IMG/VR virus record: IMGVR_UViG_3300023174_000045
Location: 124,001-188,000 of that record
Length of the DNA: 64,000 bases
Direction: 5' to 3' (one strand)
Part shown: positions 1-64,000 of the stretch, one piece after another
How positions within the stretch are numbered: the stretch's first letter is position 1
How the letters are laid out: each line of letters begins with the position of its first letter
Made by a program: the position numbers and the translations under genes
Notes under the pieces: model-generated
Told to the model about the DNA's origin: nothing
Database searches by the model: none
The model's input: only the letters and a program-made list of their open reading frames with translations

Positions 1-1056
1 CTCAACGAAGGCATCTGGGACAGCATCAAAGGCACTGCCGGCAAGGCTGCTGGCAAGGCTGCTGACTGGGCCAAAACACAGGGTACCAATCTCACCACCA
101 AAGTCACTGCTGACAAATTAAAGAGTGCATGGCTCAAGGCTGGTTCACCCACAGACAGTGACCAAGTTTACAATGTGATGACTCAGGCCGGGGTGGCACC
201 ACAAATATTAGACACTGTGTACAAGACCATGGGCGTCCCCACGTTCAAAGAAAAAGCCCTAGCAAGACCAACAACACCTGCTTTTTCAAGCGCACCAATA
301 CCTGCTGGACCAGCATCTAAATCAGCAGCAGCCGCTGGGTCAGCACCAGCGACTACAACGCCAGCAAGTCCTGAAGTCACGCCTAACGCCGCTACACCAG
401 CAACAGCCGATGCCCCCAAGACAAAACAGTTGGGCACTGGTACTGGTCGTATCAATCCTGCCACTGGACGACCCTGGACTCCTAGCGAGCTCAAAGCCAA
501 GTATGCGCAACCACAGTCAACAGCGCCCACACCAGACTCAGAGCCACCTGCACCAGAACTTACTTCGCCAGAGCCTGCTTTAAAATCTAGCCCAACCGCA
601 CCGCAAAGCCCTGAAGAAATTAGAAAAGCCAAACAATCAGCTGCTGCTCTTGCTGCACAACAGGCCATGGGAGATGTTGCTTCACCAGCACCTGCACCTA
701 CTGTGGCGTCTACCCCGGCTCCAGCATCATCTGCCGCGCCTTCGGGTCCTCCTGGATTCAATGCTGGCAACTTGGCACAACTTCCCGGTATGGCACAATA
801 CATGCAACAAAAGCCGGCTGCGGCCAAACCTGCACCCAATTTTGCTCGAGGACCTGCTGCATATGGAAAGACCACAATGAATGTTGGACCAACTGCAACC
901 AAACCAACAGCCACAGCAGCACCAGCTGGCAAAAAGCCCACTGCACAACAGCAACAAGAATATTATAAATCTTTGGGATTGGCAGAGTCTCTGACCTGGA
1001 GCCAAAATTTTGATCCTGGACGCAGTCTGTATCGTAGAATGAAACAGGATATTTAA
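1..1056 (+). CDS. Ala/Pro-rich low-complexity protein, 5'-truncated
   Basis: Frame open from base 1 (LNEGIWDSIK...) through track ORF 175-1056. Confidence 0.75.
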   Translation, partial: LNEGIWDSIKGTAGKAAGKAADWAKTQGTNLTTKVTADKLKSAWLKAGSPTDSDQVYNVMTQAGVAPQILDTVYKTMGVPTFKEKALARPTTPAFSSAPIPAGPASKSAAAAGSAPATTTPASPEVTPNAATPATADAPKTKQLGTGTGRINPATGRPWTPSELKAKYAQPQSTAPTPDSEPPAPELTSPEPALKSSPTAPQSPEEIRKAKQSAAALAAQQAMGDVASPAPAPTVASTPAPASSAAPSGPPGFNAGNLAQLPGMAQYMQQKPAAAKPAPNFARGPAAYGKTTMNVGPTATKPTATAAPAGKKPTAQQQQEYYKSLGLAESLTWSQNFDPGRSLYRRMKQDI

Positions 1057-1136
1057 GAACACACCTACCTTAGGACCGTGTGGCCCGGCTGCTGGGTGAC
1101 GTGAGCGATTCGCTACCGTGATCGTCAAAGTGAGCA
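1057..1136. ncRNA. Candidate structured RNA with rRNA-complementary segments
   Basis: Three short hairpins; 15-nt and 9-nt complements to 23S 1919-1937 and 10-nt complement to 16S 518-527 (E. coli numbering). Confidence 0.55.
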
Positions 1137-1144
1137 AATTTCCA

Positions 1145-1172
1145 TTGACAATGCCAAAATTTGTGTTATACT
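1145..1172 (+). promoter_or_regulatory. sigma70-type promoter
   Basis: TTGACA-16-TATACT with TG extension. Confidence 0.65.
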
Positions 1173-1190
1173 AGTGTTTTAGGAGTATAC

Positions 1191-1451
1191 ATGGATACCA
1201 AAACATTCAACGGCGAGCAAAAACTCAAACTCACTCAAATCATCAACGAAGGTATGGCCGTGATGCACGAGATTGATACCCTTCAAGGTGGCCTGACCGA
1301 TACCATCAAGGCTGTGGCAGAAGAATTAGAAATCAAACCAGCTGTGCTGAAAAAAGCCATTAGAGTGGCACACAAGGCCGAATTTGGCAAGACCAAACAA
1401 GATCAAGAGCTGTTGGAAACAATTCTTGAAACCGTAGGCAAGACCTTATAA
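1191..1451 (+). CDS. T4 DsbA/GapR-like dsDNA-binding protein
   Basis: SD AGGAG; 86 aa helical, IKAVAEELEIKPAVLKKAIRVAHK pattern. Confidence 0.6.
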   Translation: MDTKTFNGEQKLKLTQIINEGMAVMHEIDTLQGGLTDTIKAVAEELEIKPAVLKKAIRVAHKAEFGKTKQDQELLETILETVGKTL

Positions 1452-1454
1452 ATA
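1447..1454 (+). promoter_or_regulatory. T4-type late promoter motif
   Basis: TATAAATA exact; also at 44482 and 46333. Confidence 0.5.
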
Positions 1455-1526
1455 CTGTTTTCAACAACAGCGAGTCGTTCACGTTACGAACATGTATCAT
1501 GGCTTACCGGCCACAAACGGAGAACA

Positions 1527-4187
1527 ATGAGTTATATTGACGCACTATTTGATCGTGAACACGATCGCATTCATGTTGTAGAACGCCGCGACGGCAAACG
1601 GCAGTATCGAGAGTATCCTGCCAATTATGTGTTCTACTACGACGACCCCCGAGGCAAGTTCCAAAGTATCTACGGCACGCCAGTGTCAAGGTTCAGTACC
1701 CGCAACAACAAAGAATTCCGCAAGGAAGTCCGAGCACAAAGCGGGCGACAGATCTACGAATCGGACATAAATCCCATATTCCGTTGCTTTGAAGAAAACT
1801 ACCGAGACCAAGACGCCCCCACATTACACACAGCATTTTTTGACATTGAAGTTGCTTTTGATGCTGTGCGTGGATTCTCGCCTGTGGAGGATCCTTTCAA
1901 TCCCATCACTGCTATATCGGTATATCTGGATTGGCTGGAGCAACTTGTGACACTTGTTGTGGCACCACGCCACATGAGTGCAGAGACTGCTCGTGAGATC
2001 TGTGCGGAATTTGAGAACACTGTGCTGTGCGAATCTGAAACAGACATGGTGAAGATGTTCCTGGACCTAATCGAAGATGCAGACATCTTGAGTGGTTGGA
2101 ATTCAGAAGGCTATGACATACCCTACACAATAAACCGTGTGACACGAGTACTCAGCAAAGACGACACCCGACGTTTTTGTTTGTGGGGGCAGTTTCCCAA
2201 GAAACGTATGTTTGAACGTTTTGGTGCTGAACAAGAAACTTATGACTTGGTGGGTCGTGTGCATATGGACTATATGCAACTGTATCGCAAATACACTTAT
2301 GAAGAGCGTCATAGTTATAGCCTGGATGCCATTGCTGAATACGAACTGGGTGAACGCAAAACACAATACGAAGGCACACTAGATCAATTGTACAACAACG
2401 ACTTTCCAAAGTTTATTGAATACAACCGACAAGATACATTGTTGTTGGACAAACTGGACAAGAAATTACGTTTCTTGGAACTGGCCAGCGAACTGGCACA
2501 TGCCAACACTGTGCTGTTGGCCACCACAATGGGTGCTGTGGCAGTGACTGAGCAGGCCATTATCAACGAAGCACATGAACGTGGCATGGTTGTGCCCAAT
2601 CGCAAGCAACGACTCACTGACGAGGACACACAGGCAGCAGGTGCCTATGTGGCATATCCCAAAAAAGGATTACATGAATGGATTGGGTCTGTGGACATCA
2701 ATTCATTGTATCCCAGTGCAATTCGTGCGTTGAACATGGGGCCAGAAACCATTATAGGTCAACTGCGTCCCATAATGACAGACCGGTATATCAAAGACAA
2801 AATGGCCAAGGGTGACTCATTTGCGGCAGCATGGGAAGGTGTGTTTGCCAGTCTAGAATACACTGCTGTGATGGAACAACAGCGTGGCACAGAGATCACC
2901 ATTGACTGGCAGTCAGGTGAGGAGACTGTACACTCGGGTGCTGAGATTTGGTACATGTTGTTTGACTCAAACCAACCTTGGATACTCAGTGCCAATGGTA
3001 CCATATTCACCTACGAAAAGAAAGGCGTTATTCCTGGCTTGCTGGAACGCTGGTATGCCGAACGCAAAGAAATGCAGGCCAAGAAAAAGGAGGCCAAGGA
3101 TGCCAAAGAGATTGCTTTCTGGGACAAACGTCAACTGGTTAAAAAGATTAATCTCAACAGTTTGTATGGCGCTATTCTTAATCCTGGCTGCCGCTTTTTT
3201 GACAAGCGAATTGGCCAATCAACTACCTTGACCGGTCGAAGTATTGCCAAACACATGGATGCGCACTTGAATGAATGTATCACAGGTGAATATGATCATA
3301 TGGGTAAAGCAGTAATCTACGGTGACACAGACTCCTGCTACTTCTCAGCATGGCCTGTGCTGAAACAAGAAGTTGCCGAAGGCCGCATGGAATGGTCAAA
3401 GGAAATCTGTATTCAGTTATACGATTCAATTGCTGACCAGGTGAACGACTCGTTCCCGGCATTTATGGAACGTGCTTTTCACTGTCCCAGAGACATGGGC
3501 GAGTTGATCAAAGCCGGACGTGAAACTGTAGCAGATCGCGGACTGTTCATCACCAAGAAACGCTATGCTGTGAACGCCATTGACATTGAAAACAAACGAC
3601 TGGACATCAACGGTGCTATTGGCAAGACCAAGGCTACTGGCCTGGATCTAAAGCGCAGTGATACCCCCAAAGTTATTCAAGACTTCTTGTTGGAAATTCT
3701 AAATAAAGTGCTGGCTGGTGCTGAACGTGAAGAAATCATTGAACGTGTGCGTGAGTTCAAGTATGAATTCAAAGAGCGGCCGGGCTGGGAAAAAGGCTCG
3801 CCCAAGCGTGTGAACAACTTGACCAAGTACGGCAAGGAAGAAGAACGCCTGGGCAAAGCCAACATGCCCGGACATGTACGTGCGGCCCTGAACTGGAACA
3901 ACTTGCGCAGAATGAATTCAGACAATTACAGTATGCAGGTGGTTGATGGTATGAAGACCATTGTGTGCAAACTGCGAAGCAATGCCTTGGGCTGGACGTC
4001 AATTGGCTATCCCACAGACGAGATGCACTTGCCGCAATGGTTCAAGGACTTGCCTTTTGATGACACAGAAATGGAAGCCACTGTGGTGGATCAAAAGATT
4101 GACAACTTATTAGGTGTGTTGGACTGGGACCTGGCAGCAGCCACCAACACTGAAAACACATTTACTTCGTTATTTTCTTTCGAATGA
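1527..4187 (+). CDS. DNA polymerase family B (T4 gp43-like)
   Basis: ExoI FDIE, motif A DINSLYPS, motif B KKINLNSLYG, motif C YGDTDS. Confidence 0.97.
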   Translation: MSYIDALFDREHDRIHVVERRDGKRQYREYPANYVFYYDDPRGKFQSIYGTPVSRFSTRNNKEFRKEVRAQSGRQIYESDINPIFRCFEENYRDQDAPTLHTAFFDIEVAFDAVRGFSPVEDPFNPITAISVYLDWLEQLVTLVVAPRHMSAETAREICAEFENTVLCESETDMVKMFLDLIEDADILSGWNSEGYDIPYTINRVTRVLSKDDTRRFCLWGQFPKKRMFERFGAEQETYDLVGRVHMDYMQLYRKYTYEERHSYSLDAIAEYELGERKTQYEGTLDQLYNNDFPKFIEYNRQDTLLLDKLDKKLRFLELASELAHANTVLLATTMGAVAVTEQAIINEAHERGMVVPNRKQRLTDEDTQAAGAYVAYPKKGLHEWIGSVDINSLYPSAIRALNMGPETIIGQLRPIMTDRYIKDKMAKGDSFAAAWEGVFASLEYTAVMEQQRGTEITIDWQSGEETVHSGAEIWYMLFDSNQPWILSANGTIFTYEKKGVIPGLLERWYAERKEMQAKKKEAKDAKEIAFWDKRQLVKKINLNSLYGAILNPGCRFFDKRIGQSTTLTGRSIAKHMDAHLNECITGEYDHMGKAVIYGDTDSCYFSAWPVLKQEVAEGRMEWSKEICIQLYDSIADQVNDSFPAFMERAFHCPRDMGELIKAGRETVADRGLFITKKRYAVNAIDIENKRLDINGAIGKTKATGLDLKRSDTPKVIQDFLLEILNKVLAGAEREEIIERVREFKYEFKERPGWEKGSPKRVNNLTKYGKEEERLGKANMPGHVRAALNWNNLRRMNSDNYSMQVVDGMKTIVCKLRSNALGWTSIGYPTDEMHLPQWFKDLPFDDTEMEATVVDQKIDNLLGVLDWDLAAATNTENTFTSLFSFE

Positions 4188-5125
4188 AGTTAAGCGACTT
4201 AGTTGATTATTTGAATTTGTTAGACAGCGATGCGTTATCGCCGGAATATGCGGTGGCCATGAACAGATTCCAGGCCATTGGCCATACCATTGCAAATCAT
4301 GCAGTGCAGATAGATAATTTCAGTGATGATATCAACAACAAACTGCAACAAGTCATTGACAGTTTTGCTGATGTGCAACAAACTGTGGAAGAACTCAAAT
4401 ACAGTATACGCAGACAAATTGCACAATTAGAACCTGCACAATATCAGCAAAGTCTTGCACTGTATGAAGATGAAATGGGTTATGAAACGTCAGAATACAT
4501 TTTAAACAGACGTCTGGCCATTGACTCTGAAAGTGAAGCATACTTGCGAGCCAGGCTGTTACGATACACAGATTGGCGGGTGCCTGGAATAATCATCAGA
4601 CCAGGGTTAGAAAAGTTTATTGAACATTTGGTGCCATTGGATCCATTGTACGTTGTGGATCAAAATTTAGAATTGCTAGAACCTGCATTAAATCAATTTA
4701 CTCCAGAGTATCGTCGACGACTACGTCCCTATGCTATCGACGATTACACAAACGAAAATGCCATGTGGCAGTTGCCAGACGGTCAATTTGGGTTTGTATT
4801 TGCCTACAACTATTTTAATTTTAAACCCATGCCAGTGTTGCGCAGATACATTGACCAAATTTACGCCAAGCTCAGACCTGGCGGAGTCGCACTGTTCACC
4901 TTCAATGATTGTGATTGGCGGCAAGGAGTAGCGCTTGCAGAAAAAAATTTCATGTGCTACACACCGGGAATCGAAGTTGTATCACATGCAAGTTCATTGG
5001 GATTTGAAATTTTGGACAGATATTGTGGACAGGGCAATCTTGCCTGGTTGGAAATTAAAAAACCCGGCGAAATCGAATCGATTAGGGGTGGTCAGAGCCT
5101 GGCCAAAATAATTGCTATTCAGTAA
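4184..5125 (+). CDS. Putative class I SAM methyltransferase-like protein
   Basis: GQFGFVFAYNYF and KLRPGGVALFT motifs; motif I degenerate. Confidence 0.5.
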   Translation: MKLSDLVDYLNLLDSDALSPEYAVAMNRFQAIGHTIANHAVQIDNFSDDINNKLQQVIDSFADVQQTVEELKYSIRRQIAQLEPAQYQQSLALYEDEMGYETSEYILNRRLAIDSESEAYLRARLLRYTDWRVPGIIIRPGLEKFIEHLVPLDPLYVVDQNLELLEPALNQFTPEYRRRLRPYAIDDYTNENAMWQLPDGQFGFVFAYNYFNFKPMPVLRRYIDQIYAKLRPGGVALFTFNDCDWRQGVALAEKNFMCYTPGIEVVSHASSLGFEILDRYCGQGNLAWLEIKKPGEIESIRGGQSLAKIIAIQ

Positions 5126-5160
5126 AAAAATCTATATAATCATACAACATAGGAGTATAC

Positions 5161-5883
5161 ATGAGAGATTATCTTAAAGACTTGGTAGAACACACACATG
5201 ATCTTGGCTGCATTGACTTGATCAAAATCACTGGCGATGACAAAAGCACAGCCATTGTGGGCGTGGCAGAAGATTTGAGTGTGGTGTTAGAAGGTGAATT
5301 CAAAAATCCACATCCAGATTTTATAGGCACATTTGGCATGCCCAACTTGAACAAGTTGAAAATTTTGTTGAACTTGCAAGAGTACAAGGAAAATGCCAAA
5401 CTCAAACTGACCAAGAAGGCCACAGGTGCTCCTGATGGCATTGAGTTTGAAAATGCTGGAGGAGACTTCCGCAACACATATCGTTTCATGGCAGCAGAAA
5501 TTGTCAACGACAAACTCAAAACACCCAAGTTCAAAGGGGTGACATGGCACATTGAATTTGAGCCCACTGTGGCTGCCATCCAAAAATTGCGTATGCAAGC
5601 ACAGGCCAATGCCGAAGAGCCCAACTTCCAGGCCCGGACCGAAAATGGCGACTTGAAGTTCTTCTTTGGTGACCATTCAACACACGCTGGTAACTTTGTG
5701 TTCCACTCAGGTGTCAACGGTCAATTGAAACGTGCTTGGAGTTGGCCTGCTCAACAGTTCATGTCCATCATGGCCCTGACTGGGGACAAAACTATTCGCA
5801 TCAGTGATGACGGTGCTGCCAAGATCACTGTGGATTCAGGCGTGGCTGTTTACAACTACATCTTACCAGCACAAAGCAAATAA
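5161..5883 (+). CDS. Sliding clamp (gp45-like)
   Basis: 240 aa near polB, FG.PNL.KL pattern of T4-like clamps. Confidence 0.7.
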   Translation: MRDYLKDLVEHTHDLGCIDLIKITGDDKSTAIVGVAEDLSVVLEGEFKNPHPDFIGTFGMPNLNKLKILLNLQEYKENAKLKLTKKATGAPDGIEFENAGGDFRNTYRFMAAEIVNDKLKTPKFKGVTWHIEFEPTVAAIQKLRMQAQANAEEPNFQARTENGDLKFFFGDHSTHAGNFVFHSGVNGQLKRAWSWPAQQFMSIMALTGDKTIRISDDGAAKITVDSGVAVYNYILPAQSK

Positions 5884-6089
5884 TGGAAACCAAAGCTAGA
5901 ACTGTGACAAGAATGATCACGTATAGAATAACCGCATGGTTGTTTACTATATTTTGGACTTGGTTGTTTACTGGTGACATTGCTTCGGCCACAGGATTTG
6001 CCACAGCTCTACACATCATGCTCAGTGTAGATTATTACATACACGAGCGTATCTGGTTAAAAATCAAGTGGGGCCGAATTGCAGGATAA
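5883..6089 (+). CDS. DUF2061-like small membrane protein
   Basis: ET..RT...YR and YYIHERIW..IKWG pattern. Confidence 0.65.
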   Translation: METKARTVTRMITYRITAWLFTIFWTWLFTGDIASATGFATALHIMLSVDYYIHERIWLKIKWGRIAG

Positions 6090-7605
6090 CTTAACCGCCA
6101 AACAAAATGATTACGCTGTGTTCTTACCAGCCATATCAGGTTTCTATGCCACATTTGTAGGCAAGCAACGCAACGAACCGTATGTGGATCCTGCACGTTT
6201 TCCTGCAGGGCTCACAGACATGGAACAAATGAATTGGCTCAACAGCCAAAAGGCGTTGTTCCCATACCGGTGGAGTCTGTATTCAGGCGGCCATGCCAAC
6301 TTGGACTTGAACAAACAAGACTGGTCAGAGGACATGGTTCGCAATCGCGAGCCAGGCACGTTCATGCTGGGCGACTCAGGTGGATTCCAGATTGCCAAGG
6401 GCCTGTGGGAAGGCGACTGGAAAGCCAACTCAGGCTGTGCCAAGGCTGAAAAGAAACGTAGTTCTATTCTTAAATGGTTGGACACGATCAGCGACTACGG
6501 TATGATCCTTGATATCCCTACCTGGGTCATTCATGACAAGAAAGCCAGCGATGCTTGCGGTATCAAGACACTGGAAGAAGCAGTGGATGCTACCAAGTAC
6601 AACAATGAGTACTTCATGGCTCATCGTAAAGGAAAGAAAAACGGTGGTGCTAAGTTCTTGAACGTGTTACAAGGTGACAACCACACATCAGCAGAAACAT
6701 GGTATCAAACCATGAAACAATACTGTGACCCTGTGCTGTACCCAGACACACACTTTGATGGGTGGGCCATGGGTGGTCAGAACATGTGTGATGTACACTT
6801 GGTGCTCAAACGTCTAATCGCACTCAAATACGATGGATTGTTGCAACCTGGCATACATGATTGGATGCACTTTTTGGGCACATCAAAGTTGGAATGGGCT
6901 GTGCTACTCACCGTGATTCAAAGAGCAGTTAGAAAATACGCTAATCCCGAATTTACTATCTCCTTTGATTGTGCCAGTCCATTCCTCGCCACAGCCAATG
7001 GTCAAGTGTACTATGAAAATGTGTTTGAACATGATTCAAAATGGTCGTATCGCATGGCACCGTCAGCAGACGACAAGAAGTATGCCACAGACACACGCAA
7101 GTGGCGAGATGGTGTACTTGCAGATGGCATCTATCCACGCTGGGAAGATAGTCCAATCAGCGACATGCTGAAGATGAAAGACATCTGTATCTATGCACCC
7201 GGAGATGTTAATAAAAATGGTAAAGAAGGCAAGACGTCGTGGGATAGTTTCTCATATGCTTTGCTGATGGGTCACAATGTTTGGATGCACTTGACTGCTG
7301 TGCAAGAAGCCAACAGACGCTTTGATGCCGGAGAACATCCTGCCATGATGCGTCGACAAGGCGGCGACTATGCCAAGTTCGAAGACATTGTGGAAGCCAT
7401 ATTTGCCGCGTCCACACGTGAGGAGAGTGAAGCCATTATTGAACACTACAGTGGTTATTGGATGGAGATTGTGGGCACACGTGGCTTCAAAGGCAAAAAA
7501 GCCATGAACGCACGTACACAATTCAATGCATTGTTTGAATATGAGCAGACTGAGCAAGAAGATTTTGATTCAACCAAACTTGATCGACTGGAGGCCACAG
7601 TATGA
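6079..7605 (+). CDS. TGT-family transglycosylase, DpdA-like (TTG start)
   Basis: DSGGFQ, LDIP, LQG, AMGG, HFLG, SFDCASP motifs; Zn-binding CxCxxC absent. Confidence 0.85.
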   Translation: MQDNLTAKQNDYAVFLPAISGFYATFVGKQRNEPYVDPARFPAGLTDMEQMNWLNSQKALFPYRWSLYSGGHANLDLNKQDWSEDMVRNREPGTFMLGDSGGFQIAKGLWEGDWKANSGCAKAEKKRSSILKWLDTISDYGMILDIPTWVIHDKKASDACGIKTLEEAVDATKYNNEYFMAHRKGKKNGGAKFLNVLQGDNHTSAETWYQTMKQYCDPVLYPDTHFDGWAMGGQNMCDVHLVLKRLIALKYDGLLQPGIHDWMHFLGTSKLEWAVLLTVIQRAVRKYANPEFTISFDCASPFLATANGQVYYENVFEHDSKWSYRMAPSADDKKYATDTRKWRDGVLADGIYPRWEDSPISDMLKMKDICIYAPGDVNKNGKEGKTSWDSFSYALLMGHNVWMHLTAVQEANRRFDAGEHPAMMRRQGGDYAKFEDIVEAIFAASTREESEAIIEHYSGYWMEIVGTRGFKGKKAMNARTQFNALFEYEQTEQEDFDSTKLDRLEATV

Positions 7606-8102
7606 ACAGAGCAGGACATGATGATGTCAACTTCTTTACAGGAACCGAAGTAGAACGCACACCAGCATTTGGTCGACGCACATTGTTTGTGGTAGGTGTA
7701 CAATCAGTGGACGCTATTGCTGCCAAGTTAGAAAATGTAGACCAACACATCTTTTTTGGTGCCAACCACAGTTTCAATCCTCAAACTCCTGCAGACTGGC
7801 GGACATGGGAAGAAATGATCACACACTTTTTGGACCTTGGATATCTTTGCACTTTGGACATTCCCATCGCCGCAGTGGAAGAATTTAATGATGGTTCATT
7901 GTGTGACTACCGCAACTTTATTCCACAGATTCGAGTAAGTGTGCCGTATACAAAACTGTGGAATTATAATACAATGTTAAAAATAGATGACAAGGACTTT
8001 GACGCTACCAATCCCGGCGTCTGGTGCCACAGTCTACACAGCCTGATGAGCCGTGAGACATTTACGTCGTGGGATGATTACAAAGGTGATAGAGAATTAT
8101 GA
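7602..8102 (+). CDS. Hypothetical protein coupled to DpdA-like gene
   Basis: ATGA overlap, 166 aa. Confidence 0.8.
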   Translation: MNRAGHDDVNFFTGTEVERTPAFGRRTLFVVGVQSVDAIAAKLENVDQHIFFGANHSFNPQTPADWRTWEEMITHFLDLGYLCTLDIPIAAVEEFNDGSLCDYRNFIPQIRVSVPYTKLWNYNTMLKIDDKDFDATNPGVWCHSLHSLMSRETFTSWDDYKGDREL

Positions 8103-8398
8103 AATGGTTTGATAATTGGTTTGCTAACAAAGTTCAAGAGTCTTGGAATCGAACCAGGGCGAACCCATCAACATCAAAAAATGAAATCATGGTCAGTGAA
8201 GATCGAAACAGCATCGGCGCCAGCCGACACAGAATAAACTTCACTGTGTATCGTGCCAATGGTGGCATGATGGTAGAATACAACAGATATGATGAACGCA
8301 AAGATCATCACTCTTGTGAATTGCACATTGTACATCCTGATCAAGACCTTGGTGACGCCTTGGGCAAAATTGTAACATTTGAAAGTTTGAAATCATGA
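8099..8398 (+). CDS. Hypothetical protein
   Basis: ATGA overlaps both sides. Confidence 0.75.
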   Translation: MKWFDNWFANKVQESWNRTRANPSTSKNEIMVSEDRNSIGASRHRINFTVYRANGGMMVEYNRYDERKDHHSCELHIVHPDQDLGDALGKIVTFESLKS

Positions 8399-8829
8399 AC
8401 CAAGAACAAAGAGACCAAGCAGAACGTGTGATGGAACACGCACAGCGACAAATCTGGGTCACATGGCAACGGGAAGGTATCCATAAATATCCTGCTGCCT
8501 TGACAGATCCTGCCCTTGCTGATGTACAATTCCTTGGTTATCCTCATCGTCACATGTTTCATTTCCGGGTGTGGATTGATGTGTTCCACAACGACCGAGA
8601 TCTTGAGTTCATCCAATTCAAACGCTGGTGTGAATCGCTGTATAGCAGTGACAATTCTGTTTTAAGCCTTGATCATAAAAGTTGCGAGATGATCGCAGAC
8701 GACCTATATATACAGATAGCATCACGCTATCCTGGTCGTGTGGTACATATCGAAGTCGCAGAAGACGGCGAAAATGGCGCACTGATCAAATACGAACTAA
8801 CCCGACCCAACCTCAACATTGTCATCTAA
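8395..8829 (+). CDS. QueD-paralogue T-fold protein, DpdL-like
   Basis: LGYPHRHMF = LxxxHRHxF; SCEMIA and EDGENGA T-fold motifs. Confidence 0.7.
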   Translation: MNQEQRDQAERVMEHAQRQIWVTWQREGIHKYPAALTDPALADVQFLGYPHRHMFHFRVWIDVFHNDRDLEFIQFKRWCESLYSSDNSVLSLDHKSCEMIADDLYIQIASRYPGRVVHIEVAEDGENGALIKYELTRPNLNIVI

Positions 8830-8839
8830 GGAGAACACC

Positions 8840-9064
8840 ATGGCAAGACCCACCTTCAAACCCAATCCCAAAGTCACAGAGATCCAAGAGGATCTTGAAG
8901 TGTACTTGGACTTCTGTCAGGACTATGGCTATCGTTACAACGAGGCCGATTTGTATAACTTCAAGAGTTATGCATGGCAACAATTCAACAAGTGGCATCA
9001 AGGCAAGAATGCCAAGAACATGTGGGACGAAGATACTCGTCGCTTTGCAGGATATCGCACATGA
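8840..9064 (+). CDS. Hypothetical protein
   Basis: SD AAGGAG, 74 aa. Confidence 0.75.
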   Translation: MARPTFKPNPKVTEIQEDLEVYLDFCQDYGYRYNEADLYNFKSYAWQQFNKWHQGKNAKNMWDEDTRRFAGYRT

Positions 9065-10263
9065 GAAAGTTGTACTACATGGGCCTTGAAAGTTATGAGG
9101 CCCGTTACACACTGCAACTAACTGAATGGAATCGACGTGTGTTTGAACGTCGAGGCTTGGATGTGGTATACGTACCTGGTGTCACCATTGACAACACCCA
9201 AAGCATCAGTGTTGGACAGGTGTTGGATGCGCATGGTCGCAGTTACTTTTCAATGAGCCAAATGATGAACTTGGTTCAACTCATGAAGAATGGAGAAGTC
9301 ACCAATGAAGATGTGGTCTACTTTGAAGACATGTTTCAGCCAGGTATCGAAAGTCTCCCTTACATCATGGATCAAATTGATCCTAGCCAGCGTCCCCGTG
9401 TTTATGTTCGTTGTCTTGCTCAGGCCATTGACCCTGATGATTTTGTACATGTGTGGGGCATGGCGAACTGGATGGCAACGTATGAAAAAATGGTCAACCA
9501 CTTTGTAACTGGCGTGTTAGCCACCAATGAAGAAATGGTGGCTCACATGCGTATTGCAGGTTGGACTGCTCCAATCTACAACATCTCCGGCTTGGCATTT
9601 GGCAAAGAGGAAGTGCTGGAACGCATTGGTGGTGCCAGCAACATTCGACCATTTGCAGATCGACCAAGACGAGTGGGCTTTGCGGCACGTTGGGATCAAG
9701 AGAAGCAACCAGGCTTCTTCATGGACTTGATTGAGATGTATGGTGAACTTACCACAGAGCCTTGCGAGTTTGCAATCTATTCGGGTGGCCCATTGCGTAG
9801 CAACAATCCAGAATATGTTACTAGAGCCAGGGCCATGGAAGCAGCCGGCAAACTCAAGATATACGACAACATCTCAAAGAACGAATACTATGCACATCTC
9901 AACAACACTCGTGTGTTGTTTAATTGTGCGTTACAAGATTGGGTGTCTAACACAGTTTCAGAAGCAGATACTCTGGGCTGTAATGTGTTGTATCCTGCTT
10001 ATAGATCTTTCCCCGAAACTTTTTCAAATGATCCCAACAGGCTGTATGTGCCTTGGAGCATAGATGATGCTTATCACAAAATGCAAAACCTTTTACGAGA
10101 ACCACATCACAACATGGGTCTCATATCTAACTGGACTGATGGTACTGTTGATCGCATCGTTGATATACTGCTTGGTAATGGTGAGCAGTGGAATCGTGCA
10201 GGCAATAGATATCGTGATCACGTGGCTGAAGAAAAGTATCATGTTGTAAAGGTTGAAGAATGA
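9061..10263 (+). CDS. GT-B fold glycosyltransferase (GT4-like)
   Basis: FAARWDQEKQP, QDWVSNTVSEADTLGC motif; ATGA overlap start. Confidence 0.8.
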   Translation: MRKLYYMGLESYEARYTLQLTEWNRRVFERRGLDVVYVPGVTIDNTQSISVGQVLDAHGRSYFSMSQMMNLVQLMKNGEVTNEDVVYFEDMFQPGIESLPYIMDQIDPSQRPRVYVRCLAQAIDPDDFVHVWGMANWMATYEKMVNHFVTGVLATNEEMVAHMRIAGWTAPIYNISGLAFGKEEVLERIGGASNIRPFADRPRRVGFAARWDQEKQPGFFMDLIEMYGELTTEPCEFAIYSGGPLRSNNPEYVTRARAMEAAGKLKIYDNISKNEYYAHLNNTRVLFNCALQDWVSNTVSEADTLGCNVLYPAYRSFPETFSNDPNRLYVPWSIDDAYHKMQNLLREPHHNMGLISNWTDGTVDRIVDILLGNGEQWNRAGNRYRDHVAEEKYHVVKVEE

Positions 10264-10454
10264 TTAACGAACACTTCAAAAATCAAATAGAGCAAGGTGC
10301 TACTACTATGTTTTTCTATGGCTTAGAATCAGGGTCGGGCCCGTTTAAAATTAATATCACAAATCACAAAGATACATTGGACACATTTCCAACTAACTTA
10401 GAGTTTGTTAGAATGCTGAGTGAAAGTATGCCATTATTCAAGGAAATCGAATGA
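10260..10454 (+). CDS. Hypothetical protein
   Basis: Coupled to both neighbours. Confidence 0.6.
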   Translation: MINEHFKNQIEQGATTMFFYGLESGSGPFKINITNHKDTLDTFPTNLEFVRMLSESMPLFKEIE

Positions 10455-11410
10455 GCACAGTAGTTGTCACAGGCATCTCAGGATTCATAGGTGGCCAAAC
10501 TGCACTGCTGTTGAAAGACGCAGGCGAACGTGTGATTGGCATTGATCGCCACCCACTGCCAGCACACCTCAAAGGTGTGTGTGATCGATTTGTGCAGGAA
10601 GATTTTTCCAGCAAACACGCACTCAGTGTGATTGTGCAAGAACTCCCTGACGCCATTGTACACTGTGCCGGTGCCAGCCTGGTTGGTCCCAGCATGAAGG
10701 ATCCAGCCTTGTACTACCAAAACAATGTGGTAGACACATTTGAATTGTTGGAAATTGTTCGCCGGGCGTTACCAAAAACCAAGATTATCTTCAGTAGCAG
10801 TGCAGCCACATACGGTGAGCCTGTGATGTTGCCTGTACACGAAGTTGATCCTGCTGAACCTGTGTCACCATATGGTCAAAGCAAACTCATGGTGGACATG
10901 ATGTTGGAATCATATCATCGTGCCTATGATCTCAACTGTGTGAGTTTTCGTTATTTCAATGCCTGTGGTGCTGATCCAAAGAAGCGGCATGGTCAAGCAC
11001 CGGGTGCCACACACATCATTGCCAGAGTGTTGGAAGCCCTTAGAGATGACAGCGAGTTCACGTTAAATGGTGTAGACTTTCCCACCCCGGATGGTACTTG
11101 TGTGAGAGACTACGTGCATGTGGAAGACATAGCACGAGCACACAGCCTGGCTATCTATCATGACATTGCCTCAGGTGTGTATAATCTAGGCTCCAACAAC
11201 GGAACCAGCAATCGAGAAATCATTGCCGCAGCCGAGCGTGTGACTGGACGGAAATTGAAAGTGATTATGGGTACAGCCAGGCCGGGTGATCCTGCTGTGC
11301 TCACTGCCAGTGCTGCCAAGTTTGGCCGGGTTGGGGAAGGTTGGCGACAGTTTGAACTGGATGACATGATTCAACACGCCTGGAACTGGTATGTTCGAAA
11401 AGATACTTGA
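10451..11410 (+). CDS. galE: UDP-glucose 4-epimerase-like SDR
   Basis: TGISGFIG, SSSAATYG, YGQSK, RYFNACG, RDYVHV. Confidence 0.88.
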   Translation: MSTVVVTGISGFIGGQTALLLKDAGERVIGIDRHPLPAHLKGVCDRFVQEDFSSKHALSVIVQELPDAIVHCAGASLVGPSMKDPALYYQNNVVDTFELLEIVRRALPKTKIIFSSSAATYGEPVMLPVHEVDPAEPVSPYGQSKLMVDMMLESYHRAYDLNCVSFRYFNACGADPKKRHGQAPGATHIIARVLEALRDDSEFTLNGVDFPTPDGTCVRDYVHVEDIARAHSLAIYHDIASGVYNLGSNNGTSNREIIAAAERVTGRKLKVIMGTARPGDPAVLTASAAKFGRVGEGWRQFELDDMIQHAWNWYVRKDT

Positions 11411-11981
11411 GTTTGAAACAGCCGTGGTCCAGTTCACTGGTGCGCCATATGCTGTGATGACTGACTGTTGTACCCATGCCATTGAATTGTGCATGCGGTA
11501 TGACCGGGTGGAGTTTTGTGCATTCACCCCATTTACCTATTTGAGCATACCCATGCTCATGCACAAGTTAGGTATCAAATATGCGTACGAAGTAGGTGAT
11601 CCTGCTCAATGGGTAGGCGAATATCGGTTTAGAAAAACACGAATCTGGGACAGTGCTCGACGCTTAGAACGCAACATGTATCGACCAGGACAGATACAAT
11701 GCGTGAGTTTTGGATATGACAAACCCTTGCCTATTGGGCGTGGCGGTGCAATATTGTTGGATGATGCTGAAGCTTATCACAACTTGTTGGCCATGCGTTA
11801 CGATGGACGAGATTTAACTGCATCGCCCTGGGTCTCACAACAAACTTTTAAGGTCGGATATCATTATCGACCTACAATAGAAGAAGCTGAACGTGGATTG
11901 GAGTTGTTAAATCAATACACCAGCCAACCACCAAGACAGATAGTTTATCCAGACTGCAGACAAATTATTATTATAGATTGA
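11391..11981 (+). CDS. DegT/DnrJ-type sugar aminotransferase (short)
   Basis: CCTHAIEL, WDSA, SFGYDKPL..GRGG with PLP Lys. Confidence 0.75.
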   Translation: MFEKILEFETAVVQFTGAPYAVMTDCCTHAIELCMRYDRVEFCAFTPFTYLSIPMLMHKLGIKYAYEVGDPAQWVGEYRFRKTRIWDSARRLERNMYRPGQIQCVSFGYDKPLPIGRGGAILLDDAEAYHNLLAMRYDGRDLTASPWVSQQTFKVGYHYRPTIEEAERGLELLNQYTSQPPRQIVYPDCRQIIIID

Positions 11982-12006
11982 CAACACAATCTAAATACTG
12001 TACAAT
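11978..12006 (+). promoter_or_regulatory. sigma70-type promoter for folE
   Basis: TTGACA-17-TACAAT. Confidence 0.7.
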
Positions 12007-12024
12007 TATGTATTGGAGAAATAA

Positions 12025-12765
12025 ATGGGCTACGACAAAGTATATATTAGCAACGACGAAGAAACTGTGAATACCAGCAAAAATTTATCACAAATACTTA
12101 GAGAACAAATGAAAGCCCGAGGTCAACGCTTCTGGGCTGGCGACAACATCAGCGATTACATGAGCGAAGCAGTGAAAGAAAAACTCATTGACGAAGCCAC
12201 AGTGGCATTTGAAGGTGTGTTAGATGCGTTACTAATTGACAGAGAAAACGATCCAAACTCAAAAGGCACAGCACGGCGCCTGGCTAAAATGTACTACAAC
12301 GAAATAATGGCAGGAAGATATGAACCAGCACCAGACGCAACAGCATTTCCAAATGATTCAGCAGACCGTTATGAAGGCATGCTGGTTGTACGCAGTGAAC
12401 TTCGCAGTATGTGCAGTCATCATCATCAACCAGTTAGTGGGGTCGCCTATATTGGAATCATCGCTGCCAACAAGCTCATTGGTCTATCTAAGTATACTCG
12501 CATTGCTCAATGGTGTGCTAGGCGTGGTACTTTACAGGAAGAACTGTGCATAGACATTGCCAATGAAATCATGGCAGCAACTGCGTCAAAGGATGTTGGT
12601 GTGTACATTCAGGCAGTGCATGGATGCTGTGAAAACCGTGGCATTATGGCACATAGTTCGTTGACACAGACCACTGTGTTGCGAGGTGCGTTTAAAACGG
12701 ATGACAGTGTTAAAAAAGAGTTCATGGACAATATTAAATTGCAACAAGAGTTTGCACCTCGCTGA
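12025..12765 (+). CDS. folE: GTP cyclohydrolase I
   Basis: SMCSHH, GLSK..R, LQE, HGCC..RG. Confidence 0.95.
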   Translation: MGYDKVYISNDEETVNTSKNLSQILREQMKARGQRFWAGDNISDYMSEAVKEKLIDEATVAFEGVLDALLIDRENDPNSKGTARRLAKMYYNEIMAGRYEPAPDATAFPNDSADRYEGMLVVRSELRSMCSHHHQPVSGVAYIGIIAANKLIGLSKYTRIAQWCARRGTLQEELCIDIANEIMAATASKDVGVYIQAVHGCCENRGIMAHSSLTQTTVLRGAFKTDDSVKKEFMDNIKLQQEFAPR

Positions 12766-12772
12766 TAAAAAA

Positions 12773-12828
12773 GTAGTACTTGAGTGCTACTTTTTAAGAT
12801 TGACTTCAAATTGATAATTTGTTACAAT
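12773..12828 (+). promoter_or_regulatory. 8-2-8 palindrome plus sigma70 promoter
   Basis: GTAGTACT-TG-AGTGCTAC then TTGACT-17-TACAAT. Confidence 0.7.
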
Positions 12829-12862
12829 AGGCATATTAATTGTAACTTTAGGTATTGCTGTC

Positions 12863-15304
12863 ATGAAGAGAATCGTGCTCTGGATTTCGATGTCTGGGAT
12901 TGTTGTTGCTGTGACCGCCTGTAGCGGCGGCGGCGGTTCGTCAGTCACAGTCAAAAGTGATCCGTACATAAGTACTCCCAATCTTTATGTTAGAACCGAA
13001 GTTCCATACTCGACTCCGGTATTACAGGCTGTGGTTGATCCCTTGGTCAATGTGGTTGACAACGGATATAAATGGGCTGTAGCTGATACGTTTGCCGCAG
13101 ATATTGCCGGCACTGGCGGGCAAGACTTGATCATTGCTGGTCGTATGACACAACCTACTCCAGTGTCTGATTGGGGCAACTTTCGACTCAGTATGTTGAC
13201 CTGGCAAAACAATAAGTTGGTTGATCGAACTGCTCAATGGTTTCCGAACGATACCAATATTATACTAGGGTCTGAACCCAGTGTAAAGTTTGCGGACTTT
13301 TTTAAAACTGGACGCAACGATATGTTTCTGAACACTGGCACCGACATGCAACATTACGGTCCCACTTATTTTTACCGCAACACTGGCACCAGTTTTGAGA
13401 GACAAGTTTTAACCACAGCAAATATTTGGTCACATGATTCAGCCATTGGCGACCTCAACGGTGATGGTTACACTGATATTGCCATCATTGATTATGGTCC
13501 CAACGCTACATTAGCGTTCAACAACAAAGTCAGCGGATTCAATGTGTACACACAAGATCCAACTAACATGCAACTGCACACTGGTAGTAGTGTGGCCATT
13601 GGTGATTTTATGGGCACTGGTCAAGGGCAATTGGTAGTCACAGATGCTCGTGCCAATGTTGGAACAAATCCCACAAAGTTATATTCATGGGCAATTGACT
13701 CAGGAAACAAACTAAATTTCACCGAAGTCAGCACCTTACCTACTCCCAGATTTGAGTTACCAAAATGGGCAGGCCATGGGTTCGCGCCCGGCAGTCATAA
13801 TGTACGGGCAGTGACGTATGATTTCAATGATGACAAAATCCCTGATGTGTTGATTTTTAGTAGACCCGGATTAGGTACTGTCAACTACAAGTACAGTGAG
13901 ATACAGTTTTTAAAGAATGATGGCAAAGGTACATTTTCTGATGTAACAGATACTGTGCTGGTAGGATATGACACCAACACCTATGTTTGTTATAATCCAA
14001 AATTTCTAGATCTCAACGGTGATGGTCGAGAAGACATATTGGTCGGCGGTTCGGACTGGACTGGTGTTAACAACAGCACACAATTTTTGTTGAAAAGTTC
14101 TGATGGCAAATATGTGGCTGCATATCAAAATATCATGACTGATTTTGCCACACAGGTCAACACTATCCAAGGCGCAGAGAATGTGGGCAATACTGTGAAT
14201 CTGCTGAAGGCACCCAATGGCAAACTGTACTTGGTCAGTGCGGTGAGTTTTATCAATCAAGCCAATGATCGACAGTTAGCGATATACATGAGCGAATTAG
14301 GCAGTCAGTCAGTGACAACTGCGCAAACAGCCATTAATTTAATATTGCAAAAATGGCCATACATGACTGTACCACAGGCCAATGCTGTGCTGGCCCAGAC
14401 CAGTGCCAAGTATCTTGGTGGCAATGTAATTGATTACGATGCATTATGGACACCGTCGGGCACACTTAGTTTAACCACTGCCGGTGGTATCAAGTCCATA
14501 TCTGGTTACATCAGTGGAGTGAACTTTGGTTCAACCGAATCAGTGGTAACTGACAACTTAAAACGATCTTTTACTGTGAATCTTGGATCCATGCATGTTG
14601 ATCGGCCAAGTGCGTTCAGTCAAAGTGTGGGATTCACCGAACAAGACACGTTGACCAGTCAAGCCGAATATTTAATCAACGGTCCGGTTGCTAATTTTGG
14701 TGACATAAGAGTAGGATCTAACTACAACACTCAAACTTCAAGTACCAGTCAATTGCAATATACCCTGGGCATACCCAACTACTATCAAAAGGGCAATTTT
14801 TCATTAGGAGCACAATACACACACTTGAATTCCAATCCCTGGATTAATTTTACCGGAGCATGGGGTGAAATCACTGGTAGCAGTATATTAGACAATGTAT
14901 TGACTTATCGCAAAAATGGATTTTCTGCACAGGCCAGTTTGATGTATGTGGCCACCAGCATTGACCCTGGCTTGGTTACCAAAGTCAGTCCTATGTTGGC
15001 TGCCTGGACAGAGGTTGGATACAAAACTGATCCTGAATCACCAATGGGAAATACCGGAGTGTACTTTGGCATCAAACCGGTAACATTGAGTGGTCATGTA
15101 AGTGCTAAAATACCAACAAGTGTTGACATGTCAGGCAATATTGTGTATACTAACAAGAAGTTAACTGTACAGGATCAGGTCATCGGCTATGCAAGAATTA
15201 CATATACCAATCAACTGAGTCGACACAGTCAATTTAAAGTTTCTGCAATGGGCACCGCAACAGGTGAGTACAAAATGGTAAATGAACTTAAACTTCAATT
15301 TTGA
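12863..15304 (+). CDS. FG-GAP/VCBS-repeat lipoprotein with probable C-terminal beta-barrel
   Basis: Lipobox VTAC; repeats GDLNGDGYTDI, DFNDDKIPDV, DLNGDGREDI; C-terminal Phe. Confidence 0.75.
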   Translation: MKRIVLWISMSGIVVAVTACSGGGGSSVTVKSDPYISTPNLYVRTEVPYSTPVLQAVVDPLVNVVDNGYKWAVADTFAADIAGTGGQDLIIAGRMTQPTPVSDWGNFRLSMLTWQNNKLVDRTAQWFPNDTNIILGSEPSVKFADFFKTGRNDMFLNTGTDMQHYGPTYFYRNTGTSFERQVLTTANIWSHDSAIGDLNGDGYTDIAIIDYGPNATLAFNNKVSGFNVYTQDPTNMQLHTGSSVAIGDFMGTGQGQLVVTDARANVGTNPTKLYSWAIDSGNKLNFTEVSTLPTPRFELPKWAGHGFAPGSHNVRAVTYDFNDDKIPDVLIFSRPGLGTVNYKYSEIQFLKNDGKGTFSDVTDTVLVGYDTNTYVCYNPKFLDLNGDGREDILVGGSDWTGVNNSTQFLLKSSDGKYVAAYQNIMTDFATQVNTIQGAENVGNTVNLLKAPNGKLYLVSAVSFINQANDRQLAIYMSELGSQSVTTAQTAINLILQKWPYMTVPQANAVLAQTSAKYLGGNVIDYDALWTPSGTLSLTTAGGIKSISGYISGVNFGSTESVVTDNLKRSFTVNLGSMHVDRPSAFSQSVGFTEQDTLTSQAEYLINGPVANFGDIRVGSNYNTQTSSTSQLQYTLGIPNYYQKGNFSLGAQYTHLNSNPWINFTGAWGEITGSSILDNVLTYRKNGFSAQASLMYVATSIDPGLVTKVSPMLAAWTEVGYKTDPESPMGNTGVYFGIKPVTLSGHVSAKIPTSVDMSGNIVYTNKKLTVQDQVIGYARITYTNQLSRHSQFKVSAMGTATGEYKMVNELKLQF

Positions 15305-15321
15305 TAACTTGGGAGAAAATT

Positions 15322-15435
15322 ATGTACATTACGAACATCACAGGTGAAATAAAATTGCCCTGGGAACCAGGGTTGTTGGAGTGGTTGCAGGAACACTATC
15401 CTGCTTCCAAATATAGAGTGGTAGAATTAACTTAA
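15322..15435 (+). CDS. 37-aa hypothetical protein
   Basis: SD GGAG; MYITNITGEIKLPW..., below track cutoff. Confidence 0.55.
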   Translation: MYITNITGEIKLPWEPGLLEWLQEHYPASKYRVVELT

Positions 15436-15445
15436 AGGAAAAATC

Positions 15446-15649
15446 ATGGCTACAAAGAAAATTACCAAACTCAGCGACAAGCTGGACAAAGTAAATGAAT
15501 CATTTACTGTTAATATGTACGACAATGGCTTCATGATTGAAGTTGGTGGTCGCAAAGACGACGACTGGCGCACAGCCAAAATCATGGTACCTACCATTGA
15601 AGAATTGGTTGTGTTGATCAAAGAAGCAGCCGAAATGGAACGCGATTAA
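15446..15649 (+). CDS. Hypothetical protein
   Basis: SD AAGGA. Confidence 0.75.
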   Translation: MATKKITKLSDKLDKVNESFTVNMYDNGFMIEVGGRKDDDWRTAKIMVPTIEELVVLIKEAAEMERD

Positions 15650-15662
15650 TCAGGAGTAGACT

Positions 15663-16079
15663 ATGGCCACTTGGAAACTCAGTACCCAATACAAAAAGTC
15701 TGCTGTTGAACGGTCTATCTGGACCAAAGATGGAGTCACTGTTGTACGTGAAGAAGGTTACCGCTGGGGCACCTTCTATTGCGAAATCGATGAAAAACCT
15801 GACATTGATTTAAAAAATCCCGACGGCTACGAAGTCGGCGGCGACTATGACTGGGAACTAGAAAGCCTGGATGATGGTTGCTGGGCCGACTGGGAGTTTC
15901 CAGATGGCATGAGTGATGAAGAGCGCGAAGCCATTGAAACAGCATGGGACGAAAACTGGTACGAAGGCATGGAAGAATTGGGTTGGTCAAACGACGACAC
16001 TGAATATCATTTCCATGGACCACTGCGTTTAGAAAATGAAGACACCGGCGAAGTATTTCAAGGAGAACCTGATGCCTAA
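15663..16079 (+). CDS. Acidic hypothetical protein
   Basis: SD AGGAG. Confidence 0.75.
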   Translation: MATWKLSTQYKKSAVERSIWTKDGVTVVREEGYRWGTFYCEIDEKPDIDLKNPDGYEVGGDYDWELESLDDGCWADWEFPDGMSDEEREAIETAWDENWYEGMEELGWSNDDTEYHFHGPLRLENEDTGEVFQGEPDA

Positions 16080-16257
16080 GAAAAAATCAAAAATAGAACT
16101 CTACGCAGAAGCACCTTATATCCAAGGTTATAATTCAGCCCAGGCAGGAGAAGATTTCTTCAATCCATATGCCGACGTTGAAAATGCCGAAGCTGATGCC
16201 GATGACTACCATCGCGGCTATGACAATGCTGTAGAAGAAATTGAAGTTGAGCAATGA
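16072..16257 (+). CDS. Small protein with Rmf-like pattern
   Basis: YIQGY.SA.AG....NPY...DYHRGY. Confidence 0.45.
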   Translation: MPKKKSKIELYAEAPYIQGYNSAQAGEDFFNPYADVENAEADADDYHRGYDNAVEEIEVEQ

Positions 16258-17297
16258 GTGTATGGACTGATTGGGATCCATTGGAAGAAGTCATAGTAGG
16301 CAACTGCTATTCTCCTGGTGCTCTCAATTGGTTTGTTGAACCCGCATTACAACACAAGTTCAACAACATACTAACGGAAACCAAACAAGATCTCAATAAT
16401 CTAGCAGTGTTATTGCAAGGACTGGGTGTACAGGTACACCGTCCGCAAGTACATGCCAGTACACACAGTGTAGATTTAGCAACATTCTCAGTACCATGCC
16501 CTACCAGTCCAATGGTGCCAAGAGATCAATATCTAGTGTATGGCGATACAGTGTATCAAACCTATACCAGCATGAATGACAGGTATTTTGACAGTCTCGG
16601 CTATTATAATATCTTTCAAGGATTATTTGATCAAGGGCATAACTGGATCAGTCAGCCGCCACCTAATCTTCGCAACTTACCTGCTGATAAAAATTGGAGC
16701 AATCAAGGATCGCTAATTTACAATCACTTGTATCACAATCAACTGTTGTGGCACACTGCTACCATGTTCAAGTGTGGCGATAGACTGATTACCAATACCA
16801 CAGGCCCAGGCACTCAATCTGGGCTAGAATGGATGCGCAGAAACTTGCCTGCAGACACCGTGGTAGAAAATACTAGTACCGCCATGCACAACTGGGGACA
16901 CATTGATCATGGATTTTTCATGATTGACGATGACACAGTGATCTGTGTTGATCGTGAGTTTGTTCCTGAATGTTTGCGTGACAAAACTGTGCATGAGGTA
17001 TATCAGTATCTTCCCAAGGAAAGTATTGATCCTGCTACACCGATAGACCGACTGCTTGATCCCAGCAAAGGATACGAACAGGTTGTGGCGTTTGATACCA
17101 ATGTATTGGTAGTTGATTCGCACAATATTGTGTTTGACAACAACATGCCCGAACTGTTTGAGTTCTTGGCAACACTTAGTGTAAAATGTTATGTAGCACC
17201 GCTGAGACACAGAAAGTTTTGGGCTTCAGGAATACATTGTTCAACCTTGGATATTCGACGCCGTGGTCAAAAAAGAAAGATTATCAATGAAGTATGA
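16254..17297 (+). CDS. Amidinotransferase (pentein family)
   Basis: WDPLEEVIVG, PRD, HIDH, GIHCSTLD with catalytic Cys. Confidence 0.85.
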   Translation: MSVWTDWDPLEEVIVGNCYSPGALNWFVEPALQHKFNNILTETKQDLNNLAVLLQGLGVQVHRPQVHASTHSVDLATFSVPCPTSPMVPRDQYLVYGDTVYQTYTSMNDRYFDSLGYYNIFQGLFDQGHNWISQPPPNLRNLPADKNWSNQGSLIYNHLYHNQLLWHTATMFKCGDRLITNTTGPGTQSGLEWMRRNLPADTVVENTSTAMHNWGHIDHGFFMIDDDTVICVDREFVPECLRDKTVHEVYQYLPKESIDPATPIDRLLDPSKGYEQVVAFDTNVLVVDSHNIVFDNNMPELFEFLATLSVKCYVAPLRHRKFWASGIHCSTLDIRRRGQKRKIINEV

Positions 17298-17688
17298 AAC
17301 ACTAGAAGAAGCGCAGGCAGCAGGTGTTGCGCCTTGGGACCTCAAGATTGGAGAATATAGCGACTACCATGTCTCTGTGTTCCAAGATCGATATCCTGTG
17401 GCTCGTGGACATTTGTTGTTTGTGCCGCAATACAATACAGATGAAGTGATAACAGACTGCTTTGAATCAGCCATGCGGCATGGTCGTAGACTGGTACGAG
17501 ATGGAGAATGTGATGCATTCAACATTGGCATCAACATGGGCGAGGCCGCTGGCCAAACTGTGATGTATCCACATGTGCATTTGATTCCCCGACGCCATGG
17601 CGACTGTGCTGATCCTGTGGGCGGTATACGTGGAGTCGTATTTGGACAAGCCAACTACAAAGCCGCAGGCTATCAACAGCCAGCATAA
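17287..17688 (+). CDS. HIT-family nucleotide hydrolase
   Basis: AGQTVMYPHVHLIPR. Confidence 0.85.
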   Translation: MKYETLEEAQAAGVAPWDLKIGEYSDYHVSVFQDRYPVARGHLLFVPQYNTDEVITDCFESAMRHGRRLVRDGECDAFNIGINMGEAAGQTVMYPHVHLIPRRHGDCADPVGGIRGVVFGQANYKAAGYQQPA

Positions 17689-17699
17689 GTATTTCTTTA

Positions 17700-17763
17700 A
17701 GCGGTCTTTGAGCATCATCCCGCTATACAAATTCTGCTGCCTATGCTAAAATTAACATAGGAG
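17700..17763 (+). promoter_or_regulatory. preQ1-I-like riboswitch candidate with SD-sequestering hairpin
   Basis: AGCGG/CCGCT stem, loop ending in C, ATACAAA tail, AGCA/TGCT pseudoknot, CCTATG/CATAGG over SD. Confidence 0.6.
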
Positions 17764-17770
17764 AAAAAGC

Positions 17771-18268
17771 ATGTCACCAGTAACATACAAATACACATCA
17801 ACCAAAGAATATCACGATGCATTTCCATGCGCATATCGGCAGTGGCGAGCAGACAGCCATTGTAATTTGATACACGGCTATTCGTTTAGTATGAAGTTTT
17901 ATTTTGGCACTGACAACTTAGACGCACGTAACTGGGCCGCTGACTATGGCGGCTTAAAAGAACTCAAAGGTGTGTTGGAAAGTCAATTTGATCATACATT
18001 GCTAGTGGCCGAAGACGATCCTGAACTAGAATTGTATTTAGAAATGCAAAACAAAAACATTGCCAAGTTGACTATATTACCTAAACTAGGATGCGAAGGA
18101 CTTGCTGATCAGCTGTACAAATATGTCAACGGCGTTTACATTCCTGACTTTTGGGGCCCAGGTGAAGCTGAACGTCTTTGGTGCTATCGTGTAGAGGTGC
18201 GTGAAACACAAAGTAACATGGCTTTCCGAGAAGGTCATAGAGAATGGAACGAAGATTTATTTGTGTGA
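17771..18268 (+). CDS. queD: 6-carboxytetrahydropterin synthase
   Basis: HCNLIHGY, FDH, GCEGLA, VEVRET. Confidence 0.9.
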   Translation: MSPVTYKYTSTKEYHDAFPCAYRQWRADSHCNLIHGYSFSMKFYFGTDNLDARNWAADYGGLKELKGVLESQFDHTLLVAEDDPELELYLEMQNKNIAKLTILPKLGCEGLADQLYKYVNGVYIPDFWGPGEAERLWCYRVEVRETQSNMAFREGHREWNEDLFV

Positions 18269-18320
18269 CACTGTAGCTGGCAAATTTTAATATACCCACA
18301 TTTAACAACTATATAATGCC

Positions 18321-19163
18321 ATGAGCACACATGATTTTGACATTTCCGTATTACTTCCCACGCGGGCAAGAACTGACATGCTGTTTCGCAGTATTCGAAC
18401 ACTGTTTGATCTAGCAGACAACAAAGATCGCATATATCTTTTGGTTGGTTTTGACCGCGACGATGCCAAGGGCATTGACTATTTCAGTCAAGAGATACAA
18501 CCTTGGTTGGCCGAAAATGACATTGAATACAGTGCTATGATTTTTGAGCCCATGGGGTATGAAAACTTAAATGTGTATTACAATCTGTTGGCCAAGCAAC
18601 AATCCGCTGATTGGTATTTTGTCTGGAATGATGATGCAACCATGGTCACCCAGGGATGGGACACAGTGATTCGCAACCACAACGCTGAGTTTCAAATACT
18701 CAAAGTGCATACGCATCATGAACACCCTTACAGTATTTTCCCCATTGTGCCACACAAATGGTATGAACTATTGGGCACATTGAGCCGACATCAGATGATT
18801 GACGCTGAAATAAGTCAAATGGCTTATATGTTGGACATGGTAAAAATTGTCGACATTGATGTGATTCATCAACCTTCGCCTGTGCCCAAAGTGCGATTTG
18901 AAAATACCATCAATGATGTTAGAGATTTTCATCATGAGACCTGGAGGAATCAACGCATGAAAGATTGTGCAACGCTGGCAACATACATGCACTCAGTTGA
19001 TCCCAACAGTACCACATTCTTCAGAAATGTGCTGGAAGGCCGGCAAGATCCTTGGGAAAAATTAGTGGCCAACGACATCAACAAACAACAAATACAATTT
19101 CCCATTGCAGTAGAACAACAAACATATTTTCCTGCTGAACTAAAGATTGGTCTGAATTCATGA
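18321..19163 (+). CDS. GT2-like glycosyltransferase
   Basis: SVLLPTR, VWNDD motif. Confidence 0.75.
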   Translation: MSTHDFDISVLLPTRARTDMLFRSIRTLFDLADNKDRIYLLVGFDRDDAKGIDYFSQEIQPWLAENDIEYSAMIFEPMGYENLNVYYNLLAKQQSADWYFVWNDDATMVTQGWDTVIRNHNAEFQILKVHTHHEHPYSIFPIVPHKWYELLGTLSRHQMIDAEISQMAYMLDMVKIVDIDVIHQPSPVPKVRFENTINDVRDFHHETWRNQRMKDCATLATYMHSVDPNSTTFFRNVLEGRQDPWEKLVANDINKQQIQFPIAVEQQTYFPAELKIGLNS

Positions 19164-20380
19164 GCATGATGCAAAGCCAAACAATTGATCATTGTTTGAT
19201 TTCCAAAAACGCAGTGACCAAGATTTTAGATCTAGGGCAACATCCTTATGCTGACACATTCGTAAGACCAGATCAGTTGCATTTGTCTGAACCTGTGTTT
19301 CCATTGCATGTGTATATGAATGAGAAGTCAGGACAAATTCAACTGCGCTACATCAGCAACGCTGAAGAACGCTACAATTTGTACAGTTACAGTTACACTT
19401 CCAGCAATTCAAAATTTGCAAGAGATCACTGGGACAGTTACGCACGGTCTATTGTTGAAAAATGTCGGCCTCAAGGGCTGGTTGTAGAAATTGGCAGCAA
19501 TGACGGATATTTGATCAATCAATTTAGATCACATCAACTGCCTACTCTAGGCGTTGACAGTAGCCGATACATGTGCGACCTGGCCGAATCACTGGGACAA
19601 CCTTGTGTGAATGCTGTGTTTGATCTTGCAGTGGCCGAACAAATAACCACTCAACACGGCCTGGCCAAATTGGTCATTGCCAACAATGTGTTCAATCATG
19701 CCAATGATCCTGTGAGCTTTGCTCGTGGTGTGGCTGAGTTGTTGGACCACGACGGTGTGTTTGTGTTTGAACTGCCTTACTGGGGAGCCATGGTTGACGC
19801 CGCACGATTTGACCAAGTATATCATGAACATGTGAGTTATTTCACTGTAAAAAGCTCTTGGAACCTGTTGCGAGCAGCTGGCATGACCATGATGGACTTT
19901 GAGCATGTGGATTACCATGGTGGTTCCATACGTGTGTTTGCACAAGTGGGCAACAAGTCAATGTCTGTCAAAATACAACAAGCCATAGAACAAGAAACTG
20001 CCGACGGATTGTTTTCTGTGCAACGATATCAAGTCATGCAACAACAAATGATACAGCAACGAGACACATGGTTACAGAATTTTTATACCATGCGTGTGGT
20101 GTCTCCTGATGCAGTGATAATTGGTGTGGGGGCTGCTGCCAAAGCCAACACATGGTTGAACTGGCACGGATTAAACTCATCCACATTGCATTGCATCACT
20201 GACAGTTCTGAGCACAAACAAGGCAAGTACACTCCACTGAGTCGAATTCCCATCCGGGGTGACGAAGAGTTTGCCAAGCATGCTGAACCCATTGCGCTGA
20301 TACTGAGCTGGAACATCAGCGCCGGACTCAAACAAGCCTTGTTGAAAATCAATCCCAACACAAAGTTTATTTCACAATGA
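19160..20380 (+). CDS. NDP-sugar C-methyltransferase
   Basis: LDLGQHP, EIGSNDG, ANNVFNH, YHEH, GAAAKANT. Confidence 0.85.
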   Translation: MSMMQSQTIDHCLISKNAVTKILDLGQHPYADTFVRPDQLHLSEPVFPLHVYMNEKSGQIQLRYISNAEERYNLYSYSYTSSNSKFARDHWDSYARSIVEKCRPQGLVVEIGSNDGYLINQFRSHQLPTLGVDSSRYMCDLAESLGQPCVNAVFDLAVAEQITTQHGLAKLVIANNVFNHANDPVSFARGVAELLDHDGVFVFELPYWGAMVDAARFDQVYHEHVSYFTVKSSWNLLRAAGMTMMDFEHVDYHGGSIRVFAQVGNKSMSVKIQQAIEQETADGLFSVQRYQVMQQQMIQQRDTWLQNFYTMRVVSPDAVIIGVGAAAKANTWLNWHGLNSSTLHCITDSSEHKQGKYTPLSRIPIRGDEEFAKHAEPIALILSWNISAGLKQALLKINPNTKFISQ

Positions 20381-20787
20381 AACACTACAACATCTACAAC
20401 AACAATGAAAAAGGTCTGGGAAGTTTCCAAGACAATCGAGGAACCATCACAGATATTTTTCATCATATCAACGTAAACTCTGCTTGTATCATTACCAACA
20501 CTCCAGGTGCAGTTCGTGCCAATCACTATCATGAATTGACCACACAGTATACCTATGTGTTGTCTGGATCATTGGATTACTATTCCAAGCCGGTGGGCAG
20601 TACAGAACCAGCTGATGTGATCACAGCAGGCCCCGGCGATATGATAATCAGCAAACCCAATGAGATACATGCATGGCGTACCGGTGCCGAAGGATGCACA
20701 TTGATTGCATTTGCACAAGGTCCACGTGGCGGCGAAGACTACGAAAATGACACTGTGCGTGTAGATTCAATCATTCCCGATGCCTAA
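20377..20787 (+). CDS. Cupin, sugar isomerase/epimerase-like
   Basis: DNRG, RANHYH, EIHA. Confidence 0.75.
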   Translation: MKHYNIYNNNEKGLGSFQDNRGTITDIFHHINVNSACIITNTPGAVRANHYHELTTQYTYVLSGSLDYYSKPVGSTEPADVITAGPGDMIISKPNEIHAWRTGAEGCTLIAFAQGPRGGEDYENDTVRVDSIIPDA

Positions 20788-21373
20788 AGCAGTTGTATTT
20801 GGGGTACATGGCGGCATAGGCACAGCCACTACAGAACATTTTTTGGCAGCTGGATACACTGTGGTGCCTGTAACCAGACAATTGATTGACTTTGCACAAC
20901 TTAACAGTTACAATGCAGTCAGTGAGTTGTTGATGAATCATCAACCGGATGTGGTTGTTAACTGTGCAGGTCATTTTGACCGCACAAATACCCAACCTCA
21001 CAGCATGACGTTTGATGTCAATGTTGGTTCTAATTGGGCCGTTATACAGCATTATATGAACAACGTACCTAAAAAATCAGTGCATGTAGTAATGGTGGGA
21101 TCCAGTGCTTACAGTTCTGGTCGCAAGAACTACATGTTGTATTCGGCCAGCAAGGCAGCAGTGTACAACTTATGGCAGGGTGCAGTTGAATATTTTTTAG
21201 ACAGCACAGTGTGTGTAAGTTTGATCAATCCTGTGCGAACTCGTACTGCCATGATTGGAACTGATGTCGCTGGTCCATGTTTGGAACCAGCTGACGTGGC
21301 TAGAGAAATTTTAAACATTGCATCAACTACAAGAAATCAAGTGGTTGATATGAACTATTCCAAGGAGAAATAA
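20780..21373 (+). CDS. Short-chain dehydrogenase/reductase
   Basis: GVHGGIG, VVNCAG, YSASK. Confidence 0.85.
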   Translation: MPKAVVFGVHGGIGTATTEHFLAAGYTVVPVTRQLIDFAQLNSYNAVSELLMNHQPDVVVNCAGHFDRTNTQPHSMTFDVNVGSNWAVIQHYMNNVPKKSVHVVMVGSSAYSSGRKNYMLYSASKAAVYNLWQGAVEYFLDSTVCVSLINPVRTRTAMIGTDVAGPCLEPADVAREILNIASTTRNQVVDMNYSKEK

Positions 21374-22147
21374 ATGAAAATTGGTATTATTGGTCGAGGC
21401 ACTGTGGGCAAGGCAGTGTATGAAGGCTTGTCACATCTAGGGCACAAAATGAGTTTCTTTGATCCAGCATATGAAGGATCCACGCTGAATGATGTATTGA
21501 GCACAGACTGTGTGTTCATTTGTGTGCCAACCAATCAAGCTGACAATGGCGATTGCGACACCAGCATTGTGGAAAAAGTCATCAGCGAATTAGACACCGC
21601 CGGATACCAAGGCCTAGTGGGAATCAAAAGCACTGTGGTACCCGGCACCAGCGATCGACTGTCTGCTGCTCATCCTAACTTACGCATTTGCAGTGTGCCA
21701 GAATTTTTACGTGCCAAAACAGCCTTGGCCGACTTCATGTACAATCATGATTTGTTGATCATTGGCAGTCATCGTGAAGAGGACTTTGACACAGTCAAGG
21801 CCATACACGGGAATCTTCCCAAAGCAGTGTCGTGTGTCAAACCAGCCGAAGCCGAAGTGGTCAAGTACTTCAACAATGTAAATCATTCAGTGCAGATTAT
21901 CTTTGCCAATATTGCCTACGAGGTATGTAACAAACTAGGTTTGGACTACAACAATGTTTACAATGCCATTATCAAAAGAGAATGTTTCAATCCAGCATAC
22001 TTGATGTGCAATGACAACCTGAGAGGATTCGGCGGACATTGTTTGCCCAAGGACACCGCTGCCTGGGCCAACTTGGTACGTGATCTAGGACTTGAATTTG
22101 ACCTGATCACGGCCACCATCAAAGACAACGAGAAAATAAACAAATGA
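21374..22147 (+). CDS. UDP-glucose/GDP-mannose dehydrogenase family (no C-terminal domain)
   Basis: GRGTVG, CVPT, KSTV, PEFLR, GFGGHCLPKD. Confidence 0.88.
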   Translation: MKIGIIGRGTVGKAVYEGLSHLGHKMSFFDPAYEGSTLNDVLSTDCVFICVPTNQADNGDCDTSIVEKVISELDTAGYQGLVGIKSTVVPGTSDRLSAAHPNLRICSVPEFLRAKTALADFMYNHDLLIIGSHREEDFDTVKAIHGNLPKAVSCVKPAEAEVVKYFNNVNHSVQIIFANIAYEVCNKLGLDYNNVYNAIIKRECFNPAYLMCNDNLRGFGGHCLPKDTAAWANLVRDLGLEFDLITATIKDNEKINK

Positions 22148-23034
22148 GTAAAATACTAGTAACCGGTGCTTCAGGTTTGTTGGGCACAGAATTTTGTCGA
22201 CAGTTGATCAATGACGGTCACATTGTGTATGCGGTGGACAATCACAGTCGTAGCACAACCATTCCCAGTTGCAGTGAATGGTATCCCATGGATCTAAACA
22301 ATGTTGATACCATCAACAGTTTGCCCACAGACTTTGATTACATCTATCACTACGGTGCCATCAACGGTACCACCAACTTCTACAACATGCCCAACAAGGT
22401 GTTGGAAAATAACTTTGTGTGTGATTTGAACATTTTTAATTTTGCTCGAAAGTGCAAGAATCTAACACGTTTGGTGTATGCTTCAAGTTCAGAAATTGTA
22501 GCCGATGATGCTGTGAGTCCTGTGCCAGAGCACACTGATGTGTTGATTAAAAACATTCACAATGCACGTTGGAGTTATAGACTGGCCAAGATCACTTCAG
22601 AAAACTACTTGGTCAATTCAGACTTGCCTTACATGATCATTAGATATTTCAATGTGTACGGCGAGAACAGCAAGCAAGGACATTTCTTAGGCGATCAAAT
22701 CAGCAAGATACGCAAGGGTGTGTTCTCTGTTATTGGCGCACAAGAAACACGCAGTTTCTGTCATGTCAGTGATGCCACTCGTGCCAGTATTTTTGTTGCT
22801 GAAAATTGCAATCGCGAAGTGATCAACGTGGGCAATGATCGTGAAATTTCAATTGGTGATGCAGTCAAGGCCATTGCTGCAATAATGGGCCATGCCAATG
22901 CAGAGTTTGAACAGTTGCCCAGCATGCCTGGATCAGTGACCAATCGACGTCCCGACATCAGCAAACTGCGCAGTATCATGCCTGACTATGAGCCTATGTC
23001 TTTTGAACAAGGCATTAGACAAATTTTATCCTGA
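22144..23034 (+). CDS. NAD-dependent epimerase/dehydratase (UDP-GlcA decarboxylase-like)
   Basis: TGASGLLG, ASSSE, SYRLAK, ETRSFC. Confidence 0.85.
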   Translation: MSKILVTGASGLLGTEFCRQLINDGHIVYAVDNHSRSTTIPSCSEWYPMDLNNVDTINSLPTDFDYIYHYGAINGTTNFYNMPNKVLENNFVCDLNIFNFARKCKNLTRLVYASSSEIVADDAVSPVPEHTDVLIKNIHNARWSYRLAKITSENYLVNSDLPYMIIRYFNVYGENSKQGHFLGDQISKIRKGVFSVIGAQETRSFCHVSDATRASIFVAENCNREVINVGNDREISIGDAVKAIAAIMGHANAEFEQLPSMPGSVTNRRPDISKLRSIMPDYEPMSFEQGIRQILS

Positions 23035-23065
23035 TGCAAAATGAAAAGATTGTTTGGATGCAGTA

Positions 23066-23094
23066 TTGACAAAAGATAGAACTCGTGTTAAAAT
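23066..23094 (+). promoter_or_regulatory. sigma70-type promoter for queE
   Basis: TTGACA-17-TAAAAT. Confidence 0.7.
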
Positions 23095-23122
23095 GCATGA
23101 CAGATTATAAAGGCAATGCAAC

Positions 23123-23995
23123 ATGTTTGGAACTAACGAAATTATTGGCAAGAAGTATTTTAAGGACGCACCCGCAGACAGTTTGTTTGTAACCAGTATG
23201 TTCTTTACACTGCAAGGTGAAGGTCCGTATGCAGGTCAGCCTGCGCTGTTTATACGCCTGGCCAAATGTAACTTGGATTGCAGTTTCTGTGACACATACT
23301 TTGATGATGGTGACTGGTTGACATTCGATCAACTTGAAAACAAAATGCATGCCGCGGTCAATGACTTTTGGGGCAAGCAAGGCAAAACTGTGCCTGTCTG
23401 GGCCAACAATGGTATTGGCCATCCAGGTGTGGTGTTGGTAATGACCGGTGGCGAACCGTTGTTACAAGAAAATATTTCAGCGTTTATGAGTCGCCAATTA
23501 CCGCGATTCAAGGCTGTACAAGTTGAAAGCAATGGCATTCCAGAAACTGCTGTGCCCGAGGGTGTCACGCTGGTATGCAGTCCCAAGTGCATGGAAAAGA
23601 ACGGTGTTGCCACTAAATATCTTGCACCAAGCAAAACCATATTGGATCGTGCAGACTGCTTGAAGTTTGTTATGACAGCAGATGCAGATAGTCCATACAA
23701 CAGTATTCCTGAGTGGGCACATGAATGGAAGCGTGTGAATCCCCAAAAAGAAATCTATTGCAGTCCAATGAATGTGTACAACGATTTCCCACAAAGGATC
23801 AAACTGTTGCGAGCAGAAAAGGGCACAATCACCATGGCCGAACGTAGCACAGTGGATGAGGTCATCAGTTTCTGGGAGCCTGGTTTGTTGAACTTGACAG
23901 CCAATCAAGCCAATCACGAATACACCGGTCGCTACTGTGTTGAGCATGGGCTCAAATTGAACTTGCAGATGCATTTATATGCAAGCCTGGCATGA
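23123..23995 (+). CDS. queE: 7-carboxy-7-deazaguanine synthase (radical SAM)
   Basis: TLQGEGP, CNLDCSFCDT, TGGEPLL, ESNG, SPK. Confidence 0.93.
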   Translation: MFGTNEIIGKKYFKDAPADSLFVTSMFFTLQGEGPYAGQPALFIRLAKCNLDCSFCDTYFDDGDWLTFDQLENKMHAAVNDFWGKQGKTVPVWANNGIGHPGVVLVMTGGEPLLQENISAFMSRQLPRFKAVQVESNGIPETAVPEGVTLVCSPKCMEKNGVATKYLAPSKTILDRADCLKFVMTADADSPYNSIPEWAHEWKRVNPQKEIYCSPMNVYNDFPQRIKLLRAEKGTITMAERSTVDEVISFWEPGLLNLTANQANHEYTGRYCVEHGLKLNLQMHLYASLA

Positions 23996-24015
23996 TACTA
24001 GATGGAGCATTTGAA

Positions 24016-24414
24016 ATGTGGGATTGGTTAACAAAAAAGAAAACGCCTCCTGTAAAAGAGGAAAAAGAAAAAGTTATTCGTGTGCCCCGGGCACCAGAAA
24101 AAACTGCCAAACAAATTGCCACAGAGAACAATGAACCTTATGTGGCTATTTTAACAATGGACATCGATCCTACCAACTTGCACCAAGGTGCATTTGAATT
24201 GGATTGGAACGAGATATTCATTGCCAGGCTGGTCAAAGCCGGTTACATGATGAAACCCACAGACGCAGACTCAGACATTGTGGACCGTTGGTTCCAAAAT
24301 GTGTGCAGACACGTTGTGATGGAAACATGGGAACAGGATCAAGCCATGCGCAACTCAGCAAATGGTTATGTACACACTCGAGACATTGGTGATGGCCGCA
24401 GTGAAATAAGTTAA
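24016..24414 (+). CDS. Hypothetical protein
   Basis: SD GGAG, open 132 aa. Confidence 0.75.
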   Translation: MWDWLTKKKTPPVKEEKEKVIRVPRAPEKTAKQIATENNEPYVAILTMDIDPTNLHQGAFELDWNEIFIARLVKAGYMMKPTDADSDIVDRWFQNVCRHVVMETWEQDQAMRNSANGYVHTRDIGDGRSEIS

Positions 24415-24424
24415 GGATATTGAT

Positions 24425-24916
24425 ATGATGGATGGAAGACGAGTGGGCTTTACCGCCTCAACTTTTGATTTGTTACACGCTGGCCACATTGCCATGTTGC
24501 GTGAAGCCAAAGAAGAATGCGACTATTTGATTTGCGCATTGCAAAACGACCCCACCCTGGATCGGCCCAACAAGAATCGTCCAGTGCAAAGCATTGTAGA
24601 ACGACAACTGCAACTGATTGGGTGCAAGTATGTGGACGAAGTTTGGGTGTACAACACAGAAAAAGATCTAGAAGACTTGTTGTTGATCCTGCCCATTGAT
24701 GTGCGTATACTGGGTGTAGAATACGAAGGACGTGAATTTACCGGACGTGAAATTTGTCACAAACGAGATATTGAATTGCACTTCAACGGACGTGATCACT
24801 CTTTTAGTAGCAGTGAACTACGCCAGCGTGTGGCCAATGCTGAATCTTTAAAAAAGAAACTGGAAGAATGGGAACCAGTGGGTGCAGATGACACAGGTGG
24901 ACCCAGCCCAAGATGA
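24425..24916 (+). CDS. Cytidylyltransferase (TagD-like)
   Basis: FDLLHAGH, KYVDEV, SSSELR. Confidence 0.9.
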   Translation: MMDGRRVGFTASTFDLLHAGHIAMLREAKEECDYLICALQNDPTLDRPNKNRPVQSIVERQLQLIGCKYVDEVWVYNTEKDLEDLLLILPIDVRILGVEYEGREFTGREICHKRDIELHFNGRDHSFSSSELRQRVANAESLKKKLEEWEPVGADDTGGPSPR

Positions 24917-25638
24917 TATTGTATGCCAACGGATGTAGCAACACCGCAGCCGCCGAAGCTGTTTTGCCCTATGGGTTCGCCGAGGACGATGGCGAGTTGT
25001 ATCATTTGGGACGGCGTCCACATCCTGTAAATTTAGAAGCAAGCTGGTGTACCCACTTGGCACGTGACCTCGGTATGACATTGTATTGTGACGCAGAATC
25101 TTCAGCCAGCAATGATAGAATTTTAAGAACTACCCGTGAATGGATAGCAAACAATCCTGAAAAATTGAACAACACATTCATGGTCATACAATGGACCACC
25201 TGGGAACGAGAAGAATGGTTACACGATGATGGCACATGGTATCAAGTCAATGCATCGGGTGCAGACATGGTACCTGAAGAATGGCGTCGACGCTACCAAA
25301 AATATATAGTTGGTGTAAATTGGGAAAAGAAAACTCAAGAAGCACATGAAAAGATTTGGGCATTACACACCGAACTACAAAGTTTAAATGTTCCTCATTT
25401 GTTTTACAGTGGGCACAGTACCTTTAATGATATCCAAAATCATCTAGATTGGGGCACAAGTTATATGGAACCTTACAATAGGCAAGGATCTTACAATGCC
25501 ATTTTACAACAAAATGGGCATGTACCCACAAAATGGTACCATTTTGATGCCAAAGGCCATTGCTTTTGGGCCAACTATGTGTTACAATACATCAAGCAAA
25601 ACAACTTGGTGAACACAGATGCGCTACCTACTGATTGA
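24913..25638 (+). CDS. SGNH/GDSL-like protein
   Basis: ANGCS, ASNDRI, C-terminal HF...GH. Confidence 0.6.
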   Translation: MILYANGCSNTAAAEAVLPYGFAEDDGELYHLGRRPHPVNLEASWCTHLARDLGMTLYCDAESSASNDRILRTTREWIANNPEKLNNTFMVIQWTTWEREEWLHDDGTWYQVNASGADMVPEEWRRRYQKYIVGVNWEKKTQEAHEKIWALHTELQSLNVPHLFYSGHSTFNDIQNHLDWGTSYMEPYNRQGSYNAILQQNGHVPTKWYHFDAKGHCFWANYVLQYIKQNNLVNTDALPTD

Positions 25639-26659
25639 TACTAGCAACATGTTTTTCCGTGCGCGGCACCAAGCGCATCGTGCCGCAGACACATGGACCA
25701 AATTGGGGTTTGCCCTGCACTTGACTATAATGAGCGCTAACAAAGTGGCTCGACAATTTGGCGCCGATCACGTGGTTTTCGCACTAGAAGGTCGAAGCTG
25801 GCGCAAAGATCACTACCGGCCCTACAAAGCCAACCGTGCTGTGGCACGTGGGCAAATGAGCGAAACTGAAGCAGAAGAGGACAAATTGTTCTGGGAAACC
25901 TATGATGAGCTGACTAAATACTTGTCTACACGAACCAACTGTAGTGTCGTCCGTTGTGCCACAGCAGAAGCAGACGATATCATTGCACGTTGGATTGCTT
26001 TACACCCCCAAGACGAACACGTAATTGTCAGCTCAGATTCAGACTTTGTGCAATTGGTTGCACCCAATGTCAAACTGTACAATGGCATCAACGATTACTT
26101 GTTCAGCACTGAGGGTGTTACAGACGCAAAAGGCAAACACTTGAGTTTTACCATTGAGAGCAACAGCAAGATCAAGGTTGGCAAAGCCAATTCAGAATTT
26201 GTCACACCTCCTGACTATCAACGTTGGGTGTTGTTCTTGAAGTGCATGCGTGGTGATCCTGGTGACAATGTGTTTTCAGCATACCCGGGTGTGCGACTCA
26301 AAGGCACCAAGAACCAAGTGGGACTCACCGAAGCATTTGAAGATCGTGACCGCAAAGGCTATGCGTGGAACAATCTCATGTTGCAACGTTGGGCCGATCA
26401 TGAACAAGTGGAACACAAGGTGTTAGAAGATTATGAACGCAATCGTGTGTTGATTGATCTCACTGCACAACCTGATGAAGTCAAAGCTGTGGTAGACGAA
26501 GCCATACGTGAGCAAGTTAGTCATAGAGATGTGGGCATGGTGGGTGCGCACTTTTTACGGTTCTGTGGCCGATACGAGCTGACCAAACTCAGCGATCATG
26601 CAGAACAAGTGGGTCGTTGGATGAATGAAACTTACAAAGGAGTTTTAGATGCAAGTTAA
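25619..26659 (+). CDS. 5'-3' exonuclease / T4 RNase H (FEN family)
   Basis: LIDTSN, SWRK, EADDII, SSDSDF, GDPGDN. Confidence 0.92.
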   Translation: MRYLLIDTSNMFFRARHQAHRAADTWTKLGFALHLTIMSANKVARQFGADHVVFALEGRSWRKDHYRPYKANRAVARGQMSETEAEEDKLFWETYDELTKYLSTRTNCSVVRCATAEADDIIARWIALHPQDEHVIVSSDSDFVQLVAPNVKLYNGINDYLFSTEGVTDAKGKHLSFTIESNSKIKVGKANSEFVTPPDYQRWVLFLKCMRGDPGDNVFSAYPGVRLKGTKNQVGLTEAFEDRDRKGYAWNNLMLQRWADHEQVEHKVLEDYERNRVLIDLTAQPDEVKAVVDEAIREQVSHRDVGMVGAHFLRFCGRYELTKLSDHAEQVGRWMNETYKGVLDAS

Positions 26660-27449
26660 ATCTGTTGCCATTTTTGGGGACAGTTGGACTGCTAATAGTT
26701 TTAAAAAATTACAACAACACGAAGATATCTCCGTGGGATTTACTCAGTTTGGACACGAAGCTGTTGGAAGTATGACTTTTCAACAACTGTTTAAAAACAA
26801 TGGTATTGCTGCCGACAATTTTTCTGAGAGTGGTTGTTCTAACAATGATATAGTTGCTACTTTAGAAAAACAAATATCAATAATCCATAATTCGGATTTG
26901 ATTTTAATTTGTCAAACTGACCCGCTGAGAAATTTTTGTATGCCCGATGCGGCGTTGTTAATAGATGAACACAAAATAAATCAAATCAAATACTACGAAA
27001 ATTTAAATGATTTTACAGAAAATTTGTGTAAAGATTTCTACAATCAACTGTCTAAAATTCAAAAACAACTCAATAAACCATTTTTATTGTTTACAGGATG
27101 TAGCAAATTATGCAAAAAATACATACCTACCAATATAGATTATCTCTTACCATGCTGGACTGGCATCGTTGACAAAAGATTTAAACCTGATCAGTCAATT
27201 TATTATGACACATGGCAAAGGCCATTGCTTGTTCAGAAGTACCTGACAAAAAAATTCAATTTGCGTGACACTAATTCTTTAAAGAATTTCTTTAAGATTG
27301 AAAAAATGATTGATTATCGAATGAGTATATGGAAAACCAATGAAAATTTTGGATGGATACATCCTGGAGATGGGGCATATCAAACCATGTTTGATACATT
27401 AGTAAAATATATAGGAGAATTAGATGATAGAAGCCAAGCCAGTAATTGA
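26649..27449 (+). CDS. SGNH/GDSL-like protein
   Basis: IFGDSW, GCSN, IHP. Confidence 0.6.
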   Translation: MQVKSVAIFGDSWTANSFKKLQQHEDISVGFTQFGHEAVGSMTFQQLFKNNGIAADNFSESGCSNNDIVATLEKQISIIHNSDLILICQTDPLRNFCMPDAALLIDEHKINQIKYYENLNDFTENLCKDFYNQLSKIQKQLNKPFLLFTGCSKLCKKYIPTNIDYLLPCWTGIVDKRFKPDQSIYYDTWQRPLLVQKYLTKKFNLRDTNSLKNFFKIEKMIDYRMSIWKTNENFGWIHPGDGAYQTMFDTLVKYIGELDDRSQASN

Positions 27450-27873
27450 TAAAAAATATTGGATACTAAAAAAAGACAATCTCAAGATTGGTGCATTAGA
27501 AGCTGAGCCCGATGGCTATACCATGCGTATCCTGGACCAGATTGGCAAGTTCAAGACCATTCCCATGGTACGCAAAAAGGTCGACATTGAATTTGCGCCG
27601 CCCGAAAAGACCACCCGTCCAGCGCCAGACCAGGTGCATGGATATGCCACAGGTTGCAGGGCATACAATCCCATGTGGGATGTCAAACACCGATTACCAC
27701 TGTTTACCAAAGAACGCAAATCAAAGTCTTGGTATGCCGCAGGTTATTATGCTGTGAAACAACATCGTGCCTGGAAGATCTTGCGTAACCCCAAGTTGAT
27801 TGTGCTGGAACGTTATCAATATCAAGGACCATTTCATACTCAGGAGGCAGCACGTGACAAATCCCTTTCGTGA
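27424..27873 (+). CDS. Hypothetical protein
   Basis: SD AGGAG, 149 aa. Confidence 0.75.
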   Translation: MIEAKPVIDKKYWILKKDNLKIGALEAEPDGYTMRILDQIGKFKTIPMVRKKVDIEFAPPEKTTRPAPDQVHGYATGCRAYNPMWDVKHRLPLFTKERKSKSWYAAGYYAVKQHRAWKILRNPKLIVLERYQYQGPFHTQEAARDKSLS

Positions 27874-28225
27874 TCAAGAAAAATTCATGCGGGCTTGCGA
27901 CCAAAGTGTCGACGGTTTTAACAAAGACCAATTTGCACTTTACTTTAATTTAATTAAAGAAGAATTGGAAGAATTGGAAGTTGCATATTCAGCAGGTGAT
28001 AACGTAGAAACATTAGATGCACTTATTGATATTCTTGTGGTCACTATTGGTGCCATACATAGCATGGGTGCTGATGCAGAAGGTGCTTGGCGGGAAGTCA
28101 TGGCCACCAACTTTGCCAAGATTGATCGAGATACAGGCAAGGTTCGCAAACGTGAAGATGGCAAGGTACTCAAGCCTGTGGGTTGGCACCCGCCTGTGTT
28201 GTCGCCATTTCTGACTAGAAAATGA
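27854..28225 (+). CDS. MazG-like/PRA-PH NTP pyrophosphohydrolase (GTG start)
   Basis: LIKEELEEL, DALID, N..K, DGKVLKP. Confidence 0.85.
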   Translation: MTNPFRDQEKFMRACDQSVDGFNKDQFALYFNLIKEELEELEVAYSAGDNVETLDALIDILVVTIGAIHSMGADAEGAWREVMATNFAKIDRDTGKVRKREDGKVLKPVGWHPPVLSPFLTRK

Positions 28226-28602
28226 TTGAGGAAAAAACCAAAGTTTGCAACGGGTGCGGACAAACACTGCCAGTGTCACTGTACAGCAAAAGCAATGGTG
28301 CCAAGTATCCTAGAAGCAAATGCAAGGCCTGTGAAAAAGCCCTGGACCAAGTTAGAAAACAACTCAGACGCGAAGTTGCACCTCCTCCCCCCGATCATCA
28401 ATGTCCTATTTGTCAACGTGGCTACGAACAAATAAAAGGGCGCGGCGGTATGAGATCTGGTGCCTGGTGTTGTGATCATGATCATGTTACAAAAAAATTC
28501 AGAGCATGGTTGTGCCATGATTGCAATCGTGGCCTGGGGTTTCTTGGTGATGATGCTGAACGTTGTCAACGAGCAGTTGATTATTTGAAAGGCAATCAAT
28601 GA
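28222..28602 (+). CDS. Endonuclease VII-like nuclease
   Basis: CPIC, DHDH....RAWLCHDCNRGLG. Confidence 0.88.
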   Translation: MIEEKTKVCNGCGQTLPVSLYSKSNGAKYPRSKCKACEKALDQVRKQLRREVAPPPPDHQCPICQRGYEQIKGRGGMRSGAWCCDHDHVTKKFRAWLCHDCNRGLGFLGDDAERCQRAVDYLKGNQ

Positions 28603-28811
28603 GCTTGCACATACATCGATTTGTGGATTCGATCAAAGCACATGAAGCACGGGGGCAAAAAGACTTCACCATGCCCATGCGTGATGCTAAAGACTTACAC
28701 GCAGACATAACCAAATTATTGGTCACACTGGAACAAATGCGTGAAAAATCCGCAAGTGGGCCCGAAGTTGTAGAATTACAAATCACCGGGGGCAGTTTTA
28801 AATCTGCATAG
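28599..28811 (+). CDS. Hypothetical protein
   Basis: ATGA overlap. Confidence 0.7.
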   Translation: MSLHIHRFVDSIKAHEARGQKDFTMPMRDAKDLHADITKLLVTLEQMREKSASGPEVVELQITGGSFKSA

Positions 28812-28841
28812 TTATTGGCATAAATAAACACGGAGTTTAAT

Positions 28842-29129
28842 ATGTCAAGACCAAAGCCGCAAGTGCTGATTGAGCACACCAACAAACAAACTTACAAGAC
28901 TGAGCAAGTGCTGGCTAGTGAAGGCGTGTGGGCAGTGTTCTTTGATACCAAGCCCATTAATTTGAAAACCAGCAACTTGCTCACACAGTTTCCCGGGCCC
29001 AAGTACAAAAAAGTATCGTTCTCCAACCCCGGACACGCTATCAATTTGGCTCGCAAACTCAACACACAATTCCGAACAGACAAGTTTTCAGTAGTGCTGT
29101 TAATGCAAGGGGACAAGGTCTATCCATGA
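28842..29129 (+). CDS. Hypothetical protein
   Basis: SD GGAG. Confidence 0.75.
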   Translation: MSRPKPQVLIEHTNKQTYKTEQVLASEGVWAVFFDTKPINLKTSNLLTQFPGPKYKKVSFSNPGHAINLARKLNTQFRTDKFSVVLLMQGDKVYP

Positions 29130-30382
29130 TCAAAATCTATGCGCATCATGATGATAGCGGTAAGGTGGTCAGTATTCATGAAAAAAATCAACACAATATT
29201 TTCCCTGGCATAAAAAGTGATTCTTTAGTAAAGCATGGCTGGACCACTGACATGTTTGTCCAGCAATTAAAGCAAATACCAAATTCAGAAAATTATTTTA
29301 AAATTTGTATGTGGAATGAACAGATTCCAATAGCAGAACACGGCTATTACTTAATGCACTATGGAAATGATATCCAGGCAGAACAGCATTATGGTTTTAT
29401 TACTTTGCCGTCCATTATTATTGACCAAATCAATGATGGTACGTTGACCCTGTTGGTAGTCATGGTGTATGAGACTTTTGGCGCAGTTAGTCTTGCCAAG
29501 TGGCAAAATGATTTTTGTACTCATTTAAATTTTTTAGGTATACAAAGACATGGATCAGTAAAAGTAGTGCTGGGTGCGTACAGCCCTACTATGCAAAAGC
29601 ATGTAGACCAGCGTGTGTCATGGATCTTTTACCCATGGTTTGAAGCTGCCTTGCAAAGCCAAATCAAGGTCAGTGGTATTACCACCGTACCACGTGATGC
29701 ATTGTTGAAAAAGAAGTACAAGTTTTTAAGTTTAAACAAGAGACCTAGGCCCCAAAGATTTTTATTAACAGCCTGGCTAGAACATCTTCAGCTTGCTCAT
29801 CATGGGCATATATCTTGGCCATTGACTCATAGCAGAACATTAGATGAATTAACAACAAATCCATTGTACTCTTGTGGATTAAAGTTTTTTCCAAGAATAG
29901 AACGACATGTTCGTGAAGTCAACAAAATCATAGGCAGTTATCCAGATGCAGACAAACACCACGGGACGGATTGGTTGAGTTCAACATCGTTGTACAACGA
30001 TGTTGATTTTGAAATAGTAAATGAAACACATCACCAAAACATAGGCGACAATATATTTTTGACTGAAAAGACTTTTCGTGCAATTTACATGGGTGTACCA
30101 TTTATGATTTGTGGCAACCCTGGCAGTTTAGAGTTATTGAGAATGCTGGGTTACAAAACATTTCCCTCGGCATTTGATGAACAATATGATGAAATAATGT
30201 CTCCAGTAATGGCCATTAATTATGTCATTGATGAGGTACGTAAACACGCAATGACTAATTTGCCACTTAGTGGATTTGCGCATGATGAAATCTTACAAGC
30301 AACAAATCACAATCAACAACTTTTTCTAAGCAAACAACATGCTCAAAATATATTTGAGGTTATTCAAAAAAGTTACAGTTAA
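29126..30382 (+). CDS. Glycosyltransferase-like hypothetical protein
   Basis: FLSLNKRPR, ETH, TEKTFR, GYKTF. Confidence 0.45.
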   Translation: MIKIYAHHDDSGKVVSIHEKNQHNIFPGIKSDSLVKHGWTTDMFVQQLKQIPNSENYFKICMWNEQIPIAEHGYYLMHYGNDIQAEQHYGFITLPSIIIDQINDGTLTLLVVMVYETFGAVSLAKWQNDFCTHLNFLGIQRHGSVKVVLGAYSPTMQKHVDQRVSWIFYPWFEAALQSQIKVSGITTVPRDALLKKKYKFLSLNKRPRPQRFLLTAWLEHLQLAHHGHISWPLTHSRTLDELTTNPLYSCGLKFFPRIERHVREVNKIIGSYPDADKHHGTDWLSSTSLYNDVDFEIVNETHHQNIGDNIFLTEKTFRAIYMGVPFMICGNPGSLELLRMLGYKTFPSAFDEQYDEIMSPVMAINYVIDEVRKHAMTNLPLSGFAHDEILQATNHNQQLFLSKQHAQNIFEVIQKSYS

Positions 30383-30741
30383 TGTTAAACAAGCTGGTCC
30401 TTACCCAAGAGCTCATAACACGTTATCCCGATGCACCACCCTTGGATGAGGCCATGGCCACCTGGTGGCAAAACATAAGAGATGACGGTGGCTTGAGGCT
30501 CACTTACGAAGGCTTTTATGTGTTTGAAAATTTGCTGGAACTCAGCAGTTATTCTTTTGAGTTGCCAGAAAAATTGTTGACACCTAAAAACTTAATTGCA
30601 TTAGATCGACGTATGACCTGTCCTTACTACATGGTCAACAATCGCAAACTCAACAAATTGGTAATGTTTGGTAGTAAAGAAGCCATGATGGCTGTGTTAC
30701 ATGGCAACATGCAACAGTTTATCAACAGTTTGGGGTACTAA
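30382..30741 (+). CDS. Hypothetical protein
   Basis: TAATG overlap. Confidence 0.75.
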   Translation: MLNKLVLTQELITRYPDAPPLDEAMATWWQNIRDDGGLRLTYEGFYVFENLLELSSYSFELPEKLLTPKNLIALDRRMTCPYYMVNNRKLNKLVMFGSKEAMMAVLHGNMQQFINSLGY

Positions 30742-30767
30742 TTAAATACACACAAACAAGGCAACGC

Positions 30768-32183
30768 ATGGATATAAACAAAATGAAGCAATGGAAAATT
30801 GAAAATTTGGACTCCAAGAGTGCAACTTTTTGTGGATCCAAATGGTACAACGCCAGTGTATGGTTGAGCCAAGGCTGGACCACCAGCTGCCATCACAATC
30901 CGCCACATGCCATTGATGTAGATGCTATTGCCGCAAATCCCATGGCCATGCACAACACTCCCATAAAAAAACAAGAACGTGCCATGATGCAACAAGGGCT
31001 GAGACCCAAGAACTGCCAATTTTGCTGGGTAATGGAAGACACTGATCCAGACGCTCTCAGTGATCGAGTGTGGACCAGCTGGGGAGGTCAAATGACTCCC
31101 GAACAATTGGATTCAGCATTTAATCAAAGTGCCGATGACGATTTTGATTTGACTTATTTGGAGTTTGTTCCTGACCGTACATGTAATCTAGGTTGCAGTT
31201 ATTGTGCTCCAACCATTAGCACAACTTGGGCCCGAGACATCACACAGAATGGACCATACGAAAACTTGCCAACTGATCACCGCAACCATTACAAAACCAA
31301 TGGCAATGAGTTTGTTGATTACAAATACGGCGATGCAAATCCCTATGCTGATGCATTTTTCAAATGGTGGGATTCAAGTTTGCACAAGACCATCAAGCAG
31401 ATACGCATCAGCGGCGGCGAACCCATGATGTCAGGCCACACCTGGAAACTCATGGACTGGCTGTCTGAACACGCAGGCGAGGCTGACTGCCGAGTTGAAA
31501 TGACCACAAACTTGGCCTACGATCAAGACACACTCATGCGTTTCTTGGATGCTTGCAGTCGTGTGAGTGTGCCAATTTGGTTGTTTACCAGCGGTGAATG
31601 CACCGAGAAAAAAATTGAATATGTGAGAGATGGCCTGGACTGGGAATTGTGGAACAACAATATAGATCATGTATTGAATTCTGGAGTGATTGCCATGACT
31701 GGTATATGTGGTACACTGAGTGCGGCCAGTGCTGATGGGTTTACAGATTTTTTGTATTGGTTGGCCGACCGCAAACGCAATGCACCACACAATCCCAATA
31801 ACACAAATAGTCTCATGTTGTCTGTAAACCCGGTACGTTTTCCCACTTTTCAAAATGTTGTAATTTTACCGTCCGCATTACGCTTGGAGTACAGCCAAGA
31901 GATTGATAAATTTTTAGAGCAACGAGATATTGTTAGTTTGTTTGACCCTATTGAATTAGATCATATCAAACGATATTCTACATATCTACGTGAAGTCAAA
32001 GTACCACACGAAGAAACACAGATAACCCACACGCAAACTGAATATGCAGGTACTCTGCAAAATATTGACGTGGCAGCATTGGGTCGTGATTTCAAGAGTT
32101 TTTTCTCACAATACGATCAACGAAGAAATCAAAATTTTGTCAAAACATTTCCACGTCTCTCTGAATGGTATGCAGGCTTATGA
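30768..32183 (+). CDS. Radical SAM protein
   Basis: CNLGCSYC, SGGEP, TTN; extra N-terminal Cys cluster. Confidence 0.88.
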   Translation: MDINKMKQWKIENLDSKSATFCGSKWYNASVWLSQGWTTSCHHNPPHAIDVDAIAANPMAMHNTPIKKQERAMMQQGLRPKNCQFCWVMEDTDPDALSDRVWTSWGGQMTPEQLDSAFNQSADDDFDLTYLEFVPDRTCNLGCSYCAPTISTTWARDITQNGPYENLPTDHRNHYKTNGNEFVDYKYGDANPYADAFFKWWDSSLHKTIKQIRISGGEPMMSGHTWKLMDWLSEHAGEADCRVEMTTNLAYDQDTLMRFLDACSRVSVPIWLFTSGECTEKKIEYVRDGLDWELWNNNIDHVLNSGVIAMTGICGTLSAASADGFTDFLYWLADRKRNAPHNPNNTNSLMLSVNPVRFPTFQNVVILPSALRLEYSQEIDKFLEQRDIVSLFDPIELDHIKRYSTYLREVKVPHEETQITHTQTEYAGTLQNIDVAALGRDFKSFFSQYDQRRNQNFVKTFPRLSEWYAGL

Positions 32184-32992
32184 AAAATATAGTATTTGTA
32201 GGTGACAGCTATTGCAGTGCCTGGGGTGGTCCCAGTGGTAATCTTTACCAATGGTCTCGTCAACAAAAATTTATTCTTGGTGATCTTGACCGATGTAGTT
32301 GGTTGGATGTGTCTGCGGCCAAACTTGGACTTGATCTTTACAGTTTTGGATATGCTGGAGTCAGCTGGTATTACAGTCGATTACAATTATTTAATCATAT
32401 AGCATCAAACCCTGATTGGATTGAGAATGTAGCTGTTATGATATTTTGTCACACCGATTGTTGGAGATACAACACCGGCAGTGGGGACATAGGCGTAGAA
32501 ATGGCAAATCCAGATTATCAACCAGCTGATAAAAATCAATTTTACAAGGGCAAGATCAAAGCAGCCAAAGCCTACAAGACATGGTTATTGGATCTAATGG
32601 ATGTGGACTATCAATTTTGGGCGCAAGAACAATGGTTTCATGAAATAGCTAGAACATTTCAACATGTGCCACAAATGCATTTTTGTGCATTTCCTCACAA
32701 TGTGGATATTGCTAAAAAAATACTTCCTGGTATTGTGTTTACTACGCCGCTGGTGCATATCAGCCTTGGCGAAGCCACGGGCACAGACGTAGAAATTACG
32801 CAAAAATTTATGTTAACTGATCAACGAATCAATCATTTTAACATGCGAAACAACCAGGCCTTGGGCGAGTTGGTTGCAGACTCAATGCAAAATTATCAGC
32901 CCGGTGCAAGACCAATTGATACAGACAAGTTTGATATAATTAATCCAAACGCTGTCAACTGGCCAAATCCTGGATTTGGTACTGTTTTTTAG
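32180..32992 (+). CDS. SGNH/GDSL-like protein
   Basis: FVGDSYC, late NHF. Confidence 0.6.
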   Translation: MKNIVFVGDSYCSAWGGPSGNLYQWSRQQKFILGDLDRCSWLDVSAAKLGLDLYSFGYAGVSWYYSRLQLFNHIASNPDWIENVAVMIFCHTDCWRYNTGSGDIGVEMANPDYQPADKNQFYKGKIKAAKAYKTWLLDLMDVDYQFWAQEQWFHEIARTFQHVPQMHFCAFPHNVDIAKKILPGIVFTTPLVHISLGEATGTDVEITQKFMLTDQRINHFNMRNNQALGELVADSMQNYQPGARPIDTDKFDIINPNAVNWPNPGFGTVF

Positions 32993-33010
32993 TAGACTGA
33001 TTTAACAAAT

Positions 33011-33676
33011 TTATACAATATTGTATTGCTTGATGTGATTGGCCACACGTTCGGCCCAGGCACGTTGTGCCGCAGGTTCATAATGGAACCATCCAGGCGT
33101 GATTTCTTTGTAGTTGTTGCGGGCACACCAATGAACATAGGTCAAATCTTGATCGTATGGATTCATGAATCTGTTATTCCAATTCAAATGATACTGTGTG
33201 CAATGCAGTTTGAAATCATGAAAAGCATGGAAAAACACATGTGGAATATGCAGGTGTTCAAGGTATTTGTGCAAATTATAAATTCGCTCATGCCAGTACA
33301 AACTCAAGCCTGTGCGGTAATCTAAATTCAAAGTAGATTGGTTCCAGTGTTCTAACCGCATTAGATATTCAGCAGGCGGGGTTCTTCTTCCAATGCCTAA
33401 ATTGTTTATTTCTATCCATTCAGGACGGCCTTCATCTGTTACAAACCATTGCACCCTGGCATACTCACTCCAGCCTATCACAATCAAGTCCGGTGCAGTT
33501 TGATTTTGTACATACTGCATGGTGGTGTCATAGATGCGGTCATTGCTGGATCCTGTTAGGCTTAGATTGGTTTCTTGGCCGCCAAGCATGGAAGATAATT
33601 GTGTAGCGATTCCCAAAGAACGATCATCAAGTTCTTCTCCGCTCATGTTGCTGTCGCCGTTGAATAGTATTTTCAT
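33011..33676 (-). CDS. SGNH/GDSL-like protein
   Basis: FNGDS, GSSNDRI, FHY. Confidence 0.65.
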   Translation of the reverse strand: MKILFNGDSNMSGEELDDRSLGIATQLSSMLGGQETNLSLTGSSNDRIYDTTMQYVQNQTAPDLIVIGWSEYARVQWFVTDEGRPEWIEINNLGIGRRTPPAEYLMRLEHWNQSTLNLDYRTGLSLYWHERIYNLHKYLEHLHIPHVFFHAFHDFKLHCTQYHLNWNNRFMNPYDQDLTYVHWCARNNYKEITPGWFHYEPAAQRAWAERVANHIKQYNIV

Positions 33677-33770
33677 AGTCTGTTTAATTACCGTTGAGAT
33701 ATGCAATACTTATTGTTGCGGGCTAAGTTGGGTCAAAAAACCAATGCTGTGCAATGGTAATACTTTTTTA

Positions 33771-33827
33771 GTAATACTTTTATAGTACTACTTTTCGGTT
33801 GACCGAATATGCCCGAAATGCTATAAT
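33771..33827 (+). promoter_or_regulatory. Palindrome plus early promoter
   Basis: GTAATACT-5-AGTACTAC, TTGACC-17-TATAAT. Confidence 0.7.
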
Positions 33828-33833
33828 ACACAC

Positions 33834-34166
33834 ATGATGAGAAAGAAACGTGTTGATCGAACCCACATTGTGTACACAATCCAAATTGGATTGGAGTACT
33901 ACATTGGTATTACCGCTAAAACTCAGCGCACCATAAACATGTCGCTTCGTAGTCGTGTAAACAAGCACATCTACCGCGCCCGCACTGAAGACAAGAGCTG
34001 GAACCTGTACGAAGCAATTCGTGCCGCTGGCGAAGCCGCTGTAAACTACGCAATCGTGGACATTGTACGTGGCAAAGATGTTGCACACAAGCTCGAGCGC
34101 GAGTTAATACAAAAGTATACACCTGCACTGAACACTGATGTGCGTGTGAAATCGGTTGCTCAATAA
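33834..34166 (+). CDS. Small GIY-YIG-like nuclease domain protein
   Basis: IVYTI....YYIGIT, R...H, E..LI..Y.P.LN. Confidence 0.6.
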
Positions 34167-34184
34167 TTCACAAACTGTTATAAT
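34156..34184 (+). promoter_or_regulatory. Early promoter
   Basis: TTGCTC-17-TATAAT; leader CACATACAAAGCAAAAAGGAGCC shared with 55245. Confidence 0.7.
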
Positions 34185-34214
34185 AACCACATACAAAGCA
34201 AAAAGGAGCCGCAA

Positions 34215-34586
34215 ATGGAACAGTTCAAAAGTTGGGAAGACATGACTGCGCTCGAGCAAGCCCAATGCACTTATTGGGACATGTACAAGGACGCCTACGG
34301 CTACCGTCCCCGCGGTATTGACACCAGCACTTGGACCCTTGCAGACTTCGAACAGGAGTTTGCAAGCCTGGGCAGTGTGATTGAGCGTGAAGAGGCTGAC
34401 CGCAAGACTGCTGAAGCCGACGCCATTGTCAAGTTTGAAGATCGTGTAGCCAGCCTCATGCACACTGGCGCTGACCGTGAGCGTGTGATTGCCTGGCTCA
34501 TGGACGCCGAACACGCCAATGGCGATGACGAGTATTTTTGTTTCACGCAGGGCTTGCCCTACGGTTATTTTAGAAAGGCAGCATAA
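34215..34586 (+). CDS. Early hypothetical protein
   Basis: SD AAGGAG. Confidence 0.8.
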   Translation: MEQFKSWEDMTALEQAQCTYWDMYKDAYGYRPRGIDTSTWTLADFEQEFASLGSVIEREEADRKTAEADAIVKFEDRVASLMHTGADRERVIAWLMDAEHANGDDEYFCFTQGLPYGYFRKAA

Positions 34587-34795
34587 TGAAATTCACAGTT
34601 GATTACAATGACAAAATGCATCGTTGGGACGTGGTTCGTTGGGACACCACTGCGGAAGGTGCGTATGCTGGCACCACAGTGGACCGGTGTACCACACTAG
34701 ACGAAGCAGAAGAAATCTGTGCATACCACACAGACATGATGAACCCTGACTTGTGGGCAGACGTTGGTTGTGAATTTGATCGGGAGACAGCATAA
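34586..34795 (+). CDS. Hypothetical protein
   Basis: TAATG overlap. Confidence 0.7.
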   Translation: MKFTVDYNDKMHRWDVVRWDTTAEGAYAGTTVDRCTTLDEAEEICAYHTDMMNPDLWADVGCEFDRETA

Positions 34796-34968
34796 TGGCA
34801 GGCAAAGCAAAATCAGTTTATCTCACAATCACTGCCAAAGGCAGACTCAATGCAGTGTTTCGCAAAGTGTTTTTCAATGCCAGTGACTACAATGCCTACG
34901 TCAAAACTGACGGGTTCAAGGCACAATGGCCCGCCACAGAGTTTGATATCATAAAGGAAACATACTGA
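34795..34968 (+). CDS. 57-aa hypothetical protein
   Basis: TAATG overlap, SD GGAG; MAGKAKSVYL..., not in track. Confidence 0.65.
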   Translation: MAGKAKSVYLTITAKGRLNAVFRKVFFNASDYNAYVKTDGFKAQWPATEFDIIKETY

Positions 34969-34969
34969 C

Positions 34970-35365
34970 ATGATGCCCGCAGGAAAGTACTACATTGGTG
35001 ACTTGTGCTACGTTATGGACAATGACGAGTGGCGTGAACTTTGCAACATCATCATACAAGGTGAAAAGATTGCTGACGGGGAATTTGAACTGCCCGATGG
35101 CCGCAGGTTTGCCATCTACAGCACTGCCTACGGTGACGGCGAGTACTATGATCAATACGGTCATACATACAGTGTGGACGCAGGAAGTATTGGTTGTATC
35201 TTGATGTCAGATATTCGTGCCCACAAGTATGACAACATCTTGGACTTGGGTGCTGTGCAAGAGTTTGCCGAGCCGTTTGTGACTGGCTCACAAGGCGGAC
35301 AACTTGAGTTCGGACATGTGATAATTGAGACTGATGCTGTTGACTGGCACGAGGATGAACTATGA
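34970..35365 (+). CDS. Hypothetical protein
   Basis: YYIGDLCYV, DAGSIG. Confidence 0.75.
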   Translation: MMPAGKYYIGDLCYVMDNDEWRELCNIIIQGEKIADGEFELPDGRRFAIYSTAYGDGEYYDQYGHTYSVDAGSIGCILMSDIRAHKYDNILDLGAVQEFAEPFVTGSQGGQLEFGHVIIETDAVDWHEDEL

Positions 35366-35802
35366 CTAAAATTGTGATAAATCGATGCTATGGTGGGTTT
35401 GGCCTCAGTCACGAGGCTGTGCTGTCATATCTTGACAAGTGTGGCACACCGTTATGGACTGAGGCAACTGAAAAGTTTAGCACTCTAATCCCGTTCAACT
35501 ACTACTTGGTGCCACCAGAACAACGCATCGAAGGTAGCCCAGACAACTGGCATGAAATGACTCTGGCAGAACGTGCCGCACACAATGCCGCATACAGTGA
35601 AACCGTGTTCACTGATCGTGATGTGGCTCGTGATGATCCCTATCTAGTGGCAGTGGTTGAAGAGCTGGGCGATGCGGCCAGCGGACGTCATGCCAACCTC
35701 AAGGTTGTTGACGTTCCTGATGATGTCAACTGGTACATAGAGGACTATGATGGCCTAGAATGGGTGGCTGAACGGCACCGAACTTGGGGAGAAGATTTAT
35801 GA
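35362..35802 (+). CDS. Hypothetical protein
   Basis: KIVINRCYGGFGLS, RDDP.LV.VVEELG, YDG.E. Confidence 0.8.
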   Translation: MTKIVINRCYGGFGLSHEAVLSYLDKCGTPLWTEATEKFSTLIPFNYYLVPPEQRIEGSPDNWHEMTLAERAAHNAAYSETVFTDRDVARDDPYLVAVVEELGDAASGRHANLKVVDVPDDVNWYIEDYDGLEWVAERHRTWGEDL

Positions 35803-36017
35803 CAGCAACAAAAGCCACCGGCGTTGAAGGATGTTTAATACGCGGCCATGACGGCGAATATTACTTCCGTGTGTACGATGCTGAACACAATTTTGTGGAC
35901 TATGATTTGGCGCACACGGATTTGAGCATCACAATCACAGACCCAGATGCGTTCTTTTACAGCGATGAATACAGTGCTAGACTGGATCACGCACCTGCCA
36001 CACTGGGAATAGAATAA
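35799..36017 (+). CDS. Hypothetical protein
   Basis: ATGA overlap. Confidence 0.7.
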   Translation: MTATKATGVEGCLIRGHDGEYYFRVYDAEHNFVDYDLAHTDLSITITDPDAFFYSDEYSARLDHAPATLGIE

Positions 36018-36271
36018 TGGCCACCACTCCCGTTGACGACGACTTTGACATGCCCGATCTCACTGACGAGATGCTGTCGGAGTTCAAACCGCTGACTGAC
36101 TTGGCTCACACTGATCTGCACATGGGCGCGGCTGTAGTGCAACCATTCAACGCACCCAAAGTAGAGCCGTTTGATTGGGTCAGCGTCATTGCAAATGCCG
36201 CTGTGGGCGCAGGTTATCTGGTTGCTGTTTGGCTATTTGTGAAGGTATGGGCGTGGGTGTTGTTCAGTTAG
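36017..36271 (+). CDS. Hypothetical membrane protein
   Basis: C-terminal hydrophobic helix. Confidence 0.65.
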   Translation: MATTPVDDDFDMPDLTDEMLSEFKPLTDLAHTDLHMGAAVVQPFNAPKVEPFDWVSVIANAAVGAGYLVAVWLFVKVWAWVLFS

Positions 36272-36317
36272 GCAAAATTGCTCTAGCTAGGTCACAGGGC
36301 TAAAACGTTATATATAC

Positions 36318-36455
36318 ATGAAGCGAGAAATCATCAATCAAGTACGCGAGCTGTTAGAACGCAATCTCAGCACCGCAGAAATAGCGCACAGGATGGGCAT
36401 TGATTTGGACTTGGTCAAAATGGCCATAGACGTTATCAACCAACTGCTGACCTAA
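36318..36455 (+). CDS. 45-aa HTH-like protein
   Basis: LSTAEIAHRMGIDLDLV; not in track. Confidence 0.6.
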   Translation: MKREIINQVRELLERNLSTAEIAHRMGIDLDLVKMAIDVINQLLT

Positions 36456-36466
36456 CCCACTCTGGG

Positions 36467-36495
36467 TTGACTATAAATAAAATTCCTGTTACAAT
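36467..36495 (+). promoter_or_regulatory. Promoter for first tRNA block
   Basis: TTGACT-17-TACAAT. Confidence 0.7.
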
Positions 36496-36503
36496 ACATT
36501 ATT

Positions 36504-36578
36504 GGGCTGATAGCTTAATGGTAAAGCAGTCGACTCATAATCGATTGAGTCTAGGTTCAATTCCTAGTCAGCCCACCA
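36504..36578 (+). tRNA. tRNA CAT, Ile2-like (or Met)
   Basis: Cloverleaf, CGACTCATAATCG arm as in ileX, CCA. Confidence 0.85.
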
Positions 36579-36581
36579 ACA

Positions 36582-36656
36582 CTGGCGTTAGTATAATGGA
36601 TAATACAAAGAGCTTCTACCTCTTGAATGTGGGTTCGATTCCTGCACGCCGGACCA
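36582..36656 (+). tRNA. tRNA-Arg(TCT)
   Basis: Cloverleaf, CCA. Confidence 0.9.
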
Positions 36657-36670
36657 GTAAATACAACAGT

Positions 36671-36753
36671 GCGGGTGTGGTGGAATTGGTAGACACACCT
36701 GGTTTAAGCCCAGACGCTAAGGCGTGAGAGTTCAAGTCTCTCCACCCGTACCA
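36671..36753 (+). tRNA. tRNA-Leu(TAA)
   Basis: Cloverleaf with variable arm, CCA. Confidence 0.9.
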
Positions 36754-36764
36754 AAGGAACAATC

Positions 36765-37238
36765 ATGAGCGATATCAAAATTGAACCACATCATGACAGC
36801 GAAGGCACTGAAGATGACTTCTTTGATGACTTTCGTGCCAATGTGGCTCGATTAGAAGCCGAGCGCCGAGCCAGTGATGAGTTTAAAATCAACAACATGG
36901 AATATGACATGAGCCAGGCCGAGTGGTTTGTAAGCAAGGTGCGTGGCAGTGACAACTACGCACAGAACTTGTATGCTGCCATGTGCAACAACAGTTTTCA
37001 AAAGCAAGATGTTTGGCTGGTGCTGAAAGATGCGCACTGGAGTTGTAGTTGGCGTTACGCTGGTGGTGTTGTGGCTGACTTTAGAGATTGCAACGAAGAC
37101 TACATGAACTGGTACTGCTCAGGCATTGGTCCCAAAGAAGACACTGAGTTTGTGGGCGAAGGCACAGTCACAGACGAAATAGCCGCAGATTTGGCACTCC
37201 TGGGATGGCGTGTGATTGAAGATCCCGACAGCGAATAA
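36765..37238 (+). CDS. Hypothetical protein
   Basis: SD AAGGA. Confidence 0.75.
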   Translation: MSDIKIEPHHDSEGTEDDFFDDFRANVARLEAERRASDEFKINNMEYDMSQAEWFVSKVRGSDNYAQNLYAAMCNNSFQKQDVWLVLKDAHWSCSWRYAGGVVADFRDCNEDYMNWYCSGIGPKEDTEFVGEGTVTDEIAADLALLGWRVIEDPDSE

Positions 37239-37242
37239 CAGC

Positions 37243-37860
37243 ATGTACAAATACACCAATGCTACCCCCGATTGGCTGTATCAACAGCCAAATTTAAGTG
37301 TTGATGCATTACCGATTATCAAAAAAGAATTACTAACATTGTTTGAGTTGAGCAAAGAATTCAGTTTGGTTCCTTATACCAGCACATACATGGAAACGGG
37401 CAACAACGAGTTCATAGATCAGTACTGTCCAACATTGTGCAAAGAATTGAAAAAATTAAACCTACGAGATTCACTCAAGGTATTGGCATTTATTTCTGTT
37501 GTGATAGACAAACATTTTCCCGCCCATGTAGACGCTGAGTCAGAAGTGGCGTTGAATATTCCTTTGATCAACTGCGATGGTACCTATACTGTTTGGTACG
37601 ACGGCCAGACACAGTCAAAAGAATTTGACGATTATTTGATAGGCGTAGAATCTGCAAGAACTGCAATAGAAGGAACTGCTGATAGTTTGATAGAAATTGA
37701 TCGCTGCGAGGCCAACGTACCACGTTGGATCAATGTGAATGTGTTGCATAGACCTGAAACACAGCATGACAAATTAAGAGTTGCGGCTAGTTTGCGTTTT
37801 GATCCCGAACCATTGGACAATCATAGGCAGCTTTGGTCGCATTTGACAGTGTCAAAATGA
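37243..37860 (+). CDS. 2OG-Fe(II) oxygenase-like
   Basis: PAHVD, LNIPL, HRP, RVAASLRF. Confidence 0.65.
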   Translation: MYKYTNATPDWLYQQPNLSVDALPIIKKELLTLFELSKEFSLVPYTSTYMETGNNEFIDQYCPTLCKELKKLNLRDSLKVLAFISVVIDKHFPAHVDAESEVALNIPLINCDGTYTVWYDGQTQSKEFDDYLIGVESARTAIEGTADSLIEIDRCEANVPRWINVNVLHRPETQHDKLRVAASLRFDPEPLDNHRQLWSHLTVSK

Positions 37861-37871
37861 ACATGTTGAAA

Positions 37872-37900
37872 TTGACTGTAAACTTGTGTTTTGTTATAAT
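37872..37900 (+). promoter_or_regulatory. sigma70-type promoter
   Basis: TTGACT-17-TATAAT. Confidence 0.75.
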
Positions 37901-37992
37901 ACTAGCAGTGACGTTCACAAGCTATCAAAATCTAGCTGTAGACATCGGTCAAGCCTGGAGTTTGTGTAAATAACAGTCAACCGGAGACTGCT

Positions 37993-38148
37993 ATGAATTT
38001 GGTCAAATATCGAGATGCTGAGATGTGGACGTATACTTGGTTTTATGTGGGTGATACCGGACACATTGTGAGTCCGTATTTTGAAACAGAAAAACAAGCT
38101 CAGGAGTGGTTTGATCAAATTTTTGAAGGTGTTGAGGAGCAGTTATGA
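37993..38148 (+). CDS. 51-aa hypothetical protein
   Basis: SD GGAG, ATGA overlap with next gene. Confidence 0.6.
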   Translation: MNLVKYRDAEMWTYTWFYVGDTGHIVSPYFETEKQAQEWFDQIFEGVEEQL

Positions 38149-38537
38149 AAAAAGTGTTATTTGGTTTGTTATTGGTATCTGGTACAGTTCTGGCACAAGA
38201 TGTGTATGTGGTGGGCGCCCAGCCCAGGTATGTTACTGTGCAACAACAACAATGTCATGTAGTCAACGTGACTGAAAACAACAGCGGCGTTGGCACTGTG
38301 ATTGGTGCTGTGGCTGGTGGTGTAATCGGACATCAAGTGGGTCGTGGGTTTGGTCGCGATGTGGCCACTGTGTTGGGCACCGGCATTGGCGCTTCGGTGG
38401 GACAACGCATTGGACAAGATCAACAACAAACAGTGACCAAGCAAGTTTGTGACATGGTACCAGTTGTCATACAACAAGGTGAAACTGTGACATTTAATTA
38501 CAAGGGACGAGTGTTTACACAAGTTTTTGGTAATTAA
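38145..38537 (+). CDS. Secreted glycine-zipper 2TM protein (YcfJ-like)
   Basis: Signal peptide, GAVAGGVIGHQVGRG. Confidence 0.8.
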   Translation: MKKVLFGLLLVSGTVLAQDVYVVGAQPRYVTVQQQQCHVVNVTENNSGVGTVIGAVAGGVIGHQVGRGFGRDVATVLGTGIGASVGQRIGQDQQQTVTKQVCDMVPVVIQQGETVTFNYKGRVFTQVFGN

Positions 38538-38539
38538 AG

Positions 38540-38930
38540 TTATTGCTGTATGAAGCCGAGAGAAAAGTGTTCTGGACGGGGGTGCGAATCCCCCCAGGTC
38601 CACCATAAAGAAATTTGATGAAACCAAAAAAAGTAAAACAGTATTTTGTTATAGTAGACAAAGATGACACAGTAAAAAGAGTGTGTTGGGCACCTTTACT
38701 GTGGGATATTCCTAACCTGGGATATCGTTTTACAGGATTTGACGGTGGTATTCCAAAGTTTCTTTATGTCGGGCCTGCATAGTTTCGACAGGGCAACAAG
38801 TAACAGAGTGGACAGCACGGTAGGCGATGACCGTTAATCAAGCAAAAAACGTAAATGCAAACGACGAACAGTTCGCTTTGGCAGCCTAAACACTGCCTAG
38901 GGTAGGAAATACCTCGTAACAGAAACAACC
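38540..38930 (+). ncRNA. ssrA: Circularly permuted (two-piece) tmRNA, tag ANDEQFALAA
   Basis: T arm and CCA end at 38605 precede 5' GGGCCTG at 38771; G3:U70; tag 38857-38889; ends approximate. Confidence 0.92.
38618..38782 (+). CDS. Possible 54-aa ORF in tmRNA intervening segment
   Basis: Open ATG-TAG, no clear SD. Confidence 0.3.
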   Translation: MKPKKVKQYFVIVDKDDTVKRVCWAPLLWDIPNLGYRFTGFDGGIPKFLYVGPA

Positions 38931-38960
38931 CAAAAGGCCTTGACGGGCCTTTTGTCTTTG
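38931..38960 (+). terminator. Intrinsic terminator after tmRNA
   Basis: CAAAAGGCCT-TGAC-GGGCCTTTTG. Confidence 0.8.
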
Positions 38961-38988
38961 TGTATACTACACTATTGAGGAGAACAAC

Positions 38989-39180
38989 ATGAGCAAAGGC
39001 ACACGACCCCGTCCGTCAGTGGTCAGTCAACAAGAACTGGCTGCAAGGCACGAAGCCATATTTGGCCGGAAGCCACCACGAGAACGTTATGTTCCGCCAC
39101 CCTTGCCACCTGAACTGGCAGGACCCAGTTCTTTTGAACAGCAGTTGGGCACCACAAAACTTCCGCCCGGAAGAACATAA
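38989..39180 (+). CDS. Small Pro-rich hypothetical protein
   Basis: SD GAGGAG. Confidence 0.7.
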   Translation: MSKGTRPRPSVVSQQELAARHEAIFGRKPPRERYVPPPLPPELAGPSSFEQQLGTTKLPPGRT

Positions 39181-39205
39181 ATTGGCAAAAGACATTTAAA
39201 AATCG

Positions 39206-39234
39206 TTGACTTTCTTTCATTCATCATATATAAT
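39206..39234 (+). promoter_or_regulatory. Promoter of attenuator 1
   Basis: TTGACT-17-TATAAT; ATG 6 nt downstream. Confidence 0.8.
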
Positions 39235-39239
39235 ACACT

Positions 39240-39347
39240 ATGAACAAGCAAAACGCCCAACTGTCCTTTGAGATACCCTCACATGATTTACACGATTATG
39301 CACGTGAGGCGCTGGCCTATACTAACAGCGGGTGGAGCGGTACCTAA
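39240..39347 (+). CDS. Leaderless 35-aa leader peptide (attenuator 1)
   Basis: MNKQNAQLSFEIPSHDLHDYAREALAYTNSGWSGT. Confidence 0.65.
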   Translation: MNKQNAQLSFEIPSHDLHDYAREALAYTNSGWSGT

Positions 39348-39367
39348 TACAAAAGTACTACTCAAGC

Positions 39368-39400
39368 AAAAACCCGCCACCTAGGCGGGTTTTTCTTTTT
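39368..39400 (+). terminator. Attenuator 1 terminator
   Basis: AAAAACCCGCC-ACCTA-GGCGGGTTTTT plus T tract. Confidence 0.88.
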
Positions 39401-39404
39401 GTGC

Positions 39405-39548
39405 TAGACCAATAATGGGATAGGTGTTATACTAGAGACTAGTTAGGAAAGCAACACAGCAAAGTTTGCAAAGACCCTACAAAGCGAAGGGATTTTGCAA
39501 AACAAGTTGACCAGAATAGCACAAGGTGTTATACTAGAGACTAGTTAG
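39405..39548 (+). promoter_or_regulatory. Tandem promoters sharing a 25-nt repeat
   Basis: TAGACC/TTGACC-17-TATACT; AGGTGTTATACTAGAGACTAGTTAG at 39422 and 39524. Confidence 0.75.
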
Positions 39549-39731
39549 AAAGCAAGGCGGTCCTCGAATGTAAGAACCCACGCAGAAATGCAAAAAGGGT
39601 TGGAACCAAGGGACACGAAGCGAGTTTGTAGACTCGGCCTCCGCAGGTTAAAACAGCACAGTCGATCGAGACTAGTTGAAAGGTTCGTTAAAATTTTGAT
39701 TGTCATGTAGTCCCTGTCTAGTTACAGGGTA

Positions 39732-39963
39732 CTATATGTAAACACATTAGGGTTACCTAGCCGTTAGGGGTGAACGAAGGCCAGACAGCGCAAGCCGGAT
39801 ACCCATGAAGCAGGAGGGTTCTACAGTATGACGAGACACCATCGAGTCAAAGGGCAAGAACTATCAAACTCCAGGAAGGCGACGGAACAACTGGGCCCGT
39901 AATGAGGTCTTGACGCAAGTTGGTGATGCGTGTCAAGAACTTCCCTAATGTATTTTCATATAG
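39732..39963 (+). ncRNA. Helix-closed ncRNA A (~230 nt)
   Basis: CTATATG..CACATTAGGG pairs with CCCTAATGT..CATATAG; internal hairpins. Confidence 0.7.
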
Positions 39964-39966
39964 CAT

Positions 39967-40042
39967 GCACGGTTCGTCTATCGGTTTAGGACACTAGCCT
40001 TTCACGTTAGTAAGACGGGTTCGATTCCCGTACCGTGTACCA
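39967..40042 (+). tRNA. tRNA-Glu(TTC)
   Basis: Cloverleaf, CCA. Confidence 0.92.
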
Positions 40043-40045
40043 AGT

Positions 40046-40185
40046 TGTCGAGGAACTCCATCCTTAAACGGGGGGCAACACTGGGCCTACGAAGTGGGTG
40101 ATTGCAAAAACCAGAAAGAGCAACGTTGACATTGACGAAAAAATGTCTTACGATGAATAAACGTCCTAATAGGGGCTTGTCGACA
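40046..40185 (+). ncRNA. Candidate ncRNA B
   Basis: TGTCGA/TCGACA closing helix, imperfect extension. Confidence 0.45.
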
Positions 40186-40208
40186 CACAAGTAGCCTGTA
40201 CTAATTTT

Positions 40209-40294
40209 GGAGATGTGGCAGAGTGGTTGATTGCACCAGACTGTAAATCTGGCCCCTAAAAAGCGCGGTGGTTCGAATCCATCCGTCTCCACCA
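40209..40294 (+). tRNA. tRNA-Tyr(GTA)
   Basis: Cloverleaf with variable arm, CCA. Confidence 0.92.
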
Positions 40295-40303
40295 ATTTTG
40301 TTT

Positions 40304-40455
40304 TTATAGTCAAGCATCGATACAGGTATCGTGTAAGGACGCTTACGCTATTCGGGTCCAACCGGCCGGGAACGGATCCTAATATAACTGCTATCGGCTG
40401 TTGCACTCTTAGCGGAGGACGCATAAATTGAGCATCTCTCGGTGCTTGACTATAA
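40304..40455 (+). ncRNA. Helix-closed ncRNA C
   Basis: 17-bp closing helix, three internal hairpins. Confidence 0.7.
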
Positions 40456-40461
40456 GAATTT

Positions 40462-40537
40462 GGTCCTAAAGTGTTCATGGACGCACGACGGCTTGTCACG
40501 CCGTAAGAGTGGGGATCGTTACCCCCTAGGACCGCCA
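40462..40537 (+). tRNA. tRNA-Asp(GTC)
   Basis: Cloverleaf, atypical T loop ATCGTTA, CCA. Confidence 0.88.
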
Positions 40538-40543
40538 AGTTTT

Positions 40544-40622
40544 GCAGATAATGGATAGGGCGGGCATCTATTGGTGCCTAATACTAGTTGCCGCAGAGGT
40601 TCGAGTCCTCTGGTCTGCACCA
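40544..40622 (+). ncRNA. tRNA-like RNA 1 (acceptor and T arm, no canonical D/anticodon arms)
   Basis: GCAGAT/GTCTGC, A73-CCA, AGAGG-TTCGAGT-CCTCT. Confidence 0.65.
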
Positions 40623-40628
40623 AGTTTT

Positions 40629-40727
40629 TGCGTTATAGTATAGTGGCCAGTACGCAAGGGCCCACACAATGAAAATTGTATGGTGGGAATTGCCAGTGTA
40701 GCGATGGTTCGATTCCATCTAACGCAA
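40629..40727 (+). ncRNA. tRNA-like RNA 2 (anticodon arm replaced by GAAA-capped long hairpin)
   Basis: 7-bp acceptor, D arm with GG, T arm; no encoded CCA. Confidence 0.7.
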
Positions 40728-40734
40728 TATCATT

Positions 40735-40952
40735 TTTGAGAGTGTCAGCAAGCGCAGTCACGCTATCTAGGTAAGTTCGAACTACCGAAATAGTAAAAGG
40801 GGACGGGTTCAACTCCCGGGGGATCGGAAGATCCCTGCAGATTGGTTGCTAACTGGACAGGTACCCAAGTGATATCCATCGCGAGCGAGGTCAGGCTAGG
40901 CGGCCGGTAGGTCCTGAATAAATCTACGATAAAAGTGACGTAGGCTCTCAAA
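40735..40952 (+). ncRNA. YrlA-like RNA with circularly permuted tRNA domain
   Basis: T arm, then GGAA-closed acceptor helix, then D arm (40804-40854); 9-bp terminal helix. Confidence 0.65.
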
Positions 40953-40960
40953 TTCAATCG

Positions 40961-41037
40961 GCGACCATAGCTCATTTGGATAGAGCACTGTGCTACGAAC
41001 GCAGGGGTGGGAGGTTCGAATCCTTCTGGTCGCGCCA
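40961..41037 (+). tRNA. tRNA-Arg(ACG)
   Basis: Cloverleaf, CCA. Confidence 0.92.
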
Positions 41038-41132
41038 TGTAAAAACACTCTAAACTGGACGCAGGATCTGAGAAGGTTGAACGTAGGTTGATCACTACTA
41101 GTAAGCTGGAGATCAAGAGTGTTTCTACATGG
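41035..41132 (+). ncRNA. Inter-tRNA helix element
   Basis: CCATGTAAAAACACTCT / AGAGTGTTTCTACATGG. Confidence 0.7.
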
Positions 41133-41207
41133 TGCGTGTCGTCAAGCGGTCAAGACCTCGGATTGTGATTCCGATATGCGTGGGTTCGAATCCCATCATG
41201 CACCCCA
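41131..41207 (+). tRNA. tRNA-His(GTG)
   Basis: Encoded G-1:C73, CCA. Confidence 0.92.
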
Positions 41208-41230
41208 ACACAAGATAAATAAAAGAATAA

Positions 41231-41305
41231 CGCGGGGTAGAGAAGCAGTAACTCGTTAGGCTCATAACCTAAAGATCGGCGGTGCGAATCCGTCCTCCGC
41301 AACCA
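41231..41305 (+). tRNA. tRNA-fMet(CAT)
   Basis: C1:A72 mismatch; only two G-C pairs next to anticodon loop. Confidence 0.85.
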
Positions 41306-41321
41306 AATTTTAGGAGTTTTT

Positions 41322-41729
41322 ATGATAGCAATTAACACGGTAATAAAACCGATGGTGGGCCACGAACAAGAAGCAATTGACAATTTCTATACTTTTCATA
41401 AATCACCACACCCGGAGTTATTTGAATTTTTTAAAGAGTTTGTGGATCAAAATTTAATTTTGAATACGATGTTTTGGCAGCCATATGATGACCGAAATCT
41501 CAATCATTTGCTTAGATACTATGCTGTCAATATGGAAAATGCCGAAATTTTTCAAGAAAAATTATTGAGTGAGTCTGCAGATTTTTCAATGAAAAAATTC
41601 TGGGATCAAAATAAATTTGACTATTCAATTGAGTTGACAGAAATAAACTTTGATGAAGAATTTCCACAATACTATGTTGTAGATAATGAGTCTGGTGGAG
41701 TTTGGGGAGACGTTTGGCCATTGCTTTGA
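41322..41729 (+). CDS. Hypothetical protein, paralogue A
   Basis: SD AGGAG; FEFFKEFVDQNLILN. Confidence 0.75.
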   Translation: MIAINTVIKPMVGHEQEAIDNFYTFHKSPHPELFEFFKEFVDQNLILNTMFWQPYDDRNLNHLLRYYAVNMENAEIFQEKLLSESADFSMKKFWDQNKFDYSIELTEINFDEEFPQYYVVDNESGGVWGDVWPLL

Positions 41730-42208
41730 TATGCGTTGAAGTTTATTGCAGGCCAACAAAAAAATGTGATTTTGTTGCTGTTCGATCGTGGACAGAATTT
41801 ATATGTGCTGAGTATCCAGCGATGTTTGACTTCTTTCAAGAGTGCATTGATCAAAATTTAATTGTGAACAAATTTGCATTAAATGTAGATGGAGTTACAG
41901 ACTTATGGAAATACTACTCCTCCAATCAAACTCAAGCTGAAATTTTTCTTGAAAAATTTAAAAATATGCCTTTGAATTTTTCTAAAGAGAAGTTTTCAAT
42001 GAAAGAATTTTGGAATCGTTATGAGTTTGAAATTGATATGTCACTCAAAGAAATAGATTTTGACAACGAAAAAGAATTATTTGATTTGATAAACAAAGAC
42101 ACCGGTGAGATGTGGGCTACTACATTTCCATTAGGTGGACCGCTTGATAATTATTACCAGTTAGAAAAACATTTTCAGCCACAGTGGTTGACAACAAAAG
42201 ATAAATAA
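41726..42208 (+). CDS. Hypothetical protein, paralogue B (probable TTG start)
   Basis: FDFFQECIDQNLIVN aligns to A; start chosen by alignment. Confidence 0.65.
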   Translation: MICVEVYCRPTKKCDFVAVRSWTEFICAEYPAMFDFFQECIDQNLIVNKFALNVDGVTDLWKYYSSNQTQAEIFLEKFKNMPLNFSKEKFSMKEFWNRYEFEIDMSLKEIDFDNEKELFDLINKDTGEMWATTFPLGGPLDNYYQLEKHFQPQWLTTKDK

Positions 42209-42216
42209 ACTATAAT
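42188..42216 (+). promoter_or_regulatory. Promoter of attenuator 2
   Basis: TTGACA-17-TATAAT exact consensus. Confidence 0.85.
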
Positions 42217-42223
42217 AGGAACT

Positions 42224-42334
42224 ATGATGAAACAACAATTCTGTTCAATGTCCAAGCCCCAAACACTCCAGGCAACAACCTGGCTGTTGGCCAATGGCTC
42301 ATTCAACAGCATTCCAGGAGAACCGGGGTTCTGA
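42224..42334 (+). CDS. Leaderless 36-aa leader peptide (attenuator 2)
   Basis: MMKQQFCSMSKPQTLQATTWLLANGSFNSIPGEPGF. Confidence 0.7.
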   Translation: MMKQQFCSMSKPQTLQATTWLLANGSFNSIPGEPGF

Positions 42335-42361
42335 TTAGACTATATTCGTATACCTAACAAG

Positions 42362-42396
42362 AACCCCGGAACTAAACACTCCGGGGTTTTTCATTT
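42362..42396 (+). terminator. Attenuator 2 terminator
   Basis: AACCCCGGA/TCCGGGGTT 9 bp plus T tract. Confidence 0.85.
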
Positions 42397-42399
42397 AGT

Positions 42400-42578
42400 G
42401 CAACGGCAACGCGAGCCGGTATCACTCTAAACTACAAATGTGGGCGGCCCGGAGGATGGGAAGCTGGTGGTGAAAACGCCAGTGGTAAAATTCCGGAGTA
42501 TCGAAGCATTCTCGGGCCTTGGGGCAAGTGGGTTCATCCATGAAGAGTGCTTCGATACACACATTGGCAACAGTGTGT
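42400..42578 (+). ncRNA. Structured leader / candidate ncRNA D
   Basis: 15-bp helix 42498-42512/42544-42558 plus nested hairpins. Confidence 0.55.
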
Positions 42579-42588
42579 TGAAATTTAT

Positions 42589-42662
42589 TCCGGTGTAGTA
42601 TAATGGCAGTGCGGCGGTCTCCAAAACCGTTAGTGGGAGTTCGATTCTCTCCACCGGAGCCA
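42589..42662 (+). tRNA. tRNA-Trp(CCA)
   Basis: Cloverleaf, CCA. Confidence 0.92.
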
Positions 42663-42669
42663 AGTTAAT

Positions 42670-42744
42670 GGGGGGTTGGTGCTAACGGGAACACATGTGC
42701 TTTGCAAGCATGAGTTAAGGGTTCGATTCCCTTACCCTCCACCA
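42670..42744 (+). tRNA. tRNA-Ala(TGC)
   Basis: G3:U70, CCA. Confidence 0.9.
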
Positions 42745-42766
42745 TAGTCAGTATAAGTATTCACAA

Positions 42767-42856
42767 GGTGCGGTCCTATAATGGTATTAGAGCAGATTGC
42801 TAATCTGTCGCTCGGCGTAATCCGGGTTCTGAGTTCGAGTCTCAGTCGCACCGCCA
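42767..42856 (+). tRNA. tRNA-Ser(GCT)
   Basis: Long variable arm, G73, CCA. Confidence 0.9.
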
Positions 42857-42863
42857 AGAACAT

Positions 42864-42939
42864 TCCCTCGTAGCACAGCGGTAGTTGCGCTTCACTGTTA
42901 ATGAAGATGTCGTTCGTTCGATCCGAACCGAGGGAGCCA
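42864..42939 (+). tRNA. tRNA-Asn(GTT)
   Basis: Cloverleaf, CCA. Confidence 0.92.
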
Positions 42940-42957
42940 AATAAAAAAGGAAACGCA

Positions 42958-43140
42958 ATGTCAGCATTTAACACACACAACGACCCATTGAAACACAAGA
43001 CTGGTAAGCCCAGACTTGGTCCAATGAATGTAGAACAGTTGACCCGACTGTTGGAGAGTGCCAGACCCAAACATCGTGCAAAGATTCAACGTGCCTTGGA
43101 CTACAAGAAAACAATTCAAAAGATCATAGCAAAGGCTTGA
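42958..43140 (+). CDS. Basic 60-aa hypothetical protein
   Basis: SD AAGGA. Confidence 0.65.
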   Translation: MSAFNTHNDPLKHKTGKPRLGPMNVEQLTRLLESARPKHRAKIQRALDYKKTIQKIIAKA

Positions 43141-43145
43141 TATCC

Positions 43146-43219
43146 GCCCTACTAGTATAATGGCATTACACTGGTTTTGTAATCCTGTGATGGCAGTTCG
43201 ATTCTGTCGTGGGGCACCA
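43146..43219 (+). tRNA. tRNA-Thr(TGT)
   Basis: Cloverleaf; two U:U mismatches in anticodon stem. Confidence 0.82.
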
Positions 43220-43271
43220 AATTTTTACAAAGGAGATCTGTCATGAGTAGTGACAAGAGTGACAAACCTAT

Positions 43272-43346
43272 GGGGGTATAACTTAACGGCTAAAGTAGTG
43301 GGCTTTTAACCCATTAATCAGAGTTCGATTCTCTGTGCCCCTACCA
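43272..43346 (+). tRNA. tRNA-Lys(TTT)
   Basis: Cloverleaf, CCA. Confidence 0.9.
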
Positions 43347-43420
43347 TATAAAAACACATTAACAGCGTCGTACCGGTCGCCGGACTTAGGTTGAATTCCT
43401 AATAGTGTGTTTCTATATGG
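43344..43420 (+). ncRNA. Inter-tRNA helix element
   Basis: CCATATAAAAACACATT / AGTGTGTTTCTATATGG. Confidence 0.7.
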
Positions 43421-43494
43421 TAATATAGCATAGTGGCTAATGCAGTTGCTTCATACGCAACCCACCGTTGGTTCGAGTCCAACTATTACCACCA
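43419..43494 (+). tRNA. tRNA-Met(CAT), elongator-like
   Basis: Cloverleaf, CCA. Confidence 0.85.
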
Positions 43495-43500
43495 AGTTTT

Positions 43501-43575
43501 GGCCAGTTAGCTCAGGGGTAGAGCAACGTCTTGATAAGGCGTGGGTCGGTGGTTCGAGACCACCACTGGCTACCA
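43501..43575 (+). tRNA. tRNA-Ile(GAT)
   Basis: Cloverleaf, CCA. Confidence 0.92.
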
Positions 43576-43582
43576 ATTCAGT

Positions 43583-43658
43583 TGGGGTGTCGCCTAGAGG
43601 CCTAAGGCACTGGTCTTTGAAATCAGTATCATGAGTTCGAATCTCATCTCCCCTGCCA
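43583..43658 (+). tRNA. tRNA-Gln(TTG)
   Basis: Unpaired 1:72, G73, CCA. Confidence 0.85.
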
Positions 43659-43665
43659 AACAACG

Positions 43666-43694
43666 TAGACAAACTTTGATGTTTGTTGTATAAT
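43666..43694 (+). promoter_or_regulatory. Internal promoter
   Basis: TAGACA-17-TATAAT. Confidence 0.7.
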
Positions 43695-43702
43695 TACACA
43701 AT

Positions 43703-43777
43703 GCGGGATTAACTCAGGGGTAGAGTGTCAGCCTTCCAAGCTGTTCGTCAGCGGTTCGAATCCGCTATCCCGCTCCA
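43703..43777 (+). tRNA. tRNA-Gly(TCC)
   Basis: U73, CCA. Confidence 0.92.
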
Positions 43778-43797
43778 CTTTAACAGAAAGAAACAAC

Positions 43798-44004
43798 ATG
43801 ACAATTGAGAGTGCCGCAACCTTTTTGGTATGTGTAATTTTATTGAGCTGTGGTATCATAGTGCTGGCCGGTCTAGTATTATTGATCAACAACCTGTTGC
43901 ATCGCTACTGGAAAGATCTAAACTGGACTCTACCTGAGAGCATGCAGTCCGTACGTTATGTTGAAGTTGACAAAACTCAAGAACCCCATTTAGACCGCAA
44001 GTAA
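43798..44004 (+). CDS. Small membrane protein
   Basis: N-terminal hydrophobic helix. Confidence 0.6.
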   Translation: MTIESAATFLVCVILLSCGIIVLAGLVLLINNLLHRYWKDLNWTLPESMQSVRYVEVDKTQEPHLDRK

Positions 44005-44048
44005 TACCGACCCCTTGACGGTTTAGGTCCCTTGTACTTGCGGTCTAA
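43990..44048 (+). other. 14-bp inverted repeat before tRNA-Pro
   Basis: TTAGACCGCAAGTA / TACTTGCGGTCTAA. Confidence 0.7.
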
Positions 44049-44055
44049 TTTTTTA

Positions 44056-44129
44056 CTCCGATTGGTGAAATGGTATCATTCATGGTTTGGGACCATGTGG
44101 CGCAAGTTCGATTCTTGCATCGGAGACCA
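44056..44129 (+). tRNA. tRNA-Pro(TGG)
   Basis: Cloverleaf, CCA. Confidence 0.9.
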
Positions 44130-44135
44130 TGTAAT

Positions 44136-44213
44136 GCAACGGTGGCAGAGCGGCCCAATGCACGGGATTGCAAATCCCGAAAACCACTGGTTCAAATCCA
44201 GTCCGTTGCTCCA
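44136..44213 (+). tRNA. tRNA-Cys(GCA)
   Basis: U73, CCA. Confidence 0.92.
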
Positions 44214-44227
44214 ACAAGAAAGTACCT

Positions 44228-44473
44228 ATGTGGGAATATGTTTTAACGTTTTTTGCTGTGTTGTTCACAGATATTTTTTATACCTACTACCTAAAAGCAG
44301 TACAAGATGAACGTGTGATGGCTGCCAGTGTTTGGGCCACTGTTGTATTTTTGGTAGCCTGCGTAGCAGTGATCAACTACACAACAAATTACTGGTTGCT
44401 GATTCCTGCAGGGCTAGGTGCGTTTTGTGGCACTTGGATAGGCATGAGATTACGGGCTCAACAAAAGCAGTAG
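44228..44473 (+). CDS. Small multi-TM protein (DUF2179-like)
   Basis: Three hydrophobic helices, GAFCGTWIG. Confidence 0.6.
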   Translation: MWEYVLTFFAVLFTDIFYTYYLKAVQDERVMAASVWATVVFLVACVAVINYTTNYWLLIPAGLGAFCGTWIGMRLRAQQKQ

Positions 44474-44493
44474 TGATCGTCTATAAATATAGC

Positions 44494-44889
44494 ATGTCCA
44501 TTTACAATCAGTATTTTTGCCAACATTGTCGTTCTGCGTATTCTAGATCACAAGAAAAATTAACTCCAGGATATTGCAGTTTGAATTGTTCTGTGGTTGA
44601 GTCAAAAAGACAGTCGCAAAAAACTTTCAAAGAACTAACTTTGGAAGACAGAATCAAAAATCGACCTGGTGGCACATATCTTGAGTACAACAGTGGTATT
44701 CCTCCTGAACTGGCTGTAGAAACAACCCCAGTCAAAAGAAGAGAGTACAAATGTGTTTGTTGCGGCATTGCTGATTACAATGGCCGTCCGTTGAAACTAC
44801 AACTGTTTCACCATGACGGTAATCAAAAGAATTTTGACCCAGACAATGTTAAATTTTTGTGTCCAAATTGTTTGAGCCAACATCAATAA
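44494..44889 (+). CDS. HNH-family protein, possibly degenerate
   Basis: CVCC, LQLFHHDGN..N..FLCPNCL; TATAAATA upstream. Confidence 0.7.
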   Translation: MSIYNQYFCQHCRSAYSRSQEKLTPGYCSLNCSVVESKRQSQKTFKELTLEDRIKNRPGGTYLEYNSGIPPELAVETTPVKRREYKCVCCGIADYNGRPLKLQLFHHDGNQKNFDPDNVKFLCPNCLSQHQ

Positions 44890-44895
44890 ATCAAA

Positions 44896-44985
44896 GGAAG
44901 TGTGGCAGAGTCCGGCTGATTGCACCTGTCTTGAAAACAGACGGCTCGAAAGGGTCCGTGAGTTCGAATCTCACCGCTTCCACCA
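44896..44985 (+). tRNA. tRNA-Ser(TGA)
   Basis: Long variable arm; A73 rather than G73. Confidence 0.88.
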
Positions 44986-44991
44986 AAAATC

Positions 44992-45066
44992 GCCTTGTTA
45001 ACTCAGCGGTAGAGTAGCGCCTTTACACGGCGAATGTCGGCGGTTCGATCCCGTCACAAGGTACCA
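44992..45066 (+). tRNA. tRNA-Val(TAC)
   Basis: Cloverleaf, CCA. Confidence 0.92.
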
Positions 45067-45072
45067 ACCAAT

Positions 45073-45148
45073 GGCTCGATAGCTCAGTTGGTAGAGCAGT
45101 AGACTGAAAATCTATGTGTGGGCGGTTCGATCCCGTCTCGAGCCACCA
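45073..45148 (+). tRNA. tRNA-Phe(GAA)
   Basis: Cloverleaf, CCA. Confidence 0.93.
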
Positions 45149-45345
45149 AATGTATTATCCAACACAAACTCATGTTGTTGTGGTTCAAATATGGGATCGT
45201 CTGCATATTGAGGCACAGTGTGTTGGTAAAGAGGATTCACTGTGAATTCTTTGGTTGTGGTCCATGATCGGTTGGGCCTGTAGGGTTCATGGCTAAATGC
45301 GGCATACAGCACCTGCACAGTGTCTCGTAGTTCATATGGAATCAT
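45112..45345 (-). CDS. Possible antisense ORF overlapping tRNA-Phe 3' end
   Basis: 77 aa, TAAATA just upstream on minus strand. Confidence 0.35.
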   Translation of the reverse strand: MIPYELRDTVQVLYAAFSHEPYRPNRSWTTTKEFTVNPLYQHTVPQYADDPIFEPQQHEFVLDNTFGGSRRDRTAHT

Positions 45346-45357
45346 ATTGTATTTAAT

Positions 45358-45434
45358 GCCCCGGTGATGGAATTGGTATACATGCCGGTCTTAGAAGCCG
45401 TATTTTAGGAGTTCGAGTCTCCTCTGGGGCACCA
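45358..45434 (+). tRNA. tRNA-Leu(TAG), short variable loop
   Basis: 77 nt, A73, CCA. Confidence 0.85.
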
Positions 45435-45439
45435 ATTCA

Positions 45440-45514
45440 GGATGTTTAGCACAGCGGTAGTGCATCACCTCGACACGGTGAGGGTCAGTGGTTCAATTCC
45501 ACTAACATCCACCA
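45440..45514 (+). tRNA. tRNA-Val(GAC)
   Basis: Cloverleaf, CCA. Confidence 0.9.
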
Positions 45515-45521
45515 CAAATCT

Positions 45522-45600
45522 GCCCCCATGGACAAATCGGTAAAGTCGTCTCTCTCAAAAGGAGAAGTTGTTCTCTGTTCGAATCAGAGTGGGGGTACCA
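45522..45600 (+). tRNA. tRNA-Leu(CAA), short variable loop
   Basis: 79 nt, A73, CCA. Confidence 0.85.
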
Positions 45601-45608
45601 TTCCTAAT

Positions 45609-45685
45609 GCCCTGGTGGCGCAATTGGTAGACGCACCACTTTGAGGGGGTGTACAGTGTGAGTTCGAGTCTCACCCAGGGCACCA
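45609..45685 (+). tRNA. tRNA-Leu(GAG), short variable loop
   Basis: 77 nt, A73, CCA. Confidence 0.82.
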
Positions 45686-45686
45686 A

Positions 45687-45715
45687 TTGACAACAAATTC
45701 AAAATCAATTACAAT
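45687..45715 (+). promoter_or_regulatory. Internal promoter
   Basis: TTGACA-17-TACAAT. Confidence 0.75.
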
Positions 45716-45723
45716 ACACACAC

Positions 45724-45797
45724 GGGCTGTTAGTTAAATGGGATAACTCTGCCATGGCATGGCAGCATCGGGAGTTCGACTCTCCCACGGTCCACCA
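45724..45797 (+). tRNA. tRNA-Ala(GGC)
   Basis: G3:U70 and A32-U38 as in bacterial Ala(GGC). Confidence 0.92.
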
Positions 45798-45818
45798 CTA
45801 TCAAGAAAGGAGTCAGTG

Positions 45819-46253
45819 ATGAGTGAATTTAACGTATTGGTTGGCAAGCGCATCAATGGCTTGTTCATAGGCGAAGATGCTTGGGCCTTGGTGTTTCGCG
45901 ACATCAATGAACGTTACTATTGTTTTCGCACAGAGAACGATTGTTGCAACGCTGTGTGGTTCAATCACGTAAACGGTGTAGAAACTGTGCTGGGCGAAGG
46001 CAACTTGTTCGATGTCCTGCGTGGTGCCATGGTAACTGCTGTGGAAGACAAAGGCTGGACTGATGATCGCGACGACGAAGATGGCTACGAAGTTGTGCAA
46101 GATGGTTTCTGGACCATAAAAACAGACCGTGGCTACATAGACTTAGAAGTACGCAACAGTCACAACGGCTACTATGGTGGCCGTGTGCGGTATGATGAAG
46201 AGTCCAAGCCTGGTGACATCAAAGATTTACAAGCAGTGACTGAAGATTTTTAA
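45819..46253 (+). CDS. Hypothetical protein
   Basis: SD AAGGAG; RNSHNGYYGG. Confidence 0.75.
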   Translation: MSEFNVLVGKRINGLFIGEDAWALVFRDINERYYCFRTENDCCNAVWFNHVNGVETVLGEGNLFDVLRGAMVTAVEDKGWTDDRDDEDGYEVVQDGFWTIKTDRGYIDLEVRNSHNGYYGGRVRYDEESKPGDIKDLQAVTEDF

Positions 46254-46330
46254 CGGAATATGGCGCAGCCTGGCAGCGCACTTGCATGGGGTGCAAGGGG
46301 TCGCAAGTTCGAATCTTGCTATTCCGACCA
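46254..46330 (+). tRNA. tRNA-Pro(GGG)
   Basis: Cloverleaf, CCA. Confidence 0.92.
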
Positions 46331-46355
46331 ACTATAAATAACCTTGAAAGTGTAT

Positions 46356-46826
46356 ATGAAAAAACTTGATATAGAACAAGTGGCCGAATTTATCCGGACT
46401 CAAAGTCCAGAAACACGCATCTATCTTGGATGCGACAGTGAACGCATCAAAATTGATGGTGCATGGTGGGCTGACTATGTGTTGGCCATTGTGGTTCACA
46501 TCAACGGCAACAACGGTTGCAAACTGTTTGGTGAAGTACATCGTGAACGTGTGTGGGATCAAAAAGCATCCAAGCCGGCCATGCGGCTCATGACTGAAGT
46601 TTACAAAGTTTCAGAACTGTACTTGAAACTGGCAGAAGTGTTGGAAGGGCGCGATGTTGAAGTTCACTTGGACATCAACCCTGACGAAATGCACGGATCA
46701 AGTTGTGTTGTCAGCCAAGCCATCGGTTACATCAAAGGCACATGTAATGTGATTCCTTTTGTGAAGCCTGAGGCTTTTGCAGCCAGCTATGCTGCCGACA
46801 GATTCAAAGGCTTGCGGGCGGCGTAG
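46356..46826 (+). CDS. RNase H-like YkuK/DUF458 family protein
   Basis: IYLGCDS, RLMTEV, EVHLDIN, KPEAFAASYAAD. Confidence 0.8.
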   Translation: MKKLDIEQVAEFIRTQSPETRIYLGCDSERIKIDGAWWADYVLAIVVHINGNNGCKLFGEVHRERVWDQKASKPAMRLMTEVYKVSELYLKLAEVLEGRDVEVHLDINPDEMHGSSCVVSQAIGYIKGTCNVIPFVKPEAFAASYAADRFKGLRAA

Positions 46827-46832
46827 AATATT

Positions 46833-46908
46833 GCGGACGTAGCTCAGTTGGTAGAGCATTACCTTGCCAAGGTAAATGTCGTCGGTTCGAACCCGATCGT
46901 CCGCTCCA
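46833..46908 (+). tRNA. tRNA-Gly(GCC)
   Basis: U73, CCA. Confidence 0.93.
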
Positions 46909-46922
46909 ACTAAAAAGTTTGT

Positions 46923-47576
46923 ATGATCAATCTACCAAAAGAATTTATCTCTGGGCACAGGTATCTTTTTGTGCATGGGCAAAGAAGCAGTGATGCTGAA
47001 TTTGAGGTATGTATTAATGGCAAAACAATCGACAACCCATTTGCAAGCGTTGAACAATTTGATTTAGATCACCCTGATCTTGGTCCAACGCAGTACGCAT
47101 TCAGCACTGAAACTTCTTTTTTGGGAGCCAGGACCATCTGCATCAAAATGCTTAAAGGGTCATTGACTTTGACAAGAGCTAGGGTAAGTTATCCTGCCAA
47201 GATAACCAACAGCGAAGGTATTGACTCATTTGGTTACTATTCATTGTTTCAGCCCATTGGTGATCCAAAGTGGCTTGTTAAGATAAATGGTCAGTTACAA
47301 ACGCTGGAACCACAAGATCAACATTTAACTGGCGAAGTCCACCACAGCATAACTGCTGGAGATGTCCTAGAATACTATCATGTCATGATTGAAGGTCCGA
47401 GCCACTGGTGTATTGCCTATTCACAATCTATACACAATGGAATAATTGATCAACAAGATCCCAACATTGAATCTATATTGCCTATTGATAATCAATCTGG
47501 AGTTGATTATCAATCCAGTAACAATCGATTGAACATTTTAAAAAATCAGCTTTTGGCTGATTACAAAAATAGCTGA
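46923..47576 (+). CDS. Hypothetical protein
   Basis: 217 aa; stop lies inside tRNA-Thr 5' end. Confidence 0.65.
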   Translation: MINLPKEFISGHRYLFVHGQRSSDAEFEVCINGKTIDNPFASVEQFDLDHPDLGPTQYAFSTETSFLGARTICIKMLKGSLTLTRARVSYPAKITNSEGIDSFGYYSLFQPIGDPKWLVKINGQLQTLEPQDQHLTGEVHHSITAGDVLEYYHVMIEGPSHWCIAYSQSIHNGIIDQQDPNIESILPIDNQSGVDYQSSNNRLNILKNQLLADYKNS

Positions 47577-47646
47577 TGTGGCACAGTGGTAGCGCACTCC
47601 CTTGGTAAGGGAGAGGTCGCGGGTTCAATCCCCGCCATCAGCACCA
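47572..47646 (+). tRNA. tRNA-Thr(GGT)
   Basis: Cloverleaf, CCA. Confidence 0.93.
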
Positions 47647-47651
47647 GACAA

Positions 47652-47726
47652 CGGCCTTTGGTGAAATGGATATCATGCTTGTCTTCGAAACAAGCGGTGG
47701 CGGTTCGATCCCGTCAGGGCTGGCCA
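47652..47726 (+). tRNA. tRNA-Arg(TCG)
   Basis: Cloverleaf, CCA. Confidence 0.9.
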
Positions 47727-48955
47727 TTTAATGCTACAGGCTTACTGGAAAAAGTCTTGTAGTTTAGCACTGTGTAGTTGTCATACAGTGTCTTATCAAC
47801 CCAAGGAGTTAGTCCACCGTTGGTAATGTCTCCTATAGACAGAGATGTTTCACCAATGCGATGCGCAACTTCATTCAGCACCTCGCCTAACACAGTGCGA
47901 ATATGAGGGTGCTGTTGTTCCAACACACGCAATACTGGCAGTTCAAACTGCATAAAAAATCCATAGTCCACTTGTTTGTCTGCTTGCCAGGCTCGCGAAT
48001 CGAACCCTGGATACAAATGGCACCGCATGGTGTCTTGCACATATCTGCTGAACTTTAATTCAGCCCGATCATTTTCGCTGGTGGCTTGATTGTGTGCTCT
48101 TGCTATCACAGGATCTTGTTTACACAAATTAATCAATTCATACCATCCACGTATGGCCAGTTCAGGCAGGTCTGGTGTCCAATAAAACGGTTCCCAAATT
48201 ACATTGTCTGGAAAGCCGTTGCTCCGAGTGCAGTAAGTGTAGTTACGTATCAGTCCTTCGGGGAAGAAGCCTTGATAGGTGTTGCCTGTTTGCATCACAC
48301 AAGGTTTGTCCAAGCCCAACATCAGTGCGGCACGACGATTGCCTATGCGCCGTTGCAGTTGCGCATCGGTGGCCACACTGAGCCAACGTCCAAAGAACAC
48401 ACCTGGTTTGGGACGACTATCCTTGAACACTTGTTCTGCGTCTTTATACGACTCAGCTACACGATCCAACCACTCTATTTTGATTACACCTGTGCCTGGA
48501 TGCTCATGTGCATAGCGTTCAGCATAGGGAACGGCATGATACTTGATTTCTCCGTACCAGTTATCTGGATTCAAATTGTTGAATGGTGTTGAATTTTCCA
48601 ACTCCTGTGTGACGAACACAATGATGTCATCTATGCGCAGGCCTTGTGCTGAGAAACTTTCAATGATATTGCGACTATCCCAGCCGCCACTGAACATCAC
48701 AGCCACATAGTCGTACTGTTCACGTATTTGTCTTGCTCTAGCATAGTAAAGTTCTTTCAAACTTTGATTGCGCCAGTGTCCTGCTGAATGTGCTTGAGCC
48801 CATACATCATCATAGTAATGCCAAGACACTGGTTGACCAGTGCGATGCCCTGCTTCCAGCGCATCTCGGTTTGAGTAAAACCAACTGTCGCCCACAGTGT
48901 AATGGCCCAGTGGACTGTACAACACTTCACCCACTGAATCTGGAACGTATATCAT
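47714..48955 (-). CDS. PP-loop (N-type ATP pyrophosphatase) protein
   Basis: VAVMFSGGWDS; start at overlap with upstream stop. Confidence 0.7.
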   Translation of the reverse strand: MIYVPDSVGEVLYSPLGHYTVGDSWFYSNRDALEAGHRTGQPVSWHYYDDVWAQAHSAGHWRNQSLKELYYARARQIREQYDYVAVMFSGGWDSRNIIESFSAQGLRIDDIIVFVTQELENSTPFNNLNPDNWYGEIKYHAVPYAERYAHEHPGTGVIKIEWLDRVAESYKDAEQVFKDSRPKPGVFFGRWLSVATDAQLQRRIGNRRAALMLGLDKPCVMQTGNTYQGFFPEGLIRNYTYCTRSNGFPDNVIWEPFYWTPDLPELAIRGWYELINLCKQDPVIARAHNQATSENDRAELKFSRYVQDTMRCHLYPGFDSRAWQADKQVDYGFFMQFELPVLRVLEQQHPHIRTVLGEVLNEVAHRIGETSLSIGDITNGGLTPWVDKTLYDNYTVLNYKTFSSKPVALNGQP

Positions 48956-49857
48956 GCTAGTAAGAACTCCCGAACACGATCCAGTGCTGACTGATAACCA
49001 TGTTCCCACAGTGCAAAGTGTGTGGCACCGGGTATGGTATACGTTTGCAACTCAGCCATAGCAAAATATTCACATGCGCGATCAAACCAATCTTGCGGAA
49101 CATCCACATCATGTTCGCCACGAGTAAACAAAATTGGCACCCCGGCCAATGCGTCCACATCAAAGCCATGATTGTCATGCAACAAGGGCCAGTTGATCCT
49201 GTCCAACCACCATGTTCTAGGTGCAGTCCACGAATCCAAGTTGTAAGAAGTATAGTCTTGTGTGAGTCTTTGCATTTCCTTGTACCAAGAATCCACACGC
49301 TGTGGCTTGCCTATTTCACGATCACTGATTTTATTGAGTTGTTGCTCTACCAGCATATCCAAACTGGTACTCCAGTAGCCCGATTCAGTAGCAGTACGTT
49401 GCCACAGTCGTATCATAGCAGGGTGTTGTTGGCACCAGGTGGTATCAAACACCGTAGGGCTCATTACCACAGCACGATTGACCACGCCTTGTGCAGCCAG
49501 CACCAGTGGGACCATGGTGGTGTTGCAGAAGCCTAGTGCGGCAATGTTATTGTACCCAGGCAAGGTTTCAGTCACAGCCGCAATCTGTTCAGCAAAGTAA
49601 ATTCTATTGTAGTCAGGGCGCGACACACCTGTGCTGTTGCCAAATCCCAAAGCATCTACCATGTACACATCCACACCTTGTTCAGCCAATTGTTCAGCAT
49701 GTGTTGTACCTGTGCCTGGATCAAAATGCCAAAAGTTTCTGCCACTCATTGAACGGCCAGGTAAGATTATCACAGCACGTTGATTGTTGGGTGCAGTGAC
49801 TCGGTGAACATAAATGTTCCCTGATTCAAACGGTACGTAATAGTGTGGAATAACCAT
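48952..49857 (-). CDS. Alpha/beta hydrolase with Cys nucleophile
   Basis: GFGNS, GFCNT elbow, GEHD, THF. Confidence 0.75.
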   Translation of the reverse strand: MVIPHYYVPFESGNIYVHRVTAPNNQRAVIILPGRSMSGRNFWHFDPGTGTTHAEQLAEQGVDVYMVDALGFGNSTGVSRPDYNRIYFAEQIAAVTETLPGYNNIAALGFCNTTMVPLVLAAQGVVNRAVVMSPTVFDTTWCQQHPAMIRLWQRTATESGYWSTSLDMLVEQQLNKISDREIGKPQRVDSWYKEMQRLTQDYTSYNLDSWTAPRTWWLDRINWPLLHDNHGFDVDALAGVPILFTRGEHDVDVPQDWFDRACEYFAMAELQTYTIPGATHFALWEHGYQSALDRVREFLLA

Positions 49858-50695
49858 CCAGTGTCCAGGCTTTTTGTATGAGTTTTTTCAGTGTGTACTG
49901 TTCAGGTGACACTGAAAACTTTTGAGATTCAAATTCAGTAACAGGCACAATGTCTCCAGCTGTGCTGGTAACAAACATGTCAGTGGCAGCTTCTAGCATG
50001 CCCGCATCAATGTCTGAATATTTATAGTTGATACCATGAGCATCACACAACTGTTGCACAAGATGCATGGTAATTCCGCCCAGTACGTTTTGTCGTGGTA
50101 TGTGTATGACTGAATCAATGACCACAGCCACATTAAATCCAGGTCCTTCAGTCAAATGCCCATTGTGATCCAACAGCACTGCACTGTCATATCCACGGTC
50201 TTGGGCCTGCCATTGGCTTTGTGTTAGATCTTGCCAGGCCCAGTTTTTGTAACTCTGATTGATAGATGTTGAAGGAACTCGTTGAGTTGTGCTCAAGCAC
50301 AGTCTAGCAGAGTTGGCCACATTGAATCCGTAATAGGGTTTGACATAGGCCATGACTTGTGTGTTGCAACGGGTTAAGTCTCTAGGGTTACCTGAATCAG
50401 GAATACCTCTTGTGACCACAAACCAAACAAACGCTGATTCTAATTTGCTACGGTTGTATAACTCTGCCACCACGGTTTTTAATTCTTCACTGGTGTACAG
50501 CAAAGGCAATCGCCAACCACGACAACTGTTCTCTAATCTGTTGATATGTTGATTGAGTTGTAATGCTCGGCCATGTTTGACTGCCAACACGTCATAGGTG
50601 GCATCTGAGTGTACCACACCCAGATCCATGATGCTCAAGGAGAGATCGGCAAGATTGCAATAGGTTCCATTGCGCCAGGCAGGAAAGTTGTTCAT
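49826..50695 (-). CDS. Fold-type IV PLP aminotransferase, (R)-amine transaminase-like
   Basis: HSDATYDV, YKNWAWQDL, EGPGFN, LGGIT, TSTAG. Confidence 0.85.
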   Translation of the reverse strand: MNNFPAWRNGTYCNLADLSLSIMDLGVVHSDATYDVLAVKHGRALQLNQHINRLENSCRGWRLPLLYTSEELKTVVAELYNRSKLESAFVWFVVTRGIPDSGNPRDLTRCNTQVMAYVKPYYGFNVANSARLCLSTTQRVPSTSINQSYKNWAWQDLTQSQWQAQDRGYDSAVLLDHNGHLTEGPGFNVAVVIDSVIHIPRQNVLGGITMHLVQQLCDAHGINYKYSDIDAGMLEAATDMFVTSTAGDIVPVTEFESQKFSVSPEQYTLKKLIQKAWTLDGYSTLLRTV

Positions 50696-50858
50696 GATAT
50701 ATTATATAATAAATTTTGGTAAAACGCAATAGAAAATGCCAAACATCAACATTAAAAAATACAATGGCAAAAACCGTAGATCTCCACTATAGACATGCTA
50801 TATACTAGTGTTAATACTAATAGACTTAGTATTTCATTCATTAACACAAGGAGATAAA

Positions 50859-51392
50859 ATGAAAACAGTTGGCGATAAAATTGAAAAGTTTGCAGTGACC
50901 GGAATCAACCCTGGTAAAGATGATTTCTTTACTATCACAGATGAGAGTTTTGCCGGCAAGTGGAAAGTGATTGCTTTCTATCCCAAAGACTTTACATTTG
51001 TTTGCCCCACAGAGATTGTGGCCTATGACAAGTTGAACTCGGACTTTGCTGACCGTGATGCTGTATTGCTTACAGGTAGCACAGACAATGAGTTCTGCAA
51101 ACTAGCATGGCAACGTAGTCATGAAGACTTGAGCAAGATCACCCACATTCAGTTTGCTGACACACAGCGTGGTGAACTCAGTTTGGTTGAACAACTGGGT
51201 GTGTTCTTTGCACCAGCAGGTGCGGCACTTCGTGCTACATTCATTGTGGACCCAGACAATGTGATCCAACACGTGACTGTGAACAACTTGAATGTTGGTC
51301 GTAGCCCAGAAGAATCTTTGCGTATTTTGGACGCATTGCAAACTGGCGAACTGTGTGCTTGTAACCGTACTGTGGGCGGGGAGACACTGTAA
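50859..51392 (+). CDS. ahpC: Peroxiredoxin
   Basis: FYPKDFTFVCPTE, GELC. Confidence 0.95.
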   Translation: MKTVGDKIEKFAVTGINPGKDDFFTITDESFAGKWKVIAFYPKDFTFVCPTEIVAYDKLNSDFADRDAVLLTGSTDNEFCKLAWQRSHEDLSKITHIQFADTQRGELSLVEQLGVFFAPAGAALRATFIVDPDNVIQHVTVNNLNVGRSPEESLRILDALQTGELCACNRTVGGETL

Positions 51393-51898
51393 TGGCATTC
51401 ATTGACTCCGTAAAGGAAGCGTTGCCAGACTACGCCAAGGACACCAAGTTAAATCTTGACGCTGTTCTTTTGCGTAGTACTTTGGATGCAGATGTGGCCA
51501 TGGGTTGTGCTGTGGCCGCACTGGCTGCAACTGGTAACGGTAAAATCCTATCAGTAATTTTAGCAGATGCTCCAGTACATGCAGAGTCAGCAATGACAGC
51601 GGCTAGTATCATGGCACAGAACAATGTATGGTATCCATATGTTGAAATGGCAGATGATCCTGCATTAAAAGGTTTACCGGCAGGATTGCGCATGAATGCT
51701 ATTGCGTCACATGGTGGAACTACCAAATCAAACTTTGAGGCGTTTAGCCTTGCTGCCAGCATTGTGGGCAAGTGTCACTTCTGTGTGAAAGCACACTACG
51801 AAACGCTCAAGCAAGAAGGTTACACAGTTGAACAGCTTCGTGACATTGGAAGAATTGCAGCCGTAATGAATTCGGTTGCCAAAGTTTTAAACGCTTGA
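51392..51898 (+). CDS. ahpD: Alkylhydroperoxidase reductant
   Basis: NNVWYP, SIVGKCHFC..AH. Confidence 0.9.
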   Translation: MAFIDSVKEALPDYAKDTKLNLDAVLLRSTLDADVAMGCAVAALAATGNGKILSVILADAPVHAESAMTAASIMAQNNVWYPYVEMADDPALKGLPAGLRMNAIASHGGTTKSNFEAFSLAASIVGKCHFCVKAHYETLKQEGYTVEQLRDIGRIAAVMNSVAKVLNA

Positions 51899-51900
51899 TC

Positions 51901-51955
51901 AAAAGGGTCCAATGGGCCCTTTTTCATTGACACACAATGGATTCTTTGTTATACT
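51901..51955 (+). terminator. Terminator followed by promoter
   Basis: AAAAGGGTCC/GGGCCCTTTT; TTGACA-17-TATACT at 51927. Confidence 0.75.
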
Positions 51956-51980
51956 GTATGCCAAGGATGTAAATAACAGT

Positions 51981-52163
51981 ATGACTGAACAAACTGAACC
52001 TAAAAAATTTACCGATACGTTGAAAGACGCATTAGCCAAAAAACACGCGGCTGCTCATCCTGATGCCAAAACCAAAACAGGCAAAAGTGGCAAAACCAAA
52101 AAATCTGGCACTCCTGTGGTAGCAGGGAGACCTGTGCAACGAGCAGTGGGACGTGGTGGATGA
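51981..52163 (+). CDS. Small basic protein
   Basis: Lys-rich, 60 aa. Confidence 0.65.
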   Translation: MTEQTEPKKFTDTLKDALAKKHAAAHPDAKTKTGKSGKTKKSGTPVVAGRPVQRAVGRGG

Positions 52164-52456
52164 GCAACGAATTAGCCCGATTTGTCAACAGCCGACGGCG
52201 ACACAAAACTGATGTGGCTGTGGCCAGGCAAGTCAAGATTGCTCGAGCACACAATAGTACTTCAGATGTTAAGCAACCACATCGACTTGCAAAACGTCAT
52301 GCCATGGACTGTGGTAACCCGCAATGTTACTTGTGTGGCAACCCACGCAAGACACACAAAGACAAACTGACACAACAAGAAAAACGCTTGTTCCAAGACT
52401 TGGAACAACAAACAGATCGACATTCAAACGGATTATCAACCAAGGAAGAACCATGA
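52160..52456 (+). CDS. Basic protein with CGNPQCYLC
   Basis: ATGA overlaps. Confidence 0.7.
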   Translation: MSNELARFVNSRRRHKTDVAVARQVKIARAHNSTSDVKQPHRLAKRHAMDCGNPQCYLCGNPRKTHKDKLTQQEKRLFQDLEQQTDRHSNGLSTKEEP

Positions 52457-52719
52457 AGCACCCAGCAGACAGAACAGCCGGCCTCAACTCAGAACTAGCA
52501 GTGGAGATGATTGGCAACAGATACAATTTGATCCTAGCTGGCGCCCGCCGCATGAGAGAACTCAGTCGTGGTGACTTGCCTAAAATCACACTTAAATTTC
52601 CACACAGTGCAGGCGTCACAGCCATGCTGGAAATTGAAGCTGGCAAGATTGGCAAGGATTATATCTATCGTGAAACAGAAGTTCAACCACGACGCCGCAA
52701 CAAGCAACAACCCTTGTAA
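52453..52719 (+). CDS. RNA polymerase omega subunit-like protein
   Basis: IGNRYNLILAGARRMREL..G and AMLEIEAGKI match omega core. Confidence 0.75.
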   Translation: MKHPADRTAGLNSELAVEMIGNRYNLILAGARRMRELSRGDLPKITLKFPHSAGVTAMLEIEAGKIGKDYIYRETEVQPRRRNKQQPL

Positions 52720-52721
52720 CA

Positions 52722-53186
52722 GTGGATGAAAAGAACAGCGCCCGGGGACGTGACAGTTTTGATTCGGAAACTGGCAACACCTTGGTGCATTTTTTTAACC
52801 GCAATGTCATGCCATATCCCACTGAAGCTGGTGGGCACAAATTTGACCTTGTACCGGTTCAAAATCAAAAAGACCTCATGGTCAATGCGGCACGTATGCA
52901 TGCTCAACAAGAGTATGATCGCATTATGGAACTGGTGGCAGTGTTGCAACGCCAAGCTGAGGACATACAACACCGTTTGAACATAACCGATCAGGTTCGT
53001 GAGGCAAAATACGAATTCCAAACTTACCATGGACAGATCTACTGGTTGGTTGAAGACCATCGACACAACTGCAAACGGCTAGTTCACACTGGACCTGCAG
53101 ACTGGAACACTGGCCGACCTGAGGGATACGAATACATTTGCCAGGTGCAATGGCTAGGCGACTACACATGGAAAAAAGTAGAGTAA
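52722..53186 (+). CDS. DUF2452-like protein (GTG start)
   Basis: PYPT..G..KFDLVPV, AKYEFQ..HGQIY. Confidence 0.65.
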   Translation: MDEKNSARGRDSFDSETGNTLVHFFNRNVMPYPTEAGGHKFDLVPVQNQKDLMVNAARMHAQQEYDRIMELVAVLQRQAEDIQHRLNITDQVREAKYEFQTYHGQIYWLVEDHRHNCKRLVHTGPADWNTGRPEGYEYICQVQWLGDYTWKKVE

Positions 53187-53193
53187 ATAATTT

Positions 53194-53757
53194 ATGTTTT
53201 ATAAATTTGTTGACCTACCAAATTTGTCACAGATTCAGTCTGACGTTTTGAATTTTGTAAATTCCGCAGAATATGCTTTGGAAGAAAATGAAGCTCATAG
53301 CATTAGATTTGCTCATACTTGGCAGCATGTTCAAAGTGTGGTTGATGCAGTTGAAACTATTTGTTCTTGGCAACATGTAAAATACATTGCATTTGCCACC
53401 ACTCAAGCAAGAACATTTGGTACAACACCGCATAGAGATTCTGTCACAGATGATACAGAATATCCTTGGGCACTGAATATTCCCATAGCAAATTGGAATC
53501 AGACCTATGTGAATTTTTACAGCGCTCAGAATACAACTGGCGCCACAGTGACATTTGGTCGTGATCAATATCAATATCCAGCAACACTGTTTGATCCTTC
53601 CCAAGTAAAACTTGAAGAAACAGTTTGTCTTGACCGGCCAGCATTTTTTAACACCAGAGAAATACATTCACCTGTTAACTATACATCAAAAGCCAGACAC
53701 ATAATCAGTGTGAGATTTCACGTTGATTTGCGAAAATACAATTTGGGATTGGTGTAG
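53194..53757 (+). CDS. 2OG-Fe(II) oxygenase-like
   Basis: PHRD, ALNIPI, HSP, RHIISVRF. Confidence 0.65.
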   Translation: MFYKFVDLPNLSQIQSDVLNFVNSAEYALEENEAHSIRFAHTWQHVQSVVDAVETICSWQHVKYIAFATTQARTFGTTPHRDSVTDDTEYPWALNIPIANWNQTYVNFYSAQNTTGATVTFGRDQYQYPATLFDPSQVKLEETVCLDRPAFFNTREIHSPVNYTSKARHIISVRFHVDLRKYNLGLV

Positions 53758-53800
53758 TACTTTGGTAGTACTTGACCAATAATTGCCAAACTGTTATAAT
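53754..53800 (+). promoter_or_regulatory. Palindrome-like box plus early promoter
   Basis: GTAGTACT-TT-GGTAGTAC, TTGACC-17-TATAAT. Confidence 0.75.
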
Positions 53801-53806
53801 TTGAGA

Positions 53807-54040
53807 ATGTATAAAATAATAAGCAAAAATGGGTTACCACTGAATTCGTGTCCAACACTGGACGAAGCCATGGCATTTGCCAAAATTGTAGGTGCATTTG
53901 TGACTATACGTGGGCCAGGATTTGAAGTATGCGGGCGCTTTGGCGTTGATGCAGTGCAGGATGGGCTTTGCCCAGATGGTGTTGCATATGACTGGAACAA
54001 AGCAAGTCGCATTGGACGAGTAAAACGAGAACGAACATAA
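53807..54040 (+). CDS. Early hypothetical protein
   Basis: ATG at predicted +1. Confidence 0.7.
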   Translation: MYKIISKNGLPLNSCPTLDEAMAFAKIVGAFVTIRGPGFEVCGRFGVDAVQDGLCPDGVAYDWNKASRIGRVKRERT

Positions 54041-54050
54041 GGAGCATGAC

Positions 54051-54617
54051 ATGCCAGCAGTATTTTTAGTCAGTGACACACACTTTGGTCACGCTGGTGT
54101 GTGCCGCTTCACTCACCCTGATGACGCCACTGTGAAGTTGCGTCCCTGGGACAACCCTGACGACATGGATGAAGAAATGATCCGTCGCTGGAACGATCGT
54201 GTGCGTCCCTCAGACAAGGTGTATCACTTGGGCGATGTAGTAATCAACCGCAAGGCATTGAGCACCTTGGCCAGGTTGAACGGGGACAAAGTATTGATCC
54301 GTGGCAATCATGACATTTTCCGTGATGACGAATACAGACAGTACTTTCGTGAGTTGCGAGCATACCATGTCATGAACGGAATGATATTGAGTCATATCCC
54401 AATTCACTCAGAATCGTTGGGTCGATTTGGCACCAACATTCACGGACACTTGCACGCCAGTCGTGTAAAGATCAACGGTGAAGTTGACGTACGGTATCAT
54501 TGTGTGTGCGTGGAGCAGACTGACTTTGCACCTATCTTGTTGGATGATGTGTACAAACGCATTGAGGCAGAAGGTGGTAGCATTGGCTTCCGCAATGGCA
54601 ACGGTCCCGCAATGTAA
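54051..54617 (+). CDS. Calcineurin-like metallophosphoesterase
   Basis: SDTHFGH, HLGD, GNHD, HGHLH. Confidence 0.92.
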   Translation: MPAVFLVSDTHFGHAGVCRFTHPDDATVKLRPWDNPDDMDEEMIRRWNDRVRPSDKVYHLGDVVINRKALSTLARLNGDKVLIRGNHDIFRDDEYRQYFRELRAYHVMNGMILSHIPIHSESLGRFGTNIHGHLHASRVKINGEVDVRYHCVCVEQTDFAPILLDDVYKRIEAEGGSIGFRNGNGPAM

Positions 54618-54692
54618 TACTTGAGTATTACTTTTTAAAACCCTGCCCTGTGCAGGGTTTTTCTTGACCAATAATTGCCAAAATGCTATAAT
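54614..54692 (+). promoter_or_regulatory. Perfect palindrome, terminator hairpin and early promoter
   Basis: GTAATACT-TG-AGTATTAC; AAAACCCTGC/GCAGGGTTTT; TTGACC-17-TATAAT. Confidence 0.8.
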
Positions 54693-54723
54693 ATGGACAT
54701 ATTGTAACAACAAGGAGCCAGCA

Positions 54724-54951
54724 ATGAAATCGATCAAAGAACAGTTTCCCGGCATCATGGTCCTGGACACAGAGCCTGTCATGGTTGAGAATTTTTTCAG
54801 CGGTGAGACTTGTGTGCTCTCCCCTGATGAGGTTGCAGTGTACGATTACCTCAAAGGCTGTGAGCTTGTGGGTGACTACAAAATGCTACAAAAAGCCCTG
54901 GACTGGTTCCGTGAGCACAATGCAGAAGCATACATGACCCTGCTGGACTAA
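54724..54951 (+). CDS. Early hypothetical protein
   Basis: SD AAGGAG. Confidence 0.75.
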   Translation: MKSIKEQFPGIMVLDTEPVMVENFFSGETCVLSPDEVAVYDYLKGCELVGDYKMLQKALDWFREHNAEAYMTLLD

Positions 54952-54952
54952 T

Positions 54953-54999
54953 GTAATACTTAGGTAGTACTTGACCAGAAATTCCCAATTTGCTATAAT
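54953..54999 (+). promoter_or_regulatory. Palindrome-like box plus early promoter
   Basis: GTAATACT-TA-GGTAGTAC, TTGACC-17-TATAAT. Confidence 0.75.
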
Positions 55000-55030
55000 A
55001 TAGGCATAGTTTAACAAAAAGGAGCCGGTA

Positions 55031-55216
55031 ATGAAGATCACAATTTCTGTTCCAAAATCTGCTGTCAAAGCAGTCAAAGAGTATGCCAAAGAGATCAATG
55101 GCAAGGCTCCCTCCAAAGAAGAACTGGCCAAGTTCTTTGCCCAGGACATCCAGGGCTTGTACGGCGACACTTTTGACGAAGGTATTGAAGACGCTGTTGA
55201 ATGCTATTTCGGTTGA
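55031..55216 (+). CDS. Early hypothetical protein
   Basis: SD AAGGAG. Confidence 0.75.
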   Translation: MKITISVPKSAVKAVKEYAKEINGKAPSKEELAKFFAQDIQGLYGDTFDEGIEDAVECYFG

Positions 55217-55241
55217 CCAATAATTGCCAAACTGTTATAAT
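55213..55241 (+). promoter_or_regulatory. Early promoter identical to 53772-53800
   Basis: TTGACCAATAATTGCCAAACTGTTATAAT. Confidence 0.8.
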
Positions 55242-55271
55242 AGTCACATACAAAGCAAAAAGGAGCCAGTG

Positions 55272-55544
55272 ATGAGAAAAGCGTTTGAAGGACTTACTAC
55301 CAAAGAAATCCGTGAAGTGGGCATGTACGGTTGCACAGAAGCGCAGATGCGTGAAGCAGTGGAATCCAGTAGCACTTTCCGTTTTTCAGGACCTGCTATG
55401 GTTGTGGCGTCAATGATGAGTGATGCACAGGAAATGATGGCATACGAACAGCCTGACTTCAACACCATCGAAGATCAGCGCCAACTGCTGAACCGTGCAA
55501 AATTTGTTTTATTCACTTACATCATGGACCGGGAGACAGCATAA
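55272..55544 (+). CDS. Early hypothetical protein
   Basis: SD AAGGAG. Confidence 0.75.
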   Translation: MRKAFEGLTTKEIREVGMYGCTEAQMREAVESSSTFRFSGPAMVVASMMSDAQEMMAYEQPDFNTIEDQRQLLNRAKFVLFTYIMDRETA

Positions 55545-55807
55545 TGAAAATTCTAATTTGGAAAAGCCACGGTGACATCCGTGTTTATGATGTTTCTACT
55601 CCTGACAAACTACGTGCTCAGATTGAAGATGCCATTGATTGTCTAGATGGGTGGGGATTGGAAAAGGAAGTTGAATTGCTTCAAAAGCATATTGAAAAAC
55701 ATCCTAATGACCTTGTGGAATTGAGCCGAGCAGTTAACCAAATCATGATGGCAGTTGGAGACGAGGAAGAGATGTTTGAACAATTTTATATTGGGGAATT
55801 AGAATGA
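55544..55807 (+). CDS. Hypothetical protein
   Basis: TAATG overlap. Confidence 0.7.
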   Translation: MKILIWKSHGDIRVYDVSTPDKLRAQIEDAIDCLDGWGLEKEVELLQKHIEKHPNDLVELSRAVNQIMMAVGDEEEMFEQFYIGELE

Positions 55808-55998
55808 GCGAGAAGTTAGCACAGGCTGAGGCCAGATTCGACGAACTGGTTGATGCTGTTCAAGCATTGTCCAAAAAGATGACTGAGTTTCGTAGACTTT
55901 ATGAGCCCGAGTGTGTGGACTTCAATCAGATCAATGAATTGTTATACGACATGCTGGGCGAAATTGATGACCAATTGATTGAGGAGAATTTTGAATGA
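55804..55998 (+). CDS. Hypothetical coiled-coil protein
   Basis: ATGA overlap. Confidence 0.65.
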   Translation: MSEKLAQAEARFDELVDAVQALSKKMTEFRRLYEPECVDFNQINELLYDMLGEIDDQLIEENFE

Positions 55999-56210
55999 CA
56001 CAGGATGTGATTGGTCGTGAGATCACCGTGGGTTCGGCAGTGTTTTACAACGGTGTCTTGTACAAGGTCACCAAGACCAAAGGCCACATGATTGGCATGA
56101 ACTACCTGCGTGGGCACTACCAACTGGTCAGGGACAAAACCAAGCCTGGAAGAGAATGTTGCATTGTTGAAGGCCCGGCACTGACAGCATATTTGTTGGC
56201 CAAACAATAA
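55995..56210 (+). CDS. Hypothetical protein
   Basis: ATGA overlap, SD GAGGAG. Confidence 0.7.
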   Translation: MTQDVIGREITVGSAVFYNGVLYKVTKTKGHMIGMNYLRGHYQLVRDKTKPGRECCIVEGPALTAYLLAKQ

Positions 56211-56221
56211 AGGAAACCAAG

Positions 56222-56398
56222 ATGAGCATGAGCGACATCAGCATTGACATTCAGAACATGTTGGAAGACGGCGACCACCCCACAGTGATTGCTAGGGTGT
56301 TGGGCGTTCCATTGGCTTGGGTGTACAACACCCTGGAACAAATGGATCCTGACACCATTGAAGAAGACCGTTGCAGACTTGCAACAGGCTACAATTGA
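56222..56398 (+). CDS. 58-aa HTH-like protein
   Basis: HPTVIARVLGVPLAWVYNTL; SD AAGGA; not in track. Confidence 0.55.
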   Translation: MSMSDISIDIQNMLEDGDHPTVIARVLGVPLAWVYNTLEQMDPDTIEEDRCRLATGYN

Positions 56399-56423
56399 CC
56401 ACAAATTCAACTTCAGCTACAAT
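56395..56423 (+). promoter_or_regulatory. Early promoter
   Basis: TTGACC-17-TACAAT. Confidence 0.7.
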
Positions 56424-56464
56424 AACGACTTAACTTATTTTTAACCCCCGAAAGGAAACAGCCC

Positions 56465-57556
56465 ATGTCAGCAGTATCAGATGCACGTACAGTAACCAGT
56501 GCCCAAGTTCGCAAATCAATCATGCATGCGTTTAAGAAAAAGCGCCCTATGTTTTTGTGGGGTCCTCCCGGCATCGGCAAGAGCGAAGTTGTGGCTGGCA
56601 TCACCGAAGAACTTGGTGGCTTGATGATTGACTTGCGCCTGGGTCAAATGGAGCCCACAGACATTCGTGGTATTCCGTTTTACAACAAAGACATCGGCAA
56701 GATGGATTGGGCTCCTCCTGTGGAGATGCCCGATGAAGAAACTGCCAGCCAGTACCCTGTGGTGGTGTTGTTCTTGGACGAGATGAACTCGGCTCCAGCG
56801 TCAGTGCAAAGTGCCGCATATCAGTTGATTTTGAATCGACGCATTGGCAAGTATCGACTGCCTGACAATGTGGTAATGGTTGCTGCCGGTAACCGTGAGA
56901 GTGACAAAGGTGTCACATTCCGCATGCCTACTCCACTGGCAAATCGTTTTGTTCACCAAGAAATGCGTGTGGACTTTGCATCTTGGCAAGAGTGGGCTGT
57001 TAAAAACAACATCCACAAGGACGTGGTGGGTTACTTGAGTTTTGCCAAGCAAGACTTGTATGATTTTGATGCCAAGTCCAGTTCACGTGCGTTTGCTACA
57101 CCACGCTCATGGAGTTTTGTGAGTGAGTTGTTGGCAGATGAATGTGATGAGGACACAGAAATGAACCTGATTGCAGGTACTGTGGGCGAGGGTCTTGCAG
57201 TTAAGTTCAAGGCTCACCGCAAAGTGTCTGGACGCATGCCACAGCCCTCGGACATCTTGAGTGGCAAGGTCACTGACTTGAATGTAAAAGAGGTGAGTGC
57301 CATGTACAGTTTGGTGATCTCCATGTGCTACGAACTCAAAGACGCCATCGAGCAAAAGAAAGTTGGCGACAAAGAGTTCCATGAAATGTCCAACAACTTT
57401 TTGACATACATGATGAAGAACTTTGAAACTGAGCTGGTGGTGTTGGGTGCTCGTATTGCACTGACAACTTACTTGTTGCCAATGCAACCCACCAAGATCA
57501 AGTGCTTTGACGAGTTCCACAGCCGCTACGGCAAGTACATTTTGCAAGCCAACTGA
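56465..57556 (+). CDS. MoxR-like AAA+ ATPase
   Basis: GPPGIGKS, LFLDEMN, AAGNR, LANRF, TPRSW. Confidence 0.9.
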   Translation: MSAVSDARTVTSAQVRKSIMHAFKKKRPMFLWGPPGIGKSEVVAGITEELGGLMIDLRLGQMEPTDIRGIPFYNKDIGKMDWAPPVEMPDEETASQYPVVVLFLDEMNSAPASVQSAAYQLILNRRIGKYRLPDNVVMVAAGNRESDKGVTFRMPTPLANRFVHQEMRVDFASWQEWAVKNNIHKDVVGYLSFAKQDLYDFDAKSSSRAFATPRSWSFVSELLADECDEDTEMNLIAGTVGEGLAVKFKAHRKVSGRMPQPSDILSGKVTDLNVKEVSAMYSLVISMCYELKDAIEQKKVGDKEFHEMSNNFLTYMMKNFETELVVLGARIALTTYLLPMQPTKIKCFDEFHSRYGKYILQAN

Positions 57557-57564
57557 TTGGGGGT

Positions 57565-57607
57565 GGGTGGTGCAGTCTACTAGGGCTGTGACTGCGCCAC
57601 CCTTTTT
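57565..57607 (+). terminator. Long-stem intrinsic terminator
   Basis: GGGTGGTGCAGTC / GACTGCGCCACCC plus TTTTT. Confidence 0.8.
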
Positions 57608-57609
57608 CT

Positions 57610-57942
57610 ATGAACTACGAAATTGTCAAATTAAATGGTCGCAATGCTTGGAGCAAGATCTATCGGTACACCATTGAGTTTCCCAAGGGTGATTACAGCA
57701 GTGGTGTGCTGGAGTTTGATCGAGCCCGACGTTGGTTCAACCGCACTTATGGTTACAGCACAGATGTCCGAACACAGAATGAAATTGCTGAACAACTCAA
57801 TGACCGAATACCAGAAAGCCATCAATCAGATGATCTAAACTTGTTGTGGGCTTACAGCACTGAGTATCGCAACTACCGAATCTACGTGGCTTCGGACAAA
57901 GAGTTGATGTTTTTTGAACTTGCACATTCTGGCACTGCATGA
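57610..57942 (+). CDS. Hypothetical protein
   Basis: 110 aa. Confidence 0.7.
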   Translation: MNYEIVKLNGRNAWSKIYRYTIEFPKGDYSSGVLEFDRARRWFNRTYGYSTDVRTQNEIAEQLNDRIPESHQSDDLNLLWAYSTEYRNYRIYVASDKELMFFELAHSGTA

Positions 57943-58178
57943 AACACTGGCGTCATGAATATCATGTCCGGGTTGATGCTGTTCCACGTATTCGTTGGTG
58001 CAGAAAGAACTTGGGAGACCATGGAGACCGTTGGGACTATTTGAGTGGCAAAAACATTGTAGTCATATACATCATGAGCGACGAGGATGCCGCACTGTAC
58101 GACAAGCATTGGAGATTTTGGAATGTCCTTAAAGGTGACCACAAAGAAGAATCTCATTATTTTTCACAATCCCGATGA
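57939..58178 (+). CDS. Hypothetical protein
   Basis: ATGA overlap. Confidence 0.6.
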   Translation: MKHWRHEYHVRVDAVPRIRWCRKNLGDHGDRWDYLSGKNIVVIYIMSDEDAALYDKHWRFWNVLKGDHKEESHYFSQSR

Positions 58179-58434
58179 GTGGGCTCAGGTACTGGACCGC
58201 TTGGAACAGGATTTTGGTTTTTCCATTCGCATGCGGCATGTGATGCGGCGTGAACTGGGTTTTACCGCACGTGACCATCGTGGGTTGGTACCTAATCGCA
58301 AACTGGGGGAAATGTGGGCCGTGCTTCAATCACAGGAAATTGAGGATGCACCAGGGCACCACTATGAACAGCAAGTGCATTTGGACTTCTACACAGAGTA
58401 CGCACAGTCATGGTTCATACTAAAGTATTTGTAA
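58123..58434 (+). CDS. Hypothetical protein
   Basis: SD GGAG. Confidence 0.65.
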   Translation: MSLKVTTKKNLIIFHNPDEWAQVLDRLEQDFGFSIRMRHVMRRELGFTARDHRGLVPNRKLGEMWAVLQSQEIEDAPGHHYEQQVHLDFYTEYAQSWFILKYL

Positions 58435-58478
58435 TACTCAAGTACTACATTGACCATTAATTCACGATCTGCTATAAT
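58431..58478 (+). promoter_or_regulatory. Palindrome plus early promoter
   Basis: GTAATACT-CA-AGTACTAC, TTGACC-17-TATAAT. Confidence 0.78.
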
Positions 58479-58501
58479 ACATGAAACAAACAAGGAATCG
58501 C

Positions 58502-59806
58502 ATGCACTATTTTAACCCTGACGTACTACATGCCACAGCAGGCACCACTGCCACAAAAGATGACGCAAAGAAATTTGCCAACTTGATCGGTCCCATGGAC
58601 ATGAAACTGGATCGAGTTGTGCGTGAAAAATTGATTTCAGCCCGTGTGGGTTTGTTGCTGAAAGCAAGTTTTTTTGGCAACCTTGCAACACGTTTGAAAC
58701 TGGTCAATGCTGATGAGTGGTGTCCCACTGCCGCAACAGACGGACGCAATTTTTACTACAACACTCGCTTCATTGAGATGTTGCGCCCCAAAGAAATTGA
58801 GTTTTTGTTTGGACATGAAGTGTTGCATTGTGTATATGATCACTTTGGACGCCGCGGTGATCGTGACCCACAGTTGTGGAACATTGCCAATGATTATTGT
58901 GTGAATGGTGACTTGGTAAAGCACAATGTGGGTGAGAAGATCACTAGTGTGCCGTGTTTGTATGACCGCAAGTATGACGGCATGAGCTCGGAAGAAGTGT
59001 ACGATGCCTTGTACGAAAATGCTGAAAAGATTGACATTGGCAAATTGCTGGATCAAATGATTGACGAGCACTTGGACGGTGATGGCGAAGGTGACGGCGA
59101 CGAGGACGGTGAAGGCAAGGGTCGTCCCAAGTTGAGCGCTGAAGAAAAACAGGCCATCAAGGACGAGATCAAAGAAGCCATGTTGGCGGCTGCCGCTACT
59201 GTGGACGGTGCTGGTAACTTGCCCGCAGGTGTCAAGCGACTGATCCAACAGCTGACAGAACCCCAGATGAACTGGCGTGAGATCTTGCGCATGAACTTGG
59301 AGAGCACCATCAAAGCCGACTACACCTGGATGCGGGCCAGCCGCAAAGGTTGGCACATGGATGCAGTCATGCCCGGCCAAAAGCCCGATGAAATGATTGA
59401 CATTGCAGTGATGTTGGATGCATCTGGTTCAATCTCGGAATCCATGCTCAAGGACTTCTTGAGTGAAATCCAAGGCATCATGGACTCGTTCCCTGCATAC
59501 AAGATTCATGTTGTGACATTTGATACCGAAGCATACAATCCTGCACAATATGACTCGGACAATCTTGACAGCATGATTGACTATGAAGTGTCCGGTGGTG
59601 GTGGTACTGATTTTGATTGTATCTTCACCTACTTGAAGGAAGAGGAAATCACACCACGCCGACTCATCGTGTTCACAGACGGCTACCCGTTTGGTTCATG
59701 GGGTGACGCCGAATACTGCGACACCACCTGGATATTGCATGGTACCACAACCATTGTTCCACCCTGGGGCACACATGCCTACTACGACGAGAACAAGGAA
59801 GATTGA
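58502..59806 (+). CDS. Metallopeptidase-like plus VWA domain protein (DUF2201-like)
   Basis: HEVLH, MIDAS DASGS, GGGGTDF, VFTDG. Confidence 0.88.
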   Translation: MHYFNPDVLHATAGTTATKDDAKKFANLIGPMDMKLDRVVREKLISARVGLLLKASFFGNLATRLKLVNADEWCPTAATDGRNFYYNTRFIEMLRPKEIEFLFGHEVLHCVYDHFGRRGDRDPQLWNIANDYCVNGDLVKHNVGEKITSVPCLYDRKYDGMSSEEVYDALYENAEKIDIGKLLDQMIDEHLDGDGEGDGDEDGEGKGRPKLSAEEKQAIKDEIKEAMLAAAATVDGAGNLPAGVKRLIQQLTEPQMNWREILRMNLESTIKADYTWMRASRKGWHMDAVMPGQKPDEMIDIAVMLDASGSISESMLKDFLSEIQGIMDSFPAYKIHVVTFDTEAYNPAQYDSDNLDSMIDYEVSGGGGTDFDCIFTYLKEEEITPRRLIVFTDGYPFGSWGDAEYCDTTWILHGTTTIVPPWGTHAYYDENKED

Positions 59807-59817
59807 GGAGTGCCGGA

Positions 59818-60096
59818 ATGAACGAACGAATTCAAGAACTTGCCCAACAATCACAACTTGCAGAGTTGTATGACCGCTATGTTGAACAATGTATGAAAAA
59901 TGCCGACGACGATATTCTTGATTACGATGTGATTGTTAAAGAGTTTGCCGAGTTGTTTGTGCAGGAATGTGCCCAAGTTTGTGAGCCGACACTGGATGAA
60001 CCTTACGAGGATATGACTGAATTTGGCAAAGGGTTAGTTGAAGGGCAAGATATTGCCATTGAACGAATCAAAAAACATTTCGGAGTCGAAGAATGA
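59818..60096 (+). CDS. MNERI-family paralogue 1
   Basis: MNERIQELA...FAEL...HFGVEE. Confidence 0.8.
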   Translation: MNERIQELAQQSQLAELYDRYVEQCMKNADDDILDYDVIVKEFAELFVQECAQVCEPTLDEPYEDMTEFGKGLVEGQDIAIERIKKHFGVEE

Positions 60097-60224
60097 AAAC
60101 CGTGTTTGCTATTGTAGGTGCGTTCACTGTGGCTCTAGGCATCCTTGGAGCATTTGGTGTTGGCCACTTTGTTATGATCTACAGTCCAGATAAAATTTCC
60201 TGCGTCAAAGGAGTTGAAGCGTGA
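60093..60224 (+). CDS. 43-aa hydrophobic protein
   Basis: Starts in junction repeat, ends GVEA. Confidence 0.55.
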   Translation: MKTVFAIVGAFTVALGILGAFGVGHFVMIYSPDKISCVKGVEA

Positions 60225-60385
60225 GCAACCTTTGGTTTAACATTAGATTTGGTACTAGGCATTTTCAGTTCTCACGTGACTGGGAGATTTCGTTCAGGGT
60301 CAACTCCTACTGGATTGAGAATCCGCCTGCCAAGTGGTTTGAAGTATACTGCCTGTTTGGGCATCATTTCGGAGTTGAAGAATGA
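60221..60385 (+). CDS. 54-aa protein ending HFGVEE (GTG start)
   Basis: Ends in junction repeat. Confidence 0.55.
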   Translation: MSNLWFNIRFGTRHFQFSRDWEISFRVNSYWIENPPAKWFEVYCLFGHHFGVEE

Positions 60386-60576
60386 ACACAGCAGTATTTT
60401 CAGCCGCAGTTTGGGTATTGGTTACATCATTTGTTGATTCACACGGTGGTGGTAGCGTAACTTATAGTCCACCTTTGAAAGACCTACCGTCGTGTGAATA
60501 CTTACAAAAGAGTTTGCCTGATTCAGTATCATACCGTACTCGGTGTGTTCAAATTAACATGGCGGTGACAAAATGA
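60382..60576 (+). CDS. Small secreted/membrane protein
   Basis: ATGA overlap. Confidence 0.6.
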   Translation: MNTAVFSAAVWVLVTSFVDSHGGGSVTYSPPLKDLPSCEYLQKSLPDSVSYRTRCVQINMAVTK

Positions 60577-60812
60577 ACGAACGAATCCGAGAACTTGCTG
60601 AACAGGCTGGGATATTAAAAGAGCAATCTGTACAAGCAAAGATAGTAAAGAATGAAGATGGAACATGGACTTCAATTTTAGAATATCCTGATTTAGAAAA
60701 GTTCGCCGAGTTATTGATCCGGCAATGTATCCAGGCCGTAAAAAATGTCGGTGGCTACAACGAAGACTATCATATGAATGCTATCAAAAAATATTTCGGA
60801 GTTGAAGAATGA
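60573..60812 (+). CDS. MNERI-family paralogue 2
   Basis: Shared motifs. Confidence 0.8.
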   Translation: MNERIRELAEQAGILKEQSVQAKIVKNEDGTWTSILEYPDLEKFAELLIRQCIQAVKNVGGYNEDYHMNAIKKYFGVEE

Positions 60813-61063
60813 ACGAACGAATTCGACAACTTGCTGAACAGGCTAAAATAGATTATGAATTGCTGCCTGAGATTGCACGGGAACCTGTGTGGATCGCTCT
60901 TGATGACGAACTTGAAAAGTTCGCCGAATTATTGATCCGGCAATGCATGCGTATGTGCGATTGTGCAGATGTATCATTGCTAGAACATAATCGTCCTCAA
61001 GAAGCCAGTGGTGCAGCCGGCGCTAAACAATTTATCAAAGAATGGTTTGAGGTCGAAGAATGA
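60809..61063 (+). CDS. MNERI-family paralogue 3
   Basis: Shared motifs. Confidence 0.8.
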   Translation: MNERIRQLAEQAKIDYELLPEIAREPVWIALDDELEKFAELLIRQCMRMCDCADVSLLEHNRPQEASGAAGAKQFIKEWFEVEE

Positions 61064-61245
61064 ACGATTGGATTCAAGAACTTGAAGCTACACTCATGGA
61101 TCTATACCAGGGTCGACGGGTGGTTGTGCCACATGATATCGACCATGCTCATAACATGCTGATGGTGGCGGGTGCCTATATTCAACATGACAAACAGCGC
61201 ATGTGGAGCACACTAACGGAGATGAAAAGTGAACGAACGAATTAA
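61060..61245 (+). CDS. Hypothetical protein
   Basis: ATGA overlap. Confidence 0.65.
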   Translation: MNDWIQELEATLMDLYQGRRVVVPHDIDHAHNMLMVAGAYIQHDKQRMWSTLTEMKSERTN

Positions 61246-61486
61246 GGAACTTGCTGAACAGGCTACATCAATTGTAGAAATGGTAGGGCCCGAAGGTTAT
61301 ACCAGCAGTTATGCCAAATTTGATAGGGAAAAGTTCGCCGAGTTATTGATTCAGCAATGTATCAACGTTTGTGAGCCAGTTTTAGACGAACCGTATGAGG
61401 ATATGAGTGAGTTTGACAAAGGGTTAGTCGAAGGACAGGATGTTGCAGTAGAAAAGATCAAACAACATTTCGGAGTTGAAGAATGA
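61229..61486 (+). CDS. MNERI-family paralogue 4 (GTG start)
   Basis: Shared motifs. Confidence 0.8.
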   Translation: MNERIKELAEQATSIVEMVGPEGYTSSYAKFDREKFAELLIQQCINVCEPVLDEPYEDMSEFDKGLVEGQDVAVEKIKQHFGVEE

Positions 61487-61531
61487 AGCCAAACACACAG
61501 GCGTGGCGAGCATGGATGTTGGAGATCTACT

Positions 61532-61756
61532 ATGAATGAACGAATTAAAGAACTTGCTCAACAGGCTGAAATCTATGCTGGCGATCTGATAGATCAGGGT
61601 GCTGATTACGATCAGTATCCACGCTATTACACAGAAAAGTTAACCGAGTTAATGGTCCGGGAATGTTATGTGGCATTGTTTCCTGCCCTGCGTGACATGA
61701 TCAGCCGTGGACAAGCATACGACATGATTCGACAACACTTTGGAGTTGAAGAATGA
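61532..61756 (+). CDS. MNERI-family paralogue 5
   Basis: Shared motifs. Confidence 0.8.
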   Translation: MNERIKELAQQAEIYAGDLIDQGADYDQYPRYYTEKLTELMVRECYVALFPALRDMISRGQAYDMIRQHFGVEE

Positions 61757-62127
61757 CCGACGAAATCACTTTGGAGATGCTGGACCGCAAGACGGCATGG
61801 TGCGAGCAAAACGCATTTTGGGGGCAAGATTCGGCCATACAGCGTATGCAAGATTTTTACTTTGAAAAGACTCGAACCAGTGTGAACGAAGCCTGGCCTG
61901 AAAGTTTTACCCTGGACGATCTTGCCAAAGTATTGAATGTGGAACGTGTGAGTTATAGAGTCTATTACAGCCGGGATAATCTTACATTGAGACTGTTTGT
62001 GTTCCGTGCCCACTGCACCAAGTACGAAGAGCGCGAGATGTTGGCGTTGGGATTTGTACATGCCAAAGACGGCGATACAGACAACATCCCTGACCAACCA
62101 GTAGAAGAAGTTAAAGGAGAAGAATAA
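61753..62127 (+). CDS. Hypothetical protein
   Basis: Starts in junction repeat. Confidence 0.7.
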   Translation: MTDEITLEMLDRKTAWCEQNAFWGQDSAIQRMQDFYFEKTRTSVNEAWPESFTLDDLAKVLNVERVSYRVYYSRDNLTLRLFVFRAHCTKYEEREMLALGFVHAKDGDTDNIPDQPVEEVKGEE

Positions 62128-62423
62128 TGGGCAGTATCGTTGCAATGGTGGTTATTTTGTTGATTGAATTTGGAACCAAGGTGTAACCATGTGGGCATTG
62201 ATTATTGCATTTGTAGTTGACATTGCGCCACCTGAATCCAAATACATTCAGTTGGCCGAAACAAAAACATATCAAGAGTGCCGAGACCTGTCTAAGATAT
62301 TGAAAGCTCATGGACTCACTGATGGTGTATTTTTATTCTGCGTGGAGCGACAATGATATTTGCATTGGGCATGATAGCAGGTATTGTGTTGGGCGTAATA
62401 ATTTACTTTTTGATTAGTCGCTG

Positions 62424-62669
62424 ATGGGCAATCAAACTGAATACTTTGAACGTATTGCATACCAGCCTGAATATCACATAGGCGACAGGGTGTTTGGTCA
62501 TTATCGCGGTATTCCCTTTGCAGGCTCTGTGGGCAATGACACACTAATCAATCCTGTGCAAGGTCCCAGGATCAGCATACACTTGGATTTGCCTATACGC
62601 TTGGAAGGTGTTGTAAAGAATGTTATAATTGTTCAGCACAAAGATGTTCGACGCATGAAGGAGTTTTAA
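62424..62669 (+). CDS. Hypothetical protein
   Basis: IGDRVFG, VHLDLP-like SH3/KOW pattern. Confidence 0.7.
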   Translation: MGNQTEYFERIAYQPEYHIGDRVFGHYRGIPFAGSVGNDTLINPVQGPRISIHLDLPIRLEGVVKNVIIVQHKDVRRMKEF

Positions 62670-62897
62670 ATGGTGTATAAAAGTGTTTACACAGAAGTTG
62701 AAGTAGAGGTTGATCTCGAAGAGTTTGACACAGATGATTTGCTGGAAGAATTAGACTCACGAGGTGCATTGCCCCCAGAAGGCAATGTCAATGCCAAAGA
62801 ACTGGTAGAGCAGATTTACTACCTACGCAGGCAAGGACAAGCATACGACCACTTGATGGATTCGTTGATGTATGCTGTGCTGGGACGCATAGCGTGA
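62670..62897 (+). CDS. Hypothetical protein
   Basis: SD AAGGAG. Confidence 0.75.
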   Translation: MVYKSVYTEVEVEVDLEEFDTDDLLEELDSRGALPPEGNVNAKELVEQIYYLRRQGQAYDHLMDSLMYAVLGRIA

Positions 62898-63017
62898 TAC
62901 AATTTGAATGGTTTGTGTATGGATTGATGGCAGGCTTGGTGGCTCCTTATGTGTGGCCGTTGATCAGCCGGTGCATTGAAGAAGCACACATAGCACGTAG
63001 AGACTGGCGCAAAGACC

Positions 63018-63224
63018 GTGAACACCATTGATCAAATCATAAACAGGATCAAACGCCTGGAACAGTTTGTGGTAAAAGTGCATGTTCCTGAAGATTTTGC
63101 GTTTCGAGGGGCAGTGCCGTTTGACATGGAAATTGTGGGGTCAACTGCCATGGTCACTGTATGGGCCGTGAGCGAAGCAGAAGCGCAAAGACGAGCCGAA
63201 GAATACTTCCAAAATAATCCATAA
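63018..63224 (+). CDS. Hypothetical protein (GTG start)
   Basis: 68 aa. Confidence 0.55.
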   Translation: MNTIDQIINRIKRLEQFVVKVHVPEDFAFRGAVPFDMEIVGSTAMVTVWAVSEAEAQRRAEEYFQNNP

Positions 63225-63261
63225 AAATTTACCCCCTGGTGGTTTGGTATTAAATATTTGC

Positions 63262-63471
63262 ATGGAAAATATTCAACTTACCCTGGCTGATCTCGCATCA
63301 CTCAAAAATTTAATCGAAGCTGCCACTGAACGTGGCGCTTACAAGGCTGCTGAATTGAGCGTTGTAGGTGGCATCTATGACAAGCTCACTGCTTTCTTGG
63401 TTGCATCACAAGCACAATTAGCACAACAAGCTGAAGCACAACAACCAGCTGAACCCACACAAGGAGCATGA
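63262..63471 (+). CDS. Hypothetical protein
   Basis: TAAATA upstream; RGAYKAAEL. Confidence 0.7.
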   Translation: MENIQLTLADLASLKNLIEAATERGAYKAAELSVVGGIYDKLTAFLVASQAQLAQQAEAQQPAEPTQGA

Positions 63472-63473
63472 CA

Positions 63474-64000
63474 ATGTTGAAACACATAGGACGACACGGT
63501 GACCGCAAGGTTGCAATCATATTTAGAGAACTACCTGGCGAGGACCACATGTGCCTGGTGATTTATCCTGAGACATTGCCAACACATATTCATAACACCA
63601 TTATGGGTATTTTGGAAAGTGCTCCTGGACAAGCCGCACCCAATTTGGCCGATGTGTTGCACCGCAACCTGTTGCCCGATGGCAGAGTTATTTTACAGGC
63701 CTTGCACAATGAAGGCATGTTGAAGAAAATTCAAACCAACCAAGTCATTATCACTCCCACAGCACAAAGCAACGTCAAACTGGACGAACTCAATCGCATT
63801 GTAAAAGAAATGGAATCAGGCGCCGATGCTCTTAAACGCATGCAGGAACTGGATGCCAATGCTGGTTTTGTGGACCCTGCTGTAAAACGCAAGGCTGAGA
63901 AGGCATTCAAAGCAGGCAAACTTGCTGAAGCCGAAGCCATGGTCACACCATTGGTTGCGCCTGCCTCGGGTGCGTTAGATGATCAGTCACTGGCAGCCAA
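63474..64000 (+). CDS. Hypothetical protein, 3'-truncated
   Basis: SD AAGGAG; MLKHIGRHGDRKVAIIFRE... open to window end. Confidence 0.75.
   Translation, partial: MLKHIGRHGDRKVAIIFRELPGEDHMCLVIYPETLPTHIHNTIMGILESAPGQAAPNLADVLHRNLLPDGRVILQALHNEGMLKKIQTNQVIITPTAQSNVKLDELNRIVKEMESGADALKRMQELDANAGFVDPAVKRKAEKAFKAGKLAEAEAMVTPLVAPASGALDDQSLAA

Follow-up and report, generated by a model that had tools for sequence, protein, structure and literature searches.

The window analysed here, a stretch of 64,000 nucleotides (positions 124,001 to 188,000 of the IMG/VR virus record IMGVR_UViG_3300023174_000045), carries, in front of nine phage tRNA genes, a strong promoter, a 36-codon reading frame predicted to start at the first transcribed base, and a terminator that the end of that frame can disarm by pairing. 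About 33 dissimilar versions of this unit were found before tRNA arrays in other viral contigs, which suggests that these phages adjust tRNA production to how well ribosomes are translating, although this is inferred from sequence comparison alone. Every sequence feature listed for positions 42188-42396 by an earlier sequence-only reading was found, and its observation is therefore confirmed (Table 1). Its interpretation, a ribosome-stalling leader that senses tRNA supply and belongs to a pair of elements with reciprocal codon content, is only partly supported.

Table 1. Features of the attenuator region and of the neighbouring tRNA loci (window coordinates)
Position	Strand	Feature	Observations
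42188..42216	+	Sigma-70-type promoter: TTGACA (42188-42193), 17-nt spacer, TATAAT (42211-42216)	12/12 match, the only one in 35000-49000; conserved in all relatives, while the sequence upstream of it is unrelated
42224..42334	+	Leader reading frame, ATG at 42224, 36 codons plus TGA (42332-42334); starts 7 nt after the -10 box, mRNA predicted to have no 5' leader	36 codons in all 45 distinct relatives of the main type and 42 in the L015/L070 lineage, which carries in-frame +3 and +15 nt insertions; stop varies only between TGA and TAA; indels of 1-2 nt occur only after the stop
42255..42260		AGCCCC, proposed partner in a 1:2 pairing	Present, but the pairing (AGCCCC/GGGGTT) shows no covariation, its sixth pair is present in only 5 of 47 relatives, and it is not used in the minimum-energy folds
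42268..42283	+	Hairpin H1 inside the frame (CCAGG, 6-nt loop, CCTGG); possible polymerase pause hairpin	100% paired in relatives; fifth pair GC 24, AU 17, GU 4, UA 2
42284..42309	+	Hairpin H2 inside the frame (CTGTTG ... CAACAG)	86% of cells paired, little covariation; by eye, a different sequence forms a hairpin at the same place in L015
42323..42332	+	5' strand of the antiterminator, CCGGGGTTCT (codons 34-36 and first base of the stop)	Exact reverse complement of AGAACCCCGG (42360-42369); pair at columns 120:162 is GC 23, GU 19, AU 4, other 1; pair at 125:157 is UA 43, CG 2
42335..42359	+	Inner part of the antiterminator hairpin (TTAG/CTAA, then TATA-TTCG-TATA)	Seen in minimum-energy folds; 93% paired in relatives
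42360..42370	+	Shared strand: 3' strand of the antiterminator and 5' arm of the terminator (AACCCCGGA, 42362-70)	Takes part in both covarying helices
42371..42396	+	Terminator loop (ACTAAACAC, 9 nt), 3' arm TCCGGGGTT (42380-88) and T-run	9-bp GC-rich stem; pair at 162:178 is CG 24, UA 22, UG 1; helix 99.8% paired; loop sequence conserved in more than 120 viral contigs
42397..42588	+	Conserved structured spacer RNA (RNA D) between the terminator and tRNA-Trp (193 nt beyond the terminator)	Fold z = -3.3; compensatory changes visible in 41 relatives; no strong promoter in this window, best promoter-like match scores only 8; homologues follow related units in other subfamilies
42589..43658	+	tRNA block under the unit: Trp, Ala, Ser, Asn, Thr, Lys, Met, Ile, Gln	Ends before the next promoter
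43666..43694		Promoter directly before tRNA-Gly	Limits the block above to Trp to Gln
39206..39394	+	Unit 1, a second element of the same outer design: promoter 39206-39234, frame 39240-39347, terminator 39368-39394	Ahead of tRNA-Glu, Tyr, Asp, an amber suppressor, Arg, His and Met; all indels in the frame are multiples of 3 in 13 relatives; belongs to a second family
36582; 47652		Further Arg tRNAs	Correct the sequence-only reading, which placed the Arg tRNAs under attenuator 1

The anatomy of the element is far beyond chance. The RNA from 42224 to 42396 folds with z = -4.5 against shuffled sequences, and its minimum-energy fold uses the 10-bp helix rather than the terminator, the competing hairpin being -21.2 kcal/mol and the terminator -16.1 kcal/mol; a scan for terminators with loops of up to 8 nt missed the latter only because its loop has 9. 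The same fold also pairs the 5' end with the terminator tail, an interaction that we rejected because the tail varies in relatives. A total of 47 distinct homologues were found (loci are numbered with the prefix L), all of them inside tRNA arrays and nearly all with a Trp or Ala tRNA about 350-400 nt downstream, and both the terminator and the antiterminator covary among them. One related locus, L001, is 100% identical to the window over its 12.5 kb, so it is the same contig or an identical copy and gave no independent information. The first eight codons of the frame are invariant, which is partly an ascertainment effect of the 20-nt search pattern, although eight sequences found by other routes also had them invariant. 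The peptide, said in the sequence-only reading to lack Asp, His, Arg and Tyr, also contains one Glu (GAA, codon 33) and no Val, and that absence is not conserved, because codon 33 is E, D, A or G in relatives and R appears in locus L003.

The same terminator, including its loop, follows about 33 dissimilar small reading frames, and every such small-frame unit lies upstream of tRNA genes. Among 33 representative units, 28 have a promoter scoring at least 9/12 with a 17-nt spacer, and the ATG lies 6-7 nt after the -10 box in 21 of these and 9-10 nt after it in the other 7. In 31 of 33 the terminator 5' arm is predicted to pair with the end of the frame, whose stop lies 0-29 nt after that strand and 23-38 nt before the terminator arm, so placed that a ribosome there would cover one strand of the alternative helix; in the window the stop overlaps the 3' end of the strand, at 42332. 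The terminator survives in the minimum-energy fold of only 18% of these units, but in 97% after shuffling of the upstream 79 nt and in 16/16 cases where the same terminator ends an ordinary gene. The gap to the first tRNA is only 14-29 nt in three loci (L088, L125 and L176), and about 22 of 33 units have no strong promoter in the gap. However, about 9 of 33 do have one, and about half of the close relatives of the window's element carry an extended -10 box (TGCTATAAT) just before the spacer RNA, about 50 nt downstream of the terminator, and therefore read-through is not always the only route to the tRNAs.

A correlation between leader codons and downstream anticodons across genomes had been proposed beforehand as the test of tRNA sensing, and it is present across families. 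In permutation tests on 12 clusters, leader residues match the first 3 downstream tRNAs at 0.185 against 0.139 for shuffled pairings (p = 2e-4) and the first 5 at 0.275 against 0.216 (p = 3e-4), and on 27 groups z is about 4. Codon/anticodon matching to the first 5 tRNAs is 0.213 against 0.163 (p = 7e-4), whereas ordinary proteins from the same loci show no such correlation (0.142 against 0.139). The signal is concentrated just before the switch, since the own/other match ratio is 0.99 for N-terminal codons and 1.3-1.5 for the ten codons preceding it. As an example, the leader core W-M-L-E-C-G-D of L099 precedes tRNAs Met, Glu, Trp, Gly, Cys and Asp, and L125 and L126 are similar. Nevertheless, the effect is modest, about 1.3-fold, there are no tandem runs of regulatory codons, the clusters are not fully independent, and within the largest cluster the signal is weak (p = 0.02-0.11). 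In the window alone the match is 21/35 against 0.44 (p = 0.04). The control with upstream tRNAs is weak, because only one of the 12 clusters, or 5 subfamily groups, has tRNAs upstream, and a second pattern scan yielded only 7 new loci, too few for a hold-out replication. Within the superfamily, the window type has no His, Arg or Tyr in either the leader or the nearby array (Arg appears only at the far end), while sister types have His and Arg in both, and Tyr in both in about half of them.

The claim that unit 1 is a matching attenuator with reciprocal codon content is not supported. Leader 1 is not enriched for its block's codons (9/34 against a background of 0.24, p = 0.44), and unit 1 in this window has only a 6-bp alternative helix, over which its terminator wins. 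The unit-1 family is also not enriched overall for Glu, Tyr and Asp, which make up 33 of 201 residues (about 16%), equal to the background, although two of its loci, L185 and L189, lack Tyr in the leader and lack tRNA-Tyr in the block.

DNA searches of cultured phages found no homologue of the element, a nearby protein gave none, and the tRNA block gave only tRNA-level similarity; the closest cultured relatives by DNA polymerase are jumbo phages about 50% identical. Rfam gave no match, T-box included, in 42188-42588 at E up to 1, and neither Pfam nor PHROGs matched either leader peptide. In bacterial genomes, the scan for the terminator found 4 MAG contigs, two of which carry phage-like tRNA arrays (one also a tmRNA) while the other two have no tRNAs, and no host was identified from them.

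We envisage that the element is a ribosome-dependent transcription attenuator that gates a block of phage tRNA genes, a reading to which we give a probability of roughly 0.6. In this model, transcription begins at or 1 nt before the AUG, and a 70S ribosome starts on the 5'-terminal AUG. If the ribosome keeps pace with the polymerase, it would sit on codons 34-36 and the stop when the shared strand emerges, which could then pair only with the terminator 3' arm, and a transcript of about 165 nt would be released. If the ribosome lags, because charged tRNA for leader codons is short or translation is poor in general, the 5' strand of the antiterminator would be free and would pair first with the shared strand in the more stable helix, so that the terminator could not form and the polymerase would run on through the spacer RNA into tRNA-Trp to tRNA-Gln. 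Because the leader is biased towards codons read by the tRNAs just downstream, the circuit would be a negative feedback on the phage's own tRNA supply. Our comparisons establish the sequence features, the two covarying helices, the conservation of the frame, its tie to tRNA arrays and the modest codon/tRNA correlation, while the transcription start, translation of the frame, polymerase-ribosome coupling, the response of read-through to charged tRNA and the direction of that response are inferred. Evidence for translation within the unit-2 family, that of the element under study, rests on one lineage's two in-frame indels, the TGA/TAA-only stop and the ATG position, because substitutions in the frame show no third-position excess (22/20/26), amino-acid changes are radical, a second frame is also open, and only about 3 stops would be expected under neutrality, which left the stop-avoidance test without power.

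It is possible, though unlikely, that these units are ordinary small-protein cassettes, each an early gene for a 20-53-residue peptide with its own promoter and a shared, recombination-prone terminator, the tRNAs being made by leaky read-through or from other promoters without any sensing. The terminator also ends an unrelated 133-residue gene, upstream flanks differ between relatives, genes are inserted between tRNA-Met and the unit, some peptide motifs recur across subfamilies, some units have a promoter in the gap, and conserved promoter/terminator cassettes are documented in phages (PMC2839356; PMC4122927). However, this view does not explain why the last codons pair with the terminator arm in 31 of 33 units while the same terminator at gene ends stays intact in the fold, why every unit precedes tRNAs, or why leader composition tracks the next tRNAs when other proteins do not, and the variable positions change radically. 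The presence of nearby radical-SAM genes also led us to consider a RiPP precursor, which explains neither the RNA switch nor the link to tRNAs.

A noncoding regulatory RNA, in which the 165-nt transcript is a structured small RNA or a riboswitch-like element whose 5' domain binds a ligand, a protein or a tRNA, with the frame incidental, is somewhat less likely still. It is favored by the lack of a third-position excess, by the covarying hairpins inside the frame, by the conserved terminator loop, by an AATAGT-like motif that by eye appears to recur in different reading frames in two subfamilies, and by nucleotide-level conservation exceeding that of the neighbouring protein gene, as the element in L004 is close to the window's (mean column identity 86% over four sequences) while the L004 protein P0013 is 58% identical. 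Against it stand the position of the ATG after near-consensus -10 boxes, frames of 20-53 codons that always end 0-29 nt after the antiterminator strand, indels that are multiples of three inside the frames of both families but not after the stop, the absence of any Rfam match, and the codon/anticodon correlation, which has no explanation for an untranslated RNA. A switch coupled to translation that does not sense tRNA, but only reports whether ribosomes are available at all (for example, early against late infection, or host shut-off) or insulates a very strong promoter, with codon bias as a by-product, is also held to be improbable. The default fold is read-through, so any loss of translation would open the gate, leaders carry one or two codons of each kind, and the codon effect is modest; yet the match is specific to the first downstream tRNAs, is absent from control proteins and is concentrated just before the switch, and within families Tyr, His and Arg codons tend to come and go with the matching tRNA genes.

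The closest described systems are the leader-peptide attenuators of amino-acid operons (trp, his, leu, pheA, and the multi-amino-acid types thr and ilvGMEDA, which also mix codon kinds), in which a short frame is translated during transcription, terminator and antiterminator share a strand, the position of the ribosome decides the fold, and slow decoding gives read-through. Here, the regulated genes are tRNAs and not biosynthetic enzymes, so that the product is the molecule whose charged form would be sensed, the mRNA is predicted to be leaderless, regulatory codons do not form runs, the element is phage-encoded, and no 1:2 anti-antiterminator was found, the fold without a ribosome being read-through rather than super-attenuation. 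Leaderless polycysteine short ORFs act as cysteine-responsive attenuators in mycobacteria (bioRxiv 10.1101/834739), where a short frame at the 5' end of the transcript controls downstream genes by its decoding; those frames have consecutive Cys codons and control protein-coding operons. T-box riboswitches also use competing terminator and antiterminator in response to tRNA charging, but bind the tRNA directly, have no reading frame, and control aminoacyl-tRNA synthetase and related genes, mainly in Gram-positive bacteria. PeSL promoter/stem-loop cassettes of T4-type phages (PMC2839356; PMC4122927) likewise repeat a stem-loop conserved almost to the base across many genomes, bordering small genes in variable regions; they are described as recombination modules, with no competing helix, link to tRNA genes or codon relation as far as the abstracts show. 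As to an early promoter fused to the stem-loop as one composite, the window has no strong promoter in the 198 nt after the terminator, while about half of the close relatives have TGCTATAAT about 50 nt downstream. The T4 tRNA gene cluster also embeds non-tRNA transcripts, the small stable RNAs species 1 and 2, which are not reported to carry a reading frame or a switch and compare better with the spacer RNA than with the attenuator. We found no published description of the element.

A more far-reaching reading, which the data do not exclude but which remains tentative and on balance unlikely, is that phages of this group carry a modular family of leaderless attenuators that make each tRNA block self-regulating, transcribed when the cell's charged pool of those same tRNAs falls. 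That would include depletion by host anticodon nucleases or by starvation, the array then acting as an inducible, codon-addressed counter-measure rather than a constitutive supplement; the anti-defence purpose put forward by the sequence-only reading is conjecture. Phage tRNA arrays are usually discussed as fixed supplements for codon usage or as replacements for tRNAs destroyed by host defences, and how their expression is controlled is largely unknown. On our model the element is small and needs only host RNA polymerase and ribosomes, and it would provide a compact, portable sensor of decoding capacity. An attenuator whose sensed molecule is the charged form of its own product would be a new regulatory logic for tRNA genes, and would give a direct handle on when and why phages make tRNAs.

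The window is a piece of an uncultured jumbo phage (100% identical over 12.5 kb to IMG/VR contig 3300023174_000045), whose family-B DNA polymerase is about 50% identical to those of Sinorhizobium phage Phosso and Agrobacterium phage Atu_ph07. It carries an array of 34 tRNA genes together with a permuted (two-piece) tmRNA of the beta-proteobacterial type, whose tag, ANDEQFALAA, is also present on contig L189, a related tRNA locus discussed below. Within this array, the element that the sequence-only reading had described ahead of tRNA-Trp (unit 2) was confirmed, although that reading had missed one Glu codon and the absence of Val in the leader. Its promoter is the only 12/12 match in 14 kb, the ATG lies 7 nt after the -10 box, and the frame of 36 codons ends in TGA. 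The transcript folds much better than its shuffles (z = -4.5), and its best fold uses the 10-bp helix formed with the end of the frame, extended by two inner helices, rather than the terminator, the energies being -21.2 and -16.1 kcal/mol, respectively. Because a promoter abuts tRNA-Gly, the block behind unit 2 is Trp, Ala, Ser, Asn, Thr, Lys, Met, Ile, and Gln. Near-consensus promoters also precede a tRNA-Met and a tRNA-Ala, and the array is therefore cut into several transcription blocks, only some of which have a leader unit.

Positions of the features in the window
Feature	Position	Remarks
Cluster of genes	29126-32992	includes a 471-residue radical-SAM protein
tRNA array	36.5-47.7 kb	34 tRNA genes and the tmRNA
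Near-consensus promoter	36467-36495	ends 8-9 nt before tRNA-Met
Permuted tmRNA	38510-38980	tag ANDEQFALAA
Unit 1	39206-39394	same outer design as unit 2
Promoter-like repeats	39405-39700	between unit 1 and tRNA-Glu
tRNA with anticodon CTA	40544-40622	amber suppressor in block 1, labelled Pyl by ARAGORN
Rfam tRNA match	40629-40727	99 nt, 43 bits, not called by ARAGORN
Unit 2 promoter	42188-42216	TTGACA, 17 nt, TATAAT
Unit 2 ATG	42224	
Antiterminator strand	42323-42332	exact complement of 42360-42369
Unit 2 stop (TGA)	42332-42334	
Strand complementary to the antiterminator strand	42360-42369	
Terminator	42362-42370 with 42380-42388	9-bp stem, 9-nt loop, T-run
Structured spacer RNA	42397-42588	about 190 nt, before tRNA-Trp
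Near-consensus promoter	43666-43694	ends 8-9 nt before tRNA-Gly
Near-consensus promoter	45687-45715	ends 8-9 nt before tRNA-Ala

Close relatives of unit 2 were reached by three routes, namely contigs encoding homologues of the upstream protein, two scans of viral sequences, and one metagenome scan, which together gave an alignment of 47 distinct homologues. The promoter is kept in them while the DNA before it is unrelated, and all copies lie inside tRNA arrays, with tRNA-Met 124-1000 nt upstream and tRNA-Trp or tRNA-Ala about 350-400 nt downstream in nearly all. The terminator covaries (CG 24, UA 22, UG 1), and so do the competing helix (GC 23, GU 19, AU 4, other 1; UA 43, CG 2) and a hairpin inside the frame (GC 24, AU 17, GU 4, UA 2). 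The frame has 36 codons in all 45 distinct relatives of the main type, and the L015/L070 lineage, named after two of the loci, has in-frame insertions of +3 and +15 nt; indels of 1 and 2 nt occur only after the stop, which changes only between TGA and TAA. However, substitutions fall 22/20/26 by codon position and replacements are radical, which speaks against coding selection on the peptide itself, and a test of stop avoidance had no power. The competing 1:2 pairing offered by the sequence-only reading is not supported. Between the terminator and tRNA-Trp lies a conserved, structured spacer RNA that has three helices with clear compensatory changes in 41 relatives and no Rfam match; its homologues follow related putative attenuators in other subfamilies, and about half of the close relatives have an extended -10 box (TGCTATAAT) right before it.

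A search for the terminator together with its loop (GGAACTAAACACTCC) found more than 120 viral contigs (loci L076-L198), which fall into two classes. In the first, the terminator ends a 133-residue gene of unknown function, with no tRNAs nearby, and stays intact in the predicted fold in 16 of 16 cases. In the second, it follows small frames of 20-53 codons, which fall into 33 dissimilar representatives. Of these, 28 have a promoter scoring at least 9/12, always with a 17-nt spacer, and the ATG lies 6-7 nt after the -10 box in 21 and 9-10 nt after it in 7. In 31, the 5' arm of the terminator is predicted to pair with the end of the frame before the 3' arm exists, and the terminator survives in the full fold in only 6 of 33, against 97% after shuffling of the upstream sequence. 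The stop lies 0-29 nt after the antiterminator strand and 23-38 nt (mostly 30-36) before the terminator arm. Every unit is upstream of tRNA genes, and most sit at the head of the array; in the loci L088, L125, and L176 only 14-29 nt separate the terminator from the first tRNA, and about 22 of the 33 have no strong promoter in the gap, in which cases the tRNAs can only be made by transcription through the terminator. Conservation of a terminator loop behind unrelated leaders suggests a second role, such as a protein-binding site or a recombination module. Only four hits occur in bacterial genome bins, two of which carry phage-like tRNA arrays and two of which carry no tRNAs.

The sequence-only reading had proposed a correlation of codons with anticodons as its test, which we ran by scoring leader residues against the amino acids of the first downstream tRNAs and shuffling leaders between 12 single-linkage clusters. 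The match was 0.185 against 0.139 in shuffled pairings for the first three tRNAs (p = 2e-4) and 0.275 against 0.216 for the first five (p = 3e-4), whereas ordinary proteins of the same loci gave 0.142 against 0.139 for the first three (p = 0.12). Matching of codons to anticodons with wobble gave 0.213 against 0.163 for the first five tRNAs (p = 7e-4), and with 27 finer groups z is about 4. The signal is absent from N-terminal codons (ratio 0.99) and strongest in the ten codons before the antiterminator strand (1.3-1.5). Nevertheless, the effect is modest, there are no runs of codons, the clusters are not fully independent, p is 0.02-0.11 within the largest cluster, and the control with upstream tRNAs had only five groups. 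As examples, the core W-M-L-E-C-G-D of the leader at locus L099 precedes Met, Glu, Trp, Gly, Cys, and Asp, the L125 leader precedes Trp, Pro, Cys, Met, Thr, Ser, and Gly, and the Ser/Leu/Arg-rich leader at locus L126 precedes Ser, Arg, Leu, Leu, and Leu. Within the unit-2 superfamily, the window type has no His, Arg, or Tyr in the leader, and its array has no His or Tyr tRNA (Arg only at the far end), while sister types carry His and Arg in both leader and array, and Tyr in both in about half of them. In the window alone, leader 2 matches its own block (21/35 against a background of 0.44, p = 0.04) and is depleted in Glu, Tyr, Asp, Arg, and His (1/35, p = 0.0008). Contrary to the claim that leader 1 is rich in the codons of its block, it is not enriched for them (9/34, p = 0.44), and only a core chosen after the fact is enriched (9/18). 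The interpretation put forward in the sequence-only reading is only partly supported.

The frame of unit 1 is clearly maintained, with indels of -9, -12, -3, and +3 nt and a fixed stop. Unit 1 belongs to a second family with a different terminator, in which the blocks behind the units start with Glu, usually followed by Tyr and Asp; two members, L185 and L189, lack Tyr in the leader and lack tRNA-Tyr in the block. Several relatives have a strong antiterminator, but in this window the alternative helix is only 6 bp and the terminator wins. The family is not enriched overall for Glu, Tyr, and Asp, which by our count make up 33 of 201 residues, about 16%, which equals the background used for the leaders of the window. 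Two to three repeats of an extended -10 promoter-like unit (TGTTATACT followed by AGAGACTAGTTAG) lie after unit 1, with no ATG at the predicted start; they may be further small RNAs. In block 1, the Rfam tRNA match that sits next to the amber suppressor is possibly a tRNA with an insertion. Further leader units with variant terminators lie ahead of other tRNA blocks in the contigs L085 (unit at oriented position 8360) and L068 (oriented position 1025); for example, the L085 leader contains Asp, Glu, Asn, Tyr, Cys, His, and Val and precedes exactly those seven tRNAs. Elsewhere in the window, a cluster of genes includes a radical-SAM protein, and a relative's locus also has a SPASM-domain radical-SAM gene, but no link to the small peptides was found.

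The best-supported model is ribosome-dependent attenuation with read-through as the default. In this view, a ribosome that reaches the stop in step with the polymerase would hide or unwind the antiterminator strand, so that the terminator forms, whereas a lagging ribosome would leave that strand free and the tRNA block would be transcribed. The near-constant 30-36 nt from the stop to the terminator arm is close to the mRNA length spanned between ribosome and polymerase in published structures of coupled complexes, and the hairpins in the frame may act as pause sites. While the features, their covariation, and the codon match were observed in the sequences, all of these steps, including the attenuation itself, are inferred.

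The mechanism class is classical. Leaderless regulatory short frames are known from mycobacteria (bioRxiv 10.1101/834739), and conserved promoter/terminator cassettes are known from T4-type phages (PMC2839356, PMC4122927), but full-text searches found no description of attenuators or leader peptides before phage tRNA genes. What is new in these putative attenuators, which we consider of high interest, is the product that would be regulated (tRNAs), the mixed-codon leaders matched to the adjacent genes, the absence of an anti-antiterminator, and the modular spread across many phages.

What the first reader, a model, noticed from the sequence alone, without database searches (positions are those of the whole stretch)
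52453..52719. Phage RNA polymerase omega-like subunit lacking the ppGpp-site N-terminus
Seen: omega core motifs, but the N-terminus is MKHPADRT rather than MARVT. Established: the omega N-terminus forms ppGpp site 1 in proteobacterial RNAP, and stable-RNA promoters are ppGpp-repressed. Inference: swapping omega could keep the tRNA operons on during the stringent response triggered by tRNA loss, complementing the attenuators.
Basis: partly seen in the sequence, partly recalled or inferred. Interest (0 to 1): 0.65.

Follow-up and report, generated by a model that had tools for sequence, protein, structure and literature searches.

The report
Phage omega subunit without MAR motif
A huge freshwater phage carries its own copy of the smallest subunit (omega) of bacterial RNA polymerase, in a version whose N-terminus has lost the arginine that helps bind the starvation alarmone ppGpp, so the phage may fit the host enzyme with a subunit that hears that alarm less well.

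Summary
ORF 52453-52719 (+, 88 aa) is a true omega (RpoZ/Rpb6) homologue: it passes the Pfam and TIGRFAM cut-offs, its family profile hits E. coli omega at E 2e-15, and its model overlays solved omega chains. A complex model seats it on E. coli beta' at the canonical site (0.72; best control 0.00). The start is well supported. Residues A9-G10-L11 align with A2-R3-V4, so Arg3 is Gly and eight extra residues precede it.

The gene is not a one-off. IMG/VR holds hundreds of viral omega genes, many on 200-524 kb contigs that show no beta, beta' or sigma70. The window belongs to a supported clade (SH-aLRT 96) with Gly at the Arg3 position in 52 of 54 unique sequences. A second viral group keeps M-A-R and lies inside tRNA arrays.

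Loss of the ppGpp site 1 contacts is plausible. However, the phage promoters, including the one before the first tRNA genes, look insensitive to ppGpp at initiation. Site 2 with DksA would be untouched. The tRNA-embedded viral omegas keep MAR. I rate an omega swap that blunts site 1, mainly its pausing effect, as the best but unproven reading. No paper on phage-encoded omega was found.

The parts
52453..52719 (+). Phage omega (RpoZ-like) gene, 88 aa plus stop
   Evidence: Pfam PF01192 at 29.9 bits and TIGR00690 at 29.5 bits, both over cut-off. PDB profile hit to E. coli omega at E 2e-15. AF2 model with pLDDT 83.8; the top 50 Foldseek hits are all omega chains. Complex model with beta' scores 0.72 against a best control of 0.00.
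52453..52476 (+). Codons for the N-terminal extension M1-T8 (MKHPADRT), which has no counterpart in cellular omega
   Evidence: Alignments. Extensions of 5-18 aa occur throughout the viral clade, with an acidic residue in the last five positions in 48 of 52 sequences.
52477..52494 (+). Codons for A9-G10-L11-N12-S13-E14, the segment that aligns with E. coli omega residues 2-7; Gly10 replaces Arg3
   Evidence: alignments. Gly at this position in 52 of 54 unique clade members. Residues 8 and 10-14 are modelled against beta' 364, 417-419, 613-615 and 618-619.
52442..52449 (+). Shine-Dalgarno-like AAGGAAGA before the omega start
   Evidence: Read directly from the sequence.
52160..52456 (+). Gene B, 98 aa, basic, with a CGxPxCxxCGNPRK motif; its stop overlaps the omega start (ATGA)
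   Evidence: phrog_4499, function unknown. Conserved directly upstream of omega in all six related IMG/VR loci. Only viral look-alikes were found.
51981..52163 (+). Gene A, 60 aa, Lys-rich, ending in GRGG; its stop overlaps the start of gene B
   Evidence: Conserved in all six related loci, and the start was fixed from the alignment. No family match.
51927..51955 (+). Sigma70-type promoter TTGACA-17-TGTTATACT of the A-B-omega operon
   Evidence: 11 of 12 consensus matches plus an extended -10. Conserved in L002, L003 and L007.
51901..51924 (+). GC-rich hairpin followed by T5 just before the promoter; it probably ends the upstream AhpC/AhpD unit
   Evidence: Read from the sequence and conserved in L002 and L003. 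The terminator scan did not flag it.
52722..53186 (+). DUF2452 gene starting 2 nt after the omega stop, probably in the same transcript
   Evidence: PF10504 at 27.3 bits. Found in the same place in L003 and L004.
36504..47726 (+). tRNA and tmRNA island (34 tRNAs, one permuted beta-type tmRNA) 4.7 kb upstream of omega
   Evidence: Viral omega genes are linked to such islands in general.

Best explanation
The gene encodes a phage-made omega subunit. It is transcribed by host sigma70 RNA polymerase from its own consensus promoter, together with two small basic proteins. It most likely binds the host beta' subunit at the normal omega site, on newly assembled or omega-free enzyme or by exchange.

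In this viral clade the segment that lies against the beta' pocket forming ppGpp site 1 has been rebuilt. Arg3 is Gly, the free N-terminal Ala2 is buried behind a 5-18 residue extension that usually carries an acidic residue, and the new motif T-[A/L]-G-L-[T/S]-[S/N]-[E/Q] is conserved. The inferred result is a host polymerase whose site 1 binds ppGpp poorly or not at all. That would relieve the DksA-independent effects of the alarmone, chiefly the site 1-dependent strengthening of pauses and slowing of elongation, on the phage's very large transcription load.

Shown here: omega homology, fold, a clade-wide altered N-terminus, and the absence of any phage beta or beta'. Modelled only: binding to beta' with the N-terminal segment at site 1. 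Inferred only: loss of ppGpp binding and its benefit to the phage.
For: Omega identity.

Seating on beta': the model scores ipSAE 0.72 against a best control of 0.00. That mark was reached by 51 of 78 solved complexes and 2 of 108 mismatched pairs. The three runs share at least 90% of their contacts, and the partner's pLDDT is at least 69. Omega residues 8 and 10-14 touch beta' 364, 417-419, 613-615 and 618-619, which include the site 1 residues R417, K615 and I619 (residue list from PMC7676912).

Altered N-terminus: Arg3 is Gly in 52 of 54 unique clade members, and T, [A/L] and L at the neighbouring positions are nearly fixed. The clade is one group in the tree, SH-aLRT 96.

Dependence on host polymerase: no beta, beta', sigma70 or T7-type RNAP in the record. 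None either in 12 related omega-bearing records, 9 of them at least 90% complete. There are 27 sigma70-consensus promoters on the coding strand.

Likely host lineage: it has M-A-R omega and a beta' pocket of preserved charge (R362K, R417, K615R, D622).

Role of site 1: it mediates the direct ppGpp effect on pausing (PMC13192712).

One clade member (L059) has a SpoT-type HD_4 hydrolase gene 2.4 kb downstream on the same strand.
Against: No experiment and no ligand model addresses ppGpp binding. The complex model resembles solved E. coli structures, so it may pass from memory; it used E. coli beta', not the host's, which is unknown.

In E. coli, loss of omega or of site 1 gives only a modest phenotype, because site 2 with DksA suffices.

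The phage promoters look insensitive to ppGpp at initiation anyway.

A large sister group of viral omegas keeps M-A-R. Carrying omega therefore has some benefit unrelated to losing the motif.

The conserved new N-terminal motif could serve packing against beta', or another partner, rather than exclusion of ppGpp.

No RelA/SpoT, MazG or DksA gene accompanies omega in this record. No RNA data exist for it.
Confidence: 0.4

Rival explanations
1. Plain omega supply. The phage makes omega only to keep host RNA polymerase assembled, stable and processive during a long, transcription-heavy infection, when host gene expression may be shut off. The odd N-terminus has no regulatory meaning.
For: The best-established role of omega is folding and latching of beta' (abstracts of PMC5811629 and PMC7700224) and stabilising the transcribing enzyme (PMC13192885). 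A large group of viral omegas keeps the canonical M-A-R N-terminus, so carrying omega does not require losing the motif. The conserved core and the modelled interface are canonical.
Against: The changed N-terminus is not degenerate. A new motif is held almost invariant across a clade that has diverged to about 45-50% identity. That points to selection on this segment, which lies at site 1 in the model.
Confidence: 0.3
2. Adaptor or handle. The clade-specific N-terminal extension and the conserved basic C-terminal tail (DYLYKE..EPRRR) recruit a phage factor or nucleic acid to polymerases that carry the phage subunit. The co-transcribed small basic proteins A and B are candidate partners. This would mark or redirect those enzymes.
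For: Genes A and B are translationally coupled to omega and conserved with it in all six related loci, down to 60% omega identity. The C-terminal tail is conserved in the clade, yet only residue 71 of it is placed in the complex model. There is a natural precedent for regulation through omega: GafA activates RcGTA genes by binding omega (PMC9638019).
Against: No function or fold is known for A or B. Homologues of B occur in Pseudomonas jumbo phages in which no omega was found. No interaction was tested here.
Confidence: 0.17
3. Omega serves a phage-encoded multisubunit RNA polymerase that lies in the missing 35% of the genome or is too diverged for Pfam to detect.
For: The record is estimated at only 65% complete. 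Some jumbo phages have very diverged beta/beta'-like subunits (my knowledge).
Against: No beta or beta' match in this record. None in 12 omega-bearing relatives, including 9 records at least 90% complete and two with terminal repeats. There are many sigma70-consensus promoters. The core of omega fits proteobacterial beta'.
Confidence: 0.04
4. Cellular DNA mis-binned as viral, or a decaying passenger gene.
For: Omega is otherwise a cellular gene, and IMG/VR contains some cellular contamination.
Against: The gene sits inside a 225-kb virus record among phage-type genes. It has its own conserved promoter and conserved viral neighbours. Hundreds of relatives lie on viral contigs. A pattern scan of 185,579 species genomes found no close relative. 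The frame is intact and the core residues are invariant.
Confidence: 0.02

Closest known systems
Proteobacterial RNA polymerase omega subunit (RpoZ; E. coli, Vibrio, Burkholderiales)
   Same: Same family and fold. It has the same conserved core (IGNR[F/Y]xLVL, RRxRxL, EIExG) and the same modelled seat on beta' regions 474-488 and 905-912 and the C-terminal 1360-1364. It is 44% identical over 63 residues to a Burkholderiales omega.
   Different: It is encoded by a phage. It is not next to gmk or spoT. It has eight extra N-terminal residues, Gly instead of Arg3, and a conserved basic C-terminal tail.
E. coli omega mutants lacking residues 2-5, and RNAP 'site 1 minus' variants
   Same: The residues that coordinate the ppGpp phosphates are missing or replaced. 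These laboratory variants abolish ppGpp binding at site 1 and its effect on pausing.
   Different: Those are engineered deletions. Here a natural, conserved replacement motif and an extension occupy the place, and ppGpp binding has not been measured.
M-A-R-type viral omega genes of huge freshwater phages
   Same: Phage-encoded omega of similar length and core, in the same habitat and on contigs of 200-524 kb. They group with the window's clade rather than with canonical beta or gamma omegas in the tree, though support is weak at 81-86.
   Different: They keep M-A-R-I-T-S-E or x-R-A-R-Y-T-S-E. They lie inside tRNA arrays: 51 of 60 are within 1 kb of a tRNA. The window's clade lies beside such arrays at most.
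Other phage measures against the stringent response: the T7 portal protein Gp8 inhibiting RelA/SpoT, and HD alarmone phosphodiesterases of jumbo phages
   Same: They would serve the same end, escaping alarmone-imposed limits on phage growth (PMC13483052; PMC7824862).
   Different: Those act on synthesis or breakdown of the alarmone. This would act at its receptor on the polymerase, by replacing a subunit.
Phage proteins that bind and reprogram host RNAP (T7 Gp2, Xp10 P7, P23-45 gp39)
   Same: Small phage proteins that act on host RNA polymerase (titles and abstracts).
   Different: Those are unrelated folds that bind as extra factors. This one is a homologue of a genuine subunit and would take that subunit's place.

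Membership tests
RNA polymerase omega / Rpb6 (PF01192, TIGR00690 rpoZ) | Sequence match above the curated family cut-offs | tested here: met
   PF01192 at 29.9 bits against 26; TIGR00690 at 29.5 bits against 23.6. Family profile against PDB omegas reaches E 5.5e-17.
RNA polymerase omega / Rpb6 (PF01192, TIGR00690 rpoZ) | Helical omega fold | tested here: met
   AF2 model with pLDDT 83.8. The top 50 Foldseek PDB hits are all omega chains, with rmsd 1.2-1.6 A over about 60 residues in the best rows. E-values are only 2e-3 or weaker because the protein is so small.
RNA polymerase omega / Rpb6 (PF01192, TIGR00690 rpoZ) | Binds beta' at the conserved-region and C-terminal-tail site | tested here: inconclusive
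   The model supports binding but does not show it. Score 0.72, best control 0.00; the mark was reached by 51 of 78 solved complexes and 2 of 108 mismatched pairs; runs agree in at least 90% of contacts; partner pLDDT at least 69. It may pass from memory of solved E. coli complexes, and E. coli beta' was used.
RNA polymerase omega / Rpb6 (PF01192, TIGR00690 rpoZ) | Co-purifies with, and is part of, core RNA polymerase | not testable with these tools
   Needs a pull-down or reconstitution.
Proteobacterial ppGpp-responsive omega (M-A-R type) | N-terminal Met-Ala-Arg, with residues 2-5 at ppGpp site 1 | tested here: not met
   The N-terminus is MKHPADRT-A-G-L, and Gly10 aligns with Arg3. Gly occupies that position in 52 of 54 clade members.
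Proteobacterial ppGpp-responsive omega (M-A-R type) | Chromosomal gmk-rpoZ-spoT neighbourhood | tested here: not met
   The neighbours are phage genes A and B, DUF2452, AhpC/AhpD and a tRNA island. One relative has an HD_4 gene nearby.
Proteobacterial ppGpp-responsive omega (M-A-R type) | Partner beta' carries the site 1 pocket (R362, R417, K615, I619, D622) | tested here: inconclusive
   The host is unknown. In one Burkholderiales genome the pocket reads K, R, R, V, D, so its charge is kept.
Anti-stringent phage factor (functional class) | Lowers the ppGpp response of the infected cell | not testable with these tools

The most novel reading that the evidence does not exclude
A clade of huge freshwater phages replaces a subunit of the host's own RNA polymerase with a phage-made omega. 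Its rebuilt, often acidic N-terminus closes or disables ppGpp site 1. This would be a virus rewiring alarmone control by subunit substitution rather than by an add-on inhibitor or by alarmone degradation. The wider family of phage omegas embedded in tRNA arrays would then point to an undescribed phage module for controlling stable-RNA and bulk transcription.
Probability: 0.3. Interest if true: 0.8.

Novelty: new variant of a known kind. Interest (0 to 1): 0.62.

Why it matters
Omega is the least understood subunit of bacterial RNA polymerase, and the physiological weight of ppGpp site 1 is still debated. A natural, conserved omega variant without the MAR motif is a ready-made probe for what site 1 does, for example in pausing and elongation during stress. 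It is carried by viruses that depend wholly on host polymerase.

If it works as proposed, it would add a new class of phage take-over: substituting a host enzyme subunit. It would also add a new phage answer to stringent-response-based restriction.

Independently of mechanism, hundreds of phage-encoded omega genes, many inside tRNA arrays of 200-524 kb phages, do not appear in the literature I could search.

Tried and rejected
Searches that gave nothing:
- Megablast of the region and tblastn of omega against 50,697 deposited phage genomes found no match. No isolated phage with this gene was found at that sensitivity.
- A pattern scan of 185,579 species genomes with the clade alignment confirmed no relative.

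Host identification:
- The phage tmRNA is of the betaproteobacterial permuted type. Blast against 301 sampled genomes of the order of one Burkholderiales genome gave only short, weak matches.
- AhpC is 65-69% identical to many Burkholderiales. Its best hits (83% and 77%) are short MAG contigs from unrelated phyla that may themselves be viral.
- The host is therefore inferred only as a probable freshwater betaproteobacterium.

Expression: 20 public runs hold the stretch or part of it (lake, river and freshwater metagenomes, 10 studies), but none is RNA.

Neighbouring gene: gene B has only viral look-alikes without function.

Anti-stringent genes: RelA/SpoT, HD_4, MazG and DksA/TraR were not found in the record.

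Tools and papers: complex prediction was unreachable six times before it ran (collected). Ross et al. 2013 could not be read. Four literature searches and one review look-up found no description of phage-encoded omega.

Rejected ideas:
- The 128- and 131-aa forms of the protein, which start inside gene B.
- The minus-strand ORF 52269-52655, which has no family match and merely shadows the omega frame.
- A phage-encoded multisubunit RNAP as the partner.

The costly exhaustive protein search was used once (collected), because the claim of a virus-specific clade rests on the absence of cellular relatives.

Full report
**What is there**

The window is bases 124001-188000 of a 225,080-bp IMG/VR virus record that CheckV estimates at 65% complete. 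The ORF at 52453-52719 (+) encodes 88 residues.

It is an omega homologue by every test available:
- Pfam PF01192 (RNA_pol_Rpb6) at 29.9 bits, cut-off 26.
- TIGR00690 rpoZ at 29.5 bits, cut-off 23.6.
- A profile of 23 family members matches solved omega chains of Vibrio cholerae (E 5.5e-17) and E. coli (E 2.3e-15).
- An AlphaFold2 model built on 78 sequences has mean pLDDT 83.8. Its 50 best Foldseek matches in the PDB are all omega chains, with rmsd 1.2-1.6 A over about 60 residues in the best rows. The E-values are weak (2e-3 at best) because the protein is so small.

**Start codon and N-terminus**

- An AAGGAAGA motif lies at 52442-52449.
- The ATG overlaps the TGA of the preceding gene (ATGA).
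- In relatives such as L017/L018 and L067, stop codons directly upstream of the equivalent Met rule out a longer frame.
- The 128- and 131-residue versions in some JGI annotations begin at an ATG inside the preceding gene and are probably wrong.

HMMER and BLASTP against the omega of a Burkholderiales genome (44% identity over 63 residues) both align phage A9-G10-L11 with cellular A2-R3-V/I4. The protein therefore carries eight extra residues (MKHPADRT) ahead of the position of the cellular Ala2, and Gly in place of Arg3.

**Surroundings**

Omega is the third gene of a tightly packed unit.
- Gene A (51981-52163, 60 aa) is Lys-rich and ends in GRGG.
- Gene B (52160-52456, 98 aa) belongs to phrog_4499, of unknown function, and has a CGxPxCxxCGNPRK motif.
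- A, B and omega overlap by ATGA at both junctions.
- A DUF2452 gene starts two bases after the omega stop.
- A-B-omega is conserved in all six related IMG/VR loci, down to 60% omega identity.

Upstream lie a GC-rich hairpin with a T-run and a sigma70-type promoter, TTGACA-17-TGTTATACT (51927-51955). Both are conserved in relatives.

The whole record holds 27 exact promoters of the form TTGACN, 14-16 bases, TGNTANNNT on the coding strand. Many are copies of TTGACCAATAATTGCCAAAATGCTATAAT.

No beta, beta', sigma70 region 2, T7-type polymerase, DksA/TraR, MazG, RelA/SpoT or HD_4 domain was found in the record. The phage therefore appears to rely on host sigma70 holoenzyme, and omega is its only polymerase-related gene in the 225 kb held.

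A tRNA island lies 4.7 kb upstream, at 36504-47726. It holds 34 tRNAs and a permuted tmRNA.

The tmRNA type (RF01850, 133.8 bits) and an AhpC 65-69% identical to many Burkholderiales suggest a betaproteobacterial host. The DNA recurs in lake, river and freshwater metagenomes of 10 studies. The genus could not be fixed.

**Relatives**

The word search found 115 protein clusters at 47-98% identity, on contigs of up to 360 kb.

The exhaustive profile search found 2,946 representatives at E 1e-3 or better, and 168 at 1e-10 or better. Canonical betaproteobacterial omegas (MARITVEDCLEKIPNRF...) and gammaproteobacterial omegas (MARVTVQDAVEKIGNRF...) score only about 60-70 bits. They rank below many short omega-like proteins.

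A second alignment found 274 more. Many lie on contigs of 200-524 kb.

I searched twelve such records, nine of them at least 90% complete and two with terminal repeats. Each has one omega (the 524-kb record has two), and none has a beta, beta' or sigma70 region 2 match.

A pattern scan of one genome from each of 185,579 prokaryote species found no confirmed relative of the window's clade.

**Two N-terminal types among viral omegas**

In the loci most like the window, 52 of 54 unique sequences have Gly at the Arg3 position. The neighbouring positions read T, then A or L, then G, L, T/S, S/N, E/Q. Extensions of 5-18 residues precede this motif. An acidic residue falls within the last five positions of the extension in 48 of 52 sequences. 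A conserved C-terminal tail, DYLYKE..EPRRR, follows the core.

The second group keeps M-A-R-I-T-S-E (28 unique sequences) or x-R-A-R-Y-T-S-E.

In a maximum-likelihood tree of the core, the window's clade (53 rows plus the window) is one group with SH-aLRT 96. It lies beside the unresolved M-A-R viral sequences. Canonical beta and gamma cellular omegas fall on the other side of a weakly supported branch (81-86). Caveats: the alignment has only 79 columns, the trait columns were not removed, and the root is for drawing only. Read with those caveats, the Gly-type N-terminus looks like a single derived change that has since been kept.

**Link to tRNA islands**

Of 115 unique viral omega loci, 75 have a tRNA gene within the fetched 3-4 kb flanks.
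- M-A-R group: 57 of 60 have one, 51 of 60 within 1 kb, always on the same strand. These omegas are often wedged between tRNA genes.
- The window's clade: 18 of 55 have one, none within 1 kb.
- For comparison, only 8.5% of the window's own record lies within 4 kb of a tRNA.

Phage omega genes thus belong to the tRNA/tmRNA quarter of these genomes. The association is strongest for the omegas that keep M-A-R.

**Does it bind the polymerase, and where does the N-terminus go?**

I folded the protein with E. coli beta' residues 340-942 and 1131-1407, leaving out the SI3 insertion.
- The model supports binding but does not show it.
- The score is 0.72, against 0.00 for the best of three controls.
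- That mark was reached by 51 of 78 solved complexes and by 2 of 108 mismatched pairs.
- The three runs share at least 90% of their contacts, and the partner's pLDDT is at least 69.
- The counts hold only roughly, because this was a three-chain job. A pass may also reflect memory of solved E. coli complexes.

The interface is the canonical one: beta' 474-488, 905-912 and 1360-1364 against omega 22-38 and 51-58. In addition, omega residues 8 and 10-14 touch beta' 364, 417-419, 613-615 and 618-619. Those beta' residues include R417, K615 and I619, which form ppGpp site 1 together with omega residues 2-5 (PMC7676912). Residues 1-7 of the extension are not placed with confidence.

In one Burkholderiales genome the omega is MARITVEDCLEKIPNRF.... 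The beta' pocket there reads R362K, R417, K615R, I619V, D622 and Y626Q. A site 1 in the likely host lineage is therefore plausible but not shown.

In its favour:
- The residues that hold the ppGpp phosphates on the omega side are replaced in a conserved way.
- The phage depends on host polymerase.
- Site 1 is the route by which ppGpp directly strengthens pausing. The effect vanishes in site 1-minus RNAP (PMC13192712).
- Phages are known to be restricted by the stringent response and to counter it (PMC13483052; PMC7824862).
- One clade member has a SpoT-type HD_4 hydrolase gene 2.4 kb downstream of omega on the same strand, after a phosphatase-like and a kinase-like gene. This recalls the bacterial rpoZ-spoT pairing, though it is one case in twelve.

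Against it:
- In E. coli, omega is dispensable for stringent control of stable RNA in vivo. Loss of site 1 gives only a modest lag, because site 2 with DksA remains.
- The phage promoters, including the one at 36467-36495 directly before the first tRNA genes, combine a consensus -35, a 17-bp spacer, an extended -10 and AT-rich discriminators (mean 2.8 G or C in 7; none above 4). In E. coli such promoters form stable open complexes and are not inhibited by ppGpp/DksA (my knowledge of the discriminator rule).
- The tRNA-embedded viral omegas keep M-A-R.
- No RNA data exist.

I therefore keep the idea of a site 1-blind omega. I move its likely benefit from keeping tRNA promoters on to relieving ppGpp-enhanced pausing and slowing of elongation on all phage transcription. 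I rate it at about 0.4.

The main rival is plain omega supply for assembly and stability of host polymerase (0.3). Next is an adaptor role for the extension and the basic tail, possibly with proteins A and B (0.17). A precedent for that is GafA acting through omega (PMC9638019).

**Novelty**

Automated pipelines already label these proteins as omega. However, four full-text searches and a look-up in the main jumbo-phage genomics review found no description of phage-encoded omega.

The gene is a member of a known family. A viral clade with a rebuilt N-terminus is a new variant of it.

**Limits**

- All functional statements are inference.
- The complex used E. coli beta'.
- The host is unknown.
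- IMG/VR may contain some non-viral contigs.
- The tree has few columns.

Noticed in passing
window 33799-33827, 53772-53800, 54664-54692, 54971-54999, 55213-55241, 58450-58478, and about 15 more places in the record: A near-identical 29-bp promoter, TTGACCAATAATTGCCAAAATGCTATAAT, recurs on the coding strand. It has a consensus -35, a conserved spacer and an extended -10. It looks like a phage-specific class of strong sigma70 promoters whose spacer may bind a regulator.
   Followed up: partly
IMG/VR loci L182-L261 (for example L207, L210, L186, L226): A second group of viral omega genes keeps the M-A-R N-terminus and lies inside tRNA arrays. 51 of 60 unique loci have a tRNA within 1 kb on the same strand.
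   Followed up: partly
L059:3986-7124 (343-kb viral record): Omega is followed on the same strand by a phosphatase-like gene (DSPc/Tc-R-P), a kinase-like gene (AAA_33) and an HD_4 gene (SpoT-type alarmone hydrolase fold). This recalls the bacterial gmk-rpoZ-spoT arrangement.
   Followed up: partly
window 51981-52163 and 52160-52456: Two small basic proteins of unknown function are translationally coupled to omega and conserved with it. Gene B has weak homologues in Pseudomonas jumbo phages.
   Followed up: partly
window 40544-40622: ARAGORN calls a tRNA with anticodon CTA (labelled Pyl) inside the tRNA island. It may be an amber suppressor.
   Followed up: no
window 38510-38980; L238:4539-4960: A permuted, betaproteobacterial-type tmRNA with tag ANDEQFALAA (RF01850, 133.8 bits). 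A related phage with an M-A-R omega carries one with tag ANDSQFALAA 1.3 kb from its omega.
   Followed up: partly
window 50808-51898: An AhpC/AhpD (peroxiredoxin plus CMD-family) pair lies just upstream of the omega operon. AhpC is 65-69% identical to many Burkholderiales. Its best hits (83% and 77%) are short contigs in MAGs named Haliscomenobacter and Fischerella, which may be mis-binned phage DNA.
   Followed up: partly
G313:C1:115376-115594 (524-kb viral record): This record has two omega copies. One match contains an in-frame TAA, which may mean a broken copy, a sequencing error or another genetic code.
   Followed up: no
window 52324-52452: Some public gene calls extend omega to 128 or 131 aa from an upstream ATG that lies inside gene B in another frame. 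The start is probably mis-called.
   Followed up: yes

Follow-up and report, generated by a model that had tools for sequence, protein, structure and literature searches.

Several systems are known in which short conserved sequences guide the exchange of phage or bacterial genes. In T4-type phages, PeSL mobile regulatory cassettes lie at gene boundaries in hyperplastic regions full of small ORFans; each consists of a sigma-70 promoter plus a stem-loop terminator and ends in a Shine-Dalgarno (SD) sequence and a start codon, and recombination between PeSLs causes insertion, deletion and replacement of genes between close relatives, with incoming genes expressed (Arbiol et al. 2010, PMC2839356; Comeau et al. 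2014, PMC4122927). In the T-even tail-fibre adhesins gp38/gp37, conserved motifs (GRMs, His boxes) separate hypervariable segments; the motifs are thought to form the structural core that presents these segments, and recombination between motifs swaps the variable parts (Trojet et al. 2011, PMC3157838; Tetart et al. 1998, cited there). The Susskind-Botstein "linker" model of lambdoid phage mosaics proposes that short conserved sequences at module boundaries guide homologous exchange between otherwise unrelated DNA, although in lambdoid phages such linkers are rare and weakly supported. Relaxed recombination by phage recombinases has also been described (De Paepe et al. 2014, PMC3945230). Integrons carry arrays of unrelated small ORFs joined by a repeated boundary element, with expression supplied by the array, and in silent-cassette antigenic variation (for example pilE/pilS and vlsE) conserved flanks allow gene conversion of variable cassettes into a constant frame. 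Here, we describe an array of small-protein genes in a freshwater jumbo phage, in which three short DNA-identical constant blocks frame two hypervariable blocks that are swapped freely among phages, and in which the last constant block doubles, as inferred from its geometry, as the ribosome-binding site and start of the next gene.

The array lies in a 64,000-nt stretch (the window; positions 124,001 to 188,000 of IMG/VR record IMGVR_UViG_3300023174_000045). An earlier note, made from the sequence alone, had reported a 21-nt repeat that serves at once as C-terminus, SD, stop and next start, with five MNERI paralogues and unrelated ORFs joined by it. The observation was confirmed. A search with the pattern CATTTCGGAGTTGAAGAATGA, allowing up to 3 mismatches, gave five hits, all on the + strand, while 0 were expected in 100 shuffles. 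The copy at the tail of member 3 (TGGTTTGAGGTCGAAGAATGA) differs at 7 of 21 positions; it is homologous, but to call it a close variant, as the note did, is generous. One further copy is partial. Each full copy encodes HFGVEE followed by a stop (YFGVEE in one case) and holds GGAG 7 nt before an ATG that overlaps the TGA stop, a geometry present at six junctions in the window. ORFs start at all of these ATGs. The five paralogues have the claimed constant-variable-constant-variable-constant layout (C1-V1-C2-V2-C3), which was seen as repeat families D1/D2 (head), D4 (middle) and D5-D7 (tail). Paralogues 1 and 4 share V2 (159 nt at 78% identity) but not V1, and unrelated ORFs use the same junction, both as the note had stated. 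In addition, we found an 18-aa mini-ORF bridging paralogues 4 and 5, and a sixth, more distant paralogue outside the window, ending at genome position 62815.

Table 1. Features of the cassette array and its flanks (window coordinates).
Position	Strand	Feature	Details
58481..59806	+	Upstream anchor gene, 441 aa	HExxH-type motif (HEVLH) visible in the translation, otherwise uncharacterised; conserved in 80 related contigs; relatives at 62-96% aa identity were used to compare the downstream region
59818..60096	+	Family member 1, 92 aa	V2 block shared with member 4
60076..60096	+	Junction copy 1 (CATTTCGGAGTCGAAGAATGA)	Pattern hit; tail HFGVEE-stop, SD GGAG, ATGA overlap with the ORF at 60093
60093..60224	+	Unrelated 43-aa hydrophobic ORF	Starts at a junction ATG; ends in a partial junction (GGAGTTGAAGCGTGA at 60210-60224, GTGA overlap)
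60221..60385	+	Unrelated 54-aa ORF	Ends in the exact 21-mer; homologue in Limnohabitans phage DC31 ends ...FGKHL-stop without this tail
60365	+	Junction copy	Pattern hit
60382..60576	+	Unrelated 64-aa ORF	Starts at a junction ATG; ATGA overlap with member 2
60437-60499		Inverted repeat	The only one found; not at a junction
60573..60812	+	Family member 2, 79 aa	AF2 model pLDDT 88.8
60689..60731	+	Middle constant block C2 (EKFAELLIRQC), reference copy	Other copies at 59931-59973, 60907-60949, 61321-61363 and 61627-61669; crossover site of the chimeras
60792..60822	+	Composite junction plus head (tail of member 2, start of member 3)	Pattern hit at 60792 (YFGVEE-stop); 31-nt constant stretch; the matching 25-mer occurs 50 times in 74 other contigs
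60809..61063	+	Family member 3, 84 aa	Tail is the diverged form WFEVEE-stop (61043-61063)
61060..61245	+	61-aa ORF	Decayed family head (MNDWIQEL) and unrelated body; relative in L089 begins VNERIQEL; 3' end reads through a decayed junction before member 4
61229..61486	+	Family member 4, 85 aa	GTG start; commonest V1 and V2 types of the sampled family; AF2 model pLDDT 86.5
61466	+	Junction copy	Pattern hit
61483..61539	+	18-aa mini-ORF	Starts at a junction ATG; stop overlaps the start of member 5
61532..61756	+	Family member 5, 74 aa	Pattern hit at 61736-61756, 2 mismatches
61753..62127	+	Unrelated 124-aa ORF	Starts at the last junction ATG; homologue in relative L097 itself ends ...GVEE-stop with the junction core
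63244..63998	+	Downstream anchor genes (75 aa, and 177+ aa running off the window)	Conserved in nearly all relatives

To determine how widespread these genes are, profile searches of protein collections were carried out. They returned 1,434 hits and, in a further search, 6,945 cluster representatives at 50% identity with E<=1e-3, all metagenomic (mostly freshwater) and all unannotated, and more than 431 stretches were confirmed in IMG/VR. The window array is therefore one instance of a very large, unnamed family of proteins of about 70-95 residues, which could not be seen from the sequence alone. All five window ORFs match the family profile over their full length, with C1, C2 and C3 in order. 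Pfam and PHROGs scans of all ten small ORFs gave nothing significant. Among 50,697 GenBank phage records, no family match was obtained by tblastn with paralogue 4 or with another protein, P0039, nor by blastn with the 61-nt junction plus head; the only phage hit concerned the unrelated 54-aa ORF, in Limnohabitans phage DC31. A search of a genome collection returned only small contigs of freshwater MAGs from several phyla, which are probably mis-binned phage DNA and gave no host assignment. Candidate hosts of carrier phages are freshwater Burkholderiales such as Limnohabitans, which is a guess from the DC31 link. A literature search for the peptide motifs found no occurrence of HFGVEE, FGVEE or MNERIKELAEQA, and a keyword search for phage tandem arrays of mosaic small proteins found nothing. 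Arrays are typical of the family: 318 members were found in 81 loci, of which 68 held at least 2 members, with up to 13 in 12 kb.

The constant blocks are conserved at the level of DNA. C1 is the head (ATGAACGAACGAAT..., MNERIxELAEQA), C2 the middle block (GAAAAGTTCGCCGAGTT...TGT, EKFAELIVREC), and C3 the tail (ATCAAA.AACATTTCGGAGTTGAAGAATGA, IKxHFGVEE-stop). The window copies carry ATGAACGAACGAAT, GAAAAGTTCGCCGAGTT and TTCGGAGTTGAAGAATGA, as do members in 74 other, independent viral contigs. In 200 unique members outside this genome, the CAT, GGA and GTT codons of HFGVEE were each used in 100% of cases (background 57%, 21% and 36%), CGA of MNERI in 96% (background 13%), and GCC, GAG and TTG of KFAELIV in 82%, 87% and 88% (background 22-27%). 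Glu is GAG in C2 but GAA in C1 and C3, so codon bias is not the cause. In 19,482 pairs sharing neither V block, identical codons were used at identical residues in 0.71, 0.71 and 0.81 of cases in C1, C2 and C3, respectively, against 0.42-0.45 expected. Out of 241 complete tails, 199 stop at TGA and 189 have the ATGA overlap, with GGAG and the 7-nt spacer kept; the exact 21-mer occurs in 90, and 18 more carry one synonymous change. The last residue varies (E, K, L, Q, R) while the ATGA overlap is kept. The 15-nt core of the junction, GGAGTTGAAGAATGA (SD, 7 nt, ATG overlapping TGA), was found 181 times in 1.41 Mb with at most 1 mismatch, against about 0.06 expected by our own arithmetic. Of these occurrences, 44 do not end a recognised family member: the core ends unrelated ORFs in many phages and sometimes lies non-coding.

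In contrast to the constant blocks, V1 and V2 are unrelated in sequence and length between members, and they reassort. A set of 471 proteins, which was seeded from paralogue 4 and hence over-represents its V1 and V2 types, gave 303 V1 and 284 V2 clusters. One V1 type had 39 V2 partners, one V2 type had 56 V1 partners, and ten four-combination squares were found. Two metagenomic genes are clean DNA chimeras of window paralogues. The gene in the sequence labelled L089 is 100% paralogue 4 in its 5' half and 100% paralogue 2 in its 3' half, and that in L090 is paralogue 2 in its 5' half and paralogue 1 in its 3' half; both switch inside C2. Between different contigs, sharing at >=93% nucleotide identity involved V1 only in 17 cases, V2 only in 11, and a whole gene in 1. 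No recombination event was observed directly, and since all comparison data are short-read metagenome assemblies, single chimeric contigs cannot be excluded. In read layouts represented by Logan contigs, joints at the constant blocks all had sides of 31 nt or less; they probably come from other family members and were not counted as rearrangements within this phage population. Depth on the constant blocks was 5-15 times the phage's own depth in the source lake, and was high in unrelated water metagenomes. The one RNA library holds family words, but this does not show transcription.

Array content was compared among relatives anchored on the upstream gene, which carry 0-5 members. The closest eight carry 0, 1, 1, 1, 1, 1, 2 and 1 members at this site, against 5 here. 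The condition that the earlier note had named as refuting its inference, an invariant array with no mosaicism, does not hold. Paralogues of one locus were no more alike in C1, C2 or C3 than members from different contigs (0.71-0.78 in both; p = 0.6-0.97), so this test for intragenomic concerted evolution was negative. No tyrosine integrase (PF00589), reverse transcriptase (PF00078) or RecA was found in the 225-kb record, which is 65% complete, and no recombinase was identified, single-strand-annealing recombinases lying outside the search. A promoter and terminator scan revealed 10 promoter-like sites against 9.5 expected and 4 terminator-like sites against 5.4 expected, none at the junctions. 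No Rfam match was obtained, and no inverted repeat was found at the junctions.

AF2 models of members 2 and 4 both show helix, hairpin, helix, helix: C1, C2 and C3 are predicted to form three helices, and V1 a beta-hairpin. This fits a fixed scaffold that displays variable surfaces. Fold searches gave no useful match: Foldseek against the PDB returned no match with E below 0.2, VIA-align wide gave a best Z of 4.2, BFVD returned only uncharacterised proteins of uncultured phages, probably family members, and the ESM Atlas returned only unnamed viral clusters.

We conclude, with high confidence, that the family undergoes cassette exchange through DNA-conserved constant blocks. The analysis itself establishes the conservation of these blocks, synonymous sites included, across phages that otherwise share little, the lack of relatedness and the reassortment of V1 and V2, the differences in array content among close relatives, and the presence of the tail on unrelated ORFs. 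The mechanism is inferred: homologous recombination between the short identical blocks would move half-gene cassettes (crossover in C2) and whole genes (crossover in C3/C1), within a genome and above all between co-infecting phages, which would thus draw on a community-wide pool. Translational coupling by C3 and expression of the cassettes are likewise inferred, from geometry alone; in this view, which we consider likely, whatever gene follows is coupled to the one before, and this would explain why the last 15 nt persist even when the upstream body has been replaced by an unrelated ORF. A binding role in an arms race with the host is our best guess as to function, but a tentative one.

The interpretation in the earlier note is thus supported in part. 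Recombination-driven mosaicism without an identified integrase is supported, within the limits of the incomplete record. An accordion, in the sense of local amplification, is not supported, and arrays look assembled from a community-wide pool. That any inserted cassette is automatically expressed is a reasonable inference from the SD/ATGA geometry, whereas an anti-defence or host-interaction role is pure inference, since no fold or family match gives a function.

Of the alternatives, the one that survives best, though we consider it unlikely, is that nucleotide conservation is functional at the RNA level only, with C3 as SD and start for the next gene and C1 as an optimised initiation region, and recombination as an unselected by-product. 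The conserved SD/ATGA geometry, kept while the last residue varies, and the fact that C3 is the most conserved block are in its favour, and the synonymous conservation of C1 and C3 could be partly or wholly such a constraint. However, C2 lies in mid-gene, far from any start, and is as codon-fixed as C1, the spacer codon GTT is 100% fixed although SD spacers are not normally sequence-specific, and neither an Rfam match nor an inverted repeat was found. For C3, this alternative is compatible with our main explanation. Somewhat less likely is a local gene accordion, in which the array grows and shrinks by unequal crossing-over between junction/head repeats within one genome and the paralogues then diverge in place. 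Composite 25-31-nt junction plus head repeats do flank adjacent members, and copy number at this site ranges from 0 to 5 among relatives. Against it are the same-locus comparison, the unrelated variable blocks of neighbours, and the fact that the nearest DNA relatives of the window's blocks sit in other contigs in other combinations.

It is very unlikely that this is an ordinary tandem paralogue family whose 21-nt repeat is only the DNA shadow of a C-terminal peptide under protein-level selection. HFGVEE, MNERI and KFAEL are conserved at the protein level and lie, in the AF2 models, in helices that could form the core, but codon choice is nearly fixed where protein selection would allow 2-6 codons, including in pairs that share no variable block, and this refutes the idea; the tail also occurs on unrelated ORFs and non-coding, and is absent from the DC31 homologue of the 54-aa ORF. 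An assembly artefact, with short-read assemblers joining different members through shared blocks, is also very unlikely. Constant stretches reach 31 nt, the word size of Logan contigs, which break there, and several recombinant examples lie on short contigs. Yet the blocks are much shorter than reads, and the same combinations recur as distinct sequences: proteins P0117 and P0120 both join V1 of paralogue 4 to V2 of paralogue 2, and P0021, P0025 and P0028, from three assemblies, join V1 of paralogue 2 to V2 type 0. The window's own order is confirmed by two error-free contigs, X1 (59668-60663) and, from another study, X2 (61223-61731), and arrays also sit on contigs of 100-370 kb. A dedicated diversification machine (a diversity-generating retroelement or integron) is suggested only by a superficial resemblance, namely arrays of cassettes with repeated boundaries and hypervariable segments, and is highly improbable, given that the 65%-complete record has no reverse transcriptase or tyrosine integrase, that the variable blocks differ in length and are unrelated rather than adenine-specific variants of a template, and that the junctions have no attC-like inverted repeat.

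How phage hyperplastic regions gain, lose and remix their many small ORFans is a long-standing question, and the linker idea has had few clear examples beyond the PeSLs and the T-even tail-fibre motifs. Here, a single family with thousands of sequence clusters, abundant in lakes and absent from curated protein-family libraries and from cultured phages, gives hundreds of natural replicates in which 15-35-nt DNA-identical blocks delimit exchangeable half-genes and whole genes, and one block also carries the inferred translational signals for the next gene. This makes it directly testable what minimal homology phage recombination uses in nature, whether synonymous sites are selected for recombination, and what these hypervariable small proteins bind. 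These loci break k-mer assemblies, so such arrays are probably under-reported. A more far-reaching reading, possible but tentative, is that the constant blocks are kept identical because they work as recombination linkers. Freshwater phages of many lineages would then share one combinatorial library of small scaffold proteins, each assembled from interchangeable V1 and V2 modules and plugged into operons by a self-contained translational coupler, as a community-level, homology-driven counterpart of antigenic-variation cassette systems used in an arms race with host defences or receptors.

Compared with the PeSLs, the array shares short repeats at gene boundaries and a repeat with putative expression signals, and its region is hyperplastic at the level of content (0-5 members and different fillers among relatives). 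PeSLs are intergenic, whereas the repeat described here is coding, 15-31 nt long, shows no promoter or terminator above chance and no stem-loop, and would act at the level of translation; exchange also happens inside the genes, at C2. The constant-variable-constant design is shared with the gp38/gp37 adhesins, but there is no homology: the proteins of this family are small, have no virion-protein match and are present in several copies per genome, the number of variable-block types is far larger, and the last constant block is also, by its geometry, the RBS and start of the next gene. In comparison with the linkers of lambdoid phages, the same 15-31-nt sequences recur hundreds of times across contigs, including within genes. 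Integron arrays differ in their IntI integrase, attC hairpin and Pc promoter, none of which was found here in the 65%-complete record or at the junctions; the boundary here is coding (15-21 nt), and exchange is inferred to be by homology. In a gene accordion, as in poxvirus K3L, neighbouring copies are each other's closest relatives, which is not the case in this array. Finally, in contrast to silent-cassette antigenic variation, there is no single expression site with silent donors; all copies look expressible, and the inferred donors are other phages.

The window, bases 124,001-188,000 of a 225-kb IMG/VR viral record with a CheckV completeness of 65%, comes from lake or freshwater metagenomes. 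It encodes a T4-type family-B DNA polymerase (phrog_262, E = 9e-201) and a radical-SAM-like protein, while most other large ORFs tested had no PHROG match. All genes of the array are located on the + strand and overlap or nearly abut, in the order member 1, a 43-aa ORF, a 54-aa ORF, a 64-aa ORF, member 2, member 3, a 61-aa ORF, member 4, an 18-aa mini-ORF, member 5, and a 124-aa ORF. Two of the small filler ORFs look like membrane or secreted peptides, with a hydrophobic N-terminal stretch, and have no family match. Upstream of the array, an ATPase (phrog_1297) is followed by a 441-aa protein that matches phrog_1314, a family labelled "HNH endonuclease". The sequence of the 441-aa protein contains an HExxH-type motif (HEVLH), and it looks like a metallopeptidase plus VWA-type protein paired with a MoxR-like ATPase, so the PHROG label may be misleading. 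The pair is conserved in at least 80 related contigs.

Positions of features in the window, in the parent record and in related contigs
Sequence	Feature	Position	Strand
Window	T4-type family-B DNA polymerase	1527-4187	
Window	Radical-SAM-like protein	30768-32183	
Window	ATPase (phrog_1297)	56465-57556	
Window	441-aa protein (phrog_1314)	58481-59806	
Window	Array, member 1 to 124-aa ORF	59,818-62,127	+
Window	Small filler ORF, membrane or secreted-like	60093-60224	+
Window	Partial copy of the 21-mer	60210-60224	
Window	Small filler ORF, membrane or secreted-like	60382-60576	+
Window	Diverged copy of the 21-mer	61043	
Window	61-aa ORF with decayed head	61060	+
Window	124-aa ORF	61753-62127	+
Parent record, outside the window	Sixth, more distant family member	about 62576-62815	
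L090 (short ENA contig)	Adaptor-like sequence	1-30 and 3' end	
L095 (close relative)	Protein of about 265 aa, lipoprotein-like N-terminus	9674-10468	
L097 (close relative)	Homologue of the 124-aa ORF	5625-6032	

The 21-mer CATTTCGGAGTTGAAGAATGA was found five times with at most three mismatches, against 0 expected. A diverged copy (seven mismatches, encoding WFEVEE before the stop) and a partial copy are also present. Each full copy encodes a C-terminal HFGVEE, holds GGAG 7 nt before an ATG, and that ATG overlaps the TGA stop. An independent repeat search recovered three families of constant blocks, head (C1), middle (C2), and tail (C3), as well as a 159-nt second variable block (V2) shared by members 1 and 4 at 78% identity. 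We therefore conclude that the observation made in the earlier note, an array of paralogues and unrelated ORFs joined by a 21-nt repeat, is confirmed, with the small reservation that the diverged copy had been counted among the copies or close variants.

To determine how widespread these proteins are, a word-based search was conducted with member 4 and gave 1,434 hits, while an exhaustive profile search gave 6,945 representatives of 50%-identity clusters at E<=1e-3. None carries a name other than "hypothetical", and neither Pfam nor PHROGs has a model; the array is thus one instance of a very large unnamed family. No protein or DNA match was found in 50,697 GenBank phage records, and in 185,579 species genomes the family was found only on small contigs of freshwater MAGs. 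A 183-kb contig filed as a Haliscomenobacter MAG (NZ_JBBAKG010000001.1) carries two family members about 6 kb apart, and may be a mis-binned large phage genome. In 80 IMG/VR loci plus this genome, 318 members were found; 68 of the 81 loci have two or more, and one has 13 within 12 kb. None of the 74 non-redundant loci carries the upstream gene of the window, and they fall into at least 14 groups by shared large ORFs, so the family sits in different genomic contexts. In the parent record itself, a sixth, more distant member (MNEKFKQLALEA...KKHFGVEQ) lies alone, about 121 kb upstream of the array.

To find out whether the constant blocks are conserved as DNA and not only as protein, 200 unique full-length members from other contigs were compared with the codon usage of long ORFs in the same contigs. 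The constant blocks are conserved as DNA, not only as protein. Glu is encoded by GAG in C2 but by GAA in C1 and C3, which rules out simple codon bias.

Codon choice in the constant blocks of 200 unique members from other contigs, against long ORFs of the same contigs
Block	Residue	Codon	Share	Background
HFGVEE (C3)	His	CAT	100%	57%
HFGVEE (C3)	Gly	GGA	100%	21%
HFGVEE (C3)	Val	GTT	100%	36%
MNERI (C1)	Arg	CGA	96%	13%
KFAELIV (C2)	Ala	GCC	82%	22%
KFAELIV (C2)	Glu	GAG	87%	27%
KFAELIV (C2)	Leu	TTG	88%	27%

In 19,482 pairs of members from different contigs that share neither variable block, identical residues use identical codons in 0.71 (C1), 0.71 (C2), and 0.81 (C3) of cases, while the expectation is 0.42-0.45. 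These values are as high as those within variable blocks that are recognisably of the same type (0.68-0.75). Read layouts agree: in the source lake, depth over the constant blocks is 5-15 times this phage's own depth, and it stands out in the same way in freshwater, drinking-water, and "marine" metagenomes and in a freshwater RNA library, with many different sequences adjoining each block.

A different pattern was observed for the variable blocks, which reassort. The 471 unique proteins analysed give 303 clusters of the first variable block (V1) and 284 V2 clusters. The V1 type of member 4 is joined to 39 different V2 types, and the V2 type of members 1 and 4 is joined to 56 V1 types, although these two types are inflated because the sample was seeded with member 4. 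Ten four-combination squares exist. At the DNA level, a gene in the short contig L089 is 100% identical to member 4 through V1 and then 100% identical to member 2 through V2 to the stop, while a gene in L090 is member 2 in its 5' half and member 1 in its 3' half. In both cases, the switch lies inside C2. The L090 contig begins with CCATCTCATCCCTGCGTGTCTCCGACTCAG and ends with most of its reverse complement, which looks like a sequencing adaptor (Ion Torrent A) left in the assembly. Among members of different non-redundant contigs, stretches of at least 93% nt identity cover V1 only in 17 pairs, V2 only in 11, and the whole gene in one. The unit of the inferred exchange is therefore usually the half-gene bounded by constant blocks.

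The tail is portable and tied to the start of the next gene. Of 241 complete tails, 199 stop at TGA and 189 have the ATGA overlap, and the last residue varies (E, K, L, Q, R, and others) while the overlap is kept. The core GGAGTTGAAGAATGA, with no more than one mismatch, occurs 181 times in 1.41 Mb, against a calculated chance expectation of about 0.06. Of these occurrences, 137 end family members, 45 of which are followed by another member and 92 by other ORFs. The other 44 end ORFs not recognised as members, or lie just after an in-frame stop; a few of the 44 are divergent members, but many are plainly unrelated proteins ending in GVEE. In the window, the 54-aa ORF ends in the exact 21-mer, while its homologue in Limnohabitans phage DC31 ends in FGKHL without it. 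In the close relative L097, the homologue of the 124-aa ORF ends in KVEGVEE with the core GGAGTTGAAGAATGA, whereas the window copy ends in VKGEE followed by TAATG; the tail has been gained or lost on this unrelated gene between relatives. The head is much more family-specific, with 185 of 193 occurrences starting members. Even so, the 61-aa ORF has a decayed head, and its relative in L089 starts with VNERIQEL. In our reading, which is an inference, the last 15 nt are kept because they would serve as the ribosome-binding site and start context of whatever follows, so replacements of the upstream body that retain them would be the ones that survive.

To examine variation at the same site, we compared 80 contigs that carry the upstream 441-aa gene at 62-96% identity. 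Between this gene and the conserved downstream genes they hold 0 to 5 family members. The eight closest relatives (93-96% identity) hold 0, 1, 1, 1, 1, 1, 2, and 1 members, against five in the window. The fillers also differ: one relative, L092, has only an 80-nt spacer, while others hold membrane proteins and a conserved protein of about 265 aa with a lipoprotein-like N-terminus (MKRILTLSILAAAVLA.GC), which is found in the same hyperplastic interval in the close relatives L091, L095, and L097 and is lacking in the window. Short contigs L087, L089, and L090 show further arrangements joined to homologues of the window's 61753, 62189, and 62424 ORFs. An array invariant among populations and without mosaicism, which the earlier note had named as the outcome that would speak against it, was therefore not what was observed.

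The interpretation offered in that note, a recombination-driven accordion producing mosaic small proteins, is only partly supported, since mosaicism was found but local amplification was not supported. Pairs of members from the same locus are no more alike in C1, C2, or C3 than pairs from different contigs (0.71-0.78 in both; one-sided p = 0.6-0.97), and neighbouring members have unrelated variable blocks. We therefore see no sign of in-place duplication and divergence, or of genome-specific homogenisation, and the arrays look assembled by exchange with a pool shared among phages. The DNA-level conservation of the constant blocks, the reassortment of variable blocks, and the differences among relatives come directly from sequence comparison, all of it based on short-read assemblies, whereas exchange events themselves, translational coupling through the tail, and any function of the proteins are inferred. 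No integrase, reverse transcriptase, or RecA was found in the record, which is incomplete, and the region contains no promoter or terminator signal above chance, no Rfam match, and no inverted repeats at the junctions; it is therefore not a PeSL, an integron, or a DGR.

AF2 models of member 4 (pLDDT 86.5) and member 2 (pLDDT 88.8) both predict a helix (C1), a beta-hairpin (V1), a helix (C2 and the start of V2), and a helix (the end of V2 and C3), although the V1 and V2 sequences of the two proteins are unrelated. No solved or predicted structure with a known function matched in the structure searches. A fixed scaffold that displays variable surfaces, in several copies per genome, only in phages, and in regions of small accessory genes, suggests a binding role in phage-host or phage-phage conflict, but this is no more than a tentative guess.

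Two known systems are closest to the one analysed here. The first is the PeSL cassettes of T4-type phages, boundary repeats that carry expression signals and mediate modular shuffling (PMC2839356). The second is the design of the T-even gp38/gp37 adhesins, in which conserved motifs are combined with hypervariable segments (PMC3157838). The present case combines both of these ideas in a new form: the repeats are coding, they are inferred to act at the level of translation, they appear to work both between and within genes, and they belong to an unnamed family of thousands of clusters.
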